Source: a virus
Lineage: Duplodnaviria > Caudoviricetes
Strand: one strand, 5' to 3'
Length of the DNA stretch: 64,000 bases
Virus record (IMG/VR): IMGVR_UViG_3300032320_001595
Coordinates: 17,612 to 81,611 of that record
This document shows, piece by piece, positions 1-64,000 of the stretch (within the stretch, counting starts at the first letter, position 1; each line of letters opens with the position of its first letter). Both the position numbers and the translations under genes were made by a program. A model generated the notes under the pieces. It saw nothing but the letters and a program-made list of their open reading frames with translations, had not been told where the DNA came from and searched no databases.

Positions 1-288
1 TGATAAATATACTACACTATCAATGTCGTACTTGTCAAAGTTTTCTACAACATCATTTTTGAGAACACGGTAGAACCTTGATTTAATACCTTTTTGCTTA
101 AAGAATCCCTCAGTTTTATTAACAAACTCAGCGGTAAACTGGTTTATTTTATATGGACCCGCTGTATAAATATCTAAACGACCATCACTATTGGTCGCAT
201 CTACTGCCTTATCTATGGCAACAACTACTGCCCTAGTAAAAGTATCGTAGTCGGCAAATTTTTGATTGCCGTAAACAAGGATTCTCAT
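1..288 (-). CDS. Hypothetical protein, partial (runs off window start); weak SLOG/YspA-like N-terminus
   Basis: Not in track; translated by hand: ATG at 288 after GGAGA SD, MRILVYGNQKFADYDTFTRAVVVAIDK..., open to base 1. Confidence 0.7.
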   Translation of the reverse strand, partial: MRILVYGNQKFADYDTFTRAVVVAIDKAVDATNSDGRLDIYTAGPYKINQFTAEFVNKTEGFFKQKGIKSRFYRVLKNDVVENFDKYDIDSVVYLS

Positions 289-295
289 TATTCTC

Positions 296-775
296 CTAAT
301 ATATGTTGGGAAATTCTCCAGCAACTAACCATTCATTTGTTGCTATCTTAATTAATTCTAGGCTAGTCCATCGGGCAGTAAGATAGTTTGAGTCTGCCTG
401 CCTTAATGTAACTCCAGACTCTTCAGTAAATTGTACAGTACCAGAGCCTGCTCGCGCAACCTTTATTGATGAGCCAACCTCTATTTCTTCTGTAGAATTA
501 TTTGGAACAATGAGGGTTGTGGCAGATGCTGAGTTTACTAATAGTATAGAGTTCTGCTCACTAGACATAATCATATAGGAGCCACCAGTAGTTATAGAAG
601 AAACTTCTCTTAAAAATGATGTTTCTAGATTCGTGGTGTTAATCATGTTAATCCATGCACCATCTGAGGCTAATCGTACTGTTTTTTCTACAGTATTAAA
701 ATATACTTCTCCGTCATTAAATATCTGCGGGTCGGATGCAAGGCTTGCCATCTTTAATGTAGATACTAATCTCAT
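296..775 (-). CDS. Small virion/fibre-related protein carrying the C-terminal domain also ending ORFs 22481-24922 and 59775-62246
   Basis: C-terminus ...ARAGSGTVQF...LTARWTSLELIKIATNEWLVAGEF aligns by eye with ...QTGAGQVT...GQWSAATLIKRGTDTWVAIGDL; start moved to ATG 775 (ATGA overlap with upstream stop). Confidence 0.7.
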   Translation of the reverse strand: MRLVSTLKMASLASDPQIFNDGEVYFNTVEKTVRLASDGAWINMINTTNLETSFLREVSSITTGGSYMIMSSEQNSILLVNSASATTLIVPNNSTEEIEVGSSIKVARAGSGTVQFTEESGVTLRQADSNYLTARWTSLELIKIATNEWLVAGEFPNIY

Positions 776-1257
776 GCAAATCTTCCGCCCCAAATGCTTT
801 TATTAACATTAACGTATCCAGGCGGAATTGCTGCTAAACGACACTTTCCCATCTCTTCAATTTCATAAGAAAGAATAGAGCATCCTATACCACCATCTTC
901 TTTTTCATAATGAAGAGAGCAGTTACCACACATGACGCCAATAGATGCATCTGAATTCTGCGCCGCAGATTCATAACCAATCCAGATCCCTGTCTCCTCT
1001 GCATTAAGGGGTCCATAATTATCTGCTATAGACACAAGAGAGTCATGAAACTGTTTCTCTGCATCAGAAAGTTGTTCGTATAAATTATGTTCAGCCTTAG
1101 AGATATCCTTTTTGGATCTCGCTTCAGCAGCGTACAGAGCACGCTGCTGCTCTATAGCCTCTCGTCTTGTTCCGTGAGTACCACGAACAGTTCCATCTGG
1201 ACTAACTACAGAATATCCAGACTTACCACGGTAGTTCTGTCTAATATCGTATGGCAT
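772..1257 (-). CDS. Hypothetical head-associated protein with CxxC-x12-C-x12-C (HiPIP-like) motif and scaffold-like C-terminal KSIWGGRF
   Basis: 161-aa ORF, GGGAGG SD, upstream TAAGGTATAAT; motifs read from translation. Confidence 0.7.
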   Translation of the reverse strand: MPYDIRQNYRGKSGYSVVSPDGTVRGTHGTRREAIEQQRALYAAEARSKKDISKAEHNLYEQLSDAEKQFHDSLVSIADNYGPLNAEETGIWIGYESAAQNSDASIGVMCGNCSLHYEKEDGGIGCSILSYEIEEMGKCRLAAIPPGYVNVNKSIWGGRFA

Positions 1258-1282
1258 ATCGGCCTCCCAAGCATTTGTATCT

Positions 1283-1293
1283 ATTATACCTTA
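1283..1293 (-). promoter_or_regulatory. -10-only promoter TAAGGTATAAT
   Basis: Identical 11-mer at 10420-10430; lies upstream of a gene start. Confidence 0.55.
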
Positions 1294-2438
1294 GATAGCA
1301 AAGTAATTTTTCTACTCTTTTTTGCCTCTATATTAATAAGTTCTATTGCCTCAGACCACTTATACTTAACCATATTTATATTAAATTGATTTGCTGCGAC
1401 AATATAATTTCTTTCACGCTCTTCATTTCTAATATCTGGATCTAGTAGTTTGGTTAGATGCTTCATCCAATCCTTTGAAGACTTTGCTATTCTTCCAGCA
1501 CCTAAATCCGCTAGATCCTGATACTCTTGTGTGTCAGATGCAATGAATGGTATACCTGACAAGGCATATTCAAGACCCTTTAAATTACTCTTGGCCTCGT
1601 TAAATTGATTCTTTGTCAGAGGAACTATTCCAATGTCAATAGGCATGAAGATATTAGAATAATACTGAGGTCTGGCACCCGTAAAGACACTTACTCTTTC
1701 TGGATCAATATTCAACGCCTCTGCGATCCAGTAGGGTTTATCTAGCATGCCTCCAGAATGATGAAACTTTAAATCGTATCTTTCTATAATTGTTTTGATT
1801 GGTCCTGAAAAATCTTTAAGATCATTTACGCGCCACATCATCATTCCGACCCATCCTATTGTGGGTTTATTGCCAGCGGTATCAAGTCTGTAAGTAAATG
1901 TTTTTGGATCTAGAGAGTTTGGAACGCGGTATACATTTTTATTATATCTATGCATTCTTTCTTCTAAGAATTTCGTACTTGCAATAATTCCATCTGCGGC
2001 AGAATAAGTTGAAATAAGATGATCTCTATTATTCTCTGGATTTCTTTGTGGATCAGTAGTTATAAAGGCTAGGTTGTCTTCTGGAAGTTGTTCGAAATGA
2101 TCATCTGTATCGACAATAACAGTCTGACCGTAACTCTTAGCAAGTTCTATATATTTAACTGCATCCTGGTGCATAAAAAGTTTAAGTACTACTACATCCA
2201 GTTTATCAAAGCACTCGTCATAGGTCTTAATGACCCCAGTCTTTCTATACTTTAATCTTTCTAAAGGCTTTACTGCAACAAAACCCTCGCCATCCTTCCA
2301 GCCAATCTCACCCACCATTACCTGATGACCTATGCTTGTTAACAACATACCTGGCATAAGCATTCTTACGTTGGTGCATCCACCTGGCAGCGCCTCATAG
2401 TGGTCGCCCCAATCTGTAGAAAGAAATCCAATCCTCAT
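1284..2438 (-). CDS. Glycosyltransferase (GT-B, GT4-like)
   Basis: 384 aa; TIGWVG, DIGIVPL...FNEAKSNLKGLEYALSGIPFIASD GT-B C-terminal signature. Confidence 0.8.
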   Translation of the reverse strand: MRIGFLSTDWGDHYEALPGGCTNVRMLMPGMLLTSIGHQVMVGEIGWKDGEGFVAVKPLERLKYRKTGVIKTYDECFDKLDVVVLKLFMHQDAVKYIELAKSYGQTVIVDTDDHFEQLPEDNLAFITTDPQRNPENNRDHLISTYSAADGIIASTKFLEERMHRYNKNVYRVPNSLDPKTFTYRLDTAGNKPTIGWVGMMMWRVNDLKDFSGPIKTIIERYDLKFHHSGGMLDKPYWIAEALNIDPERVSVFTGARPQYYSNIFMPIDIGIVPLTKNQFNEAKSNLKGLEYALSGIPFIASDTQEYQDLADLGAGRIAKSSKDWMKHLTKLLDPDIRNEERERNYIVAANQFNINMVKYKWSEAIELINIEAKKSRKITLLSKV

Positions 2439-2456
2439 TTATTCTCCATTATGTAG

Positions 2457-2503
2457 ATATGGCGGGGGCTGTTGCCGCAATGGTTTGTTTACCCCCGCCA
2501 TAT
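2457..2503 (-). terminator. GC-rich inverted repeat downstream of the lysozyme-like gene; probable terminator or RNA stability hairpin
   Basis: 12-bp arms atatggcggggg (2457-2468) / cccccgccatat (2492-2503), 23-nt loop, intergenic; no clear U-tract. Confidence 0.5.
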
Positions 2504-2514
2504 ATATTACTACG

Positions 2515-3135
2515 TTAAATCTTTTCTGGGGTACATTTCTTTGGGAATAAAGACCACCCAGTATTGAATGGTGCAATGACCCATGAATATGTTAATCCAG
2601 ATCCCCAAAGGGAATAATACATTCCTGCATTCTCGTACCATGAGTCATTCTTAAATGAATATCCATAGCCCCAATTATGCATTCCATCATTAAGGAAGTG
2701 CTTCCTTACAATTTCTGATTGCTTTTCCTTGTCTAGCATATTATCTCTAGACCACCAGGATCTTCCTGACCAGGCACTTGTCTGAATTTGCCAAGTACCT
2801 AAAGCACCTGAATACCATAAACTTGACTCATCAAGTGCTTCATGCTTTGATTCGCGCCAGGTAATTGCCCAGGCTCCTCTAAGCATTCCAGGTCTATTAA
2901 AACCCGCCTTAAACAGTATCTTTGCTTGCTTATCATTACAATTAGATGGCAATGTCCAGTTTCTATCTGTTATTGCCCTTCTTTCTAATGTATCAGCGGT
3001 GGCAAGGTTTCCTGTACCTTCCGCCAAGGGCGAAGACTTAGCATACGCCATACTTGATGCAGCAATAAATGTAATTGCTAATACTACAACAGCAATCCAA
3101 CCTACTGCCAAACCAATTTGGTTTTTTGTCGTCAT
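2515..3135 (-). CDS. Secreted or membrane-anchored lysozyme-like (lytic transglycosylase-like) protein
   Basis: N-terminal hydrophobic signal/anchor; AWAITWRES (putative catalytic Glu), GALGTWQI and GMHNW motifs of the lysozyme-like fold; start moved to ATG 3135 after AAGGAGG. Confidence 0.65.
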   Translation of the reverse strand: MTTKNQIGLAVGWIAVVVLAITFIAASSMAYAKSSPLAEGTGNLATADTLERRAITDRNWTLPSNCNDKQAKILFKAGFNRPGMLRGAWAITWRESKHEALDESSLWYSGALGTWQIQTSAWSGRSWWSRDNMLDKEKQSEIVRKHFLNDGMHNWGYGYSFKNDSWYENAGMYYSLWGSGLTYSWVIAPFNTGWSLFPKKCTPEKI

Positions 3136-3165
3136 ATTGACCTCCTTTGGCGGCAACATCATTCT

Positions 3166-3194
3166 ACTTTACAGCAAAGTTTTATAGAAGTCAA
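3166..3194 (-). promoter_or_regulatory. Housekeeping sigma70/SigA-type promoter for the lysozyme-like gene
   Basis: Minus strand TTGACT-17 bp-TAAAGT. Confidence 0.6.
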
Positions 3195-3216
3195 GGGTCG
3201 CATAGCATAGAGATTT

Positions 3217-3330
3217 TTATTTTTTGTCCCAGTCAATAATTTCTATCATGTCTGGGTAAATGGTAACATGTGGAAGAAAGTTATAGTTAGCACTATCTTT
3301 TACAAGACAGTAAAATGTAAAGTATTTCAT
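3217..3330 (-). CDS. Small hypothetical protein (37 aa)
   Basis: Hand-translated MKYFTFYCLVKDSANYNFLPHVTIYPDMIEIIDWDKK; starts 2 nt after upstream stop; below track cutoff. Confidence 0.35.
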   Translation of the reverse strand: MKYFTFYCLVKDSANYNFLPHVTIYPDMIEIIDWDKK

Positions 3331-3332
3331 AT

Positions 3333-3500
3333 CTACTCGTCATAGTCCCATCGTATTATCATCATTGCATATTTCAGCCCCTGTCTAAACCATTCCGCCT
3401 CTGAAGAATAATCTTCTGCAAAAGGAGTTTCGATACATTCTTCTATTTGATCTGAGAATCTATCTCGCCAATATTTTTGGCATTCATCGTCGCTATGCAT
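3333..3500 (-). CDS. Small hypothetical protein (55 aa)
   Basis: Hand-translated MHSDDECQKYWRDRFSDQIEECIETPFAEDYSSEAEWFRQGLKYAMMIIRWDYDE, directly downstream of tRNA-Asn. Confidence 0.55.
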   Translation of the reverse strand: MHSDDECQKYWRDRFSDQIEECIETPFAEDYSSEAEWFRQGLKYAMMIIRWDYDE

Positions 3501-3507
3501 TTCCACG

Positions 3508-3580
3508 CTGGCGCGGGAGGGTACGATCCTCCAACCCTTCGGTTAACAGCCGAATGTTCTGCCAATTGAACTACGCGCCA
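3508..3580 (-). tRNA. tRNA-Asn(GTT), no encoded CCA
   Basis: 73-nt cloverleaf: acceptor TGGCGCG/CGCGCCA, G73, anticodon arm TTCGG-CTGTTAA-CCGAA, T arm GGAGG-ATCGTAC-CCTCC. Confidence 0.9.
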
Positions 3581-3988
3581 TTAGATATTTAGATATCTAT
3601 TCTGCCCTCTAATAAATGTTCTTATTCTATGGCAGTTTGCACAAACTACATCACACTTCTCTACTTCTTTTATTGCCTTGTCCCAACCATATTTGTGTAA
3701 TATTTCTGTAGGGCCACCAGTTTTTTCAAACTCAGGTTTATGGTCAAAGTCCAGAATCCAATGTGGATACTTTTCTCCGCAGTCCATACATCCTTTTTCT
3801 TCTTTATATTTCCAAAGTTTTCTTTTTAAAATTGTTCTATTTCTATTTGTCCGATCTTTTGTTTTCTGCTTTTGGCCCTCGCCAACATGATAGGCAATAG
3901 TGCTTTTAGAACATCCTAAAATTTCTTGTATCTCTTTATATGTTTTTCCTTGATCTCTTAACCTAAGAATGTTTTCTTTATGCTTCAT
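3581..3988 (-). CDS. HNH homing endonuclease with N-terminal HTH
   Basis: HTH (TYKEIQEILGCSKSTIAYH), CMDC...DFDH...CDVVCANCH-R HNH/Zn motif; sits between two tRNAs. Confidence 0.85.
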   Translation of the reverse strand: MKHKENILRLRDQGKTYKEIQEILGCSKSTIAYHVGEGQKQKTKDRTNRNRTILKRKLWKYKEEKGCMDCGEKYPHWILDFDHKPEFEKTGGPTEILHKYGWDKAIKEVEKCDVVCANCHRIRTFIRGQNRYLNI

Positions 3989-3989
3989 A

Positions 3990-4015
3990 GTTCGATTATA
4001 TCATATAATTCGAAC
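3990..4015 (-). promoter_or_regulatory. Extended -10 promoter (TGATATAAT) inside an imperfect palindrome, 6 nt before the HNH ATG (leaderless type)
   Basis: Plus strand gttcgattatatcatataattcgaac; TATAAT-CGAACT-ATG on minus. Confidence 0.55.
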
Positions 4016-4020
4016 AATCG

Positions 4021-4092
4021 CTCCCAATCAAGGATTCAAACCTCGTCCTCAACATCCAAAGTGTTGCGTGCTGTCGATTACACCAATCGGGA
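4021..4092 (-). tRNA. tRNA-Gln(TTG), no encoded CCA
   Basis: 72-nt cloverleaf: acceptor TCCCGAT/ATTGGGA, D stem GTGT/GCAC, anticodon arm CAACA-CTTTGGA-TGTTG, T arm CGAGG-TTTGAAT-CCTTG. Confidence 0.88.
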
Positions 4093-4095
4093 AAA

Positions 4096-4203
4096 GACCG
4101 ATGTGCCAGCGGGTAACTACACCATCCCAAGGTTTTCTGCACGTTTGACTAACTTCATGCTGGTATCAACCGCGTAACTCGGCATTGCTGGCACATCGGA
4201 GTC
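4096..4203 (-). ncRNA. Candidate structured ncRNA of unknown class (13-bp perfect closing stem, 76-nt interior)
   Basis: Arms ccgatgtgccagc (4098-4110) and gctggcacatcgg (4187-4199); fills the gap between a stop codon and tRNA-Gln; small internal hairpins. Confidence 0.5.
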
Positions 4204-4562
4204 TATTTAGTTATATCGAAGGGGGAGCCTTCCCAAACCTTCTTCATTCTGTTAACTATTGCTTTAGACCAGGAAAATCCTGCGTCACCGCCCCAGGCTT
4301 CCCACATAATTCTTCCATTAGATGGAAAACCTTCTTCTCCAGAATTAAAACCCTTACCTTGCTTATCTACTTCATGTCTAGAAAAATAAGAGTACATTCT
4401 TTTTACTGTATCTAAAGATAGATTTTCTTTGTTTGCAAGTTGACTTGCTCTAGTCCATCCAACAGATGTACCAGCGCCTTTTGCTTTTCCTTCTTCTTTC
4501 CATTTTAAAGCACGGCGTGCCGCTGCTGCCATAGAATCTGTAGGTTTGTATGTCTCAGCCAT
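4203..4562 (-). CDS. Conserved phage head-morphogenesis-associated small protein
   Basis: Recognisable phage domain (ARRAL.W...GT.VGW.RA.QLA....LS.DTVKRM.SYF.RH...GRI.W..WGGDAG..W), recalled as often fused to head proteins. Confidence 0.7.
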   Translation of the reverse strand: MAETYKPTDSMAAAARRALKWKEEGKAKGAGTSVGWTRASQLANKENLSLDTVKRMYSYFSRHEVDKQGKGFNSGEEGFPSNGRIMWEAWGGDAGFSWSKAIVNRMKKVWEGSPFDITK

Positions 4563-4686
4563 CGTATTTCTCCCATCTCCAAAAACTTATGTAGTATGCA
4601 TGAAAATGTGTGTTGCAAGCATAGGTCTTAGTTTCATTTCTTTCTCCAACCCATTCCGCTGGCTGACCACAAAATTTGCATTCCAT
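4555..4686 (-). CDS. Small Cys/His zinc-finger-like protein (43 aa)
   Basis: Hand-translated MECKFCGQPAEWVGERNETKTYACNTHFHAYYISFWRWEKYDG; preferred over track ORF 4546-4731. Confidence 0.6.
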   Translation of the reverse strand: MECKFCGQPAEWVGERNETKTYACNTHFHAYYISFWRWEKYDG

Positions 4687-4690
4687 AGTA

Positions 4691-5218
4691 TTATAGCATT
4701 CCAAGTTTGCTTGCATAGTCATACATCATAATGCCGCTTGCGACACTAACATTAAGACTTCTTACACTACCAAGTTGTGGAATCATTACAATGTCATCAG
4801 CCATACCCAAGCCCATTGGACTTACGCCCCTAGCCTCTTCTCCGAAAATCATAAAGGTATTTGGAGTCCATTCGTATTGAGTGATAGGAATTGCTCCAGG
4901 AACATTATCTACTGCCACCCAGCGCATATCTCTAATGTGTGGCTCGTTAAGATAGATGTGATCAAGCGACGGAGCGTACTTTAAATGGATATAGTTATGA
5001 GTTCCTACGGCACCGCGACGGTCCCATTTTTTATTTCCAATAATCCAAGATTCTTTAGCAAGAAATGCATTGCTATTACGAATTCCAGAAGCCTTATTAA
5101 AGTCTCCAGAGATGTTCTCAAATCCCACAACAAAGGGAAGACGTTTTGTATCTAGATCAGCCTTAACCTGATCTGTTTCCCACTCTTTGTAGTAGTCAAT
5201 AACATTATGACTCTTCAT
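4691..5218 (-). CDS. SpoU/TrmH-family RNA 2'-O-methyltransferase (SPOUT)
   Basis: ENISGDFNKASGIRNSNAF (motif 1), FGEEARG (motif 2), IPQLGSVRSLNVSVASGIMMY (motif 3). Confidence 0.88.
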   Translation of the reverse strand: MKSHNVIDYYKEWETDQVKADLDTKRLPFVVGFENISGDFNKASGIRNSNAFLAKESWIIGNKKWDRRGAVGTHNYIHLKYAPSLDHIYLNEPHIRDMRWVAVDNVPGAIPITQYEWTPNTFMIFGEEARGVSPMGLGMADDIVMIPQLGSVRSLNVSVASGIMMYDYASKLGML

Positions 5219-5546
5219 TAGAATATGCTCCAGTACTGTAGATAAGATACATCATTGACTTTTCATCATCAGTTAGATCATCTGACTCAGGCCAGGTATC
5301 TGACCTATCTGTTAAGTATATATAAGACTTACCATCATTGTCCATCATTAAATCAATGAATCCTTTAAACCACAGACTGCTCATAATATCTGAGTCTTGC
5401 TCTTTCATCCATTGGGCTAATTCTTTTTGCTCTTTATAAAATAACTCTGTTAGTTTATATATAGGGTCACCAGCAACATTATATGAAACGACCTCTACAT
5501 AGCCGTATTCAACGAACATCTTTAATATCTCTTCATTCATGTCCAT
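5205..5546 (-). CDS. Hypothetical protein
   Basis: 113-aa ORF in tight operon, overlapping its neighbour. Confidence 0.7.
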   Translation of the reverse strand: MDMNEEILKMFVEYGYVEVVSYNVAGDPIYKLTELFYKEQKELAQWMKEQDSDIMSSLWFKGFIDLMMDNDGKSYIYLTDRSDTWPESDDLTDDEKSMMYLIYSTGAYSNEES

Positions 5547-5554
5547 ATAAATCC

Positions 5555-7324
5555 TTAAACTAGGCCAATCGACCAGTCGCTCATGCCATCATTTTGTTGT
5601 GGGGGCTGGATAACATTCTTCTCAGCCTCTTCTTTTCGCCTGTCTCTTATAAACTGTTTATAGGTATGCACTTCTATTTCAACTTCTTGGGATTGTTTTT
5701 TACTGTTTGCAATGGAGTTGTAAATAGATCCACATACAGCATCTGACAAGTCTTTACTGCCTTTTCTTGGGTGATCTACTTTATCACGAATGATTCTTAA
5801 CTGCAATAATTCATCTATAAGAAGTGGTATTGAAGGTCCGACAATTCTTTCCTCCCCAACAAGCATTGCCATGTCATCGTAATGTTTTTTGGCAACAGAA
5901 AGAGTTTCTGTTTCTATTCCTATCATTCTTAATTCTGCCATAATATCGTGAGAGTTCCATCTATCGAATGTTACCTTTTTAATATTAAATCCACGCGATC
6001 TTAAGTCCACAATAAACTGCTTAACCTCTGAAAAATCTACAGATTTATCTGAGGTAGGGGTCCACCATCTTACACAATCTACTACAACTAAAGGACTCAC
6101 AACATTATGGTTAAGAAAACTTTTTAGTTGCACCCATCTGTCAACGTGTGCCATAGATACAGCACAATGATCATGCTTCTGGGCCAAGTCAACATGTACA
6201 TAGTATTCTTTACCCTCCTGAGGAATAAACCAGTCTCTAAACCTACCATCATCGTCTACTCCATTGAGTTGCTGATTAAAGCATGATGTAATTTTTTCAC
6301 GGGACTTAAAGAACGCATCTACTGCATCTGCTGGCATACAAGCGAATCTTCCAAGAGCATCTACAGGGTTGTTAAAAAATGCAATCTTAAAGTCATCTAT
6401 AGATCTTGTTGGATTCACTTCCCATGTGGGTCGGCGTAGGGCAAAAACCTTTGGATATCTATAGGCATTAATATTATCTTCCTCCCACTCAATGGTGAAC
6501 TCATTCTCTGGAACTCCTTCTAGTTCATCATCTAGTTTAAAGGTATAAGTTTTTATCTCAATGTCTTTGTCCGCAATTACCGATTCATAGCGCTGCTGAA
6601 TAAAGTCATTCTTATATCTGGGGAATGATAGAAGAATAACTTTTCCAAAATCTGGAAATCGTGAATCTACGGAGGCTCTATACATATCATAGATCGCTTG
6701 ACCCGTCTTAGATTGTTCATTTCCACTTGTCGATACTGTGCTAAATCCAGATATCTCGTCAAGAATAACGCATATAACGTTGTATCCCTCCCAAGATTCT
6801 CTTTCTGAGTGACCAGAGTGGCATGTAATTGATTTGTCAAACGAAACACTCTGTGCTGTAATGTTATATTTTCCTACGAACCATGGAGAGTCTTCAATTC
6901 TTTTACGGAACCCTTTGAAGAATACATTTTTTGCCTGCTCAGAGTTAATGGCGATATTGATAATGTCAATAGAGTCTCCTGGAGGCTTGCCAAAATATTT
7001 TGCGGGATCTTTTAGGCAAAGCAATAAATATACAAGATATGTCACGGAGATAGTAGATAGGTAGTCTTTGCCACTACCTTTTCCAAGTTGTAAAATAACT
7101 TCATTGCAGGTTTGACGGTATCTTTTATTACCCTCTTCTTCTCCAAGAATTTTTACTAAAGTTTCTTTCTTATAAATTTGAGTCATGGCTCTAATAGACT
7201 GATACTGATATGATGAAAGTGGTGGAAGTTTTAGATACTGCTCACTTGTAACAAACTCTTCAATGGATACGGGGTACTCTTCAAACTCGTCGTCCTCCAA
7301 TGCCGACAAAAAATCATCGAACAT
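5555..7324 (-). CDS. terL: Terminase large subunit
   Basis: Walker A QLGKGSGKD, Walker B VILDEISGF, nuclease HVDLAQKHD and DHPRKGSKDLSDAV. Confidence 0.92.
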   Translation of the reverse strand: MFDDFLSALEDDEFEEYPVSIEEFVTSEQYLKLPPLSSYQYQSIRAMTQIYKKETLVKILGEEEGNKRYRQTCNEVILQLGKGSGKDYLSTISVTYLVYLLLCLKDPAKYFGKPPGDSIDIINIAINSEQAKNVFFKGFRKRIEDSPWFVGKYNITAQSVSFDKSITCHSGHSERESWEGYNVICVILDEISGFSTVSTSGNEQSKTGQAIYDMYRASVDSRFPDFGKVILLSFPRYKNDFIQQRYESVIADKDIEIKTYTFKLDDELEGVPENEFTIEWEEDNINAYRYPKVFALRRPTWEVNPTRSIDDFKIAFFNNPVDALGRFACMPADAVDAFFKSREKITSCFNQQLNGVDDDGRFRDWFIPQEGKEYYVHVDLAQKHDHCAVSMAHVDRWVQLKSFLNHNVVSPLVVVDCVRWWTPTSDKSVDFSEVKQFIVDLRSRGFNIKKVTFDRWNSHDIMAELRMIGIETETLSVAKKHYDDMAMLVGEERIVGPSIPLLIDELLQLRIIRDKVDHPRKGSKDLSDAVCGSIYNSIANSKKQSQEVEIEVHTYKQFIRDRRKEEAEKNVIQPPQQNDGMSDWSIGLV

Positions 7325-7839
7325 CAGAAGCCTTCTGCCTTTCCAGTAACCTGTTCCAGCCTAGTAAACACTTCCTTCTTGCAATGGCTGCAATCTGACA
7401 CCACTTCTTTTAAAATTTTTACAAGAATCTCCTGCTTACGTTCGGTTTCTATTATCTGTTCTGCAACCTCACTATCTTCAATGAGGCCAGCCTTCTGAAG
7501 CATATCTATTTGTTTTTGCTGTATGTCTGCGACTAGTTTAATCCCAGCAGTCTTTTTAGAAAGATCTCCTTGAGTCCCAGATTGACTAATAACATCCCAG
7601 CCTTCCTCTATAAGCATAGAGTAATGTTTATCCGCACCAGCCAAAGCCTCTCTAGCACGCATCTGGATCTGCCTATCACTCTGAATAACTGAACGCCATT
7701 CATTTAAATAGTCCTGAACATCTGTTCTTTTAAAACCTGTTACTCTTGCTATCTGGTTAGGATTAGTTGTTCCTTTTAAGAATAGGTCAACAACTTTATT
7801 GATTCGTTCCCAGCGATCCGCAAGTTCTAATTCAGACAT
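7324..7839 (-). CDS. Probable terminase small subunit
   Basis: Immediately upstream of terL; N-terminal HTH (NPNQIARVTGFKRTDVQDYL) followed by helical coiled coil. Confidence 0.6.
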   Translation of the reverse strand: MSELELADRWERINKVVDLFLKGTTNPNQIARVTGFKRTDVQDYLNEWRSVIQSDRQIQMRAREALAGADKHYSMLIEEGWDVISQSGTQGDLSKKTAGIKLVADIQQKQIDMLQKAGLIEDSEVAEQIIETERKQEILVKILKEVVSDCSHCKKEVFTRLEQVTGKAEGF

Positions 7840-8131
7840 CCATCTTCTTTCTTATGCTCTTTTTAGCGCGAACAATTCCTTTTAGTTTATCAACATAGAA
7901 GGAACGATATTCCCCAGTAGCAGGAGAAAAACAATCTATCCAGGTAACATCTTTTTTAATATTATGCGCCAATTGTATGAACCTAAATGTACCACGAATA
8001 TCTTTAAACTTAAGCATATCCCCTGGCTTGATAACTTCTTTGCCAAACTTAAGTTCATAGAATACTGAGATATCTGGGTTTACTAGATACTTAGGTCGAT
8101 CTTCTGGATTGGAATTGTTTTTTCTAGCCAT
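7832..8131 (-). CDS. Hypothetical protein
   Basis: ORF; start moved to ATG 8131 after CAGGAGA SD. Confidence 0.7.
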   Translation of the reverse strand: MARKNNSNPEDRPKYLVNPDISVFYELKFGKEVIKPGDMLKFKDIRGTFRFIQLAHNIKKDVTWIDCFSPATGEYRSFYVDKLKGIVRAKKSIRKKMDV

Positions 8132-8144
8132 GACTCTCCTGTCA

Positions 8145-8321
8145 TCAGGTAGCGAATCCGCTACCACCGCGAGTTGGTGCCCAAACCATTCCTGGACTAT
8201 CTATGTTCCTAATCATCCTAATTCCACAGCCTGGACAGATGGCGCTGTCCCTTTCATCAATCTTTAGCATGAGTTCAGTAGACGACTCACACTCTATGCA
8301 TGTAAATGTATATAGAGGCAT
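8145..8321 (-). CDS. FmdB-like zinc-ribbon protein
   Basis: MPLYTFTCIEC...CPGC signature; TAATG overlap places the start at 8321. Confidence 0.8.
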   Translation of the reverse strand: MPLYTFTCIECESSTELMLKIDERDSAICPGCGIRMIRNIDSPGMVWAPTRGGSGFAT

Positions 8322-8650
8322 TACTTCCATGTCTCCTTTTTTGCTATACTCAATAATACCAGATAGCCCATTAGGTCGTCAAGGTCATTATCTCCTTGAT
8401 ATTCTCTACCGCGAGCGAATCTACTTAATTTATCATCAATTCTTACTTTTAGTTGCTCTGCATTATCTGCCTGTGAAAAAATTCTTACTGGGTCAAGTGC
8501 TGAGTTTCCATATGCTCTATTTTTTTCAATCAACATATTGGAAAGTCTATTGCATTCATCTAGAATAGCCATCTCTGTTTTATTTACTGGATGGAATTGA
8601 GCATCTGGATTTGTTGTCCTAAACATTTCATCTAAGTCTTTTTCTATCAT
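8321..8650 (-). CDS. DUF1599-like (nucleotide-modification-associated, all-alpha) protein
   Basis: KNRAYGNS...VRIDDKLSR...DLMGYLVL pattern. Confidence 0.6.
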   Translation of the reverse strand: MIEKDLDEMFRTTNPDAQFHPVNKTEMAILDECNRLSNMLIEKNRAYGNSALDPVRIFSQADNAEQLKVRIDDKLSRFARGREYQGDNDLDDLMGYLVLLSIAKKETWK

Positions 8651-8814
8651 CGCTTACCAAACTTTCTTTGATCTCTTATTAACCCGAATTTTACCAAATA
8701 TCTGTAAATAGTTTGATGACTTACATTACATTCTTTTGCTATTTCCTCTAAGCCTTTTTTTTCTACGACATATCTTTTTGTCAGATACGCTTTACTTTCA
8801 TATAATTTAGCCAC
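8647..8814 (-). CDS. Small HTH DNA-binding protein (55 aa, GTG start)
   Basis: Hand-translated MAKLYESKAYLTKRYVVEKKGLEEIAKECNVSHQTIYRYLVKFGLIRDQRKFGKR; fills the gap and overlaps both neighbours. Confidence 0.75.
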   Translation of the reverse strand: MAKLYESKAYLTKRYVVEKKGLEEIAKECNVSHQTIYRYLVKFGLIRDQRKFGKR

Positions 8815-9379
8815 GATTCACCAAGTTCATGTATGCGTAATATGCCAAGCCGAATGAATCCCCAACATCATGGTCGTCTACTTCTATTCCAAACTTGTTA
8901 TTAAAATAATCTAAAGTTCTTTGTTTTCTTAAATTTCTTGCGTAGTTTCTGTACCATGTGTCTGTTCTATCTGGATGCTGTAGTTTAATTTCTGCCTTCT
9001 CCTGCTTTGTTAAATTTTTATTTCCAATGTAGTTTTGCCATGAAGATGGAGGTACTGTAATAATTCTACCAGGCTCATCGGCTAACTCTGAAACTAAAAC
9101 CCCAACCACCATAGCCATGTGGATGGCTACTGCCTGAGACTTAACCATAATTGCGGACTCAATACATATGTAGTCTGGGTTAACTTCTTTTTTTATAAAC
9201 TGTATTTTATTTCTACAGTCAATTACCTTTTCATATATATTGTTGCCATTAAAAACTATCTTCCCCCACTTTATTGGTTCTTCTCCCACTATAGAGAAGG
9301 CAAAAGAGTTAGTGGATGAATCTACACCCATTACAGTTTTAGCGTTTTGCTTTATTAGTTTTTTTAACGACATTGGCAA
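8807..9379 (-). CDS. ruvC: RuvC-like Holliday junction resolvase
   Basis: VMGVDSST, CIES, VPPSSWQ...GNKNLTKQE, DHDVGDSFGLA RuvC acidic motifs. Confidence 0.8.
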   Translation of the reverse strand: MPMSLKKLIKQNAKTVMGVDSSTNSFAFSIVGEEPIKWGKIVFNGNNIYEKVIDCRNKIQFIKKEVNPDYICIESAIMVKSQAVAIHMAMVVGVLVSELADEPGRIITVPPSSWQNYIGNKNLTKQEKAEIKLQHPDRTDTWYRNYARNLRKQRTLDYFNNKFGIEVDDHDVGDSFGLAYYAYMNLVNRG

Positions 9380-9635
9380 TTACCTCTAATATATTCTCTC
9401 TACTATTATCTTTCTCAGATTTTTCACATTGGTAGCAAATTAAATTTTCATTATATCTACTCAGCAGTTGTCCGCAGTAGCAGTATCTTTTTTCTCCGCC
9501 CAGCCTCTTTTTATTTTCGTAGTACTTTTCCATAATTTTTTTATTTGTTGCAAGTCTACAGCAACTAGGAGTACAGTACTTTTGGTTCTTTTTATTAGAC
9601 TCAAATGGGTTACCGCAGTTGATACAATTTTTCAC
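9339..9635 (-). CDS. Zinc-finger hypothetical protein
   Basis: CINC...KYCTPSCC and CYCG...CYQC motifs. Confidence 0.7.
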   Translation of the reverse strand: MKNCINCGNPFESNKKNQKYCTPSCCRLATNKKIMEKYYENKKRLGGEKRYCYCGQLLSRYNENLICYQCEKSEKDNSRENILEVIANVVKKTNKAKR

Positions 9636-10408
9636 TCAACACCGACTTTTAGATTAGTAACTTTCTCCACGCCTTCTTCTCTTTCTAGGCAGGCTTCTGA
9701 TACGGGGCAACCTTTACATGTCCAGGTAGATTTTGTATACCCTCTTTTGGGAGGAGTATTATTCTCATACATTCCATAAACTTTTTTCATCCAGTCAAAA
9801 ACGTACTCAATGTACTCACTATTTTTTTCAGTCATCTTTATTGGGATGCATAAAAGTTCATTATCATTCTTATTTTCGTAAAGGACAAAGCCTTCCTCTG
9901 CTCCTTCAATTTTCATGTATATTAATAATTGAAGAAGATGACTTGGAGAAGGAACTCCCTCGCCCTTTCTCTGAATAAAGTATTGGTCTTTAATGGTTTT
10001 GATTTCACCGATAATTTCTTCATCGTCAATCTCCAAAACTAGGTCAGCAAATCCACGGACGGGTGGACTAACGTTTTTTATTTCTCGCTCATTTTGTTTT
10101 AATAGACCAGTTTCTTCTATTAATTTTTCTATTCTTTCATGAGCCGCTGTCCCTGAATTCATAGACGCTATATTGGCTGCTGGAATATTCTCTGTAAACT
10201 CTGCACCATTAAATGCTATCCACCAGTATCTAGCGCATGTCCCGTGACCATAGCCTACTGTACTAGGAGCGAAACTAACTTTTTTCTTAAACTCTTTATC
10301 CTTATTATTTTTTTGATATGCTGAATTTATCATCTTAATAAACTTTTTAGAGTTTAACTTTGTATCCCTGGGTTGCGTTAACAATGACGCTATTAGATTC
10401 TTAGCCAT
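9632..10408 (-). CDS. Cas4-like PD-(D/E)XK exonuclease
   Basis: Cys in TCARYWW, GTAAHERI, GFAD...GEIKT, QLLIY, C-terminal CKGCPVSEAC Fe-S cysteines. Confidence 0.85.
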   Translation of the reverse strand: MAKNLIASLLTQPRDTKLNSKKFIKMINSAYQKNNKDKEFKKKVSFAPSTVGYGHGTCARYWWIAFNGAEFTENIPAANIASMNSGTAAHERIEKLIEETGLLKQNEREIKNVSPPVRGFADLVLEIDDEEIIGEIKTIKDQYFIQRKGEGVPSPSHLLQLLIYMKIEGAEEGFVLYENKNDNELLCIPIKMTEKNSEYIEYVFDWMKKVYGMYENNTPPKRGYTKSTWTCKGCPVSEACLEREEGVEKVTNLKVGVE

Positions 10409-10410
10409 AA

Positions 10411-10743
10411 TTAACCTAAATTATACCTTACTATATACTTAAGAGAGTCTACAAGTTTATCAAGCGAGTCCTTTGTTGAGTAGTAAACATTCTTCTTAAT
10501 ATTATTTGGAGAACCTGTTGGACCTTTTGCGGCTGTAGAATACCAGGCTGCTAGAATTCCAAACTTTGCTGATAGAGCCTGCAGTTTAGCAATAAGAGTT
10601 AGTGCCTGGGTTGGAGGTATGTCTGGCTTAGAAATAATTTTTACAATAGCCGCCATTGCTTCATCAAGACCGTCATCTCTGACAAAATCATGAATGTCAG
10701 CGAACTCTGACACCTGATTAATCAAGTCGATTGTGTTATCCAT
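10411..10743 (-). CDS. Hypothetical protein
   Basis: 110-aa helical ORF in operon. Confidence 0.7.
   Translation of the reverse strand: MDNTIDLINQVSEFADIHDFVRDDGLDEAMAAIVKIISKPDIPPTQALTLIAKLQALSAKFGILAAWYSTAAKGPTGSPNNIKKNVYYSTKDSLDKLVDSLKYIVRYNLG
10420..10430 (-). promoter_or_regulatory. -10-only promoter TAAGGTATAAT upstream of Cas4-like gene
   Basis: 11 nt before ATG 10408. Confidence 0.5.
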
Positions 10744-11035
10744 CTAACTCCTCCAATAGTTCTTCCAATATCCCCCACTCTATTACTGCCAGCCTAGTCT
10801 TACGATTTCCAGATCCTAAAACTAGCATGAGTAAAGGGTTTTTTGTGTTATCTGTTTTTAGGCAATCGGTAACGATCTTAGCCCAAATATCTTCATTGAT
10901 AGATATAGACTTTGAATATTCTTTTACGTCTACAATAAATCTTTCCGTGTTTCCATCTGCCTTTTGATATTTCCCGCGACCACTATTTTTATGAGCCTTA
11001 GCACCCATTCTTTTAAGTTCTGATCTCTCACTCAT
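10736..11035 (-). CDS. Hjc-like PD-(D/E)XK nuclease / putative resolvase
   Basis: SERSELKRMG...NSGRG..QKAD...FIVDVKE motif. Confidence 0.65.
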   Translation of the reverse strand: MSERSELKRMGAKAHKNSGRGKYQKADGNTERFIVDVKEYSKSISINEDIWAKIVTDCLKTDNTKNPLLMLVLGSGNRKTRLAVIEWGILEELLEELDG

Positions 11036-11222
11036 ATGACAGCCTTGCGCTGTTCATATGGTTGTTCGGGCACTTCCAAAATACTTTTTTATTCTGAGAG
11101 TCGTACTTTCCTGATGTTACTGTTTCAAAGCACCCTGGCTCTGAACAAGTAAATGATCCATCAATATCTTTTAATGACCTAGAATCTTCTGAGTTTCTGA
11201 TAAATTGTTTTGGATCTATCAT
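11028..11222 (-). CDS. Small zinc-binding hypothetical protein
   Basis: CSEPGC...WKCPNNH. Confidence 0.65.
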   Translation of the reverse strand: MIDPKQFIRNSEDSRSLKDIDGSFTCSEPGCFETVTSGKYDSQNKKVFWKCPNNHMNSARLSYE

Positions 11223-12226
11223 ATCTTCTCATATACCAAACGGCTTAATTCTTCCTGCATATCAAGGTCTTCTCTAACCCTTGCAATAACATTGGCACGA
11301 CCTTGAATTCTTTCTTCCAACACGGTGTACCAGGCTCCGCCACGCTCAATCACTCCAAGCATTTCTGCGGTATCAACAAGGTCTGCGATCCAATCAACAC
11401 CGACATGGCCTCCCTGGAAATAAAAATCGTAAGACCCTGCGATAAACTGTGGCCCCGTTTTATTATAGTCAATTGTCCAGTTTACTGGCCTACCTACCTT
11501 CTGCTCAATAAGTTTATCCCCAACTGCGATTTTATCTTTAATAGATGACGCTTCTGCTTCACTAGACCATAGTTTAATAATGGTACTAGAAAAGAACTTT
11601 ACAGCCATTCCGCCAGTAGGAATATGGCTAGCGTGCATAGAACCAAACTGATTGCGCTGCTGTGAGATAAGTATGAGCAATGTTTTATCATTAACATAGT
11701 TAAGCATTTTGACTGCATGTGTCATGTCTTTTGCTTCTGCGCCAATCTGCTTAGTGTCTTGTAGTTGCTTTAACTCTGAGCCATCTTTTTCAAAGTAGAT
11801 TGCAGGAAGCAAGGCAGATATTGAGTCTACTACTAGTAGATCGACTCCCGAATGAATCAACTGGGTGCCCACATCTACCATATCATTTATTGTTTTTGCT
11901 GATGAGTAGATCAAAGATTGTGAGTCTACCCCTAGTTTTTCTGCCCATTCTGGGGAATATGATTGTTCTGAATCTATCCACGCGCAGAGTTTACCCTCTT
12001 TTTGTGCCTCCGCTATTAGTTGAAGGCAGAAGGAAGACTTGCCTGCACTTTTATTACCCCATATAAGTACTTGACGACCATATGCTAGGCCACCCTTTAG
12101 AGCAACATTGAGCGATAAACTTGGGGTCTTCTGTTTCTGTATTTCTACATTAGCGGCGCTGCCGACCATCTTTCTTATTTTTGGATCTAGCCTTGACAAT
12201 ACTTCTTCCATCATCATATCGCTCAT
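11219..12226 (-). CDS. recA: RecA/UvsX-like recombinase
   Basis: Walker A GNKSAGKS, WIDSEQS, LVVDSISAL, ISQQR, TGGMAVKFFS, ERGGAWY. Confidence 0.92.
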   Translation of the reverse strand: MSDMMMEEVLSRLDPKIRKMVGSAANVEIQKQKTPSLSLNVALKGGLAYGRQVLIWGNKSAGKSSFCLQLIAEAQKEGKLCAWIDSEQSYSPEWAEKLGVDSQSLIYSSAKTINDMVDVGTQLIHSGVDLLVVDSISALLPAIYFEKDGSELKQLQDTKQIGAEAKDMTHAVKMLNYVNDKTLLILISQQRNQFGSMHASHIPTGGMAVKFFSSTIIKLWSSEAEASSIKDKIAVGDKLIEQKVGRPVNWTIDYNKTGPQFIAGSYDFYFQGGHVGVDWIADLVDTAEMLGVIERGGAWYTVLEERIQGRANVIARVREDLDMQEELSRLVYEKI

Positions 12227-12392
12227 TAAAATGACTCTCCAATACTTCAGCGATCTCTTTAATTCTATCGTTTCTAGAACGACTTAACGTATCAATTATT
12301 TTTTGCATTAGTTCCTCATCGTGACCACGAATAACTAACAACTTTTCATTATCCGCTCCATGAAGAAAGTATGCATTCATTATATCATCCAC
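12150..12392 (-). CDS. Hypothetical protein
   Basis: Fills gap between MazG-like gene and recA; 3' end overlaps recA by 77 nt. Confidence 0.6.
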   Translation of the reverse strand: MDDIMNAYFLHGADNEKLLVIRGHDEELMQKIIDTLSRSRNDRIKEIAEVLESHFNERYDDGRSIVKARSKNKKDGRQRR

Positions 12393-12717
12393 GAACGCCG
12401 TGCAGCCTTGGACGACCCTTATTAATTTTAGCCTTGCTTCTTACAGTTTTTTCTAATGAATGAACAACTTCACCGTTTTCTCGCAAACCTTCATACAGAT
12501 CGCATACGCGGATAATAATATCTGCAAGTTCTTCTACTACTTGGTCATGGCCCTTTGATTTTCTTAGAGCCTCTAATACCTCAGTAGCCTCTGAATGAAT
12601 CATGGCAATTTGCTTTGCAAAAAATATAAACTTGTCGTCAATAGATCCTAGTGGGTCCCAGAATCCTTTTTCTACTGCAGTTTCGTGCAAGTGGGTAGAT
12701 AATCTATCTAAATTCAT
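12385..12717 (-). CDS. MazG-like NTP pyrophosphohydrolase
   Basis: HSEATEVLEA...VVEELADIIIR acidic motif; K..IN..RP.LHG tail. Confidence 0.8.
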   Translation of the reverse strand: MNLDRLSTHLHETAVEKGFWDPLGSIDDKFIFFAKQIAMIHSEATEVLEALRKSKGHDQVVEELADIIIRVCDLYEGLRENGEVVHSLEKTVRSKAKINKGRPRLHGVRG

Positions 12718-15700
12718 TTAGTAAAACCTTTCAATGATAGAGCGCCAGAATTTGTTTCTGAGAAAACTGGGCTGCAATGTGTTCCTGGCCTCATTCTGAC
12801 TAGTGATTCAGCGTATACTGAGGGGAAGACAATAACAGAGAATAACTCTTTATCTTCATTAGCAAGTACCGCATGGGCCATCTTGTCGCCCTTCTTTGTT
12901 TTTCTTGGTTCAACGTCTACTACAAAGTATTCGTCTGGCCCAAGCACCATAGTCTTAGCCCTGAGAAATTGTACAAAAGATGATGTATTGTTGTCAAGAC
13001 TATCTGGGGTGAGGTAGGATGCTATCCTATTATCGGATACAAGGAAGATATATATCTTACCAGGCTCAATCTGGGTATCCTGACTATGGAAGACTCCAAC
13101 ACTAGCAGTCTTATCTACAATCTCAACACGGCTCCACCCCTCACCACGCTTGATAGATTTAACCATAGCCATAACTATAAAGGCACCGCCCTCCTCATAC
13201 TCTTCTAATGGCTTGAAGTATGACTCTACCCATCTTGGAATATTAGTTACAAACTCAGGAATGTTAAGGTACTCATACAAGAACTCTCTTTCGTTTCCTG
13301 TTCGCGGGTTGTCTGTAAAGGCTGCTGCCCCAATTTTATTCAAGGCGTCTACGGCCCTACTGTTTACCCCAGACCCCTTCTTACTTGTAAACTCAACAAA
13401 GTCTTCGTATGAAGAGAATGGCTTCTTGGCAAGAATCTTTTTAGCAATTCCTTCTGAAATATACTTCACATTCCCCAGACCGAATCTGATTGCATCACCC
13501 TCTAGGGTAAAGTCCTCCCCAGACTCATTAATGTGTGGAAGCCTAATCTTAATATTCATACGCTTTGCTTCAATGAGGTAGTCCGTTCTCTTATCCTTGT
13601 CATTCTCGTTTTTAAGCAAAGAGAACATAAACTCTACTGGGTAGTATTTCTTTAACCATGCAGTCCAGTAGGACAAAGTAGAGTACGCTACAGCATGGCT
13701 TTTATTAAATGAATATCCTGCGTGAGCCTCAAACGTGTGCCATAGTTTCTCTGCTGATTCCTCAGAGATGTTCTTCTTAGCACCAGAGATAAACTTATCT
13801 TTAAACTGGTCGAATTCCTTTGCATCCTTCTTCTTGCCAATAATTTTACGGACCTTATCGGCCTCTGCCATCGTCATACCGCCAAGACCAACACAAGCCT
13901 GCATTACCTGTTCCTGGTAAAGAACACACCCATAGGTATCCTGTGTAAATTCTTTCATGATGGGGTGGATGTATGAGACTGCCTGACGCCCCTTCTTCCT
14001 TTTAATATAGTCTGCGCCAATAGTATTCATTGCACCAGGACGAACAAGGGCATTAGATGCAGCAAGTTCATCAAGGTTACTAACACCCATCTTTACTAGC
14101 AGGTTTGTGTATGGAACTGCTTCTGCCTGGAATACACCCTTTGTATATCCAGCAGATAGATCTGCGTAAACCTCATAGTCATCTAGAGGAATCGAATTAA
14201 GATCAATACTGATGCCCTTTCGCTCCTTAACATTATTAATTGTGTCCTTAATTACTGTTAAAGTTTTTAGACCTAGTGCATCAATTTTAATAAGGCCAAT
14301 CTCAGCAGCCTGTTCCATATCTACAGCAACGACAGGAATTCTGCTGTCACTCTGAGTATCTTTTCTTGTCTCCATTGGAGCGTACAAAGAGATATCAGTC
14401 TTAGCGGTTACGATTCCAGCAGCGTGCAAACCAGTACCACGAATTCTTCCACGGAGTCTGTCTGCATATTCTACTATTTCTGGATATTTGTCTCTGAATT
14501 CCTTGGCCCCTGGAGTACGGATAAATTCTTCCCATGTCTCAATACCTTTCAATGCTTTATTTACTTCTGACAAGGGGATGTTAAAGGCTCTAGCAACGTC
14601 CCTGACAACACCCTTGTCCCTAAAAGTATTAAACGTTGCAATTGATGCAACATGCTTATACTCATCAATAAGATACTCTTTTACCTCACCTCGACGGCGG
14701 TCCTCGTAGTCTGTATCGATATCTGGAAAGTCATTTCTCTCTGGATTAATAAACCTAAAGAATAGTAGACCCCACTTAATTGGATCTACCTCAGTAATTC
14801 CTAGTGCGTAACAGACTAGGCTTCCTGCTGCAGAGCCTCTTCCTGGGCCAACGAGAATTCCCTCACCCTTAGCCCATGAAATCATGTTCGCTACGACAAG
14901 GAAGTATGAAGCAAAGTTCTTTTCTTTAATAATCTTTAGTTCTTCATTTATTCTTTCAAGATACTCTGGCTCAATTAGATCTCTGCTTCTCAGCCCATCC
15001 ATAGCAAGTTGACGTAGTTCCTGATCTGGGTCTTTATGGCTTACAGGAAGTAGATCAACATCCTTCTTAATGTCATACTTAGAGATCTTTTCAGAAATCT
15101 CTACAGTATTTTCATAGATATCCTCACGGTCGATACCTTGAGAAATCATTCTTTCTTTCAGATCTGTGTAATTCATTAGCCAAATATCAAGATCCTTGAA
15201 AGACATCTGACGCTCCCCATAGAGATAGTCCAGCCTCTCCATAAGATCCTTAATCTTACGACTCTTACCGAAATCTGATTCCTTATCTATCTTTGGATGT
15301 GTTCCAAGGATAAGCATGATCTCTTCTGCTATACGATCCTCTGGTGCAGCATAGTGGCAGTCCAGGGTTACCGCTGATTTAATGCCCCCACTATCGGCAA
15401 GACTAAGCAGAGCGAGATTGAGAGATGCAGGGTTGTGTGGCTGTATTTCGATGTAAAAATCTTCCCCAAAAACATCTCTAAACCATCCAGCGTATTGTTT
15501 CGCAAGTGTTTCATTATTATTCTCCAATGCCTTTGCGATAATCCCATTCATGCAGCCAGACAGTACAACTAGACCATCGCCATACTTTTCTAGCATGTCA
15601 AAGTCCGTCCTGGGCTTAACAAAAAATCCTTCCTCCCAGGCATTCTCTGAAAGTCTGTTAAGATTATCTAACCCAGTATCGTCCTTAGCAAGAACAATAA

Positions 15701-15971
15701 GGTGGTTATAGATTTGATCATCTGGGGTTCGCTCCTTTTTAGAGCGCTTGTCTAGTCTATCTGTAGTAAAGTATGCCTCTAGACCTAGAATCGGCTTTAC
15801 ACCGTGATCATTAGCCGCCTTTACAAGTTCCCTGTGCCCACTAAGAGATCCATGATCAGTAATACTAAGTGCCGACATTCCAATGTCAGAAGCCCTCTTT
15901 ATTAGTTCTTCTGGCGAGGAATATCCATCTAGGAGACTATAATATGAGTGTGAATGATGATTATGAAACAT
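12714..15971 (-). CDS. dnaE: DNA polymerase III alpha subunit (DnaE-like) with PHP domain
   Basis: HNHHSHSYYSLLDG, ITDHG, GPGRGSAAGSL, FPDIDTD, HAAG, KIDALGL, YSFNKSHAVAY, OB folds; no intein. Confidence 0.95.
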   Translation of the reverse strand: MFHNHHSHSYYSLLDGYSSPEELIKRASDIGMSALSITDHGSLSGHRELVKAANDHGVKPILGLEAYFTTDRLDKRSKKERTPDDQIYNHLIVLAKDDTGLDNLNRLSENAWEEGFFVKPRTDFDMLEKYGDGLVVLSGCMNGIIAKALENNNETLAKQYAGWFRDVFGEDFYIEIQPHNPASLNLALLSLADSGGIKSAVTLDCHYAAPEDRIAEEIMLILGTHPKIDKESDFGKSRKIKDLMERLDYLYGERQMSFKDLDIWLMNYTDLKERMISQGIDREDIYENTVEISEKISKYDIKKDVDLLPVSHKDPDQELRQLAMDGLRSRDLIEPEYLERINEELKIIKEKNFASYFLVVANMISWAKGEGILVGPGRGSAAGSLVCYALGITEVDPIKWGLLFFRFINPERNDFPDIDTDYEDRRRGEVKEYLIDEYKHVASIATFNTFRDKGVVRDVARAFNIPLSEVNKALKGIETWEEFIRTPGAKEFRDKYPEIVEYADRLRGRIRGTGLHAAGIVTAKTDISLYAPMETRKDTQSDSRIPVVAVDMEQAAEIGLIKIDALGLKTLTVIKDTINNVKERKGISIDLNSIPLDDYEVYADLSAGYTKGVFQAEAVPYTNLLVKMGVSNLDELAASNALVRPGAMNTIGADYIKRKKGRQAVSYIHPIMKEFTQDTYGCVLYQEQVMQACVGLGGMTMAEADKVRKIIGKKKDAKEFDQFKDKFISGAKKNISEESAEKLWHTFEAHAGYSFNKSHAVAYSTLSYWTAWLKKYYPVEFMFSLLKNENDKDKRTDYLIEAKRMNIKIRLPHINESGEDFTLEGDAIRFGLGNVKYISEGIAKKILAKKPFSSYEDFVEFTSKKGSGVNSRAVDALNKIGAAAFTDNPRTGNEREFLYEYLNIPEFVTNIPRWVESYFKPLEEYEEGGAFIVMAMVKSIKRGEGWSRVEIVDKTASVGVFHSQDTQIEPGKIYIFLVSDNRIASYLTPDSLDNNTSSFVQFLRAKTMVLGPDEYFVVDVEPRKTKKGDKMAHAVLANEDKELFSVIVFPSVYAESLVRMRPGTHCSPVFSETNSGALSLKGFTK

Positions 15972-15992
15972 TTTTCTCCAATAAATGAGTAA

Positions 15993-16016
15993 GCACTAGG
16001 AAGTATATCCTAGTGC
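15993..16016 (-). terminator. Hairpin after the gp32-like SSB gene; probable intrinsic terminator
   Basis: gcactagga-agtata-tcctagtgc, 9-bp stem; weak T-tract on minus. Confidence 0.55.
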
Positions 16017-16035
16017 CACTCAACGATCAAGTATT

Positions 16036-16689
16036 TTACCAGTCAACTGCTGTGCTGGATGAAGTGTCAACATCTACACCCATGTAGAATGCTTCCTGAT
16101 CTGGGTACTTAACCTGACGAACAGCAACCTTCTCAAGTTCGAATGGCTCAATTCCAGCCCAATCAAAAGCCTCTGAGTCTGTAGCCAATGGAATCAAAGT
16201 GTAACTTGTCTGAGTCCCTGTGCCGCTTCTCTTAAGACGCCATTGAAGGTTTGAAATAGACTGAGTATCGCCTGCGTACTCAATAAGAATATTCGTTGCC
16301 GCAGACTTAGGGCCAACACCCTGGGACCAAACTGCTACATACTCCTCATTACCGTCGTCCACAATTACATTAGTGTAAAAACGGAGGCGTGCCTTCCAGC
16401 CTGCCTTGGGGTCCTTACGATGCATCTCACATCCAAAGCAGCGACCCTCATCATCTAGGCTACAAAGCCCCTTGCGTCGATAATCTCTTGGATTAGTATG
16501 TTCTGCCACAACAATGGCAAGGCCGCGACTCTTATCATAATTTGGTGAGTCTGGGTCAAGTTCGTTAACGAATCGAATCTTTACGCTCTGACCATCTTCC
16601 AACTTTAGCCAGCGTGCGCGAGCGCCTTCATCCATCTGGGGGCGCTCCATCTTACTCTTGATATTCTTTAATCCTGTAATAACTGACAT
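16036..16689 (-). CDS. Phage single-stranded DNA-binding protein (gp32-like)
   Basis: WLKLEDGQSVKIRF, Zn-type H/C residues (CS...CFGC), KRSGTGTQTSY, acidic C-terminal tail ending DW. Confidence 0.75.
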   Translation of the reverse strand: MSVITGLKNIKSKMERPQMDEGARARWLKLEDGQSVKIRFVNELDPDSPNYDKSRGLAIVVAEHTNPRDYRRKGLCSLDDEGRCFGCEMHRKDPKAGWKARLRFYTNVIVDDGNEEYVAVWSQGVGPKSAATNILIEYAGDTQSISNLQWRLKRSGTGTQTSYTLIPLATDSEAFDWAGIEPFELEKVAVRQVKYPDQEAFYMGVDVDTSSSTAVDW

Positions 16690-16739
16690 ATTATATATCT
16701 CCTAAAAATATTTGACCCTATGCATGGGCCTATGTGAAT

Positions 16740-16748
16740 ATTATACAG
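16740..16748 (-). promoter_or_regulatory. -10 promoter (CTGTATAAT) upstream of gp32-like SSB
   Basis: At the boundary of the only intergenic gap before ATG 16689. Confidence 0.5.
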
Positions 16749-17685
16749 CCAATACTAACTTATTTCCAGCGTTATTGAATAGATTTATAATTTCGCTATC
16801 TTCTAAATCTCCAATATCCTTACCTTTATTAAGATGTACTACATCAACTTCTTTATTCAAGAACTTATTAATTTTATCTACTAGCGCTTTTCCCGCTTCA
16901 TCGTTATCTGGACAAACTATAACACTAGAAGAATACTTTTGCAATAAAAATATTTGAGTCTTACTTACTGTAGCCCCTAACGTGGCGACAGCGGGAATGC
17001 CAAGTTGCCAGAGTCTAATAGCATCGAAAGACGACTCAACCACCACCACCCTCTTGTGCTTAGATCTATTAAGGTTAAACAAAACCTTGCTTTTAGGCAG
17101 TCCCGTACTGTTCTTAAAAGACTTACCTTCTATAGATCTTCCAACAAAGCCCACACATTTAGATTCAATATCAAATACTGGGACAGTAACCATGTCCTGT
17201 TTTTCCGAATAGCCAAGCATTAATTCTTTCTGTGCGTGCTGTGAGATTTTACGGGATAGAAAGTATTGTTGCGCCCTAGTATTGGATAGAAGGTTGTTGT
17301 TTAATTTAGAAATAAGATCAGTATCGAACTCTTTTAGTTCAGTCGGTTTATCAATAACTTCATCGATCTGCTCTGCTATGTTGGTCTGACTGCGCTTTGA
17401 ATTTATCAGCCTTGTTGCCTCAAAGTAATTACGCTTAGTTGAATGCATGACCATATCTATAATAGATCCAGATTCTCCACATGCAAAGCAAATAAACATG
17501 CCATTATCTTTATCTATTTCACAGGCTGGTGTATTTACATTATAATGATATGGACAAAACACTAGGAAGTGTGTATCTATTTCATTACCTATTTTAATAT
17601 CGCAGGCTTTTAGGGTCTGTTGTATCTGTCCTGCTGTGTAAAATCCATTGGTATTAAATTGTTGCCGCTTACCGCTAGATAACAT
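16741..17685 (-). CDS. DNA primase (Zn finger + TOPRIM)
   Basis: CPYH...FICFACGESG Zn finger; VVESSFDAI, ATLGA, CPDNDEAG, KDIGD TOPRIM motifs. Confidence 0.9.
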   Translation of the reverse strand: MLSSGKRQQFNTNGFYTAGQIQQTLKACDIKIGNEIDTHFLVFCPYHYNVNTPACEIDKDNGMFICFACGESGSIIDMVMHSTKRNYFEATRLINSKRSQTNIAEQIDEVIDKPTELKEFDTDLISKLNNNLLSNTRAQQYFLSRKISQHAQKELMLGYSEKQDMVTVPVFDIESKCVGFVGRSIEGKSFKNSTGLPKSKVLFNLNRSKHKRVVVVESSFDAIRLWQLGIPAVATLGATVSKTQIFLLQKYSSSVIVCPDNDEAGKALVDKINKFLNKEVDVVHLNKGKDIGDLEDSEIINLFNNAGNKLVLAV

Positions 17686-17924
17686 TTAGCCTTTGCCTTT
17701 CCAATAAAAACACCATATATGGTCAATAAAAATGTGTACTTGTCGTTCTTATATTTTAGGCTAAATGCAGGCTCTACGTCAAGGTGCGGGACATATCCAT
17801 TGGATCTCATTAGGTCAACAAGAATAGATTCATAGCGCTCTCGCACTCTAGGAATTTCAGAATCATCTTCTATCATTCCATCAATATGAAATTCTTTTAT
17901 TCTTTTATGACCAACAAAGTCCAC
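17610..17924 (-). CDS. Hypothetical protein
   Basis: GTG start 5 nt after TATAAT; overlaps primase by 76 nt. Confidence 0.65.
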   Translation of the reverse strand: MDFVGHKRIKEFHIDGMIEDDSEIPRVRERYESILVDLMRSNGYVPHLDVEPAFSLKYKNDKYTFLLTIYGVFIGKAKAKCYLAVSGNNLIPMDFTQQDRYNRP

Positions 17925-17943
17925 ACTACATTATACCTGTTAA

Positions 17944-19167
17944 CTATTCAATTACGTCCGTTATTTCTTTGAACATACCCTTGTCAAAATCTACTTCAAG
18001 ATAGAAGTCTCCATTGTATCCGTTCCTATTTTTTCTAAAGGCACATTCCAAAACAGGTGAGTTTGCTTTTCTTCCCATAGCAAGCAGGAAGTCTGCATCA
18101 TATGCAATCTGTCGTGACCATGCAACCTGACCAAGTTGTGGCACAGACTCAAGATCCGATGCATCATCGGGGGTAGCAGATGCAATTGCGATAATAGGAA
18201 GTTGCTGCGATATGGCAAGAAGTTTTAGTTCCCGTGAAAGATTTTTAATCTTTACAGTCTCGTTGACAGAAGTTAGCCCATTGTCAGACATTAGTTGAAG
18301 ATAGTCAACTATTACTATGTCAGGTCTATACTGATCTATCTTTGCAGCAATAAGGTTGGGGGTCATCTCTGACCCAGTATCATTTGATATGATCTTAAAT
18401 GGTGGACGACCAGAAAGATACTTATCTGCCCACAACCTAAACTCATCGTCTGTAATTCTTCCAGCACTCAGCGCTCTGTGAGAAAAGAATCCATCTGAAA
18501 TAATTGTAAAGATTCTATTCCGTACCTCAAACTCAGTCATCTCAAGACTAATAATCATAGGCTTATACCCACGCATCCACGCCTGTACTGCAAAATACAA
18601 TGCCAGCCAAGACTTTCCAATAGCAGGATATGCTAGCAAAACGCCAAGTTGTCCTTTTGATATGCCCATTGGAAGGCAAACATCAAACGCTGTGATGCCA
18701 GTTTTAATTCCAACGTTTCCATCTTCAGCCGACTTTCTTGTCTGCTCAAAATACTGTATAGCGTTCTCAACATCTGTAACATCGATATCCCTTACCTTGG
18801 CCCCAATACGAGACATTTTTGTAATATCTTTTGTTAGATCTGACAGCGCCTTGGCGGATTCATTGTTATTAACTGTTGAAGCAGCACGACGCAAAGCATT
18901 ACGAATAGACTCGTCTAGAAATGCCTGACGTAGTTTATCAACATGATAGATAGTGGGACCAGAATCTACTGGATCAAAGTCTCTGAACCTAGTGGCAAGA
19001 AGATCTGAGTCAGGAACCTGTCTAGTTTGATCGTAGTAGTCTTTTATAAAGCCCCAAACATCTGAGCAGTCTTGAATAAGTTCATCGGCATTATTGTCAA
19101 ACAGAACGTGGATATCCTTGTTCTTACATACTGATGATATAACCTCTACTTCTTCAAGATACGCCAT
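17944..19167 (-). CDS. dnaB: DnaB-like replicative helicase
   Basis: LAYPAIGKSW Walker A, ISLEM, IVDYLQL, SRQIAYDAD, KNRNG; no intein. Confidence 0.9.
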   Translation of the reverse strand: MAYLEEVEVISSVCKNKDIHVLFDNNADELIQDCSDVWGFIKDYYDQTRQVPDSDLLATRFRDFDPVDSGPTIYHVDKLRQAFLDESIRNALRRAASTVNNNESAKALSDLTKDITKMSRIGAKVRDIDVTDVENAIQYFEQTRKSAEDGNVGIKTGITAFDVCLPMGISKGQLGVLLAYPAIGKSWLALYFAVQAWMRGYKPMIISLEMTEFEVRNRIFTIISDGFFSHRALSAGRITDDEFRLWADKYLSGRPPFKIISNDTGSEMTPNLIAAKIDQYRPDIVIVDYLQLMSDNGLTSVNETVKIKNLSRELKLLAISQQLPIIAIASATPDDASDLESVPQLGQVAWSRQIAYDADFLLAMGRKANSPVLECAFRKNRNGYNGDFYLEVDFDKGMFKEITDVIE

Positions 19168-19492
19168 TCAGGTACTCCGCTCTTAGTTCTTGTGTCTTCC
19201 TACGTTGTTCCGACCTTAGCATAGCATCCTTTTCCGCGCCAATTCTAGAAATATGTAGTGAAGAAAAATTATTTACAAACCATGATAGGGGATGCATGTC
19301 TTTAGTCAATTTAAAATAATAAGATAGTGTTTGCTCTATATTTTCGTAGCCAAAATCTTCTATAAGAGACAGAAAAGCCCACTTTTCCTTATACTTATTT
19401 ATTGTTGGACTGATGCCATACTTCTCTCTATACAGCCTTGTGTATTCTGATATTAAAGAGTAGGCTTCTTTATCTGAGTTACTTCTTGCCAT
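19154..19492 (-). CDS. Hypothetical protein upstream of helicase (possible loader)
   Basis: 112-aa ORF overlapping the helicase start; role inferred from position only. Confidence 0.65.
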   Translation of the reverse strand: MARSNSDKEAYSLISEYTRLYREKYGISPTINKYKEKWAFLSLIEDFGYENIEQTLSYYFKLTKDMHPLSWFVNNFSSLHISRIGAEKDAMLRSEQRRKTQELRAEYLNGVS

Positions 19493-19697
19493 TAATATCG
19501 GCCTCTATTTCTTGGACACGATCTATCAACTGTGTCTCAACAAACTGATACACGCGATCCATGGCCTGAGAAACAGTTTCTTCATTTCTTACATAATCTT
19601 CTACACCAAGATCTATATGAATAGATTCATAGTTACCAAGATTTCTTACGAACTTCAATCCCACCTTCACCCGTGTCGGGTTCATTTCCTGGGTCAT
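19479..19697 (-). CDS. Conserved phage hypothetical protein
   Basis: KVGLKFVRNLGNYESIHIDLG motif. Confidence 0.7.
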   Translation of the reverse strand: MTQEMNPTRVKVGLKFVRNLGNYESIHIDLGVEDYVRNEETVSQAMDRVYQFVETQLIDRVQEIEADINGKK

Positions 19698-19962
19698 CTA
19701 ATGTCTCCAATGCCGTAGTAAATCCAATTGGCTTGCCCTTTTCTTCCTCATCTGATTCTTCATCGGGGCCAGATAGGAACTTGCCTAAATCATACCATGC
19801 CCTAGCGACGCTAATCAATCCTTCTACGTTTGATACTTCTTTTGCAATATCACCCGCTCGCATAAGATTAATTGCTGCTGCTAAAAGGGCACTTTCTGTA
19901 CATATAGTTTCACCTATAAAATCTACCAGTTTATCATCTTCAGATTTTTCTTTCTTTGCCAT
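19633..19962 (-). CDS. Hypothetical protein
   Basis: Start moved to ATG 19962 (TAATG overlap with upstream stop). Confidence 0.6.
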   Translation of the reverse strand: MAKKEKSEDDKLVDFIGETICTESALLAAAINLMRAGDIAKEVSNVEGLISVARAWYDLGKFLSGPDEESDEEEKGKPIGFTTALETLDDPGNEPDTGEGGIEVRKKSW

Positions 19963-20495
19963 TAAAAATCTACCGTCCTCCATACTGGTATAAACTCGCC
20001 ATTTTCATTTTGCACATACAGAACATCTCTACGGCCAAGTTTAGCATCTACCTCTTCTTTTGTCACGGTTCTTTTTAGCGGTGTGATAGCGCCATCATTC
20101 CTTGGCCTGCCATAGTGCAAATTGGCAAAATAGTCTTGAATGTCCAGTATGTCATTTTCATTAAAATAAAATTTACCTTTAGGCCCAGACCTTTGAGGCT
20201 GACGAATATTACCCTCGTTAATCCCCACTCTTATTCTTTCTGGGTGTCTATTTACCATTCTGGCAACTTCATTAATTAAATATGCCTTCTGTGCATGTTT
20301 CTTCATATTTTTATATGGATATTTAACTATTTTATTTTGAGTATAGTTAAATGTTGTACACACATCTGCTGGTTTATTAATATGAATAACGTGATGAAGT
20401 TCTCCGTTAATGAATAACTTCCTACGGCGCTTTGGAGTTTTTAAAACCCCATATCTTTCCCTGTAAGATAAAGAGTTTCCTTCTTCATTATCCAT
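19962..20495 (-). CDS. HTH (MerR-like) DNA-binding protein
   Basis: AYLINEVARMVNRHPERIR...FYFNENDI winged-helix pattern. Confidence 0.65.
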   Translation of the reverse strand: MDNEEGNSLSYRERYGVLKTPKRRRKLFINGELHHVIHINKPADVCTTFNYTQNKIVKYPYKNMKKHAQKAYLINEVARMVNRHPERIRVGINEGNIRQPQRSGPKGKFYFNENDILDIQDYFANLHYGRPRNDGAITPLKRTVTKEEVDAKLGRRDVLYVQNENGEFIPVWRTVDF

Positions 20496-20632
20496 CTACC
20501 AAAGCCTCCGTACTTTTCTGGGTATCTCAATGACCAACGCGCTCCGCATCTAAGGCAATACAATTCAATATGTATGTCAGAGGATAGTGTTCTATCCACC
20601 ATTACCTTACCCTGACATTTTTTGCAAAACAT
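20441..20632 (-). CDS. Small zinc-ribbon protein
   Basis: CKKCQG...YCLRCG. Confidence 0.7.
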   Translation of the reverse strand: MFCKKCQGKVMVDRTLSSDIHIELYCLRCGARWSLRYPEKYGGFGRWIMKKETLYLTGKDMGF

Positions 20633-21397
20633 TTATGCCTTAAATACCTTTCCGTCCACGACACAGGTATAGTCATGAATTTGAATTAGTTGCATATGAG
20701 GATAATCATCTACTACATGAGCAACAGCAAACCCTGCCTGCCAATTCTTTTGAATAGAATAATCCATCTGCGATTCATCACATAGATGGCCAATTTCATA
20801 TCCACGCAGTTCTTGTCCGCTCAAATTGTATGTCTGGAAGTACGCTCCCATTCGATGAGAATGGCCTCGTACAAGAGATACACCCCAGTTATTAACATCA
20901 TTGCGTACTGATTCTCCAGAGTGCTTTGAGATTGACTCTCCATGATGACCATACATATCACCAAATCGCTTTACTGGCGGGTCTTGCCATAGATGCCATT
21001 CGAACCCAGACTTAGAATACTCATATAAAGTATCTGCTGTTACTAGTTCCAGGAATTGCGGCGCTTTCTTAGCAAGGTACTCGCCGTGGCGAGTCCAGCC
21101 ATGATTCCCATCGTGAAAATGACAATCACCCTTGGGGACAATAGCCCGTATTTCTTTAAGAAAGTTTCTTGTGCCATCTACGCCTCCATCATTAATAGAT
21201 ACTGACATTTCACCTGGCTTATCGGCAGCCCATCTACTGGTAGAGTCAGCATCATCGATATCGCCTAAAAGATCAACTGCGTCAGGCTTAAACCATTTCA
21301 TAACCTTAAGAAATAGTTCTACCTTGCGTGGATCGTGTCTTGGAAAATGCACATCACTACACATCATCCATCTAAGATCATTTTTTGCTTGCGTCAT
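20633..21397 (-). CDS. Calcineurin-like metallophosphoesterase
   Basis: SDVH, LGDIDD, DGNH, HHG, GHSHR motifs. Confidence 0.88.
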   Translation of the reverse strand: MTQAKNDLRWMMCSDVHFPRHDPRKVELFLKVMKWFKPDAVDLLGDIDDADSTSRWAADKPGEMSVSINDGGVDGTRNFLKEIRAIVPKGDCHFHDGNHGWTRHGEYLAKKAPQFLELVTADTLYEYSKSGFEWHLWQDPPVKRFGDMYGHHGESISKHSGESVRNDVNNWGVSLVRGHSHRMGAYFQTYNLSGQELRGYEIGHLCDESQMDYSIQKNWQAGFAVAHVVDDYPHMQLIQIHDYTCVVDGKVFKA

Positions 21398-21842
21398 TTC
21401 TAGCCTTTCGTCGGCATTGTCTTGAACAATAATCCCAGTAATGCTCTCTGATTACTGGGACGGTGTAAATCTTATCACAATAGCCACAAGTCTTGTCAAC
21501 CTTTATTGGCCTGCAAGTTGATCTACATTTTACACGGGTTTTCATTATTGACGGAATCCCATAAAATTCTATTCCACAATGCTTGCAATTCTTTTTAATC
21601 CAATTTGGATGAAGTTTATACATGGAAACAGTTCTCATACCATGCGCTTTATCATGCTCTCTTCTAGAGCATAGAAAAAGATTTTCTATTCTATTATCAT
21701 TCTTTATTTCATTTATATGATGAACTGTTTCACCAATGTATAACTGTCTACCCATATATTTTTCCATAACTAAAATATGCTCATAGTACATATTGTCAAT
21801 AGACCTTGGATGTTTAGATGGGACTAAAACATATCCAGACAT
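21378..21842 (-). CDS. HNH endonuclease with C-terminal Cys repeats
   Basis: YEHILVME...VHHINEIKNDNRIENL HNH_3-type motif; CKHC, CGYC, YCSRQC. Confidence 0.85.
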   Translation of the reverse strand: MSGYVLVPSKHPRSIDNMYYEHILVMEKYMGRQLYIGETVHHINEIKNDNRIENLFLCSRREHDKAHGMRTVSMYKLHPNWIKKNCKHCGIEFYGIPSIMKTRVKCRSTCRPIKVDKTCGYCDKIYTVPVIREHYWDYCSRQCRRKARNDASKK

Positions 21843-21845
21843 ATT

Positions 21846-22286
21846 TTAGGAAGTAGAGCCAGAACCAATAGCAATATAGTTAACTCTAACTGTTGTGGCT
21901 TTCTTTAGATCAGTAATTAGTTTAAGTCTTGCGGTAAAGTTCTGATTAGTGATAGAAGTAATTGTTAGGCTGCCAATTGATATGCCCTGCCCCTCGCTTT
22001 TATAGTCAATAATGGAGGAAGTTACATATGGTGATGACTGAAAGTTTGTGCCATCTGGGAAGTTAAACTTGATATCATTTACTACCCCCGTAGCGGTTAC
22101 GTTTACTTCCTGAGATCCTAGTGCAATCTTAACAACATCATCTTCTTTACGACCAATGGTATTACCATAAACTTTAACGATTTGCCTTTGATCGTCGGCA
22201 GGAACCTTAATACTATTAACCTGACTAATTATTGCATTAAGCAATTCATAGGTTACTGGTTCGCCGTCACTAATGGGATTAATCAT
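21846..22286 (-). CDS. Minor tail/fibre-associated protein with beta-rich C-terminal domain
   Basis: ...PYVTSS...ITSITNQNFTARL...VNYIAIG C-terminus typical of phage fibre tips; start moved to ATG 22286. Confidence 0.6.
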   Translation of the reverse strand: MINPISDGEPVTYELLNAIISQVNSIKVPADDQRQIVKVYGNTIGRKEDDVVKIALGSQEVNVTATGVVNDIKFNFPDGTNFQSSPYVTSSIIDYKSEGQGISIGSLTITSITNQNFTARLKLITDLKKATTVRVNYIAIGSGSTS

Positions 22287-22443
22287 CCAACTTTGCCTCA
22301 AGTTCAATAATCTTCTTATCGCGTGCCTGAATTTGCTCAGTAGCCTGAGCCTTCATAACGGCGAGTTTTGTCTCGTAGTCGCTGGTCATCTGACCGATAC
22401 GCTGCTGTAGTTCTTGTACAATAAGTTCTAGTGTTTGTGACAT
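22279..22443 (-). CDS. Small coiled-coil protein (54 aa)
   Basis: Hand-translated MSQTLELIVQELQQRIGQMTSDYETKLAVMKAQATEQIQARDKKIIELEAKLDD; GAGAGGA SD and upstream TGCTATAAT. Confidence 0.75.
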   Translation of the reverse strand: MSQTLELIVQELQQRIGQMTSDYETKLAVMKAQATEQIQARDKKIIELEAKLDD

Positions 22444-22466
22444 TTTATTCCTCTCTGTTGAAAAAA

Positions 22467-22475
22467 ATTATAGCA
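22467..22475 (-). promoter_or_regulatory. Extended -10 promoter TGCTATAAT
   Basis: Intergenic, 23 nt before ATG 22443. Confidence 0.55.
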
Positions 22476-22480
22476 TGTTT

Positions 22481-24922
22481 TTATAAGATATTTCCAGTTA
22501 ATATCCAGTTGTTTAAAGACTTTGCTGTCAATTTTGCGGTAGTCCATTGACCAGACAAAGTTCTTCTATTTAAGAATGAATTTAATGATGCAGAGGTTGT
22601 AGTTTGTATTGCAAATATAACGCTACCAGATCCGCATTGAATAAAATCAATTTCAGTTTTATTATCGAATATAGCATTAAATGCAACAGGAATAATAATA
22701 ACTGTTGATGCTGTAGATGAAACATCTAATCTAGACCACGCATCTGTTGAAGTTAAAGTATAAGCGCTAGCAGTTATATCTACAACATTTTTTTGAGAAT
22801 TTTTAAGAAACCCAGATACATTTAACACATTAGAATCATATGTTAGCCTACCCGCACCGAGTCTAATTTTTCCTGTTATATCTATATGGTCTGGAGGATT
22901 ATTGCCCCAAAAATTACTTACTGTTGGTACGTTTAAAATGATTCCATCTATTTTTGTTAAAGGAGAAGAAGGTCCGCTGTATCCACTAAACTCTCCTGTA
23001 TATGCATATCCCATATTTATAGATCCAGAAGATGCAGTTAATTGACTAAAATCATAATTATTAAATATTCCTTCTTGAGATAATCTACAAAAATATCTAT
23101 TATATAAAGAATTAAAATCTAAAGATGCTGTAACTACATAAAAAACATATGTCGATGACCAAACCCTTGTATCTGAATTTTTTGTAACACTATTAAATAT
23201 TAAATTAGGTTTTGCTATTGGAGAGCCATTCAAAAATGCATTTCCAGAAACAGAACTACCATCGATATAGAAATAATTTCCTGCACCCATTGATTTTTGA
23301 TCTCTAGAAGTGGTTAAAATAAAGTTTCCAGACTGCATTGCATCTGATACTGAAGCGGTTCCTATTATATTTAATATATTATATGAAACTCCAGCGCCTA
23401 TAAGTAATTCTTTAATATTTCCTTTATTAGCAGTAATATTTCCACTTACTTGAAGTTTTCCAGTTATATTATTAAATAAAATACTTCCGCTAGCAGTTGA
23501 TCCATAAATTCCAGAAGAAGATAAAGATAAAAACCCATTATTAGTAGAAGCAGTTAAAGAACCACCAAGTCTTAAATTACCTGAAATACTTCCAGATATT
23601 GCATTTATACTTCCTATGACAGATAAAGTATTATTATTAAAAGTAAGGTTACCAGAACCTAATTTAAAGTCGCCAGATAAATCAATAAAGTCTGGTGAAT
23701 TTCCAGATTTATAATTCTCTAAACTAATTCCCTCTAAAGTATAGATTCCATTATTAAGATCAAAATAATTATCTTGTCCAATAAATACATACCCTATAGT
23801 AAATGATCCAGACGATGCAGATACTCCGTCAAAATTAAAAAAGTTTCCACTAGGATGATTATTAATAGGGGGAGTGACAATTTGGCATAAATATCTATTT
23901 ATAAAATGTGAATAAGTACCCCAGCCTGGTAGGAGTATAGAACTGTCATATTCTGAATATGATGCAGTTAAAACCCTAAATAATTGAGGATGAAATACTG
24001 ATGCACTAACGTATGTATCTTGTTCAAAACTGAGAAGTTGATTACTTTCATTAATAAAACCATGACTATAAGATGAAGTACTGAATGTATCTGTTAGTTT
24101 GAAAACGTCGCCTCGTTTTAATTTTCTATTGAACTGAGTGGCAATATTATTTCTATATTCCGTAGAAGTCATAATAAACAAACCAGTCATAGAGGAAGAA
24201 AATGCTGCTGATGGAGTTGAAACACCTATAATGTTAAGGACTGATGACTGGTTTGGACCAATATCTAAATCATTAATTTTTCCAGAATTTGCTATAACTT
24301 CACCACTAATAGATACCTGTCCAGTTATATTATTATATATAAGGCTGTTACCGCTTGCCGTTCCGAATATTCCTGAAGACGATACTTGTAGTAAACCATT
24401 ATTATTTGAAGCAGTTAAAGACCCTCCAAGGGTAAGATCTCCCTCTAGTACTCCCTCTGTTGCTTCAATTCTTCCGCGAACTGCAACATTGGAAAAAATA
24501 GCATTGCCACTATTTCCTAGATACCATCCAGTACTTCCAAGATCTTTTCCGTCCCAATTTTCATAAGATACTGAGAAAATATCATTCACGCTTGCTGATA
24601 AAACTTGAACAAGTTGATCATTGTCTAGGTACTCAATTACAATGTCATTAGATGGACTTGCTGTAAATTCACGATCTCCAACGTTATTAGATAGAACTTT
24701 GTAAAAATTTTGTCCAGTTGAAGATCCTGTTAAAGATATGGCCATCCCTGGCAAAATTCCTGACGCAGTTCTATTTTGAATTACAATAGGAATAAAGCCA
24801 TCGAATCCATATGATGATATGTTTGCAGACTCTAGCCTATTGACACCCTGTGAGTCAAAGTATGACATTAGTGGCTCAAAGGAATCATTGGTGGGATCTG
24901 AATTAAAATTATTAGTTGCCAT
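22481..24922 (-). CDS. Minor tail/fibre protein with internal tandem duplication and shared C-terminal domain
   Basis: 813 aa, Ser/Gly/Asn-rich; GSTGWYLGNSGNAIFSNVAVRG fibre motif; two ~260-290-aa modules. Confidence 0.75.
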   Translation of the reverse strand: MATNNFNSDPTNDSFEPLMSYFDSQGVNRLESANISSYGFDGFIPIVIQNRTASGILPGMAISLTGSSTGQNFYKVLSNNVGDREFTASPSNDIVIEYLDNDQLVQVLSASVNDIFSVSYENWDGKDLGSTGWYLGNSGNAIFSNVAVRGRIEATEGVLEGDLTLGGSLTASNNNGLLQVSSSGIFGTASGNSLIYNNITGQVSISGEVIANSGKINDLDIGPNQSSVLNIIGVSTPSAAFSSSMTGLFIMTSTEYRNNIATQFNRKLKRGDVFKLTDTFSTSSYSHGFINESNQLLSFEQDTYVSASVFHPQLFRVLTASYSEYDSSILLPGWGTYSHFINRYLCQIVTPPINNHPSGNFFNFDGVSASSGSFTIGYVFIGQDNYFDLNNGIYTLEGISLENYKSGNSPDFIDLSGDFKLGSGNLTFNNNTLSVIGSINAISGSISGNLRLGGSLTASTNNGFLSLSSSGIYGSTASGSILFNNITGKLQVSGNITANKGNIKELLIGAGVSYNILNIIGTASVSDAMQSGNFILTTSRDQKSMGAGNYFYIDGSSVSGNAFLNGSPIAKPNLIFNSVTKNSDTRVWSSTYVFYVVTASLDFNSLYNRYFCRLSQEGIFNNYDFSQLTASSGSINMGYAYTGEFSGYSGPSSPLTKIDGIILNVPTVSNFWGNNPPDHIDITGKIRLGAGRLTYDSNVLNVSGFLKNSQKNVVDITASAYTLTSTDAWSRLDVSSTASTVIIIPVAFNAIFDNKTEIDFIQCGSGSVIFAIQTTTSASLNSFLNRRTLSGQWTTAKLTAKSLNNWILTGNIL

Positions 24923-25823
24923 TCTTTACCGCCTTGCTAAAGAATGGTTTATTTGATGAATTTGTTTGAAGCCACTCTCCACTCCATTCTCCATTCTTTT
25001 TTGTATATCTTGCAATAGCAACATAAAACATATAACTTGGCTTATCTCCTATATCAAAAGTTCTCGTATAAGATTTTACCAAAAAATTTTCTTCTAGACT
25101 TAATGAGTAGGTAGGTGGAGTTTTAAAACTTATTTCTGAATTATCAAACATCGATAATAACTTATCACCGCTTCTAATCTTACCATCATAGTTTCTGTAT
25201 GCATATATTGGAATATCTCTGACAATCCAAGAAGAAACGCCAGTAGGCTTTTCTTTAACATTAATTAATTTTTGAAAAACTGGCGCGTCTGGAATTTGTA
25301 TTGTGTATTTTTTTTGCTTCTTTTTTCCAGTAATTTCTGTTATATAATTGCTTATTTTACTAGTAGTAGCACTATTTTGAGTAGGTTGGTAATCATTTTG
25401 AACTTTAAGAACGATGTAGCATCCTGTTTTATCATTTGAAATTCCTGATTCAATTACTTGCGCTTGCCTATCATTTAAATTAGTTAGGGTAGAGTGGCCA
25501 GCAACAATTTTAATAGTGTCGCCATTAGAAAATTGATTTCTTGGTTTTATTGTGTCAAAGTACAGCCTTAGTCGATAGTGTGATAGTCCTATTGATGGTC
25601 CTTTATTATATCTAATAAAACCAAACTCATTTTCAGAAAAGGTATTAGTATAAACAGTTACAGGAGGAGAGTATGTAGTGGTCACCTTACTCATTAGCGG
25701 GGCAGCCGTAGGAACTCTTAAACTTATTGCTGCAGATCTGGCGATATGCTCAAAAATACTTCCTTCTACAACAAAACTAACAGTATCTCCTGGCTGTAGT
25801 TTTTTAAGATTTAACCGACTCAT
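24912..25823 (-). CDS. Hypothetical tail-module protein
   Basis: 303-aa ORF in tail operon. Confidence 0.65.
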   Translation of the reverse strand: MSRLNLKKLQPGDTVSFVVEGSIFEHIARSAAISLRVPTAAPLMSKVTTTYSPPVTVYTNTFSENEFGFIRYNKGPSIGLSHYRLRLYFDTIKPRNQFSNGDTIKIVAGHSTLTNLNDRQAQVIESGISNDKTGCYIVLKVQNDYQPTQNSATTSKISNYITEITGKKKQKKYTIQIPDAPVFQKLINVKEKPTGVSSWIVRDIPIYAYRNYDGKIRSGDKLLSMFDNSEISFKTPPTYSLSLEENFLVKSYTRTFDIGDKPSYMFYVAIARYTKKNGEWSGEWLQTNSSNKPFFSKAVKNGN

Positions 25824-26773
25824 GACACTCCATAGTTAAAACCTAGAGATAATGAGTATTCTATTGTAAGCGGAATAGAGGCAGGCTTTTTAACTGGTGC
25901 CGCCAGTACAGCCCTAGAGATCATCCCATAATTAGTATCTATAACATAGGAACCAAGGTCTATTCTTAGACCATCTAATAAAATGGTCTGTGAGTTATTC
26001 TGCCAGAATCTAACAAAATTAATATCCGTCCAGGATGGATTGCCTACGATGGTGGCATTTCCTTTTTCTACTTCTGAAATAAAGTATCCTGATGCTGTAG
26101 GGGTAGTAAATGTCAAAGTGTAGTAGTTTGAAGAATCAGTATAGAATCTAAAATTAACACTTGCCGTTGTTATATTATTATCTAGGCCAGCCAATCTAAA
26201 CGTATCTTGAGAGGTGTATCTATTAATATACTCAAGGGTGCCGTCTGTTGAAGAGTACTGTAAATAGTCTGTAGATCCACCAGTTTGGGGGATGGAGTAA
26301 AGTTGTGACCCTATTCTGGCAGTAGTTGTACTTACTAATTGTGACCCAGACGCTGTTCCAAATTTAATAAAACTATCCACGTTGTCAAAGTCAAATATTA
26401 AAGAGCCATTCATTCCAATTGATGAATCTAGTACTGGTGATGGGTACAAAGCAACTTCTCTAATTTCAGACTGGAAGGGGTCATTTATTGTTCCAGAGTA
26501 AACTAAGATATCATTATTATTTTCTATCTGTAAAGAACTTCCTATAACTTTTGTGCGTCCAGTTTCAAATTTCAATGTGCTATTGGTTATCAGACTAGAT
26601 GATGCACTCAATACGTTTGCGGAATCGCCTATTCCATAGGCTATAGTATTTGCAAAACTTGGTATAATGCCAAGGAGAGATTTTATTACAATAGATCTTC
26701 CAGCGACAGTAAGGGCATTTTTCTGCTCATAAACGAGGGTATCGTCTAAATAAAATCTATAAATACCATCCAT
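25820..26773 (-). CDS. Putative baseplate/minor tail protein
   Basis: KNALTVAGRSIV...IAYGIGD...LKFETGR...IREVALY N-terminal pattern typical of baseplate/fibre attachment proteins. Confidence 0.65.
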   Translation of the reverse strand: MDGIYRFYLDDTLVYEQKNALTVAGRSIVIKSLLGIIPSFANTIAYGIGDSANVLSASSSLITNSTLKFETGRTKVIGSSLQIENNNDILVYSGTINDPFQSEIREVALYPSPVLDSSIGMNGSLIFDFDNVDSFIKFGTASGSQLVSTTTARIGSQLYSIPQTGGSTDYLQYSSTDGTLEYINRYTSQDTFRLAGLDNNITTASVNFRFYTDSSNYYTLTFTTPTASGYFISEVEKGNATIVGNPSWTDINFVRFWQNNSQTILLDGLRIDLGSYVIDTNYGMISRAVLAAPVKKPASIPLTIEYSLSLGFNYGVS

Positions 26774-26775
26774 AA

Positions 26776-28155
26776 TTACTCGCCCTCCGCGACACGGGTT
26801 TCTATTCCATCTTCATCTACTTTAACTACTATGGCCTTCAGACTCTCTATTATATCATTGTTAATGTTGATATTTAAATCATAGTAGGGTTCGCCAGAAG
26901 CATTATAATTCAACTCAAAGAATTCTAAAAATCTTATATAGTAATAGTTAGTACTATTTGGATCTGATTTTGCAAACTCTTTTGTTAATATATCTGTCAC
27001 TCCTAAAAGAATTTCAGATGCTAGTGCGGACTCATTAGATTCAGACTGATTATTTTCTAATGGATCTGTATAAAGAAGATCTCCCTGAAACCCTGAATTT
27101 GCAGGCACTTGATTAATGCCATCATAATCTATTCCGGCCTCAAGAAATTCTCTAGTCGATTTAATTAATGACATTGTTATGCGCTCTACTTCTTTCTTAA
27201 CCTTTGTGTCAATGTTGGGCATCCAAATACGTTCGGCATCTTTAGGGTAGGATATATCTGCACCAAAATTTGTTTTTGGAATATTTGCATCAATGGTGCC
27301 TGTGGCAGAGCGTGTAGTTGGAACATCAGATGCTGCAGAGGTAGCATCATCTTCAACCGAATCATCTTCTTCCCCGCCACCCTTGCCGCCTCCACCATCT
27401 ACGGCTAGTTCGGATATTAAATCTAATTCATTCTTTAGGGTTTTATTTTCTTCTTTAAGTTTTTTTACATCCCCCTGTAATTCATTAATTAATCTAAGAA
27501 TAGCGTCAATATCTTTTTGATTAAATTTACCGTCGTCTAGTACTGGTGGAGGCTGGATTACTCCCCCGCCTGGAGGTTTATCTGGGCCTCCCCCGCCTGG
27601 AGGTTTATCTGGTCCTCCTCCGCCTGGAGGTTTATCTGGACCTCCTCCGCCTGGAGGTTTATCTGGACCTCCTCCTCCGTTGTTATTGCCTCCTCCGCCA
27701 GTTTTTGGAGGAGGAATATTTCCCTTAATATTTGAATCTAATGCTCTATTAAGTTGTTGAGTAAAATATCTTTCTTCATCCTCAGATAGATTGCCTTTGT
27801 TATTAGACATACTTCTAGCAAGTTGCCTTAACTCTTCTGCCTCATTCTGAGTTAATTTTCCAGCCTGTCTCAACTCATTAACTTTATCAATGCGTCTTTG
27901 TTCCTCTGTGGCATTATTTGGTGGCGGAGGAGGCGGTGGAGGTGGTGGTGGCGTAGGCGCAGGAGTAGGTGTAGACACAGAAATAGGGGTAGGCGCAGGC
28001 GCTGGCGGAGGTGGTGGCTTTGGCGCTGGCGGAGGTGGTGGCTTTGGCGCTGGCGGAGGTGGTGGCTTTGGCGCTGGTGGAGGAGGTGGCTTTGGCGCTG
28101 GTTTTGGCGGCGGGGGTGGTGGTTTCGGGGCTGGTTTTGGAGGATTCTTAGCCAT
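26776..28155 (-). CDS. Proline/glycine-rich low-complexity tail-module protein
   Basis: (PAPKPPPP)n and (GGGGPDKPP)n tracts, coiled coil, globular acidic C-terminus. Confidence 0.75.
   Translation of the reverse strand: MAKNPPKPAPKPPPPPPKPAPKPPPPPAPKPPPPPAPKPPPPPAPKPPPPPAPAPTPISVSTPTPAPTPPPPPPPPPPPNNATEEQRRIDKVNELRQAGKLTQNEAEELRQLARSMSNNKGNLSEDEERYFTQQLNRALDSNIKGNIPPPKTGGGGNNNGGGGPDKPPGGGGPDKPPGGGGPDKPPGGGGPDKPPGGGVIQPPPVLDDGKFNQKDIDAILRLINELQGDVKKLKEENKTLKNELDLISELAVDGGGGKGGGEEDDSVEDDATSAASDVPTTRSATGTIDANIPKTNFGADISYPKDAERIWMPNIDTKVKKEVERITMSLIKSTREFLEAGIDYDGINQVPANSGFQGDLLYTDPLENNQSESNESALASEILLGVTDILTKEFAKSDPNSTNYYYIRFLEFFELNYNASGEPYYDLNININNDIIESLKAIVVKVDEDGIETRVAEGE
27564..27671. repeat. 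27-bp coding tandem repeat x4 (GGGGPDKPP)
   Basis: c(c/t)ccgcctggaggtttatctggncctc repeated four times. Confidence 0.9.
28008..28110. repeat. 24-bp coding tandem repeat (PAPKPPPP), 3 perfect copies plus degenerate ones
   Basis: ggcgctggcggaggtggtggcttt repeats. Confidence 0.9.
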
Positions 28156-31100
28156 TACTCTCCCACCTCAATTATTTCTATATTCATGGAAGGTCCATTG
28201 GATGTTACTGCGTGAGATATAGATGATACTGCAAAAACTCTATCTCCAAAGTTTGGCTCATCTTGAACATAGCCACGACTCTTATCGTATATTCTAATTT
28301 TATCGCCTAATTCTAATAATGGATTGGGGTATATTTCCATGGACAGTTTTAGCCTTTGCCTTCCACAATATTTTATAATCCATTTCATTAGATTTTTTGC
28401 TTGGCTTGTGGTTTGAATATACTGACTGTCTAGATTAAATGACTGAGAGCCATATATAGATAGGTTTCTTTCTCTATCTGCAACTTTACGCTTTTTCTCA
28501 TCAACATTATCAAAGTAGTCTTTCATTGTAATAGTTCCAGAACTTAATTCCTCTACTCCAATTCCAACTATATATAATGGCAAACTACTCTCCTCTCCAA
28601 GAAGAATAGGGCCAGAGGAAGTGTTAACAACTATGATCTTAGCCCCAAATGAAGTTGGTTCGTATTTTTTAATCATATACTGTGAGTTAACCTTTGAAAC
28701 ATCAATGAGAGCAGATGAAAACGCAGGGGCTTCAAACCTTATCTCATATTCTTTTACCTGTCTTACTAGTCTAGCAAAGTCATTGAAATAGTATTGAATG
28801 CCATCGTCTTTAAATAAATAATCTTTATTAACAGGTATTACTCCAGACTGAATGGCCTGATCTAAGGTTGTCTTAGATTTAAAATATCCTTTAAGCGGAG
28901 CGCGTGCTGGACGAGCAGCAGCAGCAAACCATTCATATATCGCCTGTGAATCATTTCTTACAAACATGAAAACTCTTGAACCATTTACAGGAACTGCATC
29001 TTCTAACTTTTCTGTATAAGAGCCAATTTCTGTATTACCATAAAAAATAGTATATTCTGTACCATTATTATATTTTACAATTTGAATTTCTAACTCAAAA
29101 ACTGGGTCAGCGACGTTAGTATTCTTTAATACTTGAACCTCAGTATTAGAAACCGTTTGAGCGCCTACTGGTGCTTTTAGAAGCAATTCAGGCTGGTACT
29201 TTCCATCTTTATTTAATGAAATTCTATAGAATCTAAGATTATTTTTAGCGGCCTGTTTAGCAACTGAATCTTTGCCTGCCCCAATAGATTCTACTTCTAG
29301 ATAATATCCTTCGTTATTTCCATTTAGACCAAATCCTATACCAGCAATTGAAGAATTTGTTGACATAATATATTGATCATTCTTTCTTTTCTTTGTAGAA
29401 GAGAATAATCTCATTCTTGTAGATATACTATTTGGAACAAAAGGAAGATCCAAATACTGTCCGTATAGATTTCTTTCACCTTGCATATACACAAATGGAT
29501 CAAAACTCTCTCCTGGAACAATATTGTCTACTTGCTTGTTCATGTTATTAAGAAGATCTACTACCCCAGGAGCGCCCTGATCTAATTTATTTATAATATT
29601 TATATCTTCTGCAGGAGATTGTGGCCCATCTAATTTTAAAAACCCAAGGTAAGATTCAAGATTTGAGAATGAGAGTGTCCCCAGGCTGTTCTTGGCAGAC
29701 TTAAACTTGCTTTGATCTAAGAAATTAAATTTTGTAGTTGCCTTAATATTTCCTGGAACAGAATAATTTTTTGTTTCCCCAAAACTTAATTTAAATGTTT
29801 TGCTTGGACTAATTCCGTCGCTATTTTCTGCTAATGAGTAGTGAGATTCAATGGTGCTGCCAAGTTTAGCCCTACCATCACCAACTACCTCGTATGTATA
29901 ACTGTCTTCTGATTTAGATACTATATTTAACCCTACATATATAACCAATCCAATAAACGCTATAGAGCCACCAGATGGAATAAATCTAATAATTTCTTGA
30001 AACTCTTCTTCGCTAAATATAATTCTTAAGTTTCCATTTACAGAATAAAGTTTACCTCTATACTTTATGTATTCTTTATCTATAAGAACAGTTCCCTCGT
30101 AATCAGGTATTGTGTAACCCTCATTCTTGTCTATGAATATAATTAAATCTTTTTTGGCGGCTAGTGCTGCATTTGCTCCACCAGTCCAACTAGAACTAAT
30201 GTTTGTACTTTGATATATATTTCTTACCGCCTCATCTTCATTTAAGGCAACATATTGTTTATCAAAAACATCTTTAAGCCTTCTGTTTCCAAGATCTAGA
30301 GTTAGGTTTGCTGCGCCCATCACAGAGGAATTATCTTGTCCTGGAGTCCATAAGATTTTAGTCGCATATGTATAGTTAGAAAATGCTAGTGCGGCAGCGG
30401 GGAAGTCTTGAGTTAATTGATTTAACACATTGCTGGGAATATTATTAATCCCAGGGACTTTTCTTGGACCAAATGAATGATATCGAATATCTCCATCTGT
30501 AACAGGATTAATTTTATTTTCTCCATAAGACATTACGTTTGTTCTATATGAGGATATGTAGTTGTATTCACTAGCATTTCCCCCTCCAGATTTTGTATAA
30601 TCCTCATCGAATATCATCCAAAAATCTGTGCCAGGAAGTTGTGCGGGAACTGGATGGTCTTGAGAAACCCAGAAACCATAATAATCACTATAGGTCCATT
30701 GTGTTTCAAATGGTAGGGCGTCAGTATTGCCTCCGTAGAAAAACCAATTATTGCTATACCAAACATATTTATATGGGTCTGGGTTAGTATTAATTTGCTG
30801 GGCAGAGTCTTGTATAGAAACTTTTTGTGACAATCTTTCTTTTGTAAAAACATTTAGGCTGCCTTCATTATCGTAAAAGAAACAGCATTGAGTCGCTACT
30901 GCAATAGATTCAAGAACCTCTGCTACCGTCTGCTCTTTTTTACAAAAAAAGTTTCTAATTACAACATCTTCATTTTTACTATTCGGGCCATATGATTTTT
31001 TAAACTCATACCCAGAAAATCCAGAATTATCTAGAAGAGATAAAATAATAAAAGATAGTTTATTGCTTTTTCCGTATCCTTTCAGGAACAGGTCTGGAGC

Positions 31101-32366
31101 CTGAGTCTGTCTTAGATACTTCATTCCGTCTTCAATTCCTACTGAAACAGAGTAATCTTCTGCTACGTTCCACTCATTTGAATACATAACTTTCAGTGGA
31201 ATAACGCTAGCAGTTATTTCTGGGCTGTCGATTATTTGATAGAAAGTAAACTTTACATCTGGATTTAACATGTTTAAATCATTTAGGGTGCTGGAGAATA
31301 AGAATTGATTTTCTTCATTTGACAATGCTAATTGTCCAGTACTTGACACCACAGATCCGACTGGCAAACCTATATTAGTTGTATCTCCAATTGATGAATT
31401 AAATGAAAATGACTCTGTATATTGTGTTAAATCTATTTCTAATCTTGGAGAGATTTCAATGACCTCTAGGCCACCAGGATTTTTTGGCTTGGTTGTCCCA
31501 CCATTATTCTGTATATTCTTAACGTTCATATTAAAAACCAATAACCTAACTCCATCAATTTTTATTAATTGAGTTGGACTTACACTAGTCAGTTGGTTTA
31601 GATCATCTACTCTTCTGACAGTTTTTGACCAAGAATTATTGTAATAATATATATCGCAAATTCCGTTAGAGAAATATGCAGATGCTCCACCTGGCTCTCT
31701 TACACTAACTGCAGTTTGCCATGATCCCGATTTTAAAAACTGTATAGCAAATTGATCTGGTGAAGTCAGATGGTTCTGCACTTTAATTGTAATTTTATTG
31801 CAAGGAAGAGTTTCATTATATACCACAAATGGGTTGGCAGCAGAAATATTTCCATTCTCCATTACTACGCCATTAGTATCTAGTGTTGAACCCATTACCT
31901 TAGCACTATTAAAGTAGTCGTACTCTCTTGAGTATGAGAACGGATAGAATCTAGGAGAAGCAGAGTTTATATTGTCCTGTTTGATATTTGTAGCGTTTCC
32001 AACAATTAGATTGTTTCCATATTTTTGTAGTAATACAATTCCTGGATTTGGTCTATTTGGTTTAAAAATAGATGAAAGGCTAGAAAAATATTCTTGACTT
32101 GCGGCTCTTTTTACCGTGTTGTCATCATAAATAATATAGTTGTCTCCAGATAGTATTTCTGATGAAGAGGCATTATAGATAGGAGTATTGGATGCTGTTA
32201 CTGGATTTTTGTAAATACCGTATTGTTCAATTTCGTAGTATTTATTCATATTCCATTCAGCAATAACTGAATGCTCACTACTTATAGTATCAATATTTTT
32301 TAGTAGATTTCTTGTTGCTCCATAGTCTAACACTAGACCTCCACCAAAGTCATTGAAATATCCCAA
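28155..32366 (-). CDS. Large minor tail protein (tail tip/hub-like)
   Basis: 1403 aa, two genes downstream of tape measure; beta-rich; C-terminal YIQ...QAKNLMKWI...PLLELGDKIRI hub-type motif. Confidence 0.75.
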   Translation of the reverse strand: MGYFNDFGGGLVLDYGATRNLLKNIDTISSEHSVIAEWNMNKYYEIEQYGIYKNPVTASNTPIYNASSSEILSGDNYIIYDDNTVKRAASQEYFSSLSSIFKPNRPNPGIVLLQKYGNNLIVGNATNIKQDNINSASPRFYPFSYSREYDYFNSAKVMGSTLDTNGVVMENGNISAANPFVVYNETLPCNKITIKVQNHLTSPDQFAIQFLKSGSWQTAVSVREPGGASAYFSNGICDIYYYNNSWSKTVRRVDDLNQLTSVSPTQLIKIDGVRLLVFNMNVKNIQNNGGTTKPKNPGGLEVIEISPRLEIDLTQYTESFSFNSSIGDTTNIGLPVGSVVSSTGQLALSNEENQFLFSSTLNDLNMLNPDVKFTFYQIIDSPEITASVIPLKVMYSNEWNVAEDYSVSVGIEDGMKYLRQTQAPDLFLKGYGKSNKLSFIILSLLDNSGFSGYEFKKSYGPNSKNEDVVIRNFFCKKEQTVAEVLESIAVATQCCFFYDNEGSLNVFTKERLSQKVSIQDSAQQINTNPDPYKYVWYSNNWFFYGGNTDALPFETQWTYSDYYGFWVSQDHPVPAQLPGTDFWMIFDEDYTKSGGGNASEYNYISSYRTNVMSYGENKINPVTDGDIRYHSFGPRKVPGINNIPSNVLNQLTQDFPAAALAFSNYTYATKILWTPGQDNSSVMGAANLTLDLGNRRLKDVFDKQYVALNEDEAVRNIYQSTNISSSWTGGANAALAAKKDLIIFIDKNEGYTIPDYEGTVLIDKEYIKYRGKLYSVNGNLRIIFSEEEFQEIIRFIPSGGSIAFIGLVIYVGLNIVSKSEDSYTYEVVGDGRAKLGSTIESHYSLAENSDGISPSKTFKLSFGETKNYSVPGNIKATTKFNFLDQSKFKSAKNSLGTLSFSNLESYLGFLKLDGPQSPAEDINIINKLDQGAPGVVDLLNNMNKQVDNIVPGESFDPFVYMQGERNLYGQYLDLPFVPNSISTRMRLFSSTKKRKNDQYIMSTNSSIAGIGFGLNGNNEGYYLEVESIGAGKDSVAKQAAKNNLRFYRISLNKDGKYQPELLLKAPVGAQTVSNTEVQVLKNTNVADPVFELEIQIVKYNNGTEYTIFYGNTEIGSYTEKLEDAVPVNGSRVFMFVRNDSQAIYEWFAAAARPARAPLKGYFKSKTTLDQAIQSGVIPVNKDYLFKDDGIQYYFNDFARLVRQVKEYEIRFEAPAFSSALIDVSKVNSQYMIKKYEPTSFGAKIIVVNTSSGPILLGEESSLPLYIVGIGVEELSSGTITMKDYFDNVDEKKRKVADRERNLSIYGSQSFNLDSQYIQTTSQAKNLMKWIIKYCGRQRLKLSMEIYPNPLLELGDKIRIYDKSRGYVQDEPNFGDRVFAVSSISHAVTSNGPSMNIEIIEVGE

Positions 32367-32872
32367 AGATCAGTTGCTGAACCTCTTGCTTTTACGTTAA
32401 AGGAAAAGTCTTCAAAGAAGACATTATACGTTTCAAGAGAGTAGGTTAGTGGTACGGACGGTGAAGCCATTGGGGTATCATACACTAAGGTTAGGTAAAA
32501 ACTATCTGAATGACTTGTATGCCATTGAAGCATTTCTTGACATGATGCCCAGCCAGTAGGAGATGTAATAAATCTGCTTTCAGATAGTTCTGTTTTTAAA
32601 GATGGTAGGTCTTTCCATGATACTGAGAATGTTTTTTTATCTGCAACATGGTATGACCTCATTCTTCCATTGATCATTCTCTTCTTATATTCTATTCTAT
32701 CTAGTGTAACTTGAAGGCTAGATCTATTGTCGTCAGTAAGGTATATGTAATTGGAGCCAGCCGTTCCTAGATCATACTGTCCTGCAACAGCATTAACGAC
32801 AGTAGGCTGGGCCTCTGTAAAAATCATTAGCGCTGGCCTTGTCCATACTTGCTGCAAAGTTGTTGTTGGCAT
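32333..32872 (-). CDS. Distal-tail-like minor tail protein
   Basis: Directly after tape measure; RMINGRMRSYHVADKKTFSVSW...WDISMTLVEV. Confidence 0.7.
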   Translation of the reverse strand: MPTTTLQQVWTRPALMIFTEAQPTVVNAVAGQYDLGTAGSNYIYLTDDNRSSLQVTLDRIEYKKRMINGRMRSYHVADKKTFSVSWKDLPSLKTELSESRFITSPTGWASCQEMLQWHTSHSDSFYLTLVYDTPMASPSVPLTYSLETYNVFFEDFSFNVKARGSATDLWDISMTLVEV

Positions 32873-32875
32873 TTA

Positions 32876-35800
32876 TTATATGCTCCTACTATGATTTCTA
32901 CGATTATTTGATGAGTTAATCATACTAGCAACCTTATTAGCAATTGCTGTAGCACTCTTTCCGCTAACCCCATTAATTACAATCTTAACGTTGCTGGAAG
33001 AATTATTAGTTGAAGATGTTCCTCCATTTACAGTTGTTGCAATACTTGAAGATGGAGCGGTAGGCATTGAAGGCATTCCAAAGGACGGCATGTTAAAGTT
33101 TCCAGAATTAATTTGATCCATAAAACCGCGACCATACTTATCTACAGCATTTGACTTCATCACATATTCACCGCTTGAAAGAAGAGCGGGAACCGTATCA
33201 GATCTTGGTCCACCCATTCCACCAACAAATCCACCCGCTGCAAACTTAGATGGTCTTTTAATTGAAACTACAGGATGGTTTGAAAATCCCCCTTGGATTC
33301 CAACGCCACCATTGAAAACTTTTCCTGCGCCCATATACATCTCAACGTGATTTACTGGATTCTGAGTATTTACACCGCTTGAATTATAGTAAAAGATTAA
33401 ATCTCCTGGAGCAATATTAGATCTGCTAACAGTTTGCCTCAATCCAGCATACTGTCCGTATGATAGTGATGGGCTTGGAAGAGTTATTCCAGCACCATTC
33501 TTATAAAGCCATGCAACAGAAGTAGCGCATCCCCATCCAGTTGGATTTCCACTTTTATCTGTTTGAATTGGATATGCGCTTGAGTATGGCAAGTATGAAT
33601 ATTTTTGTGCTAAGGAAAGAATATTATCCATTCCTGGAGCAACTGGTGGGTTTGTTGTTACGCCGCCAGGAGGTGGTGAACCTGTTCCAGTACCAGGATC
33701 TGGTTTTGGTTTATTTTTGTTTGGAAATATTCTTCCCTCAACAAGTTTTGGAGATGCAAAATTAAACGATCCTCTTTCTGCAGTATTTTGACCACCTTCA
33801 ATTAGCCCACCTTCAGCAAATTTTTGAGTGTTGATTGCATCCATTAATCCTGTGCCGTACTTCTTGACACTAGATGCCTGAACTACATATTCTCCATTAG
33901 AAAGCATTGCGGGGATTACATCAGACTTGGGGCCGCCTGGTCCAGATATTGGGCCTCCATTAGCCCTATTAGGGATAGGAGATGTTCCTGGCCTCATGCC
34001 CAAAAGTTCTGCTATTGTTGCGGCATTATAGTTTATTCCTGTTTGAGTTCTATCCTGTTCTGGATATAGCGTCATTAATCTTTCTTTTGCATTTTTCAAT
34101 GCTTCTTCAGCAGATATTTTATTCTTAATATCTGCAAGATACATTGTTCTAATTAAGGCTTTTTGCTCTTCAATGTAGGGGGCAGCCAATTCTGGCCCAA
34201 GAACTTTTGCAAGGTCTTTAGCACTAATTATTTGTTGAGCCTCTGCTGCATCTATAGCCTTTTGAATTCCTTCTCTTTTAACTTGTTCCTTTGCTCTAGC
34301 ATCTTGAAGATCTTCAACTCTTTTTTCTTTTATTTTCTTAAACTCTTCTAGTTGAGCCTCAAAACCTTTTTGTCTTTCATCTTGAAGATCTCTCTCAGCA
34401 TCCATCTGGTCATTAATTAAATCAATCTTTTCTTGTTGATTTTTCTCAAACTGTTCTTGTCTTTCTTGCTCTTTCTCAATTGTGTCTTCAATGGCGTTAA
34501 CTTCTTTTTCGCGTCGATCTTCTATGGATTGAATCTGATTGTCATAGGAGAATTGTTGAGCCTCTTGCCCCATCTCTGTTCTTGCCTGGAGGAAGCCAAA
34601 TACATCTCCAGAAGCCAATTTTTGGAGGGCACTAAAAGCAGTCTTTCTTTGATTTGCATAGAAACTATCTACTCTTTGACGTTTTTGAATAGATTTAATG
34701 TATGCATCTGTGGCCTCTACAATTCCATCTTTTTCTTCATTTAATGAGTCGATCTTTTCTTGAGTTTCTTCACGACGCTTATCAATCTTTTCTTGAATAA
34801 GGTCTGCTTCATCCTGCATTGCTTCTATAGCAGCATCAGATGCTTCTTGAGTGGCCTCAAAGTTTTCTTGAAGTTTTTCTGTGCCCTTTTCTAAACTATT
34901 TTGCACACGGTTAATCTGTTTATCAAGACCTTCAATATTGTCATCTGTTGCTTCAAGATTCTTTGTTAGATCAGCACCTAGCGCTTCAGATATAGAATCT
35001 TTTAGATTCTGTATATTTATTTCAGCCTGTCTGGTGTCTACCCTTATTTTAATCTCTGCGTCTAGAGTTCCTGCTTCTATCGCAGCAATAATTTCTGGAA
35101 GACTCATCCCAGCACTTAACGCTCTTAAAACTTGCTTTGCCTTATCAGCATTTTCATCTATCATAGAAGCCAATCTTGATCCAGCGACTTCATCAATACC
35201 TTTTAGGTACTCCTCTATCTGATCTACATTAAATGTTTCATCAGTTGTCGCTGCTATTTGATCAAAATATTTAATTGCTTCTTGTGGTGCCTCTGTAAAT
35301 GTTTGGAAATAAAATTCTGCTGCCTTAATTAATTCATCTGATGATGTTGTCGCTAAATCTCCTATCCTTGCGGCATCTCTAACATAGTCTGAAGATCCAA
35401 ATGCAATTGCTGATCTACCATACCCTCTTGTTGTTCCTGGACTTACTACATTCCTTCTTCTTTCTTCACCGCTTACAGTAATTCTTTCAATTGCTGCCTG
35501 AGCCTGTTCTCCACCAGCAGCGCTAGATCTAAATGAAAGCATAGCGTCTAGAGTTGATGTTGCTTCAAGCATTCCCTGTCCCATAGCGGTAGCAAATGCC
35601 TGACCGCCCTTAACCCCTGCTTCTACTGCAATCGCCTCAACTGATGCCGTTGCCTGTTCTGCTGATAGTCCTGAGGCAATCATCTTATTAAATGCATTTG
35701 ATAATTCTCTTGCCCCTACCTCAGATCCCTGCCTTTGAATATTTTCAATAAGGGGGGCGTAATCTTGTTTAACTGCTTCTCTTAGACCTTGATCAACTTC

Positions 35801-38800
35801 GCCAGCATTCAGGCCAGCCTCTTTTGATGAGGCAGCCATATCGCTAAACTGTTGAGTTACTGATTTAATGTTTTCGCCAAAATATTCTGCTGTTTTTACT
35901 GGATCTGCAAATGCTGCTATAGCCCTTTCTCTTGCCTCTTCAGCAGCCTTCTTGTATAGCATAAATCCAGTAATGGCAGCAGTAATACCTAGGCCAGCGG
36001 CAATGCCAACTGGACCGCCAAGCATACTTAACATTGCTCCTCCACGCGCGAGCCCTGACCCTGCTCCCGCTAAACCTCCAGGCATCTTCATGGCGGCCCC
36101 TGCTCCAGCGGCTTTTCCTACGCCCATGCTTAATGGAGCCATTGGAGCCTTTAGCCCTATAGAGGCTGCGGCGCGAGCAGCACCTGCGGCTTTTAGTTTT
36201 TCACCTAAAGATCCTAAACCTAAGAAATTTCCAAGAACATTTGATCCGCCAAAGATTTGCATAGCAGTTGTTGCTGTCATAAGTGCAGTTGTAAATAGAC
36301 CAATCTTTGCGGCGGCATCAGATGAGGCACCAGTAACCAAAGTCAAACTAGAGGCAGCCATCATAGCGGCAAAAGAAGCGTTTGATGCAGCATTTAGCCT
36401 AGATCCACCTGGGCCTCCAGCCTCACCACTTGTAGACCTGTCAAGACCTCTACTGAGTCCACTAATTACCCCACGACCAACATTACGACCAGTTGCCTCT
36501 CCTACTGCCTCTGCTTCTTTAGAGGGAGATGAAGAACGAGTAGCGTCTGCAGCCCCTTTACCCATACCAGTAACAAAGAATGGAGTGGGGTCAACTGTCA
36601 TGGTCCTATCTTGTAGATATGTCCTTGGAATACGCCCAGGCTTTAAATCAGTATACCCAGGAATTCCAGCAGTTGTTGCTCCAAAAGCCTGTCTTCTTCC
36701 TCCGCGAGTTCCTTCTGGTCCAACAGACATTGTTTGGAAGGCTCCGTATTGACCAGAAACAGTTTGCAATGTTAGAGCAGCCTTATTACTTGTATTTGCA
36801 AGTTTTCTTAATGCTTCCTCTACTGCTGCATACATCATAGGATCGTCAATAACTTCTTTACCTAGAGCATTAAGTTCTACAATTATTTGATCTATAACAG
36901 GTTGTAGTTCTGCAAATGACAGACCTGTTTGATCCATCATTAACTGCCATGCCTGCTGACTTTGAAATTGAGTTTTCAAGGATTGATTATGTTGGGCAAT
37001 TTCTAAATCATTTAATTTTTCCCTTGCAGCGCTATCTGTTAACAATCTATTTGTTGATTGTGTGAGCATCAAAACCAGATTACTGTATACATTCATCTGC
37101 TTCACTCCTGCGGCTGCCATTGCATCTATAAGCCCCATTGCATAGGGACTTGCAATTGCCCTAAACATAGCCATTGTTTTTTCATCTTGCAGGTTAACTC
37201 TACCTGGAGCAGCAATATGTGCTTTTACTAAACCACCAGTTTGATACTTACCCACCTTCCCTGAATTCATTGCAGATAAAAGAGGGCCAAAAGAAGATGC
37301 TGCTTTTCTATTGACAATAAATTCTCCAGGCTCAAGTAGGGCGGGGATCTTATCTCCACTTCCAGACCCTGGAACATATTCGGGGTTCTTAGACCCTGCC
37401 TGCCTCTTAATAGGGGCAGTACCTCTACCAGCAGCACCAGGAATAAATAATGCAGGGTTTGTAGTTTGTAATGTTCTAAGAGAAGCCCCGTAGGATGACA
37501 TGGCTCCAATAAGTTGTCTTAATGCCCGTTCTTGAGTTGTGAATGATCCAGTCAAAGTGTCAACGCCTAGTCTGGCTGCCATCACTTCTTCATTAAGTAA
37601 TTCAAACTTTTCTACTCTAAGGCCAGCGATTCTTGCCCCTAACCTTACCATCATCATCCCAAACTTGATTCCATTGGCAATTAGGTTTCCAAATAGACCG
37701 ACCAACATAATAACGGGACCAGCAAGAGCAGCAATTGCTGTTCCATACTTAGCAAAATTCTTTATTGGCTCTGGTAGAGCCTGGAAGAATTCAATAAACT
37801 TTCCAGCGGCTTGACCAATAAATTGAAAAATGGGAATTAAGGATTCTGTTAAAGTTTCACCAATAGGTATAAGAGTATTTCTTAATTGCTCTAATGTTCT
37901 CTGGAACTTCATGGCGGTACTCTCTTGAAGAGTCTTTAACTCTGCATTTGCAATAGCCGCTAATTCTACAGAACTGTTAGCAGTTAACTCTAAAACGCTT
38001 TGTGTCTGAGAACCCATTCTTCCAAGATTCTCAAATAGCGCACTCATTCTAGCAAACTGATACTTACCAAAAATTTCTTCAATAATTCTTGCCCTGCCAA
38101 AATCGTCAAGACCCTGCAGGGCGTTCTGCATGGCATAGATAGTTGGCATAAGTTGACCCTTATTGTCTTCAACTATCTTATTAAGATTAATTCCAAATTC
38201 TTTTGCAACATCTGAAGCCTTTTGAGTTGGGTTAATCATTGATGCCAGACCAGATTTAATGGCGTTTGCGGCCTCTGCTGCTGGTACGCCGCCTTCGCGC
38301 ATAGCCACAAGCATCATGGCGAGATCCTGAATGTCTCCGCCAAGACTTTGTACAACGGGTCCTACTCTTGGAATGGCAGTAGCAAAGTCTTGAAGTGTTG
38401 TAGAAGTTTGATTTTCAACAGCGTTGAGAAAGTTAATAGACTGTGTTAACTCATCGGTATCCATTTTAAATGCGGACTGGATTGCAAGAGTGGCCTTCAT
38501 TGCCTCTTGCCTATCGACTTCACCAAGGACTGCTAGCCTTGTAGTTTCTTGTACAGACTTAATTAATTTTTCTCCCTCTGCACCTGTTGCTGCAATATCG
38601 GCAGCGAGGGCAGCAGTTTCTGTTGCGGCAATGCCATAGTTTCTTCCAATACTAAACGCTAATTCTTCAACCTGCTTCCTCATTGCCTCAGTAGAGTTCT
38701 TCATAGAACTTCCTAGATCTTGTCCGTAAACCTTTTGGAATCTAGTGAGTTCTTTATCTAGGTCACGGAATTGTTTTGATACAGCAGCAGTAAACAGCGC

Positions 38801-39361
38801 TAAAGGTATTGTAAAACCAACCATAAGTTGTCGGCCTGCCCATTGAGTATTCTTACCAAAATTAAGAAGTGACGTTGAACCGCCCTCAATTAATTTATTA
38901 AAGATAGAAAACTTTTGAGAGGCAATAGCGGTAGAACTAGTAAGAGAATTTACCTGGGCTGGAGTTATCATCATTGCCTGACCAGCAGCAGTACTTACAG
39001 CAATAGATTGTTGATATCTAACTTGCTGAATAGCAAGTTCCTTTAACATACTATTCTGACGGGTGTATCCAGCAAATGCCTCACGGAAGTATTGACGCAT
39101 GGTTAGGCGATTTGATGCAAGAGCCTTACCGAATCCTTCTACAGCAGACTGTGCTTGAACGGTCTTAGCAGTAAATCCACCAATCTGCCCAACATTAGTA
39201 GCGAATGTAGATGCAAGACTTCTTTGTGCGGATAAGGCGCTTTTGTCAAGTGTATTAAATGCGGCAGTCAGGCCAGCAATCTGGCCCGTTAAAGCCTTAA
39301 TTTGCGCCTGTGCTGGCGACAAATTAGCATTATAAGTTATGACAGAATGTATATTAGCCAA
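32876..39361 (-). CDS. Tape measure protein with C-terminal NlpC/P60-like peptidase domain
   Basis: 2161 aa, Ala-rich helical, TP901-type core (ETAALAADIAATG...RLAVLGEVD), TM-like segments, coiled coil, GCAT...GDLIFY...NHVEMY. Confidence 0.92.
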   Translation of the reverse strand: MANIHSVITYNANLSPAQAQIKALTGQIAGLTAAFNTLDKSALSAQRSLASTFATNVGQIGGFTAKTVQAQSAVEGFGKALASNRLTMRQYFREAFAGYTRQNSMLKELAIQQVRYQQSIAVSTAAGQAMMITPAQVNSLTSSTAIASQKFSIFNKLIEGGSTSLLNFGKNTQWAGRQLMVGFTIPLALFTAAVSKQFRDLDKELTRFQKVYGQDLGSSMKNSTEAMRKQVEELAFSIGRNYGIAATETAALAADIAATGAEGEKLIKSVQETTRLAVLGEVDRQEAMKATLAIQSAFKMDTDELTQSINFLNAVENQTSTTLQDFATAIPRVGPVVQSLGGDIQDLAMMLVAMREGGVPAAEAANAIKSGLASMINPTQKASDVAKEFGINLNKIVEDNKGQLMPTIYAMQNALQGLDDFGRARIIEEIFGKYQFARMSALFENLGRMGSQTQSVLELTANSSVELAAIANAELKTLQESTAMKFQRTLEQLRNTLIPIGETLTESLIPIFQFIGQAAGKFIEFFQALPEPIKNFAKYGTAIAALAGPVIMLVGLFGNLIANGIKFGMMMVRLGARIAGLRVEKFELLNEEVMAARLGVDTLTGSFTTQERALRQLIGAMSSYGASLRTLQTTNPALFIPGAAGRGTAPIKRQAGSKNPEYVPGSGSGDKIPALLEPGEFIVNRKAASSFGPLLSAMNSGKVGKYQTGGLVKAHIAAPGRVNLQDEKTMAMFRAIASPYAMGLIDAMAAAGVKQMNVYSNLVLMLTQSTNRLLTDSAAREKLNDLEIAQHNQSLKTQFQSQQAWQLMMDQTGLSFAELQPVIDQIIVELNALGKEVIDDPMMYAAVEEALRKLANTSNKAALTLQTVSGQYGAFQTMSVGPEGTRGGRRQAFGATTAGIPGYTDLKPGRIPRTYLQDRTMTVDPTPFFVTGMGKGAADATRSSSPSKEAEAVGEATGRNVGRGVISGLSRGLDRSTSGEAGGPGGSRLNAASNASFAAMMAASSLTLVTGASSDAAAKIGLFTTALMTATTAMQIFGGSNVLGNFLGLGSLGEKLKAAGAARAAASIGLKAPMAPLSMGVGKAAGAGAAMKMPGGLAGAGSGLARGGAMLSMLGGPVGIAAGLGITAAITGFMLYKKAAEEARERAIAAFADPVKTAEYFGENIKSVTQQFSDMAASSKEAGLNAGEVDQGLREAVKQDYAPLIENIQRQGSEVGARELSNAFNKMIASGLSAEQATASVEAIAVEAGVKGGQAFATAMGQGMLEATSTLDAMLSFRSSAAGGEQAQAAIERITVSGEERRRNVVSPGTTRGYGRSAIAFGSSDYVRDAARIGDLATTSSDELIKAAEFYFQTFTEAPQEAIKYFDQIAATTDETFNVDQIEEYLKGIDEVAGSRLASMIDENADKAKQVLRALSAGMSLPEIIAAIEAGTLDAEIKIRVDTRQAEINIQNLKDSISEALGADLTKNLEATDDNIEGLDKQINRVQNSLEKGTEKLQENFEATQEASDAAIEAMQDEADLIQEKIDKRREETQEKIDSLNEEKDGIVEATDAYIKSIQKRQRVDSFYANQRKTAFSALQKLASGDVFGFLQARTEMGQEAQQFSYDNQIQSIEDRREKEVNAIEDTIEKEQERQEQFEKNQQEKIDLINDQMDAERDLQDERQKGFEAQLEEFKKIKEKRVEDLQDARAKEQVKREGIQKAIDAAEAQQIISAKDLAKVLGPELAAPYIEEQKALIRTMYLADIKNKISAEEALKNAKERLMTLYPEQDRTQTGINYNAATIAELLGMRPGTSPIPNRANGGPISGPGGPKSDVIPAMLSNGEYVVQASSVKKYGTGLMDAINTQKFAEGGLIEGGQNTAERGSFNFASPKLVEGRIFPNKNKPKPDPGTGTGSPPPGGVTTNPPVAPGMDNILSLAQKYSYLPYSSAYPIQTDKSGNPTGWGCATSVAWLYKNGAGITLPSPSLSYGQYAGLRQTVSRSNIAPGDLIFYYNSSGVNTQNPVNHVEMYMGAGKVFNGGVGIQGGFSNHPVVSIKRPSKFAAGGFVGGMGGPRSDTVPALLSSGEYVMKSNAVDKYGRGFMDQINSGNFNMPSFGMPSMPTAPSSSIATTVNGGTSSTNNSSSNVKIVINGVSGKSATAIANKVASMINSSNNRRNHSRSI

Positions 39362-39683
39362 ATTCTACACCCTCCGCTATTTTATATTCTAGCCCCATTT
39401 CTGGGGTAAAACCTTGGCTAATAGCACCAGCAATATTTTTATCGCCAGTCAGTCTAGCCGCAGCCCTTGCCTGGATTTCTTCGATAGTCGGAATAGGATC
39501 TTTATGGCTTTCTTCCTCATTAGCATCAAGGTCTATACCTTGAATAGCCGCCATAAACTTCTGCCTCCGTCTTTCTGAGTCGTACATTGCTTTTAGAGTT
39601 GCAGCAAGTTCAGGCATAGAGAGCGACGACTCTAGTTCTTCGTAGTCTTTCCAATGGCCAAGTAGAAAGACCTCCCCCAACAT
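39354..39683 (-). CDS. Tail assembly chaperone, frameshift (gpT-like) segment
   Basis: Its frame is open upstream to slippery site 39734-39740 (PSSGGSGTRWEDLDLASMLGEV...). Confidence 0.8.
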   Translation of the reverse strand: MLGEVFLLGHWKDYEELESSLSMPELAATLKAMYDSERRRQKFMAAIQGIDLDANEEESHKDPIPTIEEIQARAAARLTGDKNIAGAISQGFTPEMGLEYKIAEGVEFG

Positions 39684-39694
39684 GGAGGCTAGAT

Positions 39695-40027
39695 CTAGAT
39701 CCTCCCAGCGAGTTCCTGAGCCGCCGCTACTAGGTTTGGGTCGTTCAACCTAATATCTGCTGATACCTCTAAAATCTTGTACATTGTTTGAAGATCAACT
39801 GCCTCTTCAATCTCGTCCTTTTCGGCCAAGTCTGGAGCAAACTGCTTGAAGGCAATAGCGGTGCAGTTAATGAGAATGTCAAGGAATTCATCCTCGTTGG
39901 TTGCTTCTGCAGCCTTTTGCCATTCTTTCATTACTTCTCTTAAATTCTTTAGATTTAATGGTTTTACTACAATGGAGCGACCATCTAATAGTTCTAACTC
40001 TATTGTTTCGTATACTGTAGTTGCCAT
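39695..40027 (-). CDS. Tail assembly chaperone (gpG-like)
   Basis: Between major tail and tape measure genes. Confidence 0.82.
   Translation of the reverse strand: MATTVYETIELELLDGRSIVVKPLNLKNLREVMKEWQKAAEATNEDEFLDILINCTAIAFKQFAPDLAEKDEIEEAVDLQTMYKILEVSADIRLNDPNLVAAAQELAGRI
39734..39740 (-). other. Programmed -1 ribosomal frameshift slippery heptamer C-CCA-AAC
   Basis: X XXY YYZ in the correct phase (codon CCA starts at 39739); -1 frame open into 39354-39683. Confidence 0.75.
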
Positions 40028-40075
40028 TAATTGTCCTTTCAGTTGTTATAAATATTATACATTATAAATGATAAA

Positions 40076-40098
40076 GACGTAGCAAAAAATGCTACGTC
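40076..40098 (-). terminator. Intrinsic terminator after major tail gene
   Basis: gacgtagca-aaaaa-tgctacgtc, 9-bp stem followed by TTTATCATTT on minus. Confidence 0.65.
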
Positions 40099-40121
40099 CC
40101 TATCATAACGCTATTTAATTC

Positions 40122-40883
40122 TTAGAAGATGCGGTCAACGATCTTGCCGTATGCGGCATTACCATCGGGAGCATCATTTGATGTAGAAGGCATAACTCGG
40201 AAGTTAACGGGGAAGACGGTAGCATCGTCACGACGAACGCCAACGCCAACAGCCTCTACAGAAACTGCGCGGTAAAGCATGTAGATTCTTTCTGCCTTGT
40301 TACCACCAGCCTCTGCAACTGAAGTAGGAGCAGAACCAACGAAACATACTGAACGCTCTACAGGTGAGATACCAAGGGCACCACCATTAAGATGTAGAAT
40401 GTTTTGAACCTGAGCAACTGCTGAACCATTAGCATAGACTGCACTAGCACCCTGAACATCAAGTGTGTTCGGAGCGCCGTCTGCAGATGCTGTAAGGTTG
40501 TATGATTGAGACAAATCTGTACTTCTGAAGTCGCCAGTAGCGCCCTTTGCACCACCAATTGCAACATAAAGATTTTCTAGGCTTGCTTCGGTAAGGCTTG
40601 TTGCAACAGTAACTCTTTGAGAAGTCTTGAATAGACGAGCGGTATCAAGGAGTTGGTCAACCATAACATCGTTGAATGTAGGCTCAATGTTGAGTGTAAC
40701 ACCCTCCATTGTGTAGCCAAGGTGACTCCATGCTCCACTAGCAACGTTGGTAACATTTGTTGGAATCTGTGCAGATAGGGTAGAAGCAGAAACGTTAATT
40801 CTGCTGTTCTCTACACCTGCGGGTCCAACGTAAACAACTGCTGCACCCACAATAATATTCTTTGCATTAAAGTCTCTAGCCAT
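40122..40883 (-). CDS. Major tail protein
   Basis: NIIVGAAVVYV...LGYTMEGVTLNIEP...VDQLLD...TSLTEASLENL...FPVNFRVMP siphoviral MTP pattern; GAGGAGGTG SD. Confidence 0.85.
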   Translation of the reverse strand: MARDFNAKNIIVGAAVVYVGPAGVENSRINVSASTLSAQIPTNVTNVASGAWSHLGYTMEGVTLNIEPTFNDVMVDQLLDTARLFKTSQRVTVATSLTEASLENLYVAIGGAKGATGDFRSTDLSQSYNLTASADGAPNTLDVQGASAVYANGSAVAQVQNILHLNGGALGISPVERSVCFVGSAPTSVAEAGGNKAERIYMLYRAVSVEAVGVGVRRDDATVFPVNFRVMPSTSNDAPDGNAAYGKIVDRIF

Positions 40884-40924
40884 TTATTTTTTCACCTCCT
40901 CGGAGCAGTAAAAGTAAAACGCTT

Positions 40925-40949
40925 CCTCATAAATTATATTATCATGAGG
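40925..40949 (-). promoter_or_regulatory. -10 element (TATAAT) flanked by CCTCAT/ATGAGG inverted repeat, upstream of major tail gene
   Basis: cctcat-aaattatattatc-atgagg. Confidence 0.45.
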
Positions 40950-40953
40950 TTGA

Positions 40954-41448
40954 TTATTTTGTGTATTCATAGGTTAGTTTTAAACATGTAATAAATTTAG
41001 GTTTAAAACTATCTATTCTTTTTTCGTCAGCAATGTAGGAATCCTGATCTACAGTAATGTATTTAAACTTAATAGACGGACTCGCTTTTAATAGATGGTT
41101 ATTTACTTCATTCGCACTCTCATCGAATCTGTCTAGGGCATCTACTATATAATTTTTTACATAAAAAATTTGAGGCAAATCTCCAACAATTATATAATCG
41201 GCCTCCTCTTTTTGTAGTGGCCAAAATGTTCCAGCCTTTGGAAGAAACATGTAGTCATAGATTACGAATGGCATAGTTGCAGAATCTGCGGCAAGGTTTT
41301 CACTTACTGGATAAAAAGGCTTAAAGGTATAATTTCTTGCGTTCCAGACAGCACTAGAGGCCGCAGGATAACCAGAAACTGAGCCACTTACTAAATCCCA
41401 TAAATAGTTATTAATATGAACAATTGCTAACTCCATTGGATTAGACAT
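40954..41448 (-). CDS. Putative tail terminator/completion protein
   Basis: Position before MTP; PFVIYDY motif. Confidence 0.6.
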   Translation of the reverse strand: MSNPMELAIVHINNYLWDLVSGSVSGYPAASSAVWNARNYTFKPFYPVSENLAADSATMPFVIYDYMFLPKAGTFWPLQKEEADYIIVGDLPQIFYVKNYIVDALDRFDESANEVNNHLLKASPSIKFKYITVDQDSYIADEKRIDSFKPKFITCLKLTYEYTK

Positions 41449-42142
41449 AGTTCGCCGTCACCCCTTCTGCAATTAAAGTTGCATCTCTTTTTGCAATAGA
41501 AAGCATATTAGTTACAATACCAGAATTTATTCTTGGAACAACTAACCTTCTACGCTCTTGGACTCCACGCTCTATTTTTCTGAAGAATCCAAACTTAGCA
41601 AGTATTTGACTTCCCTGTGTAGCAACAACTCTATTAAATGTTGACTCAAAACTTCCCTTAACCTCTGTGCCGCCAGGAGATTGCACAAAAGATTTTGTTG
41701 TTGTAACGAACCTTCCATCTTCAAGTCTATACTTTAGGTACTTACCTCTCTTTGGCTGTATAACTATAGGCTTTCCCTTTTCCATGACTTCAGCCTTGTT
41801 AGGGAAAGGATAACCTTGTTCGTTAGGATATTTTGCTGGACTAAAAGTATAACTTATGATAGCGCCATCGATGGTACTTGATATATTACACTTAAATAGT
41901 CTGGCTGATCTTTCTCCCGTTCTATTAAACTCATAAACGTGATGGAAGGCTTTTCCATTTTGGCGAGCCTGCATATCTACATAATTATCAAAGTAGTTCT
42001 TTATAATGAATGCCGCACCACGATTAATCTTAGTTTTGTTTTCTGGATTCATGTATAGGTCTGTAATAAGGGTGCCATCGTAAGTTGCTAGAGCAGTAAC
42101 TTTTTCTGCAAACTTTCCAGTATTAAATGGTTTTGTAGCCAT
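41441..42142 (-). CDS. Putative neck/tail completion protein
   Basis: Position in head-tail module; HHVYEF..TG...RLF, FPNKAEVMEKG.P motifs. Confidence 0.6.
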   Translation of the reverse strand: MATKPFNTGKFAEKVTALATYDGTLITDLYMNPENKTKINRGAAFIIKNYFDNYVDMQARQNGKAFHHVYEFNRTGERSARLFKCNISSTIDGAIISYTFSPAKYPNEQGYPFPNKAEVMEKGKPIVIQPKRGKYLKYRLEDGRFVTTTKSFVQSPGGTEVKGSFESTFNRVVATQGSQILAKFGFFRKIERGVQERRRLVVPRINSGIVTNMLSIAKRDATLIAEGVTANYV

Positions 42143-42582
42143 TATGGTCCTAACCTTTGAATCTCTTGACGCATTATAACGGTTTCATATTCTATTACTG
42201 ATCCGTCAAAATTGATTAGCGGGGTCGATCCGCGTGACTCAAAGATAGTAGATCCTTGAAACCCGCCATCACTAGATGGATCTTGATCTTCTAGATAAAT
42301 AACACCAGAACTGTTTCTTATTCTTACAATTCTTCTATCTGATGGAATAACCTCTGATGATCGTATTTTAACCATTGAGATAAGCATATTCAAGTAGTTA
42401 TTTATTTCAACTGTTGTTGAGTTATCTCCAAGACCTTTTCTTACAACACCCTTAGCAAGACAGTTAATAGTTTTTTCAAAAGTCCAGGCTCTTACAACTG
42501 CTCCAGTAGCATCCTGAGAAACAGTAGCCTGATAAATATCTGCTTTCATTGTATACGTTGAAGATGATATACATGTTGCCAC
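42142..42582 (-). CDS. Head-to-tail stopper (closure) protein
   Basis: Beta-rich, KADIYQ...QDATGAVVRAW; position after adaptor. Confidence 0.7.
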   Translation of the reverse strand: MATCISSSTYTMKADIYQATVSQDATGAVVRAWTFEKTINCLAKGVVRKGLGDNSTTVEINNYLNMLISMVKIRSSEVIPSDRRIVRIRNSSGVIYLEDQDPSSDGGFQGSTIFESRGSTPLINFDGSVIEYETVIMRQEIQRLGP

Positions 42583-43485
42583 TTAAATCACCATGTATCG
42601 CGGAATTTTATAATGCGCTAAAAGGTTGTCTACAAGCAGGTTTCCTGTCCCTGCAGCAAAGTCTGAGCCATATTTAATATCGTATGCGTCGTTGGATAGT
42701 TCAGATATATTCTTGTTTCGGATATTAAAATCATTGCATAAATAATCATTTACTAGTAAGGCTGTTGCCTCTTCTACATCTGCAGGGACATAATCCCATC
42801 CCCAAACTCCATCTATTTTATAGGCAAAATCTTTCTTAAAAATTCCTTGATAATAGAAAACAGAAAATCTAGGAAATTCAAGTATTTCCGTTTCTTCGTC
42901 AGAGTTCACTATTTTAATTCTATTTGAAGATTCACCAATTTCTAATGGATAATCTAATTGATAAAGAGAATTATCTCTCTCATAGATCAAAACATCATCT
43001 TCATAAATGGCATCTATTCTAAATAGATTATCTGGAAGAGTCAAAACGTCTGTATTGTTTCCATACACAGTTACTGTTTTTTTATTTTTATAAAAGTCAT
43101 ACCCTAGGGATGCATTTATACTAAGCCTTGCTCTTCTCTCAAGTCTTTTAATTGCGGCGTCTGTTGTTGATACATCTATCGATGCAATATCTCTTATTTG
43201 AGAAACAGTAGCATAGGGACGAACCAATGCAGCATACTGTACTTGATTATACGCTCCAGAGCCACTAGTTGTAACGTACTCTATTTTTATGTTTCTGTCA
43301 TATGTTGTTGAGTTAGCATCTAGTGTTAATTTAAATACAGATGAGGCTGTTTTTGTTGCCTTGCCGCCTTGAATAAACTCTTGTGTGTTTAAATCGTATA
43401 TCTCAAAGTACACGTTAGTCGCATAGGAACTAGCAGTATAACTAATCTCTAAAGGAGAATAATCGCTTCTAAGATATTCAAGCAT
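42583..43485 (-). CDS. Head-to-tail adaptor protein
   Basis: First gene after capsid; YATVSQIR and GVWGWDYVPADVEEATALLV adaptor motifs. Confidence 0.75.
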   Translation of the reverse strand: MLEYLRSDYSPLEISYTASSYATNVYFEIYDLNTQEFIQGGKATKTASSVFKLTLDANSTTYDRNIKIEYVTTSGSGAYNQVQYAALVRPYATVSQIRDIASIDVSTTDAAIKRLERRARLSINASLGYDFYKNKKTVTVYGNNTDVLTLPDNLFRIDAIYEDDVLIYERDNSLYQLDYPLEIGESSNRIKIVNSDEETEILEFPRFSVFYYQGIFKKDFAYKIDGVWGWDYVPADVEEATALLVNDYLCNDFNIRNKNISELSNDAYDIKYGSDFAAGTGNLLVDNLLAHYKIPRYMVI

Positions 43486-43537
43486 TTAGCACCACCAGAA
43501 TAGTATTAATTCTATTTTACTACATATTGAGATATGG

Positions 43538-43562
43538 AAAGGGGGCCGCATAAGCGGCCCCC
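43538..43562 (-). terminator. Intrinsic terminator after major capsid gene
   Basis: gggggccgc-ataa-gcggccccc, 9-bp GC stem with TTT on minus. Confidence 0.8.
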
Positions 43563-43582
43563 TAACCAGTAATATTTAATTA

Positions 43583-44701
43583 TCAGCCAGTTACGGCGTT
43601 AGCCTTAGCCATTGCGGAAAGTTCCTCAATGTTGAGGCCCATACGGACGTAAACTGTGTACTCTACGCTATCTTTCTTTGGCTTGAACTCACGGTGGACA
43701 GTAACATCTCTCTGGAAGCCCCAGATTCTGTTCTGTGGGAAGGTGAGGTCAACGTAGGAGTCTGGGTATAGTGGAACTTCCATGACGGGGATACCGAAAA
43801 TAGAAGTTGTCATACCAGCAGGGCCACCAACGCGGGGCTGTGCGCCACGGAGGATACCAGAAGCGATATCCTCAGGAACGCCACCTGAGCCAATTGCACG
43901 GAGATCCGTAAGAAGGGTTTGAACGTTCTTAGTTGAAGCATAGAACTTCAACTCGCCACGACGAGCCTTGAACTTACGGGGAAGTGCATTGTAAAGATTC
44001 TCAAAGAAGGAAATAGCGGAACCACTCTTTACCTGACCTGCTGTAGTAGCAGCGGTGAAGAATGTGGATGCTGTGGTTAGGGTTGCAGCGGTACCAAAGT
44101 GTGTACCACCAGCAGCGCCATCGGCTAGTTTAACGAACCCATCGATTGTGTATGGGTAGGTTGTACCAGCGTAGGATGCGGTACCCTGAGCAGCAAGACC
44201 ATTGATTGCAATGTCCTCAAGATCGTTACCAAACTGACCAGCCATTAGCCGGACAATGTGGTCCTCAAGAGCAGAGCCTTCAATGTTATCCTCAAGTGCC
44301 TCAGTTGAGAGTTCGTAGTCCAAGCGGAACTTAGTTGTGACAATTTCAACCTTGGTGAATTGTGCGCCACGGTTTGCATAACTTGTTGTTCCTGCACCAG
44401 CATCAAAAATGCTTTCGCTTGCTTGTGATGCTTTACGGATCAAACGTGTGCCCACCTGAATCTTATCGAATTCAGCGGTGTTTGCACGCATGATTTGTCT
44501 ACGACCGTCGTTGCCCAAGACCATCTGATCAAACACATAGTCTAGGAATTGACGGGATTGTTCTGGAAGTAGGACGCCACCATCTTGTGTTAGTGGGTTA
44601 GTGGTCAAGTTCTCCATATCACCGCTTGAAGCGAGATCTGAGATGATTGAACCTGTACCAACATTTACTGCGGCAGCGGCCTTATTTATAATGTCACTCA
44701 T
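43583..44701 (-). CDS. Major capsid protein (HK97 fold)
   Basis: GGVLLPEQSRQFL, YELSTEALEDNIEG, FGNDLEDIAING, IFGIPV, EYTVYVRMG. Confidence 0.92.
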   Translation of the reverse strand: MSDIINKAAAAVNVGTGSIISDLASSGDMENLTTNPLTQDGGVLLPEQSRQFLDYVFDQMVLGNDGRRQIMRANTAEFDKIQVGTRLIRKASQASESIFDAGAGTTSYANRGAQFTKVEIVTTKFRLDYELSTEALEDNIEGSALEDHIVRLMAGQFGNDLEDIAINGLAAQGTASYAGTTYPYTIDGFVKLADGAAGGTHFGTAATLTTASTFFTAATTAGQVKSGSAISFFENLYNALPRKFKARRGELKFYASTKNVQTLLTDLRAIGSGGVPEDIASGILRGAQPRVGGPAGMTTSIFGIPVMEVPLYPDSYVDLTFPQNRIWGFQRDVTVHREFKPKKDSVEYTVYVRMGLNIEELSAMAKANAVTG

Positions 44702-44729
44702 GCTTTTCTTTACACCTCTCTTTCATATT

Positions 44730-46970
44730 TTAGTTAAATAGATCTGCGGAACTGAGGAAGCGTCCGCCCCATAGTGACTTTCTCATTATGGGTTGCTCTG
44801 GGATACTATTTTCAAGTTCACCAGACTTCTTCATTGCTGTCTCTTCTTCTACAGACTCCACACGGGTAGCAATTTCTGTAGCAGCGCTGTTGAGATCAGC
44901 CAAACTCTTTGTAACTTCATCATATTTTGATTGAAGTTGTCCAATCTTATCGTCTACAGCCTTTGAAAGTTCAAGGATAGCGTTTGTAATCTTATCCAAG
45001 GACTCTGTGCTTGATTCAACGGACTTTGTGATTGCTTCTTCTACGAAAGACTTAACTTCGCCTATGGCCTTTTCAACATTAAGAACATCTGAGGAAGTGT
45101 CTTCGGCAACGTCAGCCTCTACACTATCGGACTTGGCCAGCGCCAAGGCTTCAGTAACAACATCCTCTACGGTGTCCTCTACGGTTTCTTCTACGTCGAA
45201 CTCAACTTCTTCTGAAGCCTCGTCCAGAGCCTGGGCGGTGTCAAGTTCTTCATGGCTTGTTTCGTTATTAGCCACTTCAACACCTCCTTCTTGTTTTTGT
45301 AAAGTCAGCGGAGAATTTTCTACTTCGTCCGACTTTTTCGTTGACAATGGATGACCATTTGGCAACAAATCTGTGTCATATGGCAGTTTTTTAAATTTCC
45401 CTTTTGCTACTGCAGAGAGGAAACCGTTAACTCTTTCAGTAGCCCAAGTTTTTGATATTTCTTCTTGATCTTGGACGGGGCTGGAGTTAAACGCATTTAT
45501 GCCTCTTGTGTAAACCTCAAAAACTTCTTTGAAATTAACACTCTTATTGATAACATTACCATATTTTTCATTATGTTGAGAAATTAATGACTCAAGTTCT
45601 TTGCGAATTGCAACCTCCGATGCTTTTGTTATTGAAGCAACTTTGATTTTAGTAAGGTCTGAGATGTTTTTTACAACAGTATGTTGAGTTTCTGAGAACT
45701 TATTGTTAGAAAGTTTCTTATAAACTCTAACGCTTGCCTTCTCTTCATTAAGAAGTTCTACTCTACCTTTTTCAAGGGAGGAACCTTTCTTAAATACAAC
45801 AAAATCATTTTCTTGAATGGGGGTGTTATCTGCCTTGTAGGTGACTTTCTTCTTTTTCTTTTCTTTTGGAATACCTCCAGGAAGACCTTGTTGAGCATTA
45901 CGGCTTGGAGTATTTTCATTAGTTAATGTCTGCTTGTCAATGTCCTCGTCATGCATGTCTTCATCTTCCATGTCTTCGTGACCCATTTTACCTAATGAAG
46001 AAATTCTGTTAAGGGTACTCATTTTATGACCAACTCTAGTATCTGTAGCCTCCCAACCATCTGCAGTTTTTCTATAAACTCTAATTAGAACTGCTGGATC
46101 GCCTTCTTCAGCGTTAATAGTAAAGTCTGAGTCTGGAACATTAATAGAACCTGATCTTGAAATTCTTTCTACTTTGCCTCTGGCAGTACCACCAGATGAA
46201 TTCCATGACACAAAACTTCCAACTGAAATAGAGTCTGCCTTAATAAGATACTCATCTACGACCTTGCCTATTTCTTGATTTTTATTAACGTCATTTGACT
46301 CAATCCAGCCAATCTCAGACATATTTCCATTGCAAGAGGGGCAGGAGGCTGATTCAGATTTCTCTGCAATAGCAATCTTATCGCTCTGGCACCAGAAAAC
46401 ATTCTCAGTAGAAAACTCTGTGGCTATGCCAGAAGTTATAATCTCGTCCCCTAGTTTTTGAATAGAAAAAATGTTAGCGAATTGATTAGCAGGAGAGTCA
46501 ACTAGAGACAACTCCATTAATTCATATTCTTTTACGACTCTTACAGAATTCTCTTCATCTTCTTCATCCATTGAGTTTTCATAGTCAAGGATTCTTCCGC
46601 CGATTGAGAAGCCAGTTAGAGTACCGTCTAGAACCATCTGCCAGATATTTTCAGCGCCTTTTGAAATGTAGGCATCAACAAATATGCCGCTATATGTTTT
46701 TCCAGATGGTTGATCGTAGAAAGAGTTTTCACGGAATGAAACTATTTTGCCAGCGGGAATAGGTTGATGCATCAGACGCACATTACCTCTAAAGTTTTCA
46801 AACGCTTTTCTTGATGCATCTGAAAGCAGAACGTCACCCTGCCTGTCTATATTATCTAGCGTTGCAAAGCCGCTAACTATACGACGTTCTTCATCGACCT
46901 TAGCAATCGGCATAGTCAGGCGTAGGTTGTCGCCGTCTAAATCGAAATGTGCTTTATTAATATCGGTCAT
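44730..46970 (-). CDS. Prohead maturation protease fused to accessory domains and C-terminal acidic scaffold
   Basis: VSGFATLDNIDRQGD, RLMH, GFSIGG, ELSLVDSPAN protease motifs; Cys ribbon; Tudor-like domains; acidic coiled-coil tail. Confidence 0.88.
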   Translation of the reverse strand: MTDINKAHFDLDGDNLRLTMPIAKVDEERRIVSGFATLDNIDRQGDVLLSDASRKAFENFRGNVRLMHQPIPAGKIVSFRENSFYDQPSGKTYSGIFVDAYISKGAENIWQMVLDGTLTGFSIGGRILDYENSMDEEDEENSVRVVKEYELMELSLVDSPANQFANIFSIQKLGDEIITSGIATEFSTENVFWCQSDKIAIAEKSESASCPSCNGNMSEIGWIESNDVNKNQEIGKVVDEYLIKADSISVGSFVSWNSSGGTARGKVERISRSGSINVPDSDFTINAEEGDPAVLIRVYRKTADGWEATDTRVGHKMSTLNRISSLGKMGHEDMEDEDMHDEDIDKQTLTNENTPSRNAQQGLPGGIPKEKKKKKVTYKADNTPIQENDFVVFKKGSSLEKGRVELLNEEKASVRVYKKLSNNKFSETQHTVVKNISDLTKIKVASITKASEVAIRKELESLISQHNEKYGNVINKSVNFKEVFEVYTRGINAFNSSPVQDQEEISKTWATERVNGFLSAVAKGKFKKLPYDTDLLPNGHPLSTKKSDEVENSPLTLQKQEGGVEVANNETSHEELDTAQALDEASEEVEFDVEETVEDTVEDVVTEALALAKSDSVEADVAEDTSSDVLNVEKAIGEVKSFVEEAITKSVESSTESLDKITNAILELSKAVDDKIGQLQSKYDEVTKSLADLNSAATEIATRVESVEEETAMKKSGELENSIPEQPIMRKSLWGGRFLSSADLFN

Positions 46971-46979
46971 AACATTTTA

Positions 46980-46990
46980 ATTATATTATA
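46980..46990 (-). promoter_or_regulatory. -10 promoter (TATAATATAAT) upstream of protease/capsid operon
   Basis: Intergenic between portal and protease, 9 nt before ATG 46970. Confidence 0.55.
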
Positions 46991-47000
46991 TATACAGTTA

Positions 47001-48623
47001 TTAATTTTGTTGCCTACCATCGCCTTGTGCCGCTCTTCCAAGTTCTGCAGCATCTGACTGATTAGCCGATCTTTCTTGATCTCTTAACCTATTCCCACTA
47101 GCCTGTGCATTTTGTTCTGCTGCCTGTGGGCCAGTTAGAATAACAGGCTGATCTCCATTTGGTAGACTTGACTTTCCTAATCTTTCTCTAACTTCATTAG
47201 GAACAATAACACGCATTCTTAAATATCTCTCATCTATCTTAGACTGAGTTTCTTCATCTGTAAGAGTAAGTTCATTAAACTCAAATCTAAATATGTCTGT
47301 TTTCTCTGCAATAATTTTATTAATTTTCTTTTCTAGTGAATCTTGGGCTGGGCGACATACTTGTTCCTTAAACGTTCTGTCTGATTCTCTTGCAGCGGCA
47401 AGACCAATTCCTTCAGTAGCGCCTACTTTAGATGCAGGAACACGATGAGCCATTAGGATTTCATCCTTGTTCATCTTCTTATAATTGTTGAATGATGAGT
47501 CCTGGATGTTAGTCTCAACTGGCTCCATCTTCATCTCAACCTTATTATCTGGTGTATCGCCAGGGATTGGAATGATAGCAGTTCTATGTGACTGTCCTCT
47601 TAGGTTTCCTTGGAAGAACTCAAACAATCTCTCCTCTGCCGCTCTAGACATTTTTGCACCCTTGAGCCAGAAAATATAGCGGGGTACGGCTTTATTCTCA
47701 AAATACTCAAGATTGAATCTTGAGGCAAATTCATTTCCTGCCATTGCATTTTTAGCAGCAACAATTGCGGGGAGTCCGTAATAAGTATTAGTTGGAGTAT
47801 AGTTTTTAATATGAATTATCTCGTTTGGACGTTGATCTGTTGTTATTGGGTTCTTTTCTGTACCTTCAAAGTTGCGGAAGAAGACCGCTTTGCCTGCGAC
47901 AATTTGAACGAATCCATCACGCAATCTACGCACTCGCATGGTAGAGGCTGGAATATGACCAACGTAGCCAATCTCCCCATTAACTTTCCTACCGATTTCA
48001 ATATACCCATTTCCAGTTGACTCCGCATCTATATATGCTTTAATTAATGTCATTGTGAAAGTATCGTCATCGTTTCTACTTTCTAGCCATTCAATTGTTT
48101 TTTGTTTTTCCCTAGCGATCTTTCTTCTTGCCCTTGCCAACTGGTCTGTATCGTTAATCTCTTCAATTCTCTGAATAACGTCTAGGGTTGGCATCAGATC
48201 GTAACCTAGGCCAACAATATTAGCAACTTTTGCATTAATGGCAGCATAGTTGGGTGCAGATATTTCATAAATCTTTGCAAGGGCAGCAAGATTATACTGT
48301 GGCTCAACTACATCAAATACTCCATACCCATATCTATCTGGAATTATTTGTTTTGACGTTGCATCATCGCCTGCATAGGCATTGTTGTCTGCTTGGACGA
48401 TTTCACCGTTTGTTGTAGTTAGAGCCTTACTTAATTTTCTTTTTACAGATCTTTTAAAATTTTGTGACAGTCCGTTGAGTTGCAAGATATCTTCTGCATC
48501 TTGCTTAAAGTCATCCTGGTCTGCTTTGATCATAGGCTCTGAGGTAGTAGAGCCTATGTGAACGCTATCAATCCAAAGATCTTCTTGTTCGTGCTGCATC
48601 TCTCCACGCTCCTGTATCGCCAT
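47001..48623 (-). CDS. Portal protein
   Basis: DAESTGNGYIEI, HIPASTMRV, YYGLP, FENKAVP, ILMAHRVPASKVG, VPNEVRERLG HK97-type portal motifs. Confidence 0.92.
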   Translation of the reverse strand: MAIQERGEMQHEQEDLWIDSVHIGSTTSEPMIKADQDDFKQDAEDILQLNGLSQNFKRSVKRKLSKALTTTNGEIVQADNNAYAGDDATSKQIIPDRYGYGVFDVVEPQYNLAALAKIYEISAPNYAAINAKVANIVGLGYDLMPTLDVIQRIEEINDTDQLARARRKIAREKQKTIEWLESRNDDDTFTMTLIKAYIDAESTGNGYIEIGRKVNGEIGYVGHIPASTMRVRRLRDGFVQIVAGKAVFFRNFEGTEKNPITTDQRPNEIIHIKNYTPTNTYYGLPAIVAAKNAMAGNEFASRFNLEYFENKAVPRYIFWLKGAKMSRAAEERLFEFFQGNLRGQSHRTAIIPIPGDTPDNKVEMKMEPVETNIQDSSFNNYKKMNKDEILMAHRVPASKVGATEGIGLAAARESDRTFKEQVCRPAQDSLEKKINKIIAEKTDIFRFEFNELTLTDEETQSKIDERYLRMRVIVPNEVRERLGKSSLPNGDQPVILTGPQAAEQNAQASGNRLRDQERSANQSDAAELGRAAQGDGRQQN

Positions 48624-48891
48624 ATGAAAGAAGCCCGTTGTCCATTCGATACTTATCCTCTTGGTATTCTTCTTCGGTTAATCTACCTATACCTGCGATA
48701 AATACTGCCTGTCCTTCTGGCTGTCCGTAATGTGCGGCGGCTTTTCTAATTTCAGACATTTTCTCTATATCGCCGCGCATAGATGGAATATTTAAAACAT
48801 TATCATCGTCATCTTTAAAGACTCCGCCCTCTTGTAATAACCAGACGTATATTCCGTAGTTGGACGGATCTTGTACTATTTGTAAGCCCAT
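48568..48891 (-). CDS. Conserved hypothetical protein upstream of portal
   Basis: 107 aa; TGGTATTAT -10 element 7 nt before ATG. Confidence 0.7.
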   Translation of the reverse strand: MGLQIVQDPSNYGIYVWLLQEGGVFKDDDDNVLNIPSMRGDIEKMSEIRKAAAHYGQPEGQAVFIAGIGRLTEEEYQEDKYRMDNGLLSYGDTGAWRDAARTRRSLD

Positions 48892-48909
48892 GTACCTGAT
48901 AATACCATA

Positions 48910-49758
48910 TTAAGCGTTATTTGTATCGAAAATGTTCAAGTAAGAGTTAATTTTTTGTCTGGCAGGCGTCAAAGTGAACGATGAACTAGCATAAAGGTAG
49001 TACTCGTTAGCATGTACCCGTCCAAACAGTATTCTTACAAAGTCTCCATTTAAATTAGATTGAGGTGTTAATTGAGAAGAAGCAGACAGTTGATAGATAA
49101 GATTATCTTGAAGAGAAAGTATATAGTCTCCCTCTAAAACGTTATAACCGTCTACATATAAATCATCATTCACCATGGTTGATGCGGAAGTAAAGATTGA
49201 TAATGAGCCTTCACTTAAAGCAGATACATTTTTATCGAATCTCAGTTGGTTCTTCAACGGCTGATATACAGAATTTATTGCTGAAGAAGAATAGTTTGTT
49301 TCTGGAGCGTCTATAAAATTAATAGAATAAGATGCTGAGTCATTTACCTTCAACACATACTCACCCGCCCCAGTAAACTCTCTGTGCAGATATCCAGCGG
49401 CAGATGCGCTAACTGATGAGTCCATGATGTAAACATTTTGTATGTTGAAGTTAGATGAAGCAGTATCACCAAACCTAATAATAAAGTTATTAGAGTCTGA
49501 CGTTGACAGTTTATTACCAAAGGAAAAGGTAAGGTGGCTCCATTCTTTTGGCTGTATGGTTGTTCCAACTAAACCATTGACATAAACGCTGGCAGAATTT
49601 GGGCTATAGGTTATTTGCCCACTATTGTTATTAATACTGGCGGAAAAAAGTAATGTTGATCTAGAGGATGAAGAAAATATATTTAAAAATTTATATGTCT
49701 GATTATTTACATCATTTAATCTAACAAAAGCACCAACCGCACCAAGGTATTTAATCAT
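48910..49758 (-). CDS. Virion structural protein, LamG/concanavalin-like beta-sandwich fragment
   Basis: VYVNG...WSHLTFSF...NIQNVYIM pattern; start moved to ATG 49758 (6 nt after TATAAT). Confidence 0.6.
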   Translation of the reverse strand: MIKYLGAVGAFVRLNDVNNQTYKFLNIFSSSSRSTLLFSASINNNSGQITYSPNSASVYVNGLVGTTIQPKEWSHLTFSFGNKLSTSDSNNFIIRFGDTASSNFNIQNVYIMDSSVSASAAGYLHREFTGAGEYVLKVNDSASYSINFIDAPETNYSSSAINSVYQPLKNQLRFDKNVSALSEGSLSIFTSASTMVNDDLYVDGYNVLEGDYILSLQDNLIYQLSASSQLTPQSNLNGDFVRILFGRVHANEYYLYASSSFTLTPARQKINSYLNIFDTNNA

Positions 49759-49764
49759 AATATG

Positions 49765-49772
49765 ATTATACT
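49765..49772 (-). promoter_or_regulatory. -10 promoter (AGTATAAT) 6 nt before ATG 49758, leaderless type
   Basis: Directly after the ssb stop codon. Confidence 0.5.
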
Positions 49773-50153
49773 CTAATTCCAATCGATATTAGATGCTACT
49801 GAAGATGACACCTTTGATTTAAGTAATAGGTCTTTTCCAATATGCTGCGCCTTTACCTCAAAGGAATACTTTCTTTCCCCGCTACTTGTATCTATCCATG
49901 AAGTTTCTTTAATAACTCCATTGACAATCACTTGCTCCCCGCGATTAAATTCACCAGAAATATTTTCTGCCAGACGATCCCAAGCAGTAATATTCCATCC
50001 AGATGTATCATGGTCTTCCCATTCACCAAAAGCATTCTTACGGCGGTCATTAGTGATTAGTCTAAATCTTGCTACTGACGTTCCACTCGGCAGAGTCTTA
50101 AACTCTACATCATTTGCCACTCTACCAATTAAAGTAATATTAGGGTTAGACAT
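49773..50153 (-). CDS. ssb: Bacterial-type single-stranded DNA-binding protein (OB fold)
   Basis: NITLIGRVANDVEFK...VARFRL...WNITAW..LAEN...RGEQVIVNG. Confidence 0.88.
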   Translation of the reverse strand: MSNPNITLIGRVANDVEFKTLPSGTSVARFRLITNDRRKNAFGEWEDHDTSGWNITAWDRLAENISGEFNRGEQVIVNGVIKETSWIDTSSGERKYSFEVKAQHIGKDLLLKSKVSSSVASNIDWN

Positions 50154-51127
50154 TATTCTCCTTCCGTTAAAATTTCAAAAAGTCTATTCCATTCTTTTGC
50201 TCTACGCTCCCAGTTATAATACTTATTGAAGTAGTCTGACTGTTCGCGTATTAATTCTTGATTATCTTTTGTCCAGTAATTATCTATTTGTTCGTTAAGA
50301 AGTTCTGCATATGTATTAGCGATTTGCTCTTCATTTGGTTTAATTGTACACATTTTTGCATATGCTGCACCAGTTTCTGGTAAAGCCCCGACATCAGTAG
50401 TAACTAAGTTACATCCTGCTGCGCCTGCCTCAATCATTGAAAGGCAGGCGGTTTCTTCAAAAATGCTAGGGTAGGCAAATATGTGAGCATCTTGTACTGC
50501 TTTATGAATTTCATTATTTTCGGCGTACCCAATGTAATTGACACCTTTTGTCTCACGGGCGCGATTGAATAGATCTTCATATACCCCATAATAATGCGCC
50601 TCGTAGCCTGATCCATATACAGAAGTTGATGAATATACATCTAACTCAATATCATCGCGGTCAAGTTGCTCCATAACATCTAGCAAAATGCTAAGACCCC
50701 TAAATGGAGTTGATGTGTAAATTAACTTTAACTTGCCGTCTTTTGATTTTGGTTTAAATTCTATTGGTTCTATGGCATTACGAATAACATATGCGTTATG
50801 AAGCGGAACCTGAAAGAGATACCTAAATTTCTCTAGTTGCCAATGTGACACATAAACTGTTGCATCAATCGACTTCATAAAAGCATTATCCTTCATTGGA
50901 GCAAGAGATTCATCTGAATAATTTAGATGCTGCCATAGAATATTCTTTTTAGTAAATCTAACTTTAGATGGATCTGGAGTTGCAACTAGTAAATTTAAAT
51001 TATCATATTCTGAAAATTTAGAATGTTTAATCATTCCATCTTTTAGCAACTCCGTTCCTCCGCGAGCGGGTTTTACATTACTGTCGCTAGAAATTCTCTG
51101 CAACCAATCAGCCACTGCTGTCTCCAA
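50153..51127 (-). CDS. Glycosyltransferase (GT-B, GT4-like)
   Basis: RGGTE, YVSHWQ, NAIEP, YTSTPFRGL, FAYPSIFEETACLSMIEAGAAG. Confidence 0.85.
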   Translation of the reverse strand: METAVADWLQRISSDSNVKPARGGTELLKDGMIKHSKFSEYDNLNLLVATPDPSKVRFTKKNILWQHLNYSDESLAPMKDNAFMKSIDATVYVSHWQLEKFRYLFQVPLHNAYVIRNAIEPIEFKPKSKDGKLKLIYTSTPFRGLSILLDVMEQLDRDDIELDVYSSTSVYGSGYEAHYYGVYEDLFNRARETKGVNYIGYAENNEIHKAVQDAHIFAYPSIFEETACLSMIEAGAAGCNLVTTDVGALPETGAAYAKMCTIKPNEEQIANTYAELLNEQIDNYWTKDNQELIREQSDYFNKYYNWERRAKEWNRLFEILTEGE

Positions 51128-51632
51128 ACTTTGCTATAAAAATGCCTGTGCATTCAAATTCTTGATACTCTACTATAGAGTGAAATTTTTCTAATACTAG
51201 TTCTGTTGACCAGTCTTCTTCTTCATGCACCTCATAAGGATTATCATCTATTTCATCCTGAGGCATATGAATAATAGGAATGCTTATGAGTGCATACTTT
51301 GCCTGCTCCGCCATTTTATTCCACACATCTATGGCATCTTCCATAGGCATATGTTCTAGAACATCCCCAAATATTACCAAATCGTATGCAAAGTTGTCAA
51401 TATTTCTTACATCTTCAACATAAATATTCCTATATTTATTTTTAAGATTAAATCTTTCAATGTACGGCTCCCATACTTCTACCGCATCAAAGATAATCTT
51501 TGGTTTATAGGGAAACATAATTGTAGCATACACACCCCCACCCGCGCCAACATCTAATACAGTTGATGGATTAATATCAATTATTTTAGATATAGCATAG
51601 GGCTTTCCCTCTGGCATTGAATTACCACTCAC
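51108..51632 (-). CDS. Class I SAM-dependent methyltransferase
   Basis: VLDVGAGGG, DAVE, DLVIFGDVLEHM. Confidence 0.85.
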   Translation of the reverse strand: MSGNSMPEGKPYAISKIIDINPSTVLDVGAGGGVYATIMFPYKPKIIFDAVEVWEPYIERFNLKNKYRNIYVEDVRNIDNFAYDLVIFGDVLEHMPMEDAIDVWNKMAEQAKYALISIPIIHMPQDEIDDNPYEVHEEEDWSTELVLEKFHSIVEYQEFECTGIFIAKFGDSSG

Positions 51633-52360
51633 AGGTAACTCTTCTTGCTCCAGAATTGACTCTTATATGATCTAACAATCTTAGACTTTAATTTAAAGCC
51701 ATTTTTCTTATTGGCATCCTCATCAAACTCTACCTGTGATGATCTCCAGTCCTCTCTTTTGAAAGGAATCATTTGACATATGGGAGTCCCTGCTTCAAGA
51801 ATGAAAATCTCTTCTTTAATTGTGTTAAGAAGTTGGAAAGGAAATTCGACTCCTAGTTCATAGGAGTCTGTATCTACCACCCCAGAAAAAGTTCTGAATG
51901 GAAGGTCGTGTCTATTAAGTGGGTGAGTGAATAAACAACTATAGCCCTTGGGGGTTATTGCCCTCCAGCCAGGACTCCATTTAAGTAAATCCATTCCGCC
52001 ACCTACTGGAGCAGGCAGACCAGGAGCCTGATCTGGACCGTGAGAGCCTATAAAATTAACATTGGTCGCCCACCGCACATTAATTCCTTTTCCTGGATGA
52101 TTTCTAAATTCTAGGTCGAATGGCAGAACAAACATATATCCAGATGTGAGTGCATCAAGGAACGGGGAGCATCCCTTAAGAGTAAGATTGCTTACCGCTA
52201 CTCCGTTTTTTGATAACCCAGTTATTTTTTCGCCGTCCATATGAACAGGCATCTTTTTATACCAGTCTGGGATAGACTGTGCTGCTGGCTGCGGCCTTTC
52301 AAACAGAAGTTCTGCCTCATGACTGAATGGCTCAAATTCTATCTTCATGGCTTTACCCAA
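51629..52360 (-). CDS. Conserved phage protein with possible dUTPase-like beta fold
   Basis: TLKGCSPFLDALTSGY, TPKGYSCLFTHP, SGVVDTD, AGTPICQMIPFKRE; family recalled from aquatic phages, function unproven. Confidence 0.5.
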   Translation of the reverse strand: MGKAMKIEFEPFSHEAELLFERPQPAAQSIPDWYKKMPVHMDGEKITGLSKNGVAVSNLTLKGCSPFLDALTSGYMFVLPFDLEFRNHPGKGINVRWATNVNFIGSHGPDQAPGLPAPVGGGMDLLKWSPGWRAITPKGYSCLFTHPLNRHDLPFRTFSGVVDTDSYELGVEFPFQLLNTIKEEIFILEAGTPICQMIPFKREDWRSSQVEFDEDANKKNGFKLKSKIVRSYKSQFWSKKSYL

Positions 52361-53016
52361 TTCAACTTAAATGTCTTTTGATGTAGAACTCTTACAGATG
52401 GGTCTACCCAAATGTCAAATCCTGACTTGATCGCTTTTGTACACCATGAAAGGTCTTCTCCAATAAGAAGGAAATCTTCAGTTGTTTCCCCTGTTTCTTC
52501 ATCTACACTAGGAACGCTTTCTGGTCCAAACCAGGGTCTGGGCATATTCTCAAATACCCCTGATTTTACTGCAAGGAATCCAAATCCACATCCTGCTACT
52601 TTAAAAGGCTTATGATACTGATCAAGAAGTTCTTCTGGCATCATACCGCCGCGAGGTTGTTGATAAATCGGAATGTGTCTGTCTTCCATGAGATAGCATC
52701 CAGAAATAATTTTCTTATCAGACTTATATAGTCTAAAAACGTCGGCGGGACTCCATGCAATATCTGAATCAATCCACATAATCATGTCATAGGTAAATTC
52801 ACCGCTACATGGCTGAGTCATTTTTACATTATTTGTATCGTATCCACCAATGGTAGATTCTCTAGCCATGGCAACAAGTGACCCACCCTGACTAAGAAAA
52901 TTCCAACTTAGTCGCTCTTGATTTAGGGCATTAGTGGTAATAAGCAGACTCCTGAGGTAGTCTGGAGTAAAAGAATTTGCTGGAGTAGCAAACACTATAT
53001 TAAAATGTGGTTTCAT
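52345..53016 (-). CDS. Glycosyltransferase (GT-A fold, DxD)
   Basis: MWIDSDI DxD motif, GFGFLAVKSGVFE, GEDLSWC, VLH. Confidence 0.78.
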   Translation of the reverse strand: MKPHFNIVFATPANSFTPDYLRSLLITTNALNQERLSWNFLSQGGSLVAMARESTIGGYDTNNVKMTQPCSGEFTYDMIMWIDSDIAWSPADVFRLYKSDKKIISGCYLMEDRHIPIYQQPRGGMMPEELLDQYHKPFKVAGCGFGFLAVKSGVFENMPRPWFGPESVPSVDEETGETTEDFLLIGEDLSWCTKAIKSGFDIWVDPSVRVLHQKTFKLNWVKP

Positions 53017-53676
53017 TTATCCCCTTATAGCGATCTTCTTATGATGACATACTTTTATGCTGGGGTCAAGATAAATTTTATATCCTGCTTCCCCCGCTTT
53101 TTTGCACCAGGAAAAATCTTCTCCCCAAGGTATATACATCTCTTTAGTTTTATCTTCATTCTCTATTTTTTGAAATACTACGTCGAACCATGGGCGAGGA
53201 ATATTTTCAAATACCCCAGATTTCATTGAAACAAATCCGAATCCTACTGCAAAGACCTCAAACGGGTATTCTTTTCTTTTTAATAAGTCGTGGTCAAAAT
53301 AAATATCGTCTTCTTTGAAACTAAAGAGCGGTACGTTTTCTTCATTATAGTAGACTCCAGAAACTACATCGTATGACGATTCGTACAACTTCATAAATTG
53401 ATCTGGTTCCCAAGAAATATCTGAGTCTATCCAAACTATTTTGTCATACGTTACCTGACTGTTTACTGGTTCTGTGGCAAAAGCATGAAGAAAACGTGAT
53501 CCCATTATTGTTGCTTCCCGCGCTGCATTTACTTGAGAGGAATACTCATTTAGATATAAATAAGATATGCCTATTTTTTCTAAATGGGAAATAGTTGCAA
53601 CAAGACTTCTTACATATTCTGCCTCCATCATTCTTCCAGGAGTGCAAATTAATACATTATAGTGGGGCTTCAACAT
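53017..53676 (-). CDS. Glycosyltransferase (GT-A fold, DxD), tandem paralog of 52345-53016
   Basis: VWIDSDI, GFGFVSMKSGVFENIPRPWF, GEDFSWC. Confidence 0.78.
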   Translation of the reverse strand: MLKPHYNVLICTPGRMMEAEYVRSLVATISHLEKIGISYLYLNEYSSQVNAAREATIMGSRFLHAFATEPVNSQVTYDKIVWIDSDISWEPDQFMKLYESSYDVVSGVYYNEENVPLFSFKEDDIYFDHDLLKRKEYPFEVFAVGFGFVSMKSGVFENIPRPWFDVVFQKIENEDKTKEMYIPWGEDFSWCKKAGEAGYKIYLDPSIKVCHHKKIAIRG

Positions 53677-54487
53677 TCCTCCAAAATTCTAAACCGCTGT
53701 ACTTGTTAAGAATATATGGTGAAAGGTACTCCCCTATATTGATTCTACGATGATCAATTGACCGACGAACGTCGTGTAAACCCTCAAGGCCATATACTTT
53801 GTCATCTTCTGGAGTTATATTGACAATATTATTGTAATTATGATCAAAGTGTTCTAGGCCAAGGAAATCATAGATGCCCTTGATAGTTTCATCTGTCCTG
53901 CCAACCAAATTGTCATACTCAACAATGTGAAAATATTGTCTATTTTCTTCTAGCATCGCATAGGCAATTCCATACAAACACTCATCAATAAGTCCTTTTG
54001 GACGCATCAAATGGTCACATCTAATTTCATCAGGATGGCGGTAATAATAGAACTCCTGCCTTGCTTCTATTTCCTGATCAATAAATGAAGTCTTCTGTGG
54101 ATTTTGATTAATCATATAGATAAAAGAGGCAAGAATTTCATTTATGTTTCTCACCGTCAAAATTAACTTAGGGTCATAGGGGAGATTTCTTAGTAGTGTT
54201 CCAAAGTTTTCTTTATTTGACCATGATCGTGACTTATCAATAATATTAGGCTTATTTATATCTGAATAATAATTTTCTAGGACCCCATGAACCGTGGGAG
54301 AAATGACATGAGGTTTTGGGTATGCATTATATTGTTCAGACGCTAAAATACTACGTTCAAGATTAACCATCATCCCACACATGGGGGAGTTTGGTCCTGA
54401 ATAAATTTCTGGGTTTTGATTTAAAATTGATGATAAAAGTGTGCTTCCAGACCTTGGAAGGCCGGAAAGAAAATAAAACTTACTCAA
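53657..54487 (-). CDS. Sulfotransferase-family protein
   Basis: N-terminal PAPS-binding loop GLPRSGSTLL; IDKSR, LTVRN...ILAS, VEYDNLV. Confidence 0.85.
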   Translation of the reverse strand: MSKFYFLSGLPRSGSTLLSSILNQNPEIYSGPNSPMCGMMVNLERSILASEQYNAYPKPHVISPTVHGVLENYYSDINKPNIIDKSRSWSNKENFGTLLRNLPYDPKLILTVRNINEILASFIYMINQNPQKTSFIDQEIEARQEFYYYRHPDEIRCDHLMRPKGLIDECLYGIAYAMLEENRQYFHIVEYDNLVGRTDETIKGIYDFLGLEHFDHNYNNIVNITPEDDKVYGLEGLHDVRRSIDHRRINIGEYLSPYILNKYSGLEFWRNVEAPL

Positions 54488-54500
54488 TGGTTTTTCCTAT

Positions 54501-57500
54501 CTACTCTAGGCCAATTATATCATTTATTTGAGAAGTGTTCTGGGGCGAGGTTCTTATTTGTCCTGAATATCCACCAGCAACCCATAGGCCGTTGCCGTAG
54601 GAGATTGAGGATATATTTGTAGTGCCAAAGTTTGAGGTCTGGGTTGTCCAGGTGACACCATTGGTTGAGGTACGCATTTGACCAGCATATCCACCAGCAA
54701 CCCATAGGCCGTTGCCGTAGGAGATTGAGGATATATTTGTAGTGCCAAAGTTTGAGTTTACAGTTGTCCAGGTTGTGGAATTGGTAGAAGTTCTCATTTG
54801 TCCAGAATCTCCAACAGCAATCCACAGCCCATTAGCATATGCGAGCGAACGTATGCTTCCTGAATTAAAGTTAGATGTTTGTGTAGTCCAGTTAATAGCA
54901 TCTGTTGATCTACGGAATGAATAATCAGTAAACCCAGCAGCCACCCAGATACCGTTGCCGTAGACGATAGATTGAACTTGTGTACTTCCAAAGTTTGAGG
55001 TTTGTGTTGTCCAGGTTACACCGTTGGTTGAGGTGCGGATTTGTCCACCAGTACTACCAGCAACCCACAAACTATTTCCATATGCTATCGTGGTAATAAT
55101 TGAGGTACCAAAGTTTGAGGTCTGGGTTGTCCAAGTAGCAGTGTCTGTTGATGTGCGGATTTCTCCTGCATTTCCACCAGCAACCCACAGGCCGTTGCCA
55201 TAGGCTATGGAGCGGATGATGGTGCTACCAAAGTTAGAGTTTTGGGTGGTCCAGGTGGTGCCATCGGTGGAGGTGCGGATTTGTCCTGTGTTTCCACCAG
55301 CAACCCACAGGCCGTTGCCGTAGTCTATGGACCGGATGGTCGTAGTGCCAAAGTTTGAGGTCTGGGTTGTCCAATTTACTCCAGTATTAACAGTATCTGG
55401 AGAACTATAAGTACTACTATTTGTGACGGTAGTCCATATAGTTAAATCAGTAGACGAATATACAGCATTATTTCCTTGAATTTGATAGGTGCTGCCAAAT
55501 TTTGCCATTTTTTGTAGGGAATCATTAATTAAAGAATAGGGCAAAGAGGTTCTTAATTGGCCTGCGTTACCTGCTGCTATCCATAGGCCATTGCCATAGG
55601 CTACGGAGCGGATTAAGGTAGTTCCAAAGTTAGAAGTTTGGGTTGTCCAAGTAACGCCATCGGTGGAGGTGCGAAGTTGCCCTTGCTCTGCTGATGCTAT
55701 CCATAAGCCGTTGCCATAGGCTATGGAGTGGATGGTGGTGCTACCAAAGTTAGAGTTTTGGGTGGTCCAGGCAACACCATTAGTGGAGGTTCTCAGTTGT
55801 CCTACAACGCCTCCTGCTATCCATAGGCCGTTGCCGTAGGCTACGGAGCGGATGCTGGTGCTACCAAAGTTAGAGGTTTGGGTTGCCCAGGTTATGGTGT
55901 CGGTGGACGTACGGATTTGGCCTGTGTATCCGCCTGCTATCCATAGGCCGTTGCCATAGGCTACGGAGTTGATGGTGGTGTTGCCAAAGTTAGAAACTAC
56001 TGATACCCAGGTTGTATTGTCTGTAGATGTTGAAATATTTCCTAAAGTAGTTACCACCACCCACCTATTACTATTATGCGCCACAGATGTAATACCGTTT
56101 GTAGTTAATCTATCTTCTCCGTCCCAGGTGACGCCATTGGTAGAGGTGCGGAGTTGTCCTGCGTTACCTCCTGCAATCCATAGGCCATTGCCATAGGCTA
56201 CGGAGAGGATGAGGCTAGAGCCAAAGTTGGAGGTTTGGGTAGTCCAGGTTACGCCATCGGTGGAGGTACGGATTTGGCCTGTGTAGCCTCCTGCAATCCA
56301 TAGGCCATTGCCATAGGCTACGGAGTTGATGATGGTATTTCCAAAGTTAGAGGTTTGGGTGGTCCAGGTAGTGCCATTGGTGGAGGTACGGATTTGACCT
56401 GTGTAGCCCCCTGCAATCCATAGACCGTTGCCGTAGGCTACGGAGTTGATGATGGTATTTCCAAAGTTAGAGGTTTGGGTGGTCCAGGTTGTGCCATTGG
56501 TGGAGGTGCGGATTTGGCCTCCGCTACCTCCTGCTATCCATAGGCCGTTGCCGTAGGCTACGGAGCGGATGGGGCTGCTAAAGTTAGAGGTTTGTGTGGT
56601 CCAGGTAACGCCATTGGTAGAGGTGCGTATGTCTCCTGTTAATGCGCCTGCTATCCATAGGCCGTTGCCGTAGGCGACGGAGGGGATTGCGTTGATGCTG
56701 CCGATGTTAGAGGTTCGGGTTGTCCAGGTAACGCCATCGGTGGAGGTGCGGATTTGGCCTCCACTACCTCCTGCTATCCATAGGCCGTTGCCATAGGCTA
56801 CGGAGTTGATGGGAGTGCTGCCAAAGTTAGAGGTTTGGGTGGTCCAGGTAACGCCATTGGTGGAGGTTCTCAGTTGTCCGGCGTAGCCTCCTACTATCCA
56901 TAAGCCGTTGCCATAGGCTACGGAGCGGATGGTGGTACCAAAGTTGGATGCTATTCCACTAGTTCCAATATTAAAATCTACTGTATTCCAAGTAATGGTG
57001 TCTGTGGAAGTTCTACCCTGACCACTATACGCACCTGCTATCCATACGCCATTGCCATAGGCTACGGAGTAGACGCTGACGCTGCCAAAGTTAGAGTTTT
57101 GCGTAGTCCAGGTTACGGTATTGGTGGAGGTGCGGATTTGACCTACACTTCCTACTGCTACCCATAGACCGTTGTTATAGCCTACGGAGAAAATTACACT
57201 ATTTCCAAAGTTAGAGGTTTGCTCTATCCAAGTAGCACCTTGAATCCCCCCAGATAAAGAACTAGCGAATACTTGAGTGACCCATGTACTTCCATCTGTT
57301 GACAGCCAAAATGTTCCAGAATTTGCAACGGCAAAAGCGGTGGAAGCAGTAGAAAACATTCCATTTACCGCCGTTGGTCCAGATACTGTTGTCCAAGTTT
57401 CTGCATTTGTTGAACTTAAAGTAGATGATGCTGATGAAAAGGCGTAAAAAGAATTATTAAAAGAATGTAATTTATAGTTGTTGGGCAGTATTGATGAGTT

Positions 57501-58577
57501 TTCAGAGGTACGGAGTTGACCGCTTGTGTATCCTCCTGCTATCCATAGACCGTTGCCATAGGCGACGGTAGTGATGACGGTGCCACCAAAGCCAGAAGTT
57601 TGGGTGGTCCAGGTAGTGCCATTGGTGGAGGTACGGATTTGACCTTGGTAGCCTCCTGCAATCCATAGGCTATTGCCATAGGCGACGGTAGTGATGCGGG
57701 TGTTGCCAAAGTTGGAGGTTTGGGTGGTCCAGGTAGTGCCATTGGTGGAGGTACGGATTTGACCTGTGTAGCCTCCTGCAATCCATAGGCCGTTGCCATA
57801 GGCTACGGTAGTGATGGTGGTGCTGCCAAAGTTGGAGGTTTGGGTAGTCCAGGTAGTGCCATTGGTGGAGGTACGGAGGGTGCCTCCGTTACCTCCTGCT
57901 ATCCATATGCCATTGCCATAGGCTACGGAGTAGACGCTGACGCTGCCAAAGTTAGAGGTCTGGGTTGTCCAGGTGACGCCATTGGTAGAGGTTCTCAGTT
58001 GTCCTATGACGCCTCCTGCTATCCATAGACCATTGCCATAGGCTACGGAAAAGATGGCGGTGTTGCCAAAGTTAGAGGTTTGCGTGGTCCAGGTCACGCC
58101 ATCGGTGGAGGTACGGATTTGGCCTGTGTATCCTCCTGCAATCCATAGGCCGTTGCCATAGGCTACGGAGCGGATTAGGGTAGTTCCAAAGTTAGAAGTT
58201 TGGGTTGTCCAGGTAGTGCCATTGGTGGAGGTACGGAGGGTTCCTCCGCTACCTGCTGCTATCCATAGGCCATTGCCATAGGCGACGGTAGTGATGCGGG
58301 TGTTTCCAAAGTTAGAGGTTTGGCTGGTCCAGGAAATTCCTAATCTATTATATATAGTATTAAATGTTCCTAAAGATTGTGTTCCTTGAAGTGATCTTAG
58401 AACTACTCCATTACTCAATACCGCCGACCAAATATTATTAGCATAAGCAATTGAATTAACGTTTCCACTAGTAACAGCGGAGGAAATAAAGGTAGTACTA
58501 TTGGTAGCATCTGGATCAAGGTTTATTGTTGCACTTGACCAAGTAATGCTATTTGTAGAATATCTAATTTCTGTCAT
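54501..58577 (-). CDS. Large beta-propeller repeat virion protein (28 repeats of 40 aa in blocks of 7+14+7)
   Basis: Repeat TSTNGxTWTTQTSNFGxxxIxSVAYGNGLWIAGGxxGQIR counted by hand; start ATG 58577 (or GTG 58586). Confidence 0.85.
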   Translation of the reverse strand: MTEIRYSTNSITWSSATINLDPDATNSTTFISSAVTSGNVNSIAYANNIWSAVLSNGVVLRSLQGTQSLGTFNTIYNRLGISWTSQTSNFGNTRITTVAYGNGLWIAAGSGGTLRTSTNGTTWTTQTSNFGTTLIRSVAYGNGLWIAGGYTGQIRTSTDGVTWTTQTSNFGNTAIFSVAYGNGLWIAGGVIGQLRTSTNGVTWTTQTSNFGSVSVYSVAYGNGIWIAGGNGGTLRTSTNGTTWTTQTSNFGSTTITTVAYGNGLWIAGGYTGQIRTSTNGTTWTTQTSNFGNTRITTVAYGNSLWIAGGYQGQIRTSTNGTTWTTQTSGFGGTVITTVAYGNGLWIAGGYTSGQLRTSENSSILPNNYKLHSFNNSFYAFSSASSTLSSTNAETWTTVSGPTAVNGMFSTASTAFAVANSGTFWLSTDGSTWVTQVFASSLSGGIQGATWIEQTSNFGNSVIFSVGYNNGLWVAVGSVGQIRTSTNTVTWTTQNSNFGSVSVYSVAYGNGVWIAGAYSGQGRTSTDTITWNTVDFNIGTSGIASNFGTTIRSVAYGNGLWIVGGYAGQLRTSTNGVTWTTQTSNFGSTPINSVAYGNGLWIAGGSGGQIRTSTDGVTWTTRTSNIGSINAIPSVAYGNGLWIAGALTGDIRTSTNGVTWTTQTSNFSSPIRSVAYGNGLWIAGGSGGQIRTSTNGTTWTTQTSNFGNTIINSVAYGNGLWIAGGYTGQIRTSTNGTTWTTQTSNFGNTIINSVAYGNGLWIAGGYTGQIRTSTDGVTWTTQTSNFGSSLILSVAYGNGLWIAGGNAGQLRTSTNGVTWDGEDRLTTNGITSVAHNSNRWVVVTTLGNISTSTDNTTWVSVVSNFGNTTINSVAYGNGLWIAGGYTGQIRTSTDTITWATQTSNFGSTSIRSVAYGNGLWIAGGVVGQLRTSTNGVAWTTQNSNFGSTTIHSIAYGNGLWIASAEQGQLRTSTDGVTWTTQTSNFGTTLIRSVAYGNGLWIAAGNAGQLRTSLPYSLINDSLQKMAKFGSTYQIQGNNAVYSSTDLTIWTTVTNSSTYSSPDTVNTGVNWTTQTSNFGTTTIRSIDYGNGLWVAGGNTGQIRTSTDGTTWTTQNSNFGSTIIRSIAYGNGLWVAGGNAGEIRTSTDTATWTTQTSNFGTSIITTIAYGNSLWVAGSTGGQIRTSTNGVTWTTQTSNFGSTQVQSIVYGNGIWVAAGFTDYSFRRSTDAINWTTQTSNFNSGSIRSLAYANGLWIAVGDSGQMRTSTNSTTWTTVNSNFGTTNISSISYGNGLWVAGGYAGQMRTSTNGVTWTTQTSNFGTTNISSISYGNGLWVAGGYSGQIRTSPQNTSQINDIIGLE
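54540..55380. repeat. 120-bp coding repeat block, 7 copies (older, more diverged)
   Basis: About 840 bp = 7 x 120. Confidence 0.85.
55545..57237. repeat. 120-bp coding repeat block, 14 copies (one degenerate)
   Basis: About 1690 bp; 14 blades counted in translation. Confidence 0.85.
57500..58340. repeat. 120-bp coding repeat block, 7 copies
   Basis: About 840 bp; columns align every two 60-nt lines. Confidence 0.88.
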
Positions 58578-58578
58578 T

Positions 58579-59778
58579 TTAATCACCGCCTACAAAATAT
58601 GAAGTAAAAGAACCTGCTGATGCAGAGGTTCTCAGGGGGCCTGTGCTTCCTCCTGCTATCCATAGGCCGTTGCCATAGGCTACGGTAGTGATGGTGGTGC
58701 TGCCAAAGTTGGAGGTTTGGGTAGTCCAGGTAGTGCCATTGGTGGAGGTACGGATTTGTCCTGCAACGCCTCCTGCTATCCATAGGCCGTTGCCGTAGGC
58801 TACGGAGTTGATGGCAGTGCTGCCAAAGTTAGAGGTTTGGGTGGTCCAGGTCACGCCATCGGTGGATGTACGGAGTTGACCGCTATCGCCTCCCACCATC
58901 CATAGACCGTTGCCATAGGCTACGGAGCGGATGACAGTGTTGCCAAAGTTGGAGGTTTGGGTAGTCCATGTGACGCCATTGGTGGAGGTACGGATTTGAC
59001 CTGTGTATCCGCCTGCTATCCATAGGCCGTTGCCATAGGCTACGGAGAGGATGGTGGTGTTGCCAAAGTTAGAGGTTTGGGTAGTCCAGGTAGTGCCATC
59101 GGTGGAGGTACGGAGTTGTCCGTATTCGCCTCCTGCAATCCATAGGCCGTTGCCATAGGCTACGGATTGGATGAAAGTGTTGCCAAAGTTGGAGGTTTGG
59201 GTAGTCCAGGTTGTGCCATTGGTGGAGGTACGTAGTTGGCCTGTGCTTCCTCCTGCTATCCATAGGCCGTTGCCATAGGCTACAGAGTTGATGGTAAAAT
59301 TACCAAAGTTAGAGGTTTGTGTGGTCCAGGTAACGCCATTGGTGGAGGTGCGGATTTGTCCGGTCTGTCCTCCTGCAATCCATAGGCCATTGCCATAGGA
59401 TACGGATTGGATGTTGGTGCTAACAAAGTTGGAGGTTTGGGTAACCCAAAAAACTCCAGCAGGTTGAGTATCACCTCCACCATATTCTACAACTTTAATA
59501 TTTCCTGTCATTCCTGTATTTACTGTTGTCCAAGATGTTAAATTGGTGGAGGAAAATAATTTACCACCTTCCGCTGCCACTAATGTAGTAGATGCTGATG
59601 AGATATATTCTATGTCGTTAATTGCACTACCGCCAGCATTAAATCCAGTTATTTGAGCGGTAGTGTTAGTTGAATCAATAGTATAAAGAAGTCCAGATTG
59701 GGTGCCAAAGAGGAACTGTCTTACCCCCGCCGATATTTTTTTAGAACTAGAAAGAATACCTACCCAAATACCACTCAT
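58579..59778 (-). CDS. Beta-propeller repeat virion protein (7 repeats of 40 aa plus degenerate blades)
   Basis: Same repeat as downstream ORF; short hydrophobic N-terminus MSGIWVGILSSS. Confidence 0.85.
   Translation of the reverse strand: MSGIWVGILSSSKKISAGVRQFLFGTQSGLLYTIDSTNTTAQITGFNAGGSAINDIEYISSASTTLVAAEGGKLFSSTNLTSWTTVNTGMTGNIKVVEYGGGDTQPAGVFWVTQTSNFVSTNIQSVSYGNGLWIAGGQTGQIRTSTNGVTWTTQTSNFGNFTINSVAYGNGLWIAGGSTGQLRTSTNGTTWTTQTSNFGNTFIQSVAYGNGLWIAGGEYGQLRTSTDGTTWTTQTSNFGNTTILSVAYGNGLWIAGGYTGQIRTSTNGVTWTTQTSNFGNTVIRSVAYGNGLWMVGGDSGQLRTSTDGVTWTTQTSNFGSTAINSVAYGNGLWIAGGVAGQIRTSTNGTTWTTQTSNFGSTTITTVAYGNGLWIAGGSTGPLRTSASAGSFTSYFVGGD
58625..59455. repeat. 120-bp coding repeat block, 7 copies
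   Basis: Exact 120-nt period visible at 58661, 58781, 58901, 59021, 59141, 59261, 59381. Confidence 0.9.
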
Positions 59779-62246
59779 ACTGTTAAATCACCTATAGCAA
59801 CCCAAGTATCTGTTCCACGTTTTATTAACGTAGCAGCAGACCATTGACCAACAAGTTTTGTCGCACCTCCGCTAGAGTTTAGGGTGACACCAGAAACATA
59901 TGATGCTGTTACTTGTCCTGCACCAGTCTGAAGTATATCAATTTTAGTTCCTGTTGGAAATGCTTGAGTTGAATTAAGTGGAATAACTAATGTTATTGGG
60001 CTAGCGTTATTTAATTCAACCAAGTCTCCAGCATCACTTAATACTAATGAATAAGATGTTCCAGACTGAGCATTAGTAATAATATTCATTGCAGTAGTTA
60101 TAGAGATCTGACCATTTTGTAAATCGGTTAGTGTAGCGCTTGCCGCACCAGTTACAATTCCTGTTAAATTAATTCCAATAATAGGATCGGGTTTATTTGT
60201 AACTCCATCCCAATTAATACTAGAGGCACTTGTTGAAAAACTAGTATTTGTTACAATAGATATTTGTCCATTTGCTAAGTCAGTAAGCGTTGCTGAAGCA
60301 GCGCCAGTAGTATTTCCAGTAAGTGAAACCCCTATTACTGGATCTGGCTTATTTGTAGTGTTACTCCAGTCAAGGTAATATGAACCCTGTTGATTATCTA
60401 ATAAATCAGCGTTAAGATTAGTAACAGTAACGCTAGAAGATACCTCAATTGTCCCTAATTGTAATGTTCCAAAAACAACACTTGGACTAGAATAATCTAT
60501 AACATTATCTACTGGGGGTGGGCCATTTTCTAATAATTTCCATTTATTCTGTGAGGCATCTCTTGCAAATGATGCATGGTAATGCCCAGCGGACGATGTT
60601 GTTCCGTCCCCGTAAGATCCAATAATACCAATATCTACTGCATCCGTCGTATATTGTTCATGGGCTAATTGAATCAATGAGTCTGTCAATGCTAGATTTG
60701 TAGTGCTTAATGTGACGGCGCTTCCAGTAATAACAAGATTTTTAATGTTAACCGTATCATGGAACGTTATTGTTCCTAATTTTTCTTGAACAGCGCTAGA
60801 ACTATTAATAAAGTATGAAGAATTAAATCCGTCTAGAGTGTCTGCATCCACCGCCGCACTTAATGGTCTATAGGTTGCGCTAGCATTTTCAATAGTGAGT
60901 CTTTGTCCTATTGCAGATGCAGATGAATTTAGTTGATGCTGTAGGTTAACTACTCCTGAGATGGCTATTGAACTAGCAGTTTGAGCAAATTCTGTTCTAG
61001 TAACTAATTGTATTTGTCCATTAGTTAAATTATTTAATGTAACTGATGCTGCACCAACTGTATTACCTGACAAAGATACACCAATAATTGGATCTGGTAT
61101 ATCTGTGACTCCGCTCCAATTTATAGAAGATGCAGTACTGGAGTGAGCAGCAAAATTAGTGGCGGTGGTGATAGAAACTTGACCATTATTTAATTGAGAT
61201 AATGTTACAGACCCAGATCCATTTGTATTACCTGTTAATTCAACACCTAAAATAGTATTAGGCTTACTTGTAATATTAAACCAATCAAGATAGAAAGATC
61301 CATGTTGACCATCAAGTAGATCGGCATCTATTCCTGATCCCGATCCGTCAACTTCTTGTATAGCCGTTGCAAGATTTTGATTAAGCCATAAACTAGCAGA
61401 TTGATTGTATGAAATTATATGGTTGTCTGCAATGCCATTTATTAAGACGTCATGTAGTTCACCTAACTCATAACCGTTCTGAACATTAACAAAAAGTTGA
61501 CCGTTGCCAGCATTTGCTCTTTCTACAACACCAATAAAAACTGTATGGTTTGGAGCAGAAGGTTTAACGCTAGTAAATTTACCAGCAGAAGCAGATAGCC
61601 ATAAAGTATCTCCAGGTGAATATGCACTTAAATTAAGTTTATCTACAACGCCAAATACAGTAACAAAACCTTGGCCTCCTGTTGTTATTGCCTCTGCCAC
61701 CACACCTAAAGTTTTAGCGGATGTGGGATCTGCTGTGTTAATTGCTTTTTTAACAGATGCTCTATCTCCTGACGCTCCAAATAAATAAACAACATCACCT
61801 TTAACAAGGGGGGAACCTTCAGCATTTGTTACATATGCATGAACATGCTGTCCGATATGAGCAGTAACGTTACCGCCGATTAAACCAACTTCTGGAGTAC
61901 CAAATGAAGAATTCCATTGGAATCTACCTACGCCTAGAGGTACTGTGCCAGAAAGATCAAGGTCTATAGCGCCAATAGAAAATATTCCAGAAGCACTTCT
62001 AGAAACTAGGGTATTGGGTATATTTAGGGGGGTTCCAGATGCTGATCCGCCTCCGCCACCACTATTTCCATCACCAATTAAAACCCAGGTTGAAGCGGAA
62101 GACCATGCATATAAACTACTAGCACTAATCCATAATTGACCAACGAAAGGATTTGAAGGGGACGCAGAGGAATAGTTAACAAGATTAGTAGAATCGCCAA
62201 CAATAAGGCCGTTCTTAACTTTAAAGTCTTTATCAATGCTAGCCAA
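59775..62246 (-). CDS. Tail fibre-like protein
   Basis: 823 aa Ser/Thr/Gly-rich; KDFKVKNGL N-terminus; ADLLDG..GS.YLD and PDPxIGVxLTGxxTGAASATLTxL repeats; shared C-terminal domain. Confidence 0.8.
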   Translation of the reverse strand: MASIDKDFKVKNGLIVGDSTNLVNYSSASPSNPFVGQLWISASSLYAWSSASTWVLIGDGNSGGGGGSASGTPLNIPNTLVSRSASGIFSIGAIDLDLSGTVPLGVGRFQWNSSFGTPEVGLIGGNVTAHIGQHVHAYVTNAEGSPLVKGDVVYLFGASGDRASVKKAINTADPTSAKTLGVVAEAITTGGQGFVTVFGVVDKLNLSAYSPGDTLWLSASAGKFTSVKPSAPNHTVFIGVVERANAGNGQLFVNVQNGYELGELHDVLINGIADNHIISYNQSASLWLNQNLATAIQEVDGSGSGIDADLLDGQHGSFYLDWFNITSKPNTILGVELTGNTNGSGSVTLSQLNNGQVSITTATNFAAHSSTASSINWSGVTDIPDPIIGVSLSGNTVGAASVTLNNLTNGQIQLVTRTEFAQTASSIAISGVVNLQHQLNSSASAIGQRLTIENASATYRPLSAAVDADTLDGFNSSYFINSSSAVQEKLGTITFHDTVNIKNLVITGSAVTLSTTNLALTDSLIQLAHEQYTTDAVDIGIIGSYGDGTTSSAGHYHASFARDASQNKWKLLENGPPPVDNVIDYSSPSVVFGTLQLGTIEVSSSVTVTNLNADLLDNQQGSYYLDWSNTTNKPDPVIGVSLTGNTTGAASATLTDLANGQISIVTNTSFSTSASSINWDGVTNKPDPIIGINLTGIVTGAASATLTDLQNGQISITTAMNIITNAQSGTSYSLVLSDAGDLVELNNASPITLVIPLNSTQAFPTGTKIDILQTGAGQVTASYVSGVTLNSSGGATKLVGQWSAATLIKRGTDTWVAIGDLTV

Positions 62247-62271
62247 GGTTCCCTATCCCCTCGTTTTATTA

Positions 62272-63960
62272 TTATGCATCTATTGCAGTACGGACTGCCT
62301 TAATTATAATATTTGTAGATGCAGCATCTGGAGATGAACCCGTTAATGATACTGTTCCGCCAGATTCGGTAGCGCTAAATGTTAGATTGGCAGCACCTGT
62401 TGCAGCATCCATTATTGAGTATTCTGATAGTGAAACATCTGTTCCATCCCACATAACAAGAATCTTTTCTACTGTCATTTTTGTGCCCTGCTTTGCTCTT
62501 ATCGTATATTCAGCGGTGGTGAATGAAGAGACAGCAAAAGTATCAATTGTTGTTGGGGTACTATTTGCTGTTATTGTGGCGGAAGAAGAAGTAATTCTGC
62601 CTTCTGGTAGGTCTACACCAGCAAATGTAGGGGTTGATGTAGTAGCAATATTTTGTGGAAGGCTAAGTACAACAGATGCACTTTCTACACCAGATCCTGC
62701 GACCAAAATTTGGCTTGGCGTGCCATATATGCCATCAACATAGTTACCTGTGGTATCTGTTCCAAGAGCAATAGAATTTGCAGCAATAGTAAGAGCAATA
62801 CTTGCACTATCAAGATTGGATACAGTACCTGTACCAGTAACATCGCCTGTAAAAACAAGATTAAAATCTTTTTCTACAGTTGCAGTCAGCGTGCCAGAGC
62901 CTAGATCTGTTAACGTTACATTGCCTGAAAGGTCGCCACCTAGAGTTATTGTTGGGTCTGGCTTATTAAGAATATTTGACCAATCTACATTAGCATCTAG
63001 TTCTCCCTTTGTTCCACTAAAAACTTCAGATGTATTTGTAGCATCTGGAATAAAGGTAAACTTGCCAGTAGAATCATCGAAACCAAAGAATCCAACTTTT
63101 GCAGAAGTTCCATTATGGTATCTAAATTCAATACCGCGATCTTTATTGTCATCTACAGTTGGAGCGGTGTCTCCACCAAGAGTAAAGATTGGATCATCAA
63201 TAGTAACTACTGTTGAATTAATAACAACTGTAGATCCTGAAATAACAAGATTTTCACCAACAGTTAGTGATCCCGCAATAGTTACATTATCTGGAAGACC
63301 TATCTGAATATTTCCAGTTGAGGCTGATACAGTAATTTCATTAGCCGTTCCACTAACAGATTGAACTCCAGACATTCCAAGAAGTTGAGATACTGAGTAC
63401 CCACCTAGATATTGTGAGTTAAGGTTATTAACCTGTACGGATGATGAAACTACTAATGGTGCGCCTGTAAGAGCAGTTGAAGTAATGGTATTGAAGGATA
63501 CATTTGCTGAAGTGGCTACGTCCTGACCAATTGATATTGCTGATACAGCACCTTCTCCTGCTGAAGAAGATACAGAAACACCTGTTCCTGCAGATATTCC
63601 AGCAATATAGTTGCCTGTTGTATCTGTTCCTAGTGCAATAGAATTTCCTGCAATTGTAGTAGCAATAGAAATTTGACCATTACCAAGATTTGTAAGTGTG
63701 GCGCTAGCAGCACCAGTAATGTCTCCAGTTAATTCAACCCCAATTACTGGATCAGGAACATTAGTGACATTGTTGAAATCTAGGTAGTAGGACCCATGCT
63801 TACCGTCTAAAAGATCGGCAGAAAGGTTGCCAACGTTTGCAGAAGATGTAACGGTAAACGGTGGAAGTGAAGATGTGGTGGATACAATCTGGACGCCTTG
63901 AACATTAGCGCCAGCCACCACACCATTCTTAACAACAAAGTCTTTATTTACAGTAGCCAT
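62272..63960 (-). CDS. Tail fibre-like protein, paralog of 59775-62246
   Basis: KDFVVKNGV N-terminus, same ADLLDG/PDPVIGV repeats, duplicated NSIALGTDTTGNY, DDNKDRGIEF motif, C-terminal TIDTF...AEY..RAKQG domain. Confidence 0.8.
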   Translation of the reverse strand: MATVNKDFVVKNGVVAGANVQGVQIVSTTSSLPPFTVTSSANVGNLSADLLDGKHGSYYLDFNNVTNVPDPVIGVELTGDITGAASATLTNLGNGQISIATTIAGNSIALGTDTTGNYIAGISAGTGVSVSSSAGEGAVSAISIGQDVATSANVSFNTITSTALTGAPLVVSSSVQVNNLNSQYLGGYSVSQLLGMSGVQSVSGTANEITVSASTGNIQIGLPDNVTIAGSLTVGENLVISGSTVVINSTVVTIDDPIFTLGGDTAPTVDDNKDRGIEFRYHNGTSAKVGFFGFDDSTGKFTFIPDATNTSEVFSGTKGELDANVDWSNILNKPDPTITLGGDLSGNVTLTDLGSGTLTATVEKDFNLVFTGDVTGTGTVSNLDSASIALTIAANSIALGTDTTGNYVDGIYGTPSQILVAGSGVESASVVLSLPQNIATTSTPTFAGVDLPEGRITSSSATITANSTPTTIDTFAVSSFTTAEYTIRAKQGTKMTVEKILVMWDGTDVSLSEYSIMDAATGAANLTFSATESGGTVSLTGSSPDAASTNIIIKAVRTAIDA

Positions 63961-63992
63961 ACGAACCTCACAAAAGATGAATTTGTAATAAA

Positions 63993-63999
63993 ATTATAT
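63993..63999 (-). promoter_or_regulatory. -10 promoter (ATATAAT) upstream of fibre gene 63960
   Basis: Intergenic; GAGG SD before ATG; upstream context cut by window end. Confidence 0.45.
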
Positions 64000-64000
64000 C

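Follow-up and report, generated by a model that had tools for sequence, protein, structure and literature searches.

A Ser/Thr-Ala-Ser tripeptide over-represented in the outer tail and fibre proteins of an uncultured phage, and a candidate glycosyltransferase gene that goes with it

Results

Gene content of the window

The window analysed is a stretch of 64,000 nucleotides (record IMGVR_UViG_3300032320_001595, positions 17,612 to 81,611) from the genome of an uncultured 82-kb tailed phage. The lineage is actinophage-like, as the portal is 52% identical to those of Streptomyces BE-cluster phages and the gene order is syntenic. However, a megablast search of the head module against cultured phages returned no hits. 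Gene roles were checked against PHROGs. The features relevant here are as follows (window coordinates).

1284..2438, minus strand: a 384-aa protein (hereafter w384), predicted to be a GT4-type (GT-B fold) glycosyltransferase.
22481..24922, minus strand: an 813-aa tail fibre with an N-terminal small beta-barrel, a duplicated module of ~290 aa and a C-terminal domain of ~95 aa shared with the 823-aa fibre.
25820..26773, minus strand: a 317-aa tail protein (phrog_9983).
28155..32366, minus strand: a 1403-aa minor tail protein.
32876..39361, minus strand: the tape measure protein (2161 aa), an internal virion protein used as a negative control.
48910..49782, minus strand: a 290-aa protein (282 aa from a later start) just upstream of the portal gene, with no family match.
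50153..54487, minus strand: an accessory sugar cluster of a GT-B (324 aa), a weak SAM methyltransferase (174 aa), an unknown protein (243 aa), two weak GT-A-like paralogues (223 and 219 aa) and a sulfotransferase (276 aa).
59775..62246, minus strand: an 823-aa fibre, with matches to PHROG tail-fibre families.
62272..63960, minus strand: a 562-aa fibre/structural protein.

Over-representation of [ST]-A-S in fibre and tail proteins

The initial annotation had counted the tripeptide [ST]-A-S by hand and considered it strongly enriched in tail and fibre proteins. This observation is confirmed, and all of the counts were reproduced. In the outer tail and fibre proteins the tripeptide occurs about four to ten times more often than chance. 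The 813-aa fibre contains 16 motifs (residues 52, 87, 109, 170, 188, 306, 319, 368, 457, 476, 522, 598, 629, 717, 737 and 777), against an expectation of 1.38 (sd 1.16) from 2000 composition-preserving shuffles, none of which reached 16. Of its 42 Ala residues 16 lie in the motif, and all 16 Ala-Ser dipeptides follow S or T. Three other proteins are also enriched: the 823-aa fibre (12 observed, 2.0 expected), the 290-aa protein (7 against 0.6) and the 317-aa tail protein (4 against 0.5). In contrast, the tape measure contains 1 motif (3.0 expected), DnaE contains 1, and portal, helicase and terminase contain none. The counts in the 1403-aa protein (3 against 1.0, weakly enriched), the 562-aa protein (3 against 1.6), the major tail, the adaptor and the major capsid (2 each) are not individually significant (p 0.02-0.2), although orthologues of the 562-aa protein in the related genomes G001 and G003 have 6 and 8. 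The two propeller proteins are not enriched (2 against 3.2 and 2 against 0.8), and the earlier remark that the motif marks their old outer blades thus rests on four motifs.

TAS is the most over-represented of all tripeptides in the 813-aa protein (z 18.5), whilst SAS ranks first in the 290-aa protein and third in the 823-aa protein. Local composition does not account for the signal, as shuffling within blocks of 20, 30 or 50 residues gives an expectation of 1.4-1.7 for the 813-aa protein, and, given Ala, the two flanking positions are coupled (hypergeometric P 4.5e-7). Nor is the motif a DNA-level word, such as a restriction or methylation site or a codon context, since Ser is encoded by both TCN and AGY and the Ala and Thr codons also vary. 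A closer inspection revealed an internal duplication in the 813-aa protein (about residues 146-437 against 433-704, 33% identity), which reduces the independent sites from 16 to about 12 but does not remove the signal. Shared ancestry within the genome was also rejected, because the 813-aa and 823-aa proteins share only about 95 C-terminal residues and the 290-aa protein matches neither.

To define the motif, all S/T-rich proteins of 200 aa or more were taken from 10 w384-carrying genomes, without regard to the motif (81 proteins). In these, x-A-S is raised only for S (4.1x) and T (3.6x), [ST]-x-S only for A (3.9x) and G (2.0x), and [ST]-A-x only for S (3.9x; T 1.1x). The motif is therefore strict, [ST]-[A>G]-S, with Thr not accepted in third place. 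No flanking preference exceeds 1.7x in 415 unique instances.

Conservation and structural context of the sites

A search with the 813-aa fibre found 45 homologues, nearly all of them enriched, among which Pfam domains vary. Sites 598 (30/31), 170 (20/22) and 476 (19/22) are conserved, whilst others are lineage-specific. Sites turn over between orthologues while density stays high, and the three positions come and go as a unit. For the 290-aa protein, which was found only in the w384-carrying members of its clade, there are 14 motif columns among 5 orthologues, of which only 2 are fixed.

The initial annotation expected the motifs in exposed loops. In the only fibre model, which is poor (pLDDT 56), sites lie in loops, at strand ends and inside strands, and in its confident parts several lie in or at the end of beta-strands of small beta-barrels. 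A fold search with this model returned only generic small beta-barrels (Z of 8.5 or less), and a sequence search of the PDB with the fibre gave no hits. These observations raise the possibility that the tripeptide is a structural element needing no enzyme, for example a small Ala facing a tight core with two hydroxyls on the other face, or a strand-end cap, with its link to w384 reflecting only which fibre modules circulate among which phages. In support of this, several sites are highly conserved at 40-50% identity, A599 and S600 are invariant and sit inside hydrophobic beta-strands, which looks structural rather than exposed, and four site pairs are kept between the two halves of the duplication. 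However, the lack of flanking context, the turnover of sites and the exclusion of Thr from third place, although Thr favours beta-strands, argue against it. Moreover, the excess is not a general property of fibres: T4 gp34-37 and the tail proteins of Streptomyces phage StarPlatinum, Arthrobacter phage Atuin and Streptomyces phage Zuko are at expectation. The comparison of homologous proteins below is also contrary to this explanation, which we consider unlikely.

Distribution of the motif across related phages

Co-variation of the motif with glycosyltransferase genes in related phages had been put forward as a test, and was examined here in 26 related genomes (designated by G numbers). Of 383 gene families (ORFs of at least 100 aa), w384 was the only one present in 10 of 10 enriched genomes and 0 of 7 others, and it was the best predictor of the observed/expected ratio (O/E) among 64 variable families. 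A 175-aa protein (window 4691-5218) was likewise restricted to carriers, but in 7 of 10 against 0 of 7. IMG/VR contains more than 500 DnaE relatives. In a subsequent blind test, 16 further DnaE relatives were screened. Only one, G033, carries w384; it is enriched (O/E 2.99), whilst 6 of the 7 non-carriers retrieved are at 1.0-1.5. Pooled, there are 504 motifs against 133 expected in 11 carriers and 196 against 142 in 15 non-carriers; 11 of 11 carriers are enriched and 12 of 15 non-carriers are not. Contigs at least 75% complete separate fully (2.6-5.1 against 0.65-1.5). Three w384-lacking fragments do show some excess (G009 3.6, G032 3.1 and G008 2.1, on 2-11 proteins each), and the absence of w384 is uncertain on fragments, as G008, G017 and perhaps G016 end near or before its expected place. 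On a DnaE tree three clades each hold both states. This gives 5 independent pairs, none of which goes the opposite way, but the contrasts are few (sign test p 0.06-0.125).

The excess is not intrinsic to the folds. In aligned homologous S/T-rich segments the w384-carrying side has 375 motifs in 44.6 k aa (87 expected), whereas the w384-lacking side has 87 in 43.8 k aa (78 expected). Homologues of the 823-aa fibre in w384-lacking genomes are at expectation, and in the 317-aa protein the sites present in w384-carrying orthologues are replaced in w384-lacking ones. Conversely, some S/T-rich outer proteins of carriers are not enriched, namely the two propeller proteins here and the 703-aa and 725-aa fibres of G002 and G003. 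Atuin and Zuko have distant w384-like genes (about 32% and 25-28% identity) and no enrichment.

With this in mind, phylogenetic inertia was considered, in which the excess arose once or twice by descent or by exchange of motif-rich fibre modules and hitch-hikes with w384 without any functional tie. The small number of contrasts, the mosaic nature of fibre genes and the single motif-rich fibres in the non-carriers G032 and G009 are consistent with this. However, the excess is seen in at least four to five protein families per genome that are unrelated or share only a short domain, sites arise and vanish between close orthologues while density is kept, and the specificity is the same in clades whose DnaE is about 56-58% identical. 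Inertia appears the least likely of the alternatives.

Glycosyltransferase genes and the w384 model

w384 matches Pfam Glyco_trans_1_4 (PF13692) at 29.1 bits (cut-off 27) and phrog_7162 'glycosyltransferase' (E 4.6e-33). A sequence search of the PDB gave no hits. Its structural model is confident (pLDDT 89.6, pTM 0.89) and has a two-Rossmann-domain GT-B fold, with Foldseek matches to GT4 enzymes (7qsg, E 5e-15; MshA, BshA, PimA and PglA; TM 0.6-0.67). These top neighbours act on small molecules, lipids or glycans, and the fold therefore does not say that the acceptor is protein. GT4 does include cytoplasmic protein Ser-O-glycosyltransferases, and SdgB (7ec1) and GtfA (4pqg) are among the matches at E about 1e-11. 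Sequence identity in these structural matches is only 11-16%.

The initial annotation assigned recognition of the motif to four glycosyltransferases, a methyltransferase and a sulfotransferase in the window, giving a glycan or sulfoglycan coat. Only two of the four glycosyltransferases pass Pfam cut-offs. Moreover, the cluster at 50153-54487 was found in only G000 and G002 of the 11 enriched genomes (G033 was left out of this screen), where the GT is 98% identical. It is thus not the general partner of the motif and can at most decorate, so that a sulfoglycan coat is speculation for this group. Relatives without the motif are not free of glycosyltransferase genes, as they carry other GT-B genes. 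No alternative enriched tripeptide was found in them, and no Ser/Thr-type tripeptide stands out in G006 or G007. Upstream of the window the genome also carries a GDP-sugar pathway with GT2 (two genes), GT25, GT11 and GT10 genes.

Discussion

The proposal that [ST]-A-S is a recognition site for phage-encoded glycosylation is supported in part: the tripeptide behaves like a site read by a phage-encoded factor, of which the best correlate is a glycosyltransferase, but not one of the enzymes of the fibre-adjacent cluster. We consider it more likely than not that [ST]-[A>G]-S is a short linear acceptor motif (sequon) selected into the outward-facing tail and fibre proteins. In this view w384 would read it in the cytoplasm of the infected cell and put the first sugar on a Ser hydroxyl, the invariant third-place Ser being a guess for the acceptor. 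The variable sugar islands, here the upstream GDP-sugar genes and the cluster at 50153-54487, would then supply donors and extend or decorate the glycan. The analysis itself shows the enrichment, its residue specificity, its restriction to outer virion proteins, its absence from homologous proteins of relatives without w384, and the GT4 fold of the w384 model. That w384 acts on protein, that the motif is its acceptor, that any Ser here is modified and which one, and what the glycan does (masking of fibres or host interaction) are inferred, and no chemistry supports them.

It is possible, though unlikely, that some other factor co-occurring with w384 reads the motif, such as a host enzyme (glycosyltransferase, kinase or protease), a phage chaperone or a phage gene below the 100-aa ORF cut-off, with w384 serving another target such as host envelope glycans or DNA. 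The nearest structural neighbours of w384, which are not protein transferases, and the carrier-restricted 175-aa protein leave room for this, and carriers and non-carriers may infect different hosts. Against it, w384 is the only family with a perfect split, it predicted the enrichment of the one carrier among eight new genomes, and carriers and non-carriers interleave within three clades and have similar G+C.

Virion O-glycosylation by phage-encoded glycosyltransferases is known from a few mycobacteriophages (Che8, Corndog and Myrna; Freeman et al. 2023, Cell Host Microbe 31:1216, cited in PMC12582341). As there, this phage carries its own glycosyltransferases and virion proteins are the presumed target. 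In the mycobacteriophages the sugars reportedly sit on Ser/Thr-rich C-terminal extensions of capsid and tail-tube subunits, and no tripeptide sequon is reported to have been defined. Here the candidate sites are dispersed, mainly in fibres and tail-tip proteins, with only 2 motifs each in capsid and major tail. The GT4 enzymes GtfA/GtfB and SdgA/SdgB of Gram-positive bacteria share the superfamily and predicted fold of w384 and modify Ser in a short Ser/Ala-type context, in serine-rich repeat adhesins, whose repeats read like S-A-S-x, and in Ser-Asp repeats. Those substrates are long tandem low-complexity repeats, whereas the sites here are single tripeptides, 9-250 residues apart, scattered in folded beta-rich domains, and w384 is structurally closer to MshA, BshA and PimA. 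Chlorovirus PBCV-1 also brings its own machinery and short non-canonical acceptor motifs, independent of host sequons. However, it is a eukaryotic virus with chemically characterised N-linked glycans on Asn of the major capsid protein, whilst here the host is bacterial and the link is presumed to be O-linked on Ser.

To our knowledge no sequence rule has been described that says which virion residues are modified, or by which enzyme. If [ST]-A-S is the acceptor of w384, glycosylated phage surfaces could be read directly from genomes and metagenomes, and the enzyme-sequon pair would be open to simple peptide tests and possibly used to glycosylate chosen proteins in bacterial cytoplasm. Fibre glycans bear on host recognition, on evasion of host or grazer recognition and on the immunogenicity of therapeutic phages. 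The comparative pattern gives a concrete hypothesis, cheap to test: one gene, one tripeptide, and gain and loss together in three clades. A broader reading, which remains tentative, is that w384 belongs to a widespread, virus-specific GT4 family of dedicated virion O-glycosyltransferases with a defined sequon, [ST]-[A/G]-S. Freshwater siphoviruses related to actinophages would write this sequon into and out of their fibre proteins over evolutionary time, while exchangeable sugar islands set the glycan. Phage glycan coats would then be predictable from sequence, and this may be one case of a general rule in which different phage lineages use different tripeptide sequons. The Atlas cluster of the w384 family has about 1900 members, 99% of which are viral.

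Genomic context and motif enrichment

The region examined is the right-hand 64 kb of an 81.6-kb virus record (designated G000), in which all genes are encoded on the minus strand. Searches against PHROGs and Pfam identified terminase, portal, protease, capsid, adaptor, an Ig-domain major tail protein, a 2161-aa tape measure, minor tail proteins, fibres, DnaB and DnaE. The portal is 52% identical to those of Streptomyces BE-cluster phages and the gene order matches that of Streptomyces phage StarPlatinum. The phage is therefore an uncultured, low-G+C (39%) relative of actinophage siphoviruses. The features of most relevance are as follows:

1284-2438, minus strand: 384-aa glycosyltransferase-like gene, hereafter w384
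4691-5218, minus strand: 175-aa protein with no family match
22481-24922, minus strand: 813-aa fibre
26776-28155, minus strand: 459-aa tail-block protein with long Pro runs
50153-54487, minus strand: GT/methyltransferase/sulfotransferase cluster
59775-62246, minus strand: 823-aa fibre

The initial annotation had reported, from hand counts, that the tripeptide [ST]-A-S is enriched in tail and fibre proteins, and this observation holds, with every count being reproduced. The 813-aa fibre contains 16 [ST]-A-S against 1.38 expected from 2000 shuffles, none of which reached 16. Of its 42 Ala, 16 lie in the motif, and 16 of 16 Ala-Ser dipeptides follow S or T. Shuffling within blocks of 20-50 residues gave the same expectation and, given Ala, the two flanks are coupled (P = 4.5e-7). 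TAS is the most over-represented of all tripeptides in this protein, whilst SAS ranks first in a 290-aa protein and third in the 823-aa fibre. In the pooled tail and fibre set without the propeller repeats, SAS and TAS rank second and third after PPP, which is brought to the top of the tail set (28 against 2.4) by the 459-aa tail-block protein; this protein has no [ST]-A-S and no family match. Codons are mixed and include both Ser codon families, so the signal is at the protein level.

The 813-aa and 823-aa fibres share only a C-terminal domain of about 95 residues (residues 719-812 and 730-821, respectively; 27% identity, E = 4e-9), which also matches several PHROG families of minor tail or virion structural proteins, and the 290-aa protein is unrelated to the 813-aa fibre. 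However, the 813-aa fibre contains an internal duplication of a ~290-residue module (residues ~146-437 and ~433-704; 33% identity, E = 1.6e-40), which makes four site pairs paralogous. Many database homologues carry only one copy of this module and are about 520-560 aa long. Counts of 2-3 in the capsid, major tail, adaptor, 1403-aa and 562-aa proteins are not individually significant, and the propeller proteins are not enriched.

Residue specificity and turnover of the motif

To define the motif, all S/T-rich proteins (at least 18% S+T and at least 200 aa) from ten related genomes were taken without regard to the motif. Here x-A-S is raised only for S (4.1x) and T (3.6x), [ST]-x-S is raised for A (3.9x) and G (2.0x, compared with 1.2x for G in genomes lacking w384), and [ST]-A-x is raised only for S (3.9x), with T at 1.1x. 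In 415 unique instances no flanking position is preferred by more than 1.7x. An alignment of 31 homologues of the 813-aa fibre contains 54 motif columns, of which about a dozen are widely conserved (site 598 is found in 30 of 31, with A599 and S600 invariant) and about 40 are sparsely occupied. Where Ala is present in such a column the whole tripeptide is almost always present, so the three residues come and go as a unit. Among five orthologues of the 290-aa protein (40-56% identity) there are 14 motif columns, only two of which are fixed, yet each protein keeps 4-9 sites.

The excess is neither a property of fibres in general nor of these folds. T4 gp34-37, StarPlatinum tail proteins, and the whole genomes of Arthrobacter phage Atuin and Streptomyces phage Zuko are all at expectation. 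Moreover, relatives of this phage differ among themselves. Twenty-five related IMG/VR records (given G numbers here) were retrieved whole and, in BLAST-aligned homologous S/T-rich segments, proteins from one set of genomes have 375 motifs in 44.6 k residues (87 expected), whereas their homologues from the other set have 87 in 43.8 k residues (78 expected). For example, homologues of the 823-aa fibre have 12/2.0, 12/2.8 and 19/3.3 (observed/expected) in the first set, against 2/1.8, 3/2.1 and 2/3.1 in the second. Similarly, the protein next to the portal has 4-12 sites in the first set and 0-2 in most of the second.

Association with w384

A first comparison of sugar genes showed that only w384 is shared by all enriched genomes, the cluster at 50153-54487 being found only in G000 and its relative G002. 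The GT-B gene of this fibre-adjacent cluster is 98% identical between these two genomes, whereas w384 is about 75% identical and core genes also differ. The neighbouring propeller genes have about 50% G+C against 39% for the genome and, taken together, the region 50153-59778 looks like a recently exchanged cassette.

An all-against-all clustering of 383 gene families confirmed that w384 is the only family present in 10 of 10 enriched and 0 of 7 other genomes. As this grouping was defined by w384 itself, the screen was repeated with the observed/expected ratio (O/E) in S/T-rich proteins as a quantitative trait, and w384 was the best predictor among 64 variable families (Mann-Whitney p = 0.0012, not corrected for kinship). 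The second-best correlate, level with two GT2 genes, is the 175-aa protein at 4691-5218, which is found in 7 of 10 w384-carrying genomes and none of 7 non-carriers. A different reader of the motif that co-occurs with w384 is a rival to consider.

As a forward test, 16 further long contigs found through DnaE were screened for w384, and only G033 has it. Of the eight of these that were retrieved, G033 has an O/E of 2.99 and six non-carriers have 1.0-1.5, including the complete genome G022. The exception is G032 (64% complete, with four S/T-rich proteins), at 3.1. Single motif-rich fibres occur at G032:55705-58344 (6 against 1.3) and G009:23852-25786 (4 against 0.8), on contigs where w384 was not found, although near-identical sister contigs (G029, G006) are at expectation. 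Either the gene lies off these fragments or fibre modules move between carriers and non-carriers. The pooled results are given in the table below. The seven carriers and seven non-carriers that are at least 75% complete do not overlap (2.6-5.1 against 0.65-1.5).

Table. Motif abundance in genomes with and without w384.
Set; S/T-rich proteins, observed / expected; O/E; per-genome range; other proteins, O/E
11 w384 carriers; 504 / 133; 3.8; 2.6-7.6; 1.28
15 non-carriers; 196 / 142; 1.4; 0.65-3.6; 1.02

On DnaE trees (IQ-TREE with 18 rows; FastTree with 26 rows) three well-supported clades each contain both carriers and non-carriers. Five independent pairs differ in w384, and enrichment goes the same way in 4.2-4.7 of them and never the other way, although five pairs cannot give a p value below 0.06, and hitch-hiking of the motif by descent remains a possible explanation. 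The absence of w384 is uncertain for G008 and G017, whose contigs end before the expected place, and doubtful for G016, whose contig ends 2 kb past the syntenic anchor. G016 does, however, lack (at 75199-76625) the sugar island of its carrier relatives: an island of about 14 kb with epimerase/dehydratase and GT2 genes sits between conserved genes in the carrier G013 (65753-79636), with a shorter insert at the same place in G010 (47747-51325).

Non-carriers are not free of glycosyltransferases, as they carry other GT-B genes, but they have no GT2 genes and few sugar-nucleotide enzymes. In relatives without w384 a different GT-B gene (342-368 aa) is found about 4 kb downstream of DnaE (G006:48178-49206, G007:15018-16124, G009:8352-9380), and G006 has two more. 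No alternative enriched Ser/Thr-type tripeptide was seen in G006 or G007.

Predicted structures of w384 and the fibre

w384 matches Pfam Glyco_trans_1_4 just above the cut-off, as well as a PHROG annotated as glycosyltransferase. It has more than 300 close homologues in metagenomes, and its Atlas cluster has about 1900 members that are almost all viral. A sequence search of the PDB returned no match, but the AlphaFold model is confident (pLDDT 89.6) and Foldseek places it among GT4 retaining GT-B enzymes, namely a mycobacterial mannosyltransferase, MshA, BshA, PimA, PglA and WaaG. The protein Ser-O-glycosyltransferases SdgB and GtfA appear lower in the list. The predicted fold is compatible with a protein O-glycosyltransferase but does not show it.

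The model of the 813-aa fibre, built from 31 sequences, is poor (pLDDT 56). Only the N-terminal domain and residues 510-640 are usable, and both are small beta-barrels with generic structural matches. In these parts the sites lie at strand ends (52, 522, 629), inside strands (109, 598) or in a loop (87). Site 598 (A599 and S600 invariant) lies in a strand that is hydrophobic on both faces, which looks structural, and a purely structural role for the motif is a further rival.

Interpretation

The most economical account is that [ST]-[A>G]-S is the acceptor motif of w384. In this view, selection would have written the motif into outer virion proteins, and variable sugar islands would build on the first sugar. 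In this genome those islands are Gmd, an Fcl-like enzyme, a DegT/ColD-like enzyme, GT2 (two genes), GT25, GT11 and GT10, plus the cluster at 50153-54487. The excess, its residue preferences and its absence from homologous proteins of non-carriers are direct results of the comparison, whilst the action of w384 on protein, the acceptor role of the motif and the contribution of the islands are inferred from sequence and a predicted fold alone. We consider this account more likely than not, with moderate confidence. A purely structural motif, another co-occurring reader and hitch-hiking by descent each explain part of the data, but not the loss of the motif from homologous proteins in non-carriers across three clades. 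The initial annotation had proposed a sequon serving the glycosyltransferases, methyltransferase and sulfotransferase of this region and giving a glycan or sulfoglycan coat. That interpretation is supported only in part: the sequon concept stands, but the enzymes named are mostly not the ones that track the motif, and the sulfoglycan coat is speculation.

Genes resembling w384 are also found further afield. Distant w384-like genes (25-29% identity) occur, often in two copies, in more than 100 E. coli and Klebsiella myoviruses of the phi92/Phapecoctavirus type.

Follow-up and report, generated by a model that had tools for sequence, protein, structure and literature searches.

Two adjoining genes (ORF A and ORF B) in the tail region of a viral contig encode long series of nearly identical 40-aa repeats, which are separated by AT-rich segments of degenerate sequence. 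The locus lies in a stretch of 64,000 nucleotides (IMGVR_UViG_3300032320_001595:17612-81611), here referred to as the window. It raises the question whether the repeats form a simple row of domains or a higher-order assembly. The original prediction was that of nested propellers, i.e. young seven-bladed units inserted into an older seven-bladed scaffold, and this interpretation is supported by the analysis presented here. We consider it likely that the two genes of this freshwater phage encode 42 beta-propeller blades, with units of seven blades inserted in loops of a conserved seven-blade hub to which both proteins contribute. Together, A and B probably make up a receptor-binding module in the tail-fibre operon of a siphovirus-like phage, binding itself being predicted.

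Repeat anatomy, composition and gene boundary

Translation and an anchored parse of both ORFs yielded exactly 35 canonical 40-aa blades of the short Asp-box type. As originally noted, they are arranged in runs of 7 in ORF A and of 7, 14 and 7 in ORF B (Table 1). Every run opens with the W-TTQTSNFG strand (strand 4) and closes at GQIRTS (strand 3), the same block limits that had been proposed. At the sequence level, six Asp-box-like hairpins per seven blades were found in each run, and the short Asp-box S-T-[ND]-G-x-T-W is present in 30 of the 35 blades. The 14-blade run features one divergent AT-rich blade and one blade with an 8-aa insertion. The linkers of the cassettes have the sequences PD-x-VNTG..W and RTSPQLYN. 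The degenerate blade-like spacers quoted in the original prediction are all present in A and B; they comprise the scaffold segments of Table 1, of which B 1-85 is preceded by A 386-399, and the C-terminal B 1348-1361.

Table 1 Features of the A/B locus; positions are counted from the first nucleotide of the window
Feature	Position	Strand	Content
ORF A, 399 aa	58579..59778	(-)	scaffold blade a (strands 2-4), b, c strand 1, cassette 1, c strand 2
Scaffold S1 (A 1-110)	59449..59778	(-)	hydrophobic N-terminus, blade a without strand 1, b, c strand 1; GC3 0.21
Cassette 1 (A 111-385)	58624..59448	(-)	7 canonical blades in the loop between c strands 1 and 2; GC3 0.58
A/B junction	58575..58623	(-)	c strand 2 (..YFVGGD), TAA, one base, ATG (58577), c strand 3 (MTEIRYSTN)
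ORF B, 1361 aa from GTG	54501..58586	(-)	c strands 3-4, d, cassette 2, e, f, 14-blade run, g, cassette 4, a1
Scaffold (B 1-85)	58332..58586	(-)	c strands 3-4 and blade d; GC3 0.18
Cassette 2 (B 86-361)	57504..58331	(-)	7 blades between scaffold d and e
Scaffold blades e and f (B 362-452)	57231..57503	(-)	adjoin d or g directly in homologues
14-blade run (B 453-1014)	55545..57230	(-)	between f and g
Divergent AT-rich blade (B 820-859), unit 10 of 14	56010..56129	(-)	GC3 0.30; DNA identity to other blades <=55%
Scaffold blade g (B 1015-1071)	55374..55544	(-)	PD-x-VNTG-type linker leads into cassette 4
Cassette 4 (B 1072-1347)	54546..55373	(-)	7 blades between g and the terminal strand
C-terminal strand a1 (..INDIIGLE)	54504..54545	(-)	candidate velcro strand 1 of scaffold blade a

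The inner blocks had originally been noted to be richer in GC, with sharp boundaries, and this was confirmed: GC3 values are 0.44-0.58 in the cassettes compared to 0.07-0.36 in the scaffold, while the mean of 28 background ORFs is 0.30 ± 0.06 with a maximum of 0.44. The ACC codon has a share of 65% in the cassettes and of 14-16% elsewhere. This contrast in composition is due to synonymous codons ending in C, not to the amino acid content. At the DNA level the repeats are 75-94% identical with a period of 120 nt. Cassette 4 is the most diverged, with about 65% DNA identity to the other cassettes and a GC3 of 0.44. In-register duplication of seven-blade units between blocks was not seen and the best blade partners are scattered across blocks. 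The 'young' look of the cassettes may instead reflect concerted evolution.

Two tail-fibre genes are located upstream of A and B, and an overlap exists between the start of ORF A and the stop of the preceding fibre gene. The window also contains genes for tape measure, portal and capsid proteins, and relatives of the cassettes are annotated in phage fibre clusters. The true start of ORF B is probably the ATG at 58577 (1358 aa), upstream of which a GGTGA Shine-Dalgarno-like element was observed.

The two genes meet within scaffold blade c, separating its strands 2 and 3. ORF B is in the +1 frame, and the stops of both frames are only about 8 nt apart. The split is kept in eight loci (L005-L012), in which the A and B genes abut and are always followed by a sulfotransferase and glycosyltransferase cluster. 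A programmed frameshift or a sequencing error at the junction was rejected because of this conservation and the short distance between the stops. Fused forms also occur: the proteins P0138 and P0137 read through blade c, as does the fused 1736-aa protein of locus L016, which features five times exactly 7 blades.

Scaffold and cassettes among relatives

The independent IMG/VR contig L012 is a close relative of the window, with flanks that are 97-99% identical and an A/B region of 87% identity. Two indels, of 905 and 894 nt and each the size of a whole cassette, distinguish them. Cassette 4 is missing from L012 and corresponds to a window-specific insertion (54527-55420), while L012 carries a cassette between blades a and b. 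Movement of a single cassette between these two sites was rejected, since the two copies are only 72% identical; the a-b cassette of L012 is closer to cassettes 1 and 2 of the window (80-82%). The 14-blade run is kept in L012 at 87% amino acid identity.

Blade counts of homologues were determined with an iterated blade HMM. Across 55 IMG/VR loci, the run lengths were 7 (54 runs), 14 (three), 21 (three) and 35 (one). Together with the indels of L012, this census agrees with the predicted change of blade number in steps of seven, but some homologues depart from it: P0251, P0060, P0106, P0116, P0082 and P0014 feature cassettes of 2, 4, 5 or 6 blades. These may result from short-read assembly collapse; in metagenome assemblies, the source of all sequences here, tandem repeats may be shortened in this way.

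A-like proteins fall into size classes of 119, about 400-437 and about 694-713 aa, and B-like proteins into classes of about 470-500, 757-826, 1126 and 1361 aa. A natural A protein without any cassette (P0243, 119 aa) is encoded directly upstream of a B gene; with P0198 (809 aa) it makes up the smallest natural pair, that of locus L007. When the cassettes were excised in silico, 11 A-like proteins could be aligned colinearly over about 120 aa and 19 B-like proteins over about 200 aa, whatever the former positions of the cassettes. Nine different scaffold sites hold cassettes across different phages. Segment S1 aligns with cassette-free A proteins and its hydrophobic N-terminus is conserved, while the segment B 1-85 opens more than 20 homologues at residue 1. 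A homologue search with the cassette-free A protein yielded one weak match among longer proteins, and only 22 matches were obtained in a library-wide HMMER search with B 4-86. The conserved scaffold is discontinuous in the encoded chains.

That the spacers are themselves blades was confirmed by profile comparison. The A-scaffold profile matched the seven-blade cassette profile in hhalign with a probability of 98.0% over 82 columns (about 2 blades), and the B-scaffold profile with 98.3% over 181 columns (about 4.6 blades). The C-terminal INDII strand, put forward originally as a candidate for the missing first strand of the scaffold, is conserved in all B-like and fused homologues, in keeping with such a role.

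Differences between the window and L012 are concentrated on few blade positions: 76 of 149 fall on five of the 40. The five variable positions (10, 12, 14, 28 and 29) belong to the 4-1 and 2-3 loops and, going by blade topology, would all be on one face, opposite the tether. The blades would be homogenised except at these five positions, and up to 35 variable pockets could be available for binding host surface glycans or proteins.

Predicted fold and the proposed hub

In the AlphaFold2 model of the fused homologue P0138, the cassettes have pLDDT values of 80-93, with an overall pTM of 0.43. The cassette formed by residues 484-778 is modelled as a closed seven-bladed propeller and superimposes on known 7-bladed propellers with a Z score of 31.4 and an rmsd of 2.3 Å (271 of 286 residues). 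The predicted seven-bladed fold is that of the homologous cassette; the hub of P0138 was modelled with moderate to low confidence. Its B part reached pLDDT values of 58-79 and shows four-strand blades, while the A part reached 32-64, probably because the alignment used for the model shifts the A-like blade b by one blade. For the window itself, a model of B 362-1072 (e, f, 14 blades and g; alignment of four rows) had a mean pLDDT of 41 and was unusable. Fold searches with the P0138 model (Foldseek against PDB and BFVD; VIA-align) matched only multi-propeller proteins or single cassettes.

In the proposed architecture, the hub would consist of seven conserved, degenerate AT-rich blades, a to g. 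A would supply blade a (strands 2-4), b and c (strands 1-2), and B would supply c (strands 3-4), d, e, f, g and, with its C-terminal strand, strand 1 of a. A and B would thus contribute complementary strands, and the two chains would jointly make up a single closed seven-bladed propeller, held together by the shared blade c and the velcro strand. Cassettes would be inserted into hub loops, namely the one joining strands 1 and 2 of blade c and those that connect d with e, f with g and g with a1. As a cassette starts with strand 4 and ends with strand 3, its two ends would meet at what would be the seventh Asp-box hairpin, and each cassette is expected to fold as its own closed seven-bladed propeller. 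The 14-blade run is presumed to form two tandem seven-bladed propellers, probably in the manner of GH74 enzymes. Recombination would add, remove and duplicate cassettes as entire units. Since the hub model is only moderately to poorly confident and the 14-blade model unusable, we infer both hub closure and the adhesin role of the A/B proteins.

A linear arrangement of about six independent propellers without a hub, in which the AT-rich segments are only flexible linkers or small separate sheets and A and B act as fibre proteins of their own, appears unlikely. It would account for the pTM of 0.43 and for the low confidence of the A-part scaffold in the model of the fused homologue. Related phage proteins (L013, L024 and L039) also carry uninterrupted runs of 7, 21 or 35 blades and no scaffold, so cassettes can function without a hub. 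However, blade c is cut both by cassette 1 (between strands 1 and 2) and by the gene boundary (between strands 2 and 3), and yet is continuous in P0138. The 119-aa cassette-free A protein and the B scaffold of about 200 aa are too small to be propellers on their own, and the scaffold is colinear and conserved irrespective of where cassettes are located. Furthermore, the C-terminal strand is similar to strand 1 of b and g, and is kept even at a distance of 1700 residues from a.

Somewhat less probable still is a scaffold that is a real conserved unit but has another form: an open arc, a ring of six or eight blades, or a ring that becomes closed when A/B pairs oligomerise. The number of hub blades follows from sequence parsing and the spans aligned by hhalign (about 2 + 4.6), a conserved hydrophobic stretch precedes blade a at the N-terminus of A, and the confidence of the AlphaFold2 model is too low to decide. 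On the other hand, seven units are consistently delimited in all lineages, and the strand 1 that blade a lacks has its counterpart in an additional strand at the C-terminus of B. We regard it as very improbable that the repeat numbers or the A/B split arose by misassembly or frameshift error: the window is a metagenome-derived viral contig with highly similar repeats of regular period, and several homologues look collapsed, but the layout is not a one-off assembly artefact because L012, an independent contig, is colinear with the window over cassettes 1 and 2 and the 14-blade run including its divergent blade, with an identical stop/start junction. In addition, the split position is kept in at least 8 loci, more than 20 proteins begin at that same position, and the two frames have their stops only about 8 nt apart.

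The locus probably encodes a fast-evolving host-binding device. On balance, though with less assurance than for the nested arrangement as such, we favour a display platform in which a heterodimeric, velcro-closed seven-blade hub accepts cassettes in the loops of both faces, the cassettes are copied, relocated or removed as units within and between phage genomes, and five residues of every blade form a hypervariable patch. If true, valency and specificity of host binding could be changed combinatorially, each hub carrying between 0 and at least 5 propellers. Provided that the ring is closed as proposed, the locus would be a natural case of modular, quantised gain and loss of domains in a protein for host recognition, with steps of about 900 nt. 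The growth of repeat proteins could then be studied in an unusually clean system, and protein engineering would have a multivalent scaffold at hand. With 55 IMG/VR loci, the family is common in freshwater viral metagenomes. Hundreds of its proteins are labelled only as hypothetical or 'PSII assembly factor-like', and a correct architecture would re-annotate many genes.

Comparison with known propeller systems

Beta-propellers are among the best-studied repeat folds. The blades share with Asp-box (BNR) propellers the length of 40 aa, the four strands and the Asp-box-type hairpin between strands 3 and 4. Asp-box propellers feature a 1+3 velcro closure and n-1 Asp-boxes (PMC2716378). The runs described here start at strand 4, end after strand 3 and have 6 hairpins per 7 blades, which matches both rules. 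The Asp-box motif has been defined as X-X-(S/t)-X-(D/n)-X-G-X-(T/s)-(W/f/y), with a short form S/t-X-D/n-X-X-X-W/f/y (PMC2716378). The window motif S-x-[DN]-G-x-T-W fits the short consensus and is one residue shorter than the classical motif.

No match to Pfam BNR (PF02012) or PSII_BNR (PF14870) was obtained at E <= 1 for either ORF, and PF02012 is recorded for some homologues only. For DUF6242 (PF19755), ORF B scored 46.8 bits, above the gathering threshold of 29 bits, while ORF A was just below it with 27.2 bits; scaffold blades e and f alone yielded a sub-threshold 21.6 bits (E 2e-4). The scaffold fragments alone matched only propeller families in Pfam, all below threshold, and had no match in the PDB by sequence. 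Kelch_6 (PF13964) scored 48.4 and 43.2 bits against a cut-off of 25.3, but the best stretches cover only profile positions 3-28 of 50, so that this is a partial resemblance around the 'GG' turn between strands 1 and 2. The match to Ycf48 in the PDB was weak and not significant (E 0.012-0.018), and the 'PSII stability/assembly factor-like' labels of relatives are automatic annotations. Compared to Asp-box references such as Ycf48/HCF136 (PDB 2xbg, 5ojp) and Pfam DUF6242/DUF6242_C, which are characteristically irregular, the blades of the window are near-identical. The context differs as well, with a phage tail-fibre operon here and photosynthesis or glycoside hydrolysis for the known Asp-box propellers.

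GH74 xyloglucanases are 'type 3' Asp-box proteins, in which 14 continuous blades form two tandem seven-bladed propellers (PMC2716378). An uninterrupted series of 14 Asp-box blades is common to both systems, and the GH74 structures 6p2l and 5fkq were among the Foldseek matches of the fused homologue. In contrast to GH74, the 14-blade run of the window would itself be inserted into a loop of another propeller.

Insertion of foreign domains into propeller loops is already known. 'Type 2' Asp-box proteins, e.g. the sialidase of Vibrio cholerae, are propellers with inserted domains (PMC2716378), and the integrin alpha I-domain is likewise reported as a domain inserted in a propeller (PMC12422189). 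In both, as proposed for the window, a domain with adjacent ends is spliced into a loop and the propeller remains unbroken. The inserts of the window would differ in being complete propellers of the same family, with up to five per hub and sites that vary among close relatives.

Sec13-Sec31 and Seh1-Nup85 are propellers completed in trans. The same holds for Sec13-Sec16 (PMC2922654). In these systems a ring is formed from two polypeptides, one of which donates strands to the open propeller of the other; a corresponding complex of A and B is suggested indirectly by the fused relatives, by the conservation of the split and by strands that complement each other. Unlike in the Sec13 and Seh1 systems, the cut in the window runs through a blade (strands 2/3), the second junction would be a single velcro strand, and both split and fused genes occur among relatives.

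Among phage proteins, the K1F endosialidase (GH58) and other tail-fibre propellers have propeller modules that are distal on fibres and encoded beside fibre genes, an arrangement that A and B would share. The tail-fibre proteins matched by fold search included those of Caulobacter phage Percy and Synechococcus phage S-CBWM1 ('BNR repeat domain protein'). Our literature search found no description of whole propellers nested in loops of a propeller of the same family. The phage proteins named above feature one or few propellers in linear order without a hub-and-cassette organisation. New in the present locus would be the presence of up to five inserts, their differing positions in nearly identical phages, and the division of the hub between two genes.

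Repeat anatomy and identity of the blades

Translation of ORF A (399 aa) and ORF B (1361 aa) followed by an anchored parse yielded 35 canonical blades of 40 residues, which form the runs of 7, 7, 14 and 7 anticipated by the original prediction (see table). Also as anticipated (WTxQTSNFG strand to GQxRTS), every run opens with the W-TTQTSNFG segment and closes with GQIRTS, and every degenerate blade-like segment quoted from between the runs was found in the translations. We refer to these segments as scaffold blades a to g, to the C-terminal strand of B, candidate strand 1 of blade a, as a1 and to the runs as cassettes, of which 1, 2 and 4 have seven blades. One blade of the 14-blade run carries an 8-residue insertion.

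The motif S-T-[ND]-G-x-T-W is present in 30 of the 35 blades and agrees with the consensus that Quistgaard and Thirup give for the 'short Asp-box' (PMC2716378). The Asp-box hairpin of such propellers connects strands 3 and 4 (PMC2716378). Each run begins with strand 4 and ends with strand 3, giving 6 hairpins per 7 blades, in keeping with the 1+3 velcro and the n-1 Asp-boxes reported for such propellers (PMC2716378), and thus both ends meet at the position of the seventh hairpin. Such adjoining ends would provide the geometry required for insertion into a loop.

A Pfam search of A and B yielded a match of ORF B to DUF6242 above threshold (46.8 bits) and a partial match to Kelch_6, with neither BNR nor PSII_BNR matches. 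Among solved structures, Ycf48 propellers come closest in sequence (weak, E 0.012), relatives carry the automatic label 'photosystem II stability/assembly factor-like', and the isolated Actinomycetia phage DSL-LC01 encodes a single propeller of this kind amid collagen-like fibre genes. Taken together, the blades represent a short-Asp-box, Ycf48-like propeller family employed in phage fibres. Membership in the Ycf48 family itself was rejected, based on the missing PSII_BNR match and the weak Ycf48 similarity. The same blades occur without a scaffold in a second architecture: fibre-like proteins with an M-N-K-G-T-F-type N-terminus, 7, 21 or 35 blades in one unbroken run and a short C-terminal tail, often encoded by three tandem paralogous genes.

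Comparison of blades across runs gave DNA identities of 75–94% without block-to-block register, which fits concerted evolution rather than recent in-register duplication of 7-blade units. Cassette 4 (about 65% identity, GC3 0.44) is older or less homogenised. Unit 10 of the 14-blade run is a divergent, AT-rich blade (GC3 0.30; ≤55% identity to other blades) that escapes homogenisation and is kept in L012, a near-identical phage contig; it may mark a structurally special position.

Within the window, entropy peaks at blade positions 10, 12, 14, 28 and 29. When orthologous blades are compared between the window and L012, the same positions differ in 54–71% of cases, most others in ≤12%, so that 76 of 149 differences fall on 5 of 40 positions. 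These positions fall in the 4-1 and 2-3 loops. The topology of a four-strand meander puts both on one face, opposite the 1-2 and 3-4 (Asp-box) loops; the variable patch would therefore point away from the tether. The excess of differences in the A/B region sits at these five positions and could reflect diversifying selection or blade shuffling.

Features of the A/B locus, cassette sites in the window and its relatives (L, related IMG/VR loci; P, homologous proteins) and scaffold-free loci
Feature	Position or carriers	Strand	Remark
Tail-fibre-like gene 1	62272-63960	(-)	
Tail-fibre-like gene 2	59775-62246	(-)	
ORF A	58579-59778	(-)	start on stop of fibre gene 59775-62246
ORF B	54501-58586	(-)	next gene after A
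Sulfotransferase/glycosyltransferase cluster	50153-54487	(-)	next after B
N-terminal stretch of A	A 1-18 (59725-59778)		
Run 1	A 111-385		7 blades
Run 2	B 86-361		7 blades
Run 3	B 453-1014		14 blades
Divergent blade	B 820-859 (56010-56129)		
Run 4	B 1072-1347		7 blades
Cassette between a and b	L012 A, L016, P0007		
Cassette in strand 1-2 loop of b	P0138, P0004, P0033, P0244, A genes of L008, L010, L011		
Cassette in strand 1-2 loop of c	window, P0058, P0117, P0244		
Cassette between c and d	P0082		
Cassette between d and e	window, P0009, P0018, P0063, P0164, P0198, P0153		
Cassette between e and f	P0006, P0013, P0023, P0051, P0164, P0198		
Cassette between f and g	window, L012		14 blades in both
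Cassette in strand 1-2 loop of g	P0078, P0032		
Cassette between g and a1	window, P0106		
Scaffold-free architecture	L013:6760-10006, L024:7866-11109, L039:1430-9806, L043:6282-9215		

Scaffold and gene boundary

The parent IMG/VR contig is 81.6 kb in length with an estimated completeness of 76%, and genes in the window lie on the minus strand throughout. PHROG matches comprise terminase, DNA polymerase, tape measure (2161 aa), minor tail, major capsid, protease/scaffold and portal proteins; neither ORF A nor ORF B matched in this search. The fibre gene ahead of A is 95–99% identical to its L012 counterpart at both ends, and its middle (60356-61297) is mosaic, with 78% identity over 300 nt and otherwise unalignable. 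Downstream of B follow a sulfotransferase, paired glycosyltransferase-like genes, a methyltransferase and a GT-B gene. This cluster is syntenic in all related loci examined (L005-L012) and may be tied functionally to the A/B module, e.g. by modifying A/B.

Several hundred relatives of both ORFs were found by search and were re-searched using the scaffold segments alone. In more than 20 proteins, residue 1 corresponds to the N-terminus of B (M-x-x-I-x-Y-S-T-N) and the C-terminal end reads x-N-D-I-I-x-x; A-like proteins share a conserved hydrophobic N-terminus and a Y-F-V-G-G C-terminal end. Residues 1–18 of A (M-x-x-[LW]-x-[IV]-G-I-[FL]-[AS]-S) precede blade a in all A-like and fused proteins. 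This hydrophobic stretch has no counterpart in the canonical blade and could attach the protein to the fibre or plug the hub.

An A-like gene abuts a B-like gene, followed by the sulfotransferase/glycosyltransferase cluster, in every contig examined (L005-L012). This arrangement marks the split at 58577-58581 as a conserved boundary between genes, and an error at this position was rejected. At the junction, a GGTGA element lies ahead of the ATG of B, which is read in the +1 frame, and the stops of the two frames are about 8 nt apart. The boundary is located within scaffold blade c (strands 2/3), which is continuous in the fused relatives P0138 (900 aa), P0137 (898 aa) and a 1736-aa protein from L016 and five further contigs.

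After in-silico removal of cassettes, defined as runs of at least 4 matches to an iterated blade HMM, 11 A-like (about 120 residues) and 19 B-like proteins (about 200 residues) align colinearly, regardless of former cassette sites. Profile-profile comparison with the 7-blade cassette profile yielded probabilities of 98.0% over 82 columns for the A scaffold and 98.3% (E 1.4e-14) over 181 columns, or about 4.6 blades, for the B scaffold. Together with the visible blade a, these matches support the proposal that the spacers form about seven blades. A protein-language-model look-up of the cassette-free A protein, taken as a lead only, placed DUF6242/BNR-like/Ycf48 clusters nearest (score 0.94).

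The AlphaFold2 model of P0138 (12-row alignment) has a mean pLDDT of 73 and a pTM of 0.43. Both cassettes reach 80–93, and the B part of the scaffold (58–79) forms regular four-strand blades; the A part lies at 32–64, where the alignment is shallow and partly mis-registered. VIA-align superposed cassette 484-778 on 7-bladed propellers with Z 31.4 (rmsd 2.3 Å, 271/286 residues), so that closure as a 7-bladed propeller is predicted for this cassette; the scaffold is predicted to be blade-like. For the e-f-[14]-g segment of the window the AlphaFold2 pLDDT was 41, too low for a usable model. The 14-blade run is probably two propellers of seven, given run lengths of 14, 21 and 35 elsewhere and the precedent of GH74, whose 14 continuous Asp-box blades form two propellers (PMC2716378).

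Cassette gain, loss and composition

The clearest case of steps of seven is L012, a contig of a separate IMG/VR record. Its flanks show 94.6–98.8% identity to the window upstream (fibre side) and 96.6–97.7% downstream; flanking genes are mostly 97–99% identical, with one upstream segment at 94.6%. The A/B region (window 55421-59624, L012:7831-12043) is colinear at 87% identity, with an L012-only insert of 905 nt, the cassette between a and b, and a window-only insert of 894 nt (54527-55420), cassette 4. Both total 35 canonical blades, differently distributed. The colinearity and the shared 14-blade run, divergent blade included, argue against misassembly. Simple relocation of one cassette was rejected, as the L012-only cassette is 80–82% identical to window cassettes 1 and 2 and merely 72% to cassette 4; the difference points to duplication and loss.

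Scaffold positions of cassettes differ among phages, as would be typical of plug-in units. One cassette type with conserved linkers (P-D-x-V-N-T-G-x-x-W before, R-T-S-P-Q-L-Y-N after) occurs at five different sites, as expected if it moves together with its linkers. P0243 (119 aa), directly upstream of the L007 B gene, is a natural A protein without a cassette. Lengths are quantised for A (119, 399–437 or 694–713 aa) and B (447–499, 757–826, 1126 or 1361 aa), since cassettes are present or absent as whole units.

An IMG/VR scan returned 55 loci, in whose unique ORFs uninterrupted canonical runs of 7 (54x), 14 (3x), 21 (3x) and 35 (1x) blades were counted, with other lengths in minor numbers. 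The predicted stepping by seven thus holds for this census and the L012 indels, but not for a few homologues with 2, 4, 5 or 6 blades. Several of these look like repeat-mediated collapse, in short-read assembly or in vivo; in P0066 and P0106, the scaffold between two cassette sites is missing.

The predicted compositional contrast was recovered: GC3 is 0.44–0.58 in cassettes and 0.07–0.36 in the scaffold, compared to a mean of 0.30 ± 0.06 in 28 other ORFs, and stems from C-ending synonymous codons. In the cassettes (54546-59448), ACC, GGC, ATC and AAC account for 65, 53, 51 and 66%, compared to 13–27% in background ORFs of the same phage and 4–25% in the scaffold. Cassettes of L008 and L010 are likewise rich in C-ending codons (GC3 0.55–0.59 vs 0.18–0.25); the bias is absent from L005-L007 and L011. 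The bias may go back to a single founder blade that was amplified, to DNA acquired recently from a source richer in GC, or to biased gene conversion.

Proposed assembly and comparison with known propellers

We propose that A and B assemble into a single hub propeller. Two features would keep it together: blade c, to which both chains contribute, and the C-terminal velcro strand of B, which would complete blade a. This hub, presumably located on the virion, would display five 7-bladed propellers whose variable faces may bind host surface structures, and recombination would change cassette number and position.

No such hub-plus-cassette architecture was found in full-text searches on phage Asp-box propeller fibres, Ycf48-like phage proteins, propeller domain insertions and nested or inserted propellers. 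Propellers completed in trans are known (PMC2922654), as are tandem GH74 propellers and Asp-box propellers with inserted domains (PMC2716378). The latter inserts are non-propeller domains, whereas those proposed here would be seven-blade propeller cassettes. With GH74, the 14-blade run shares its 14 continuous Asp-box blades; the two-propeller fold is that of GH74 and would apply here by analogy.
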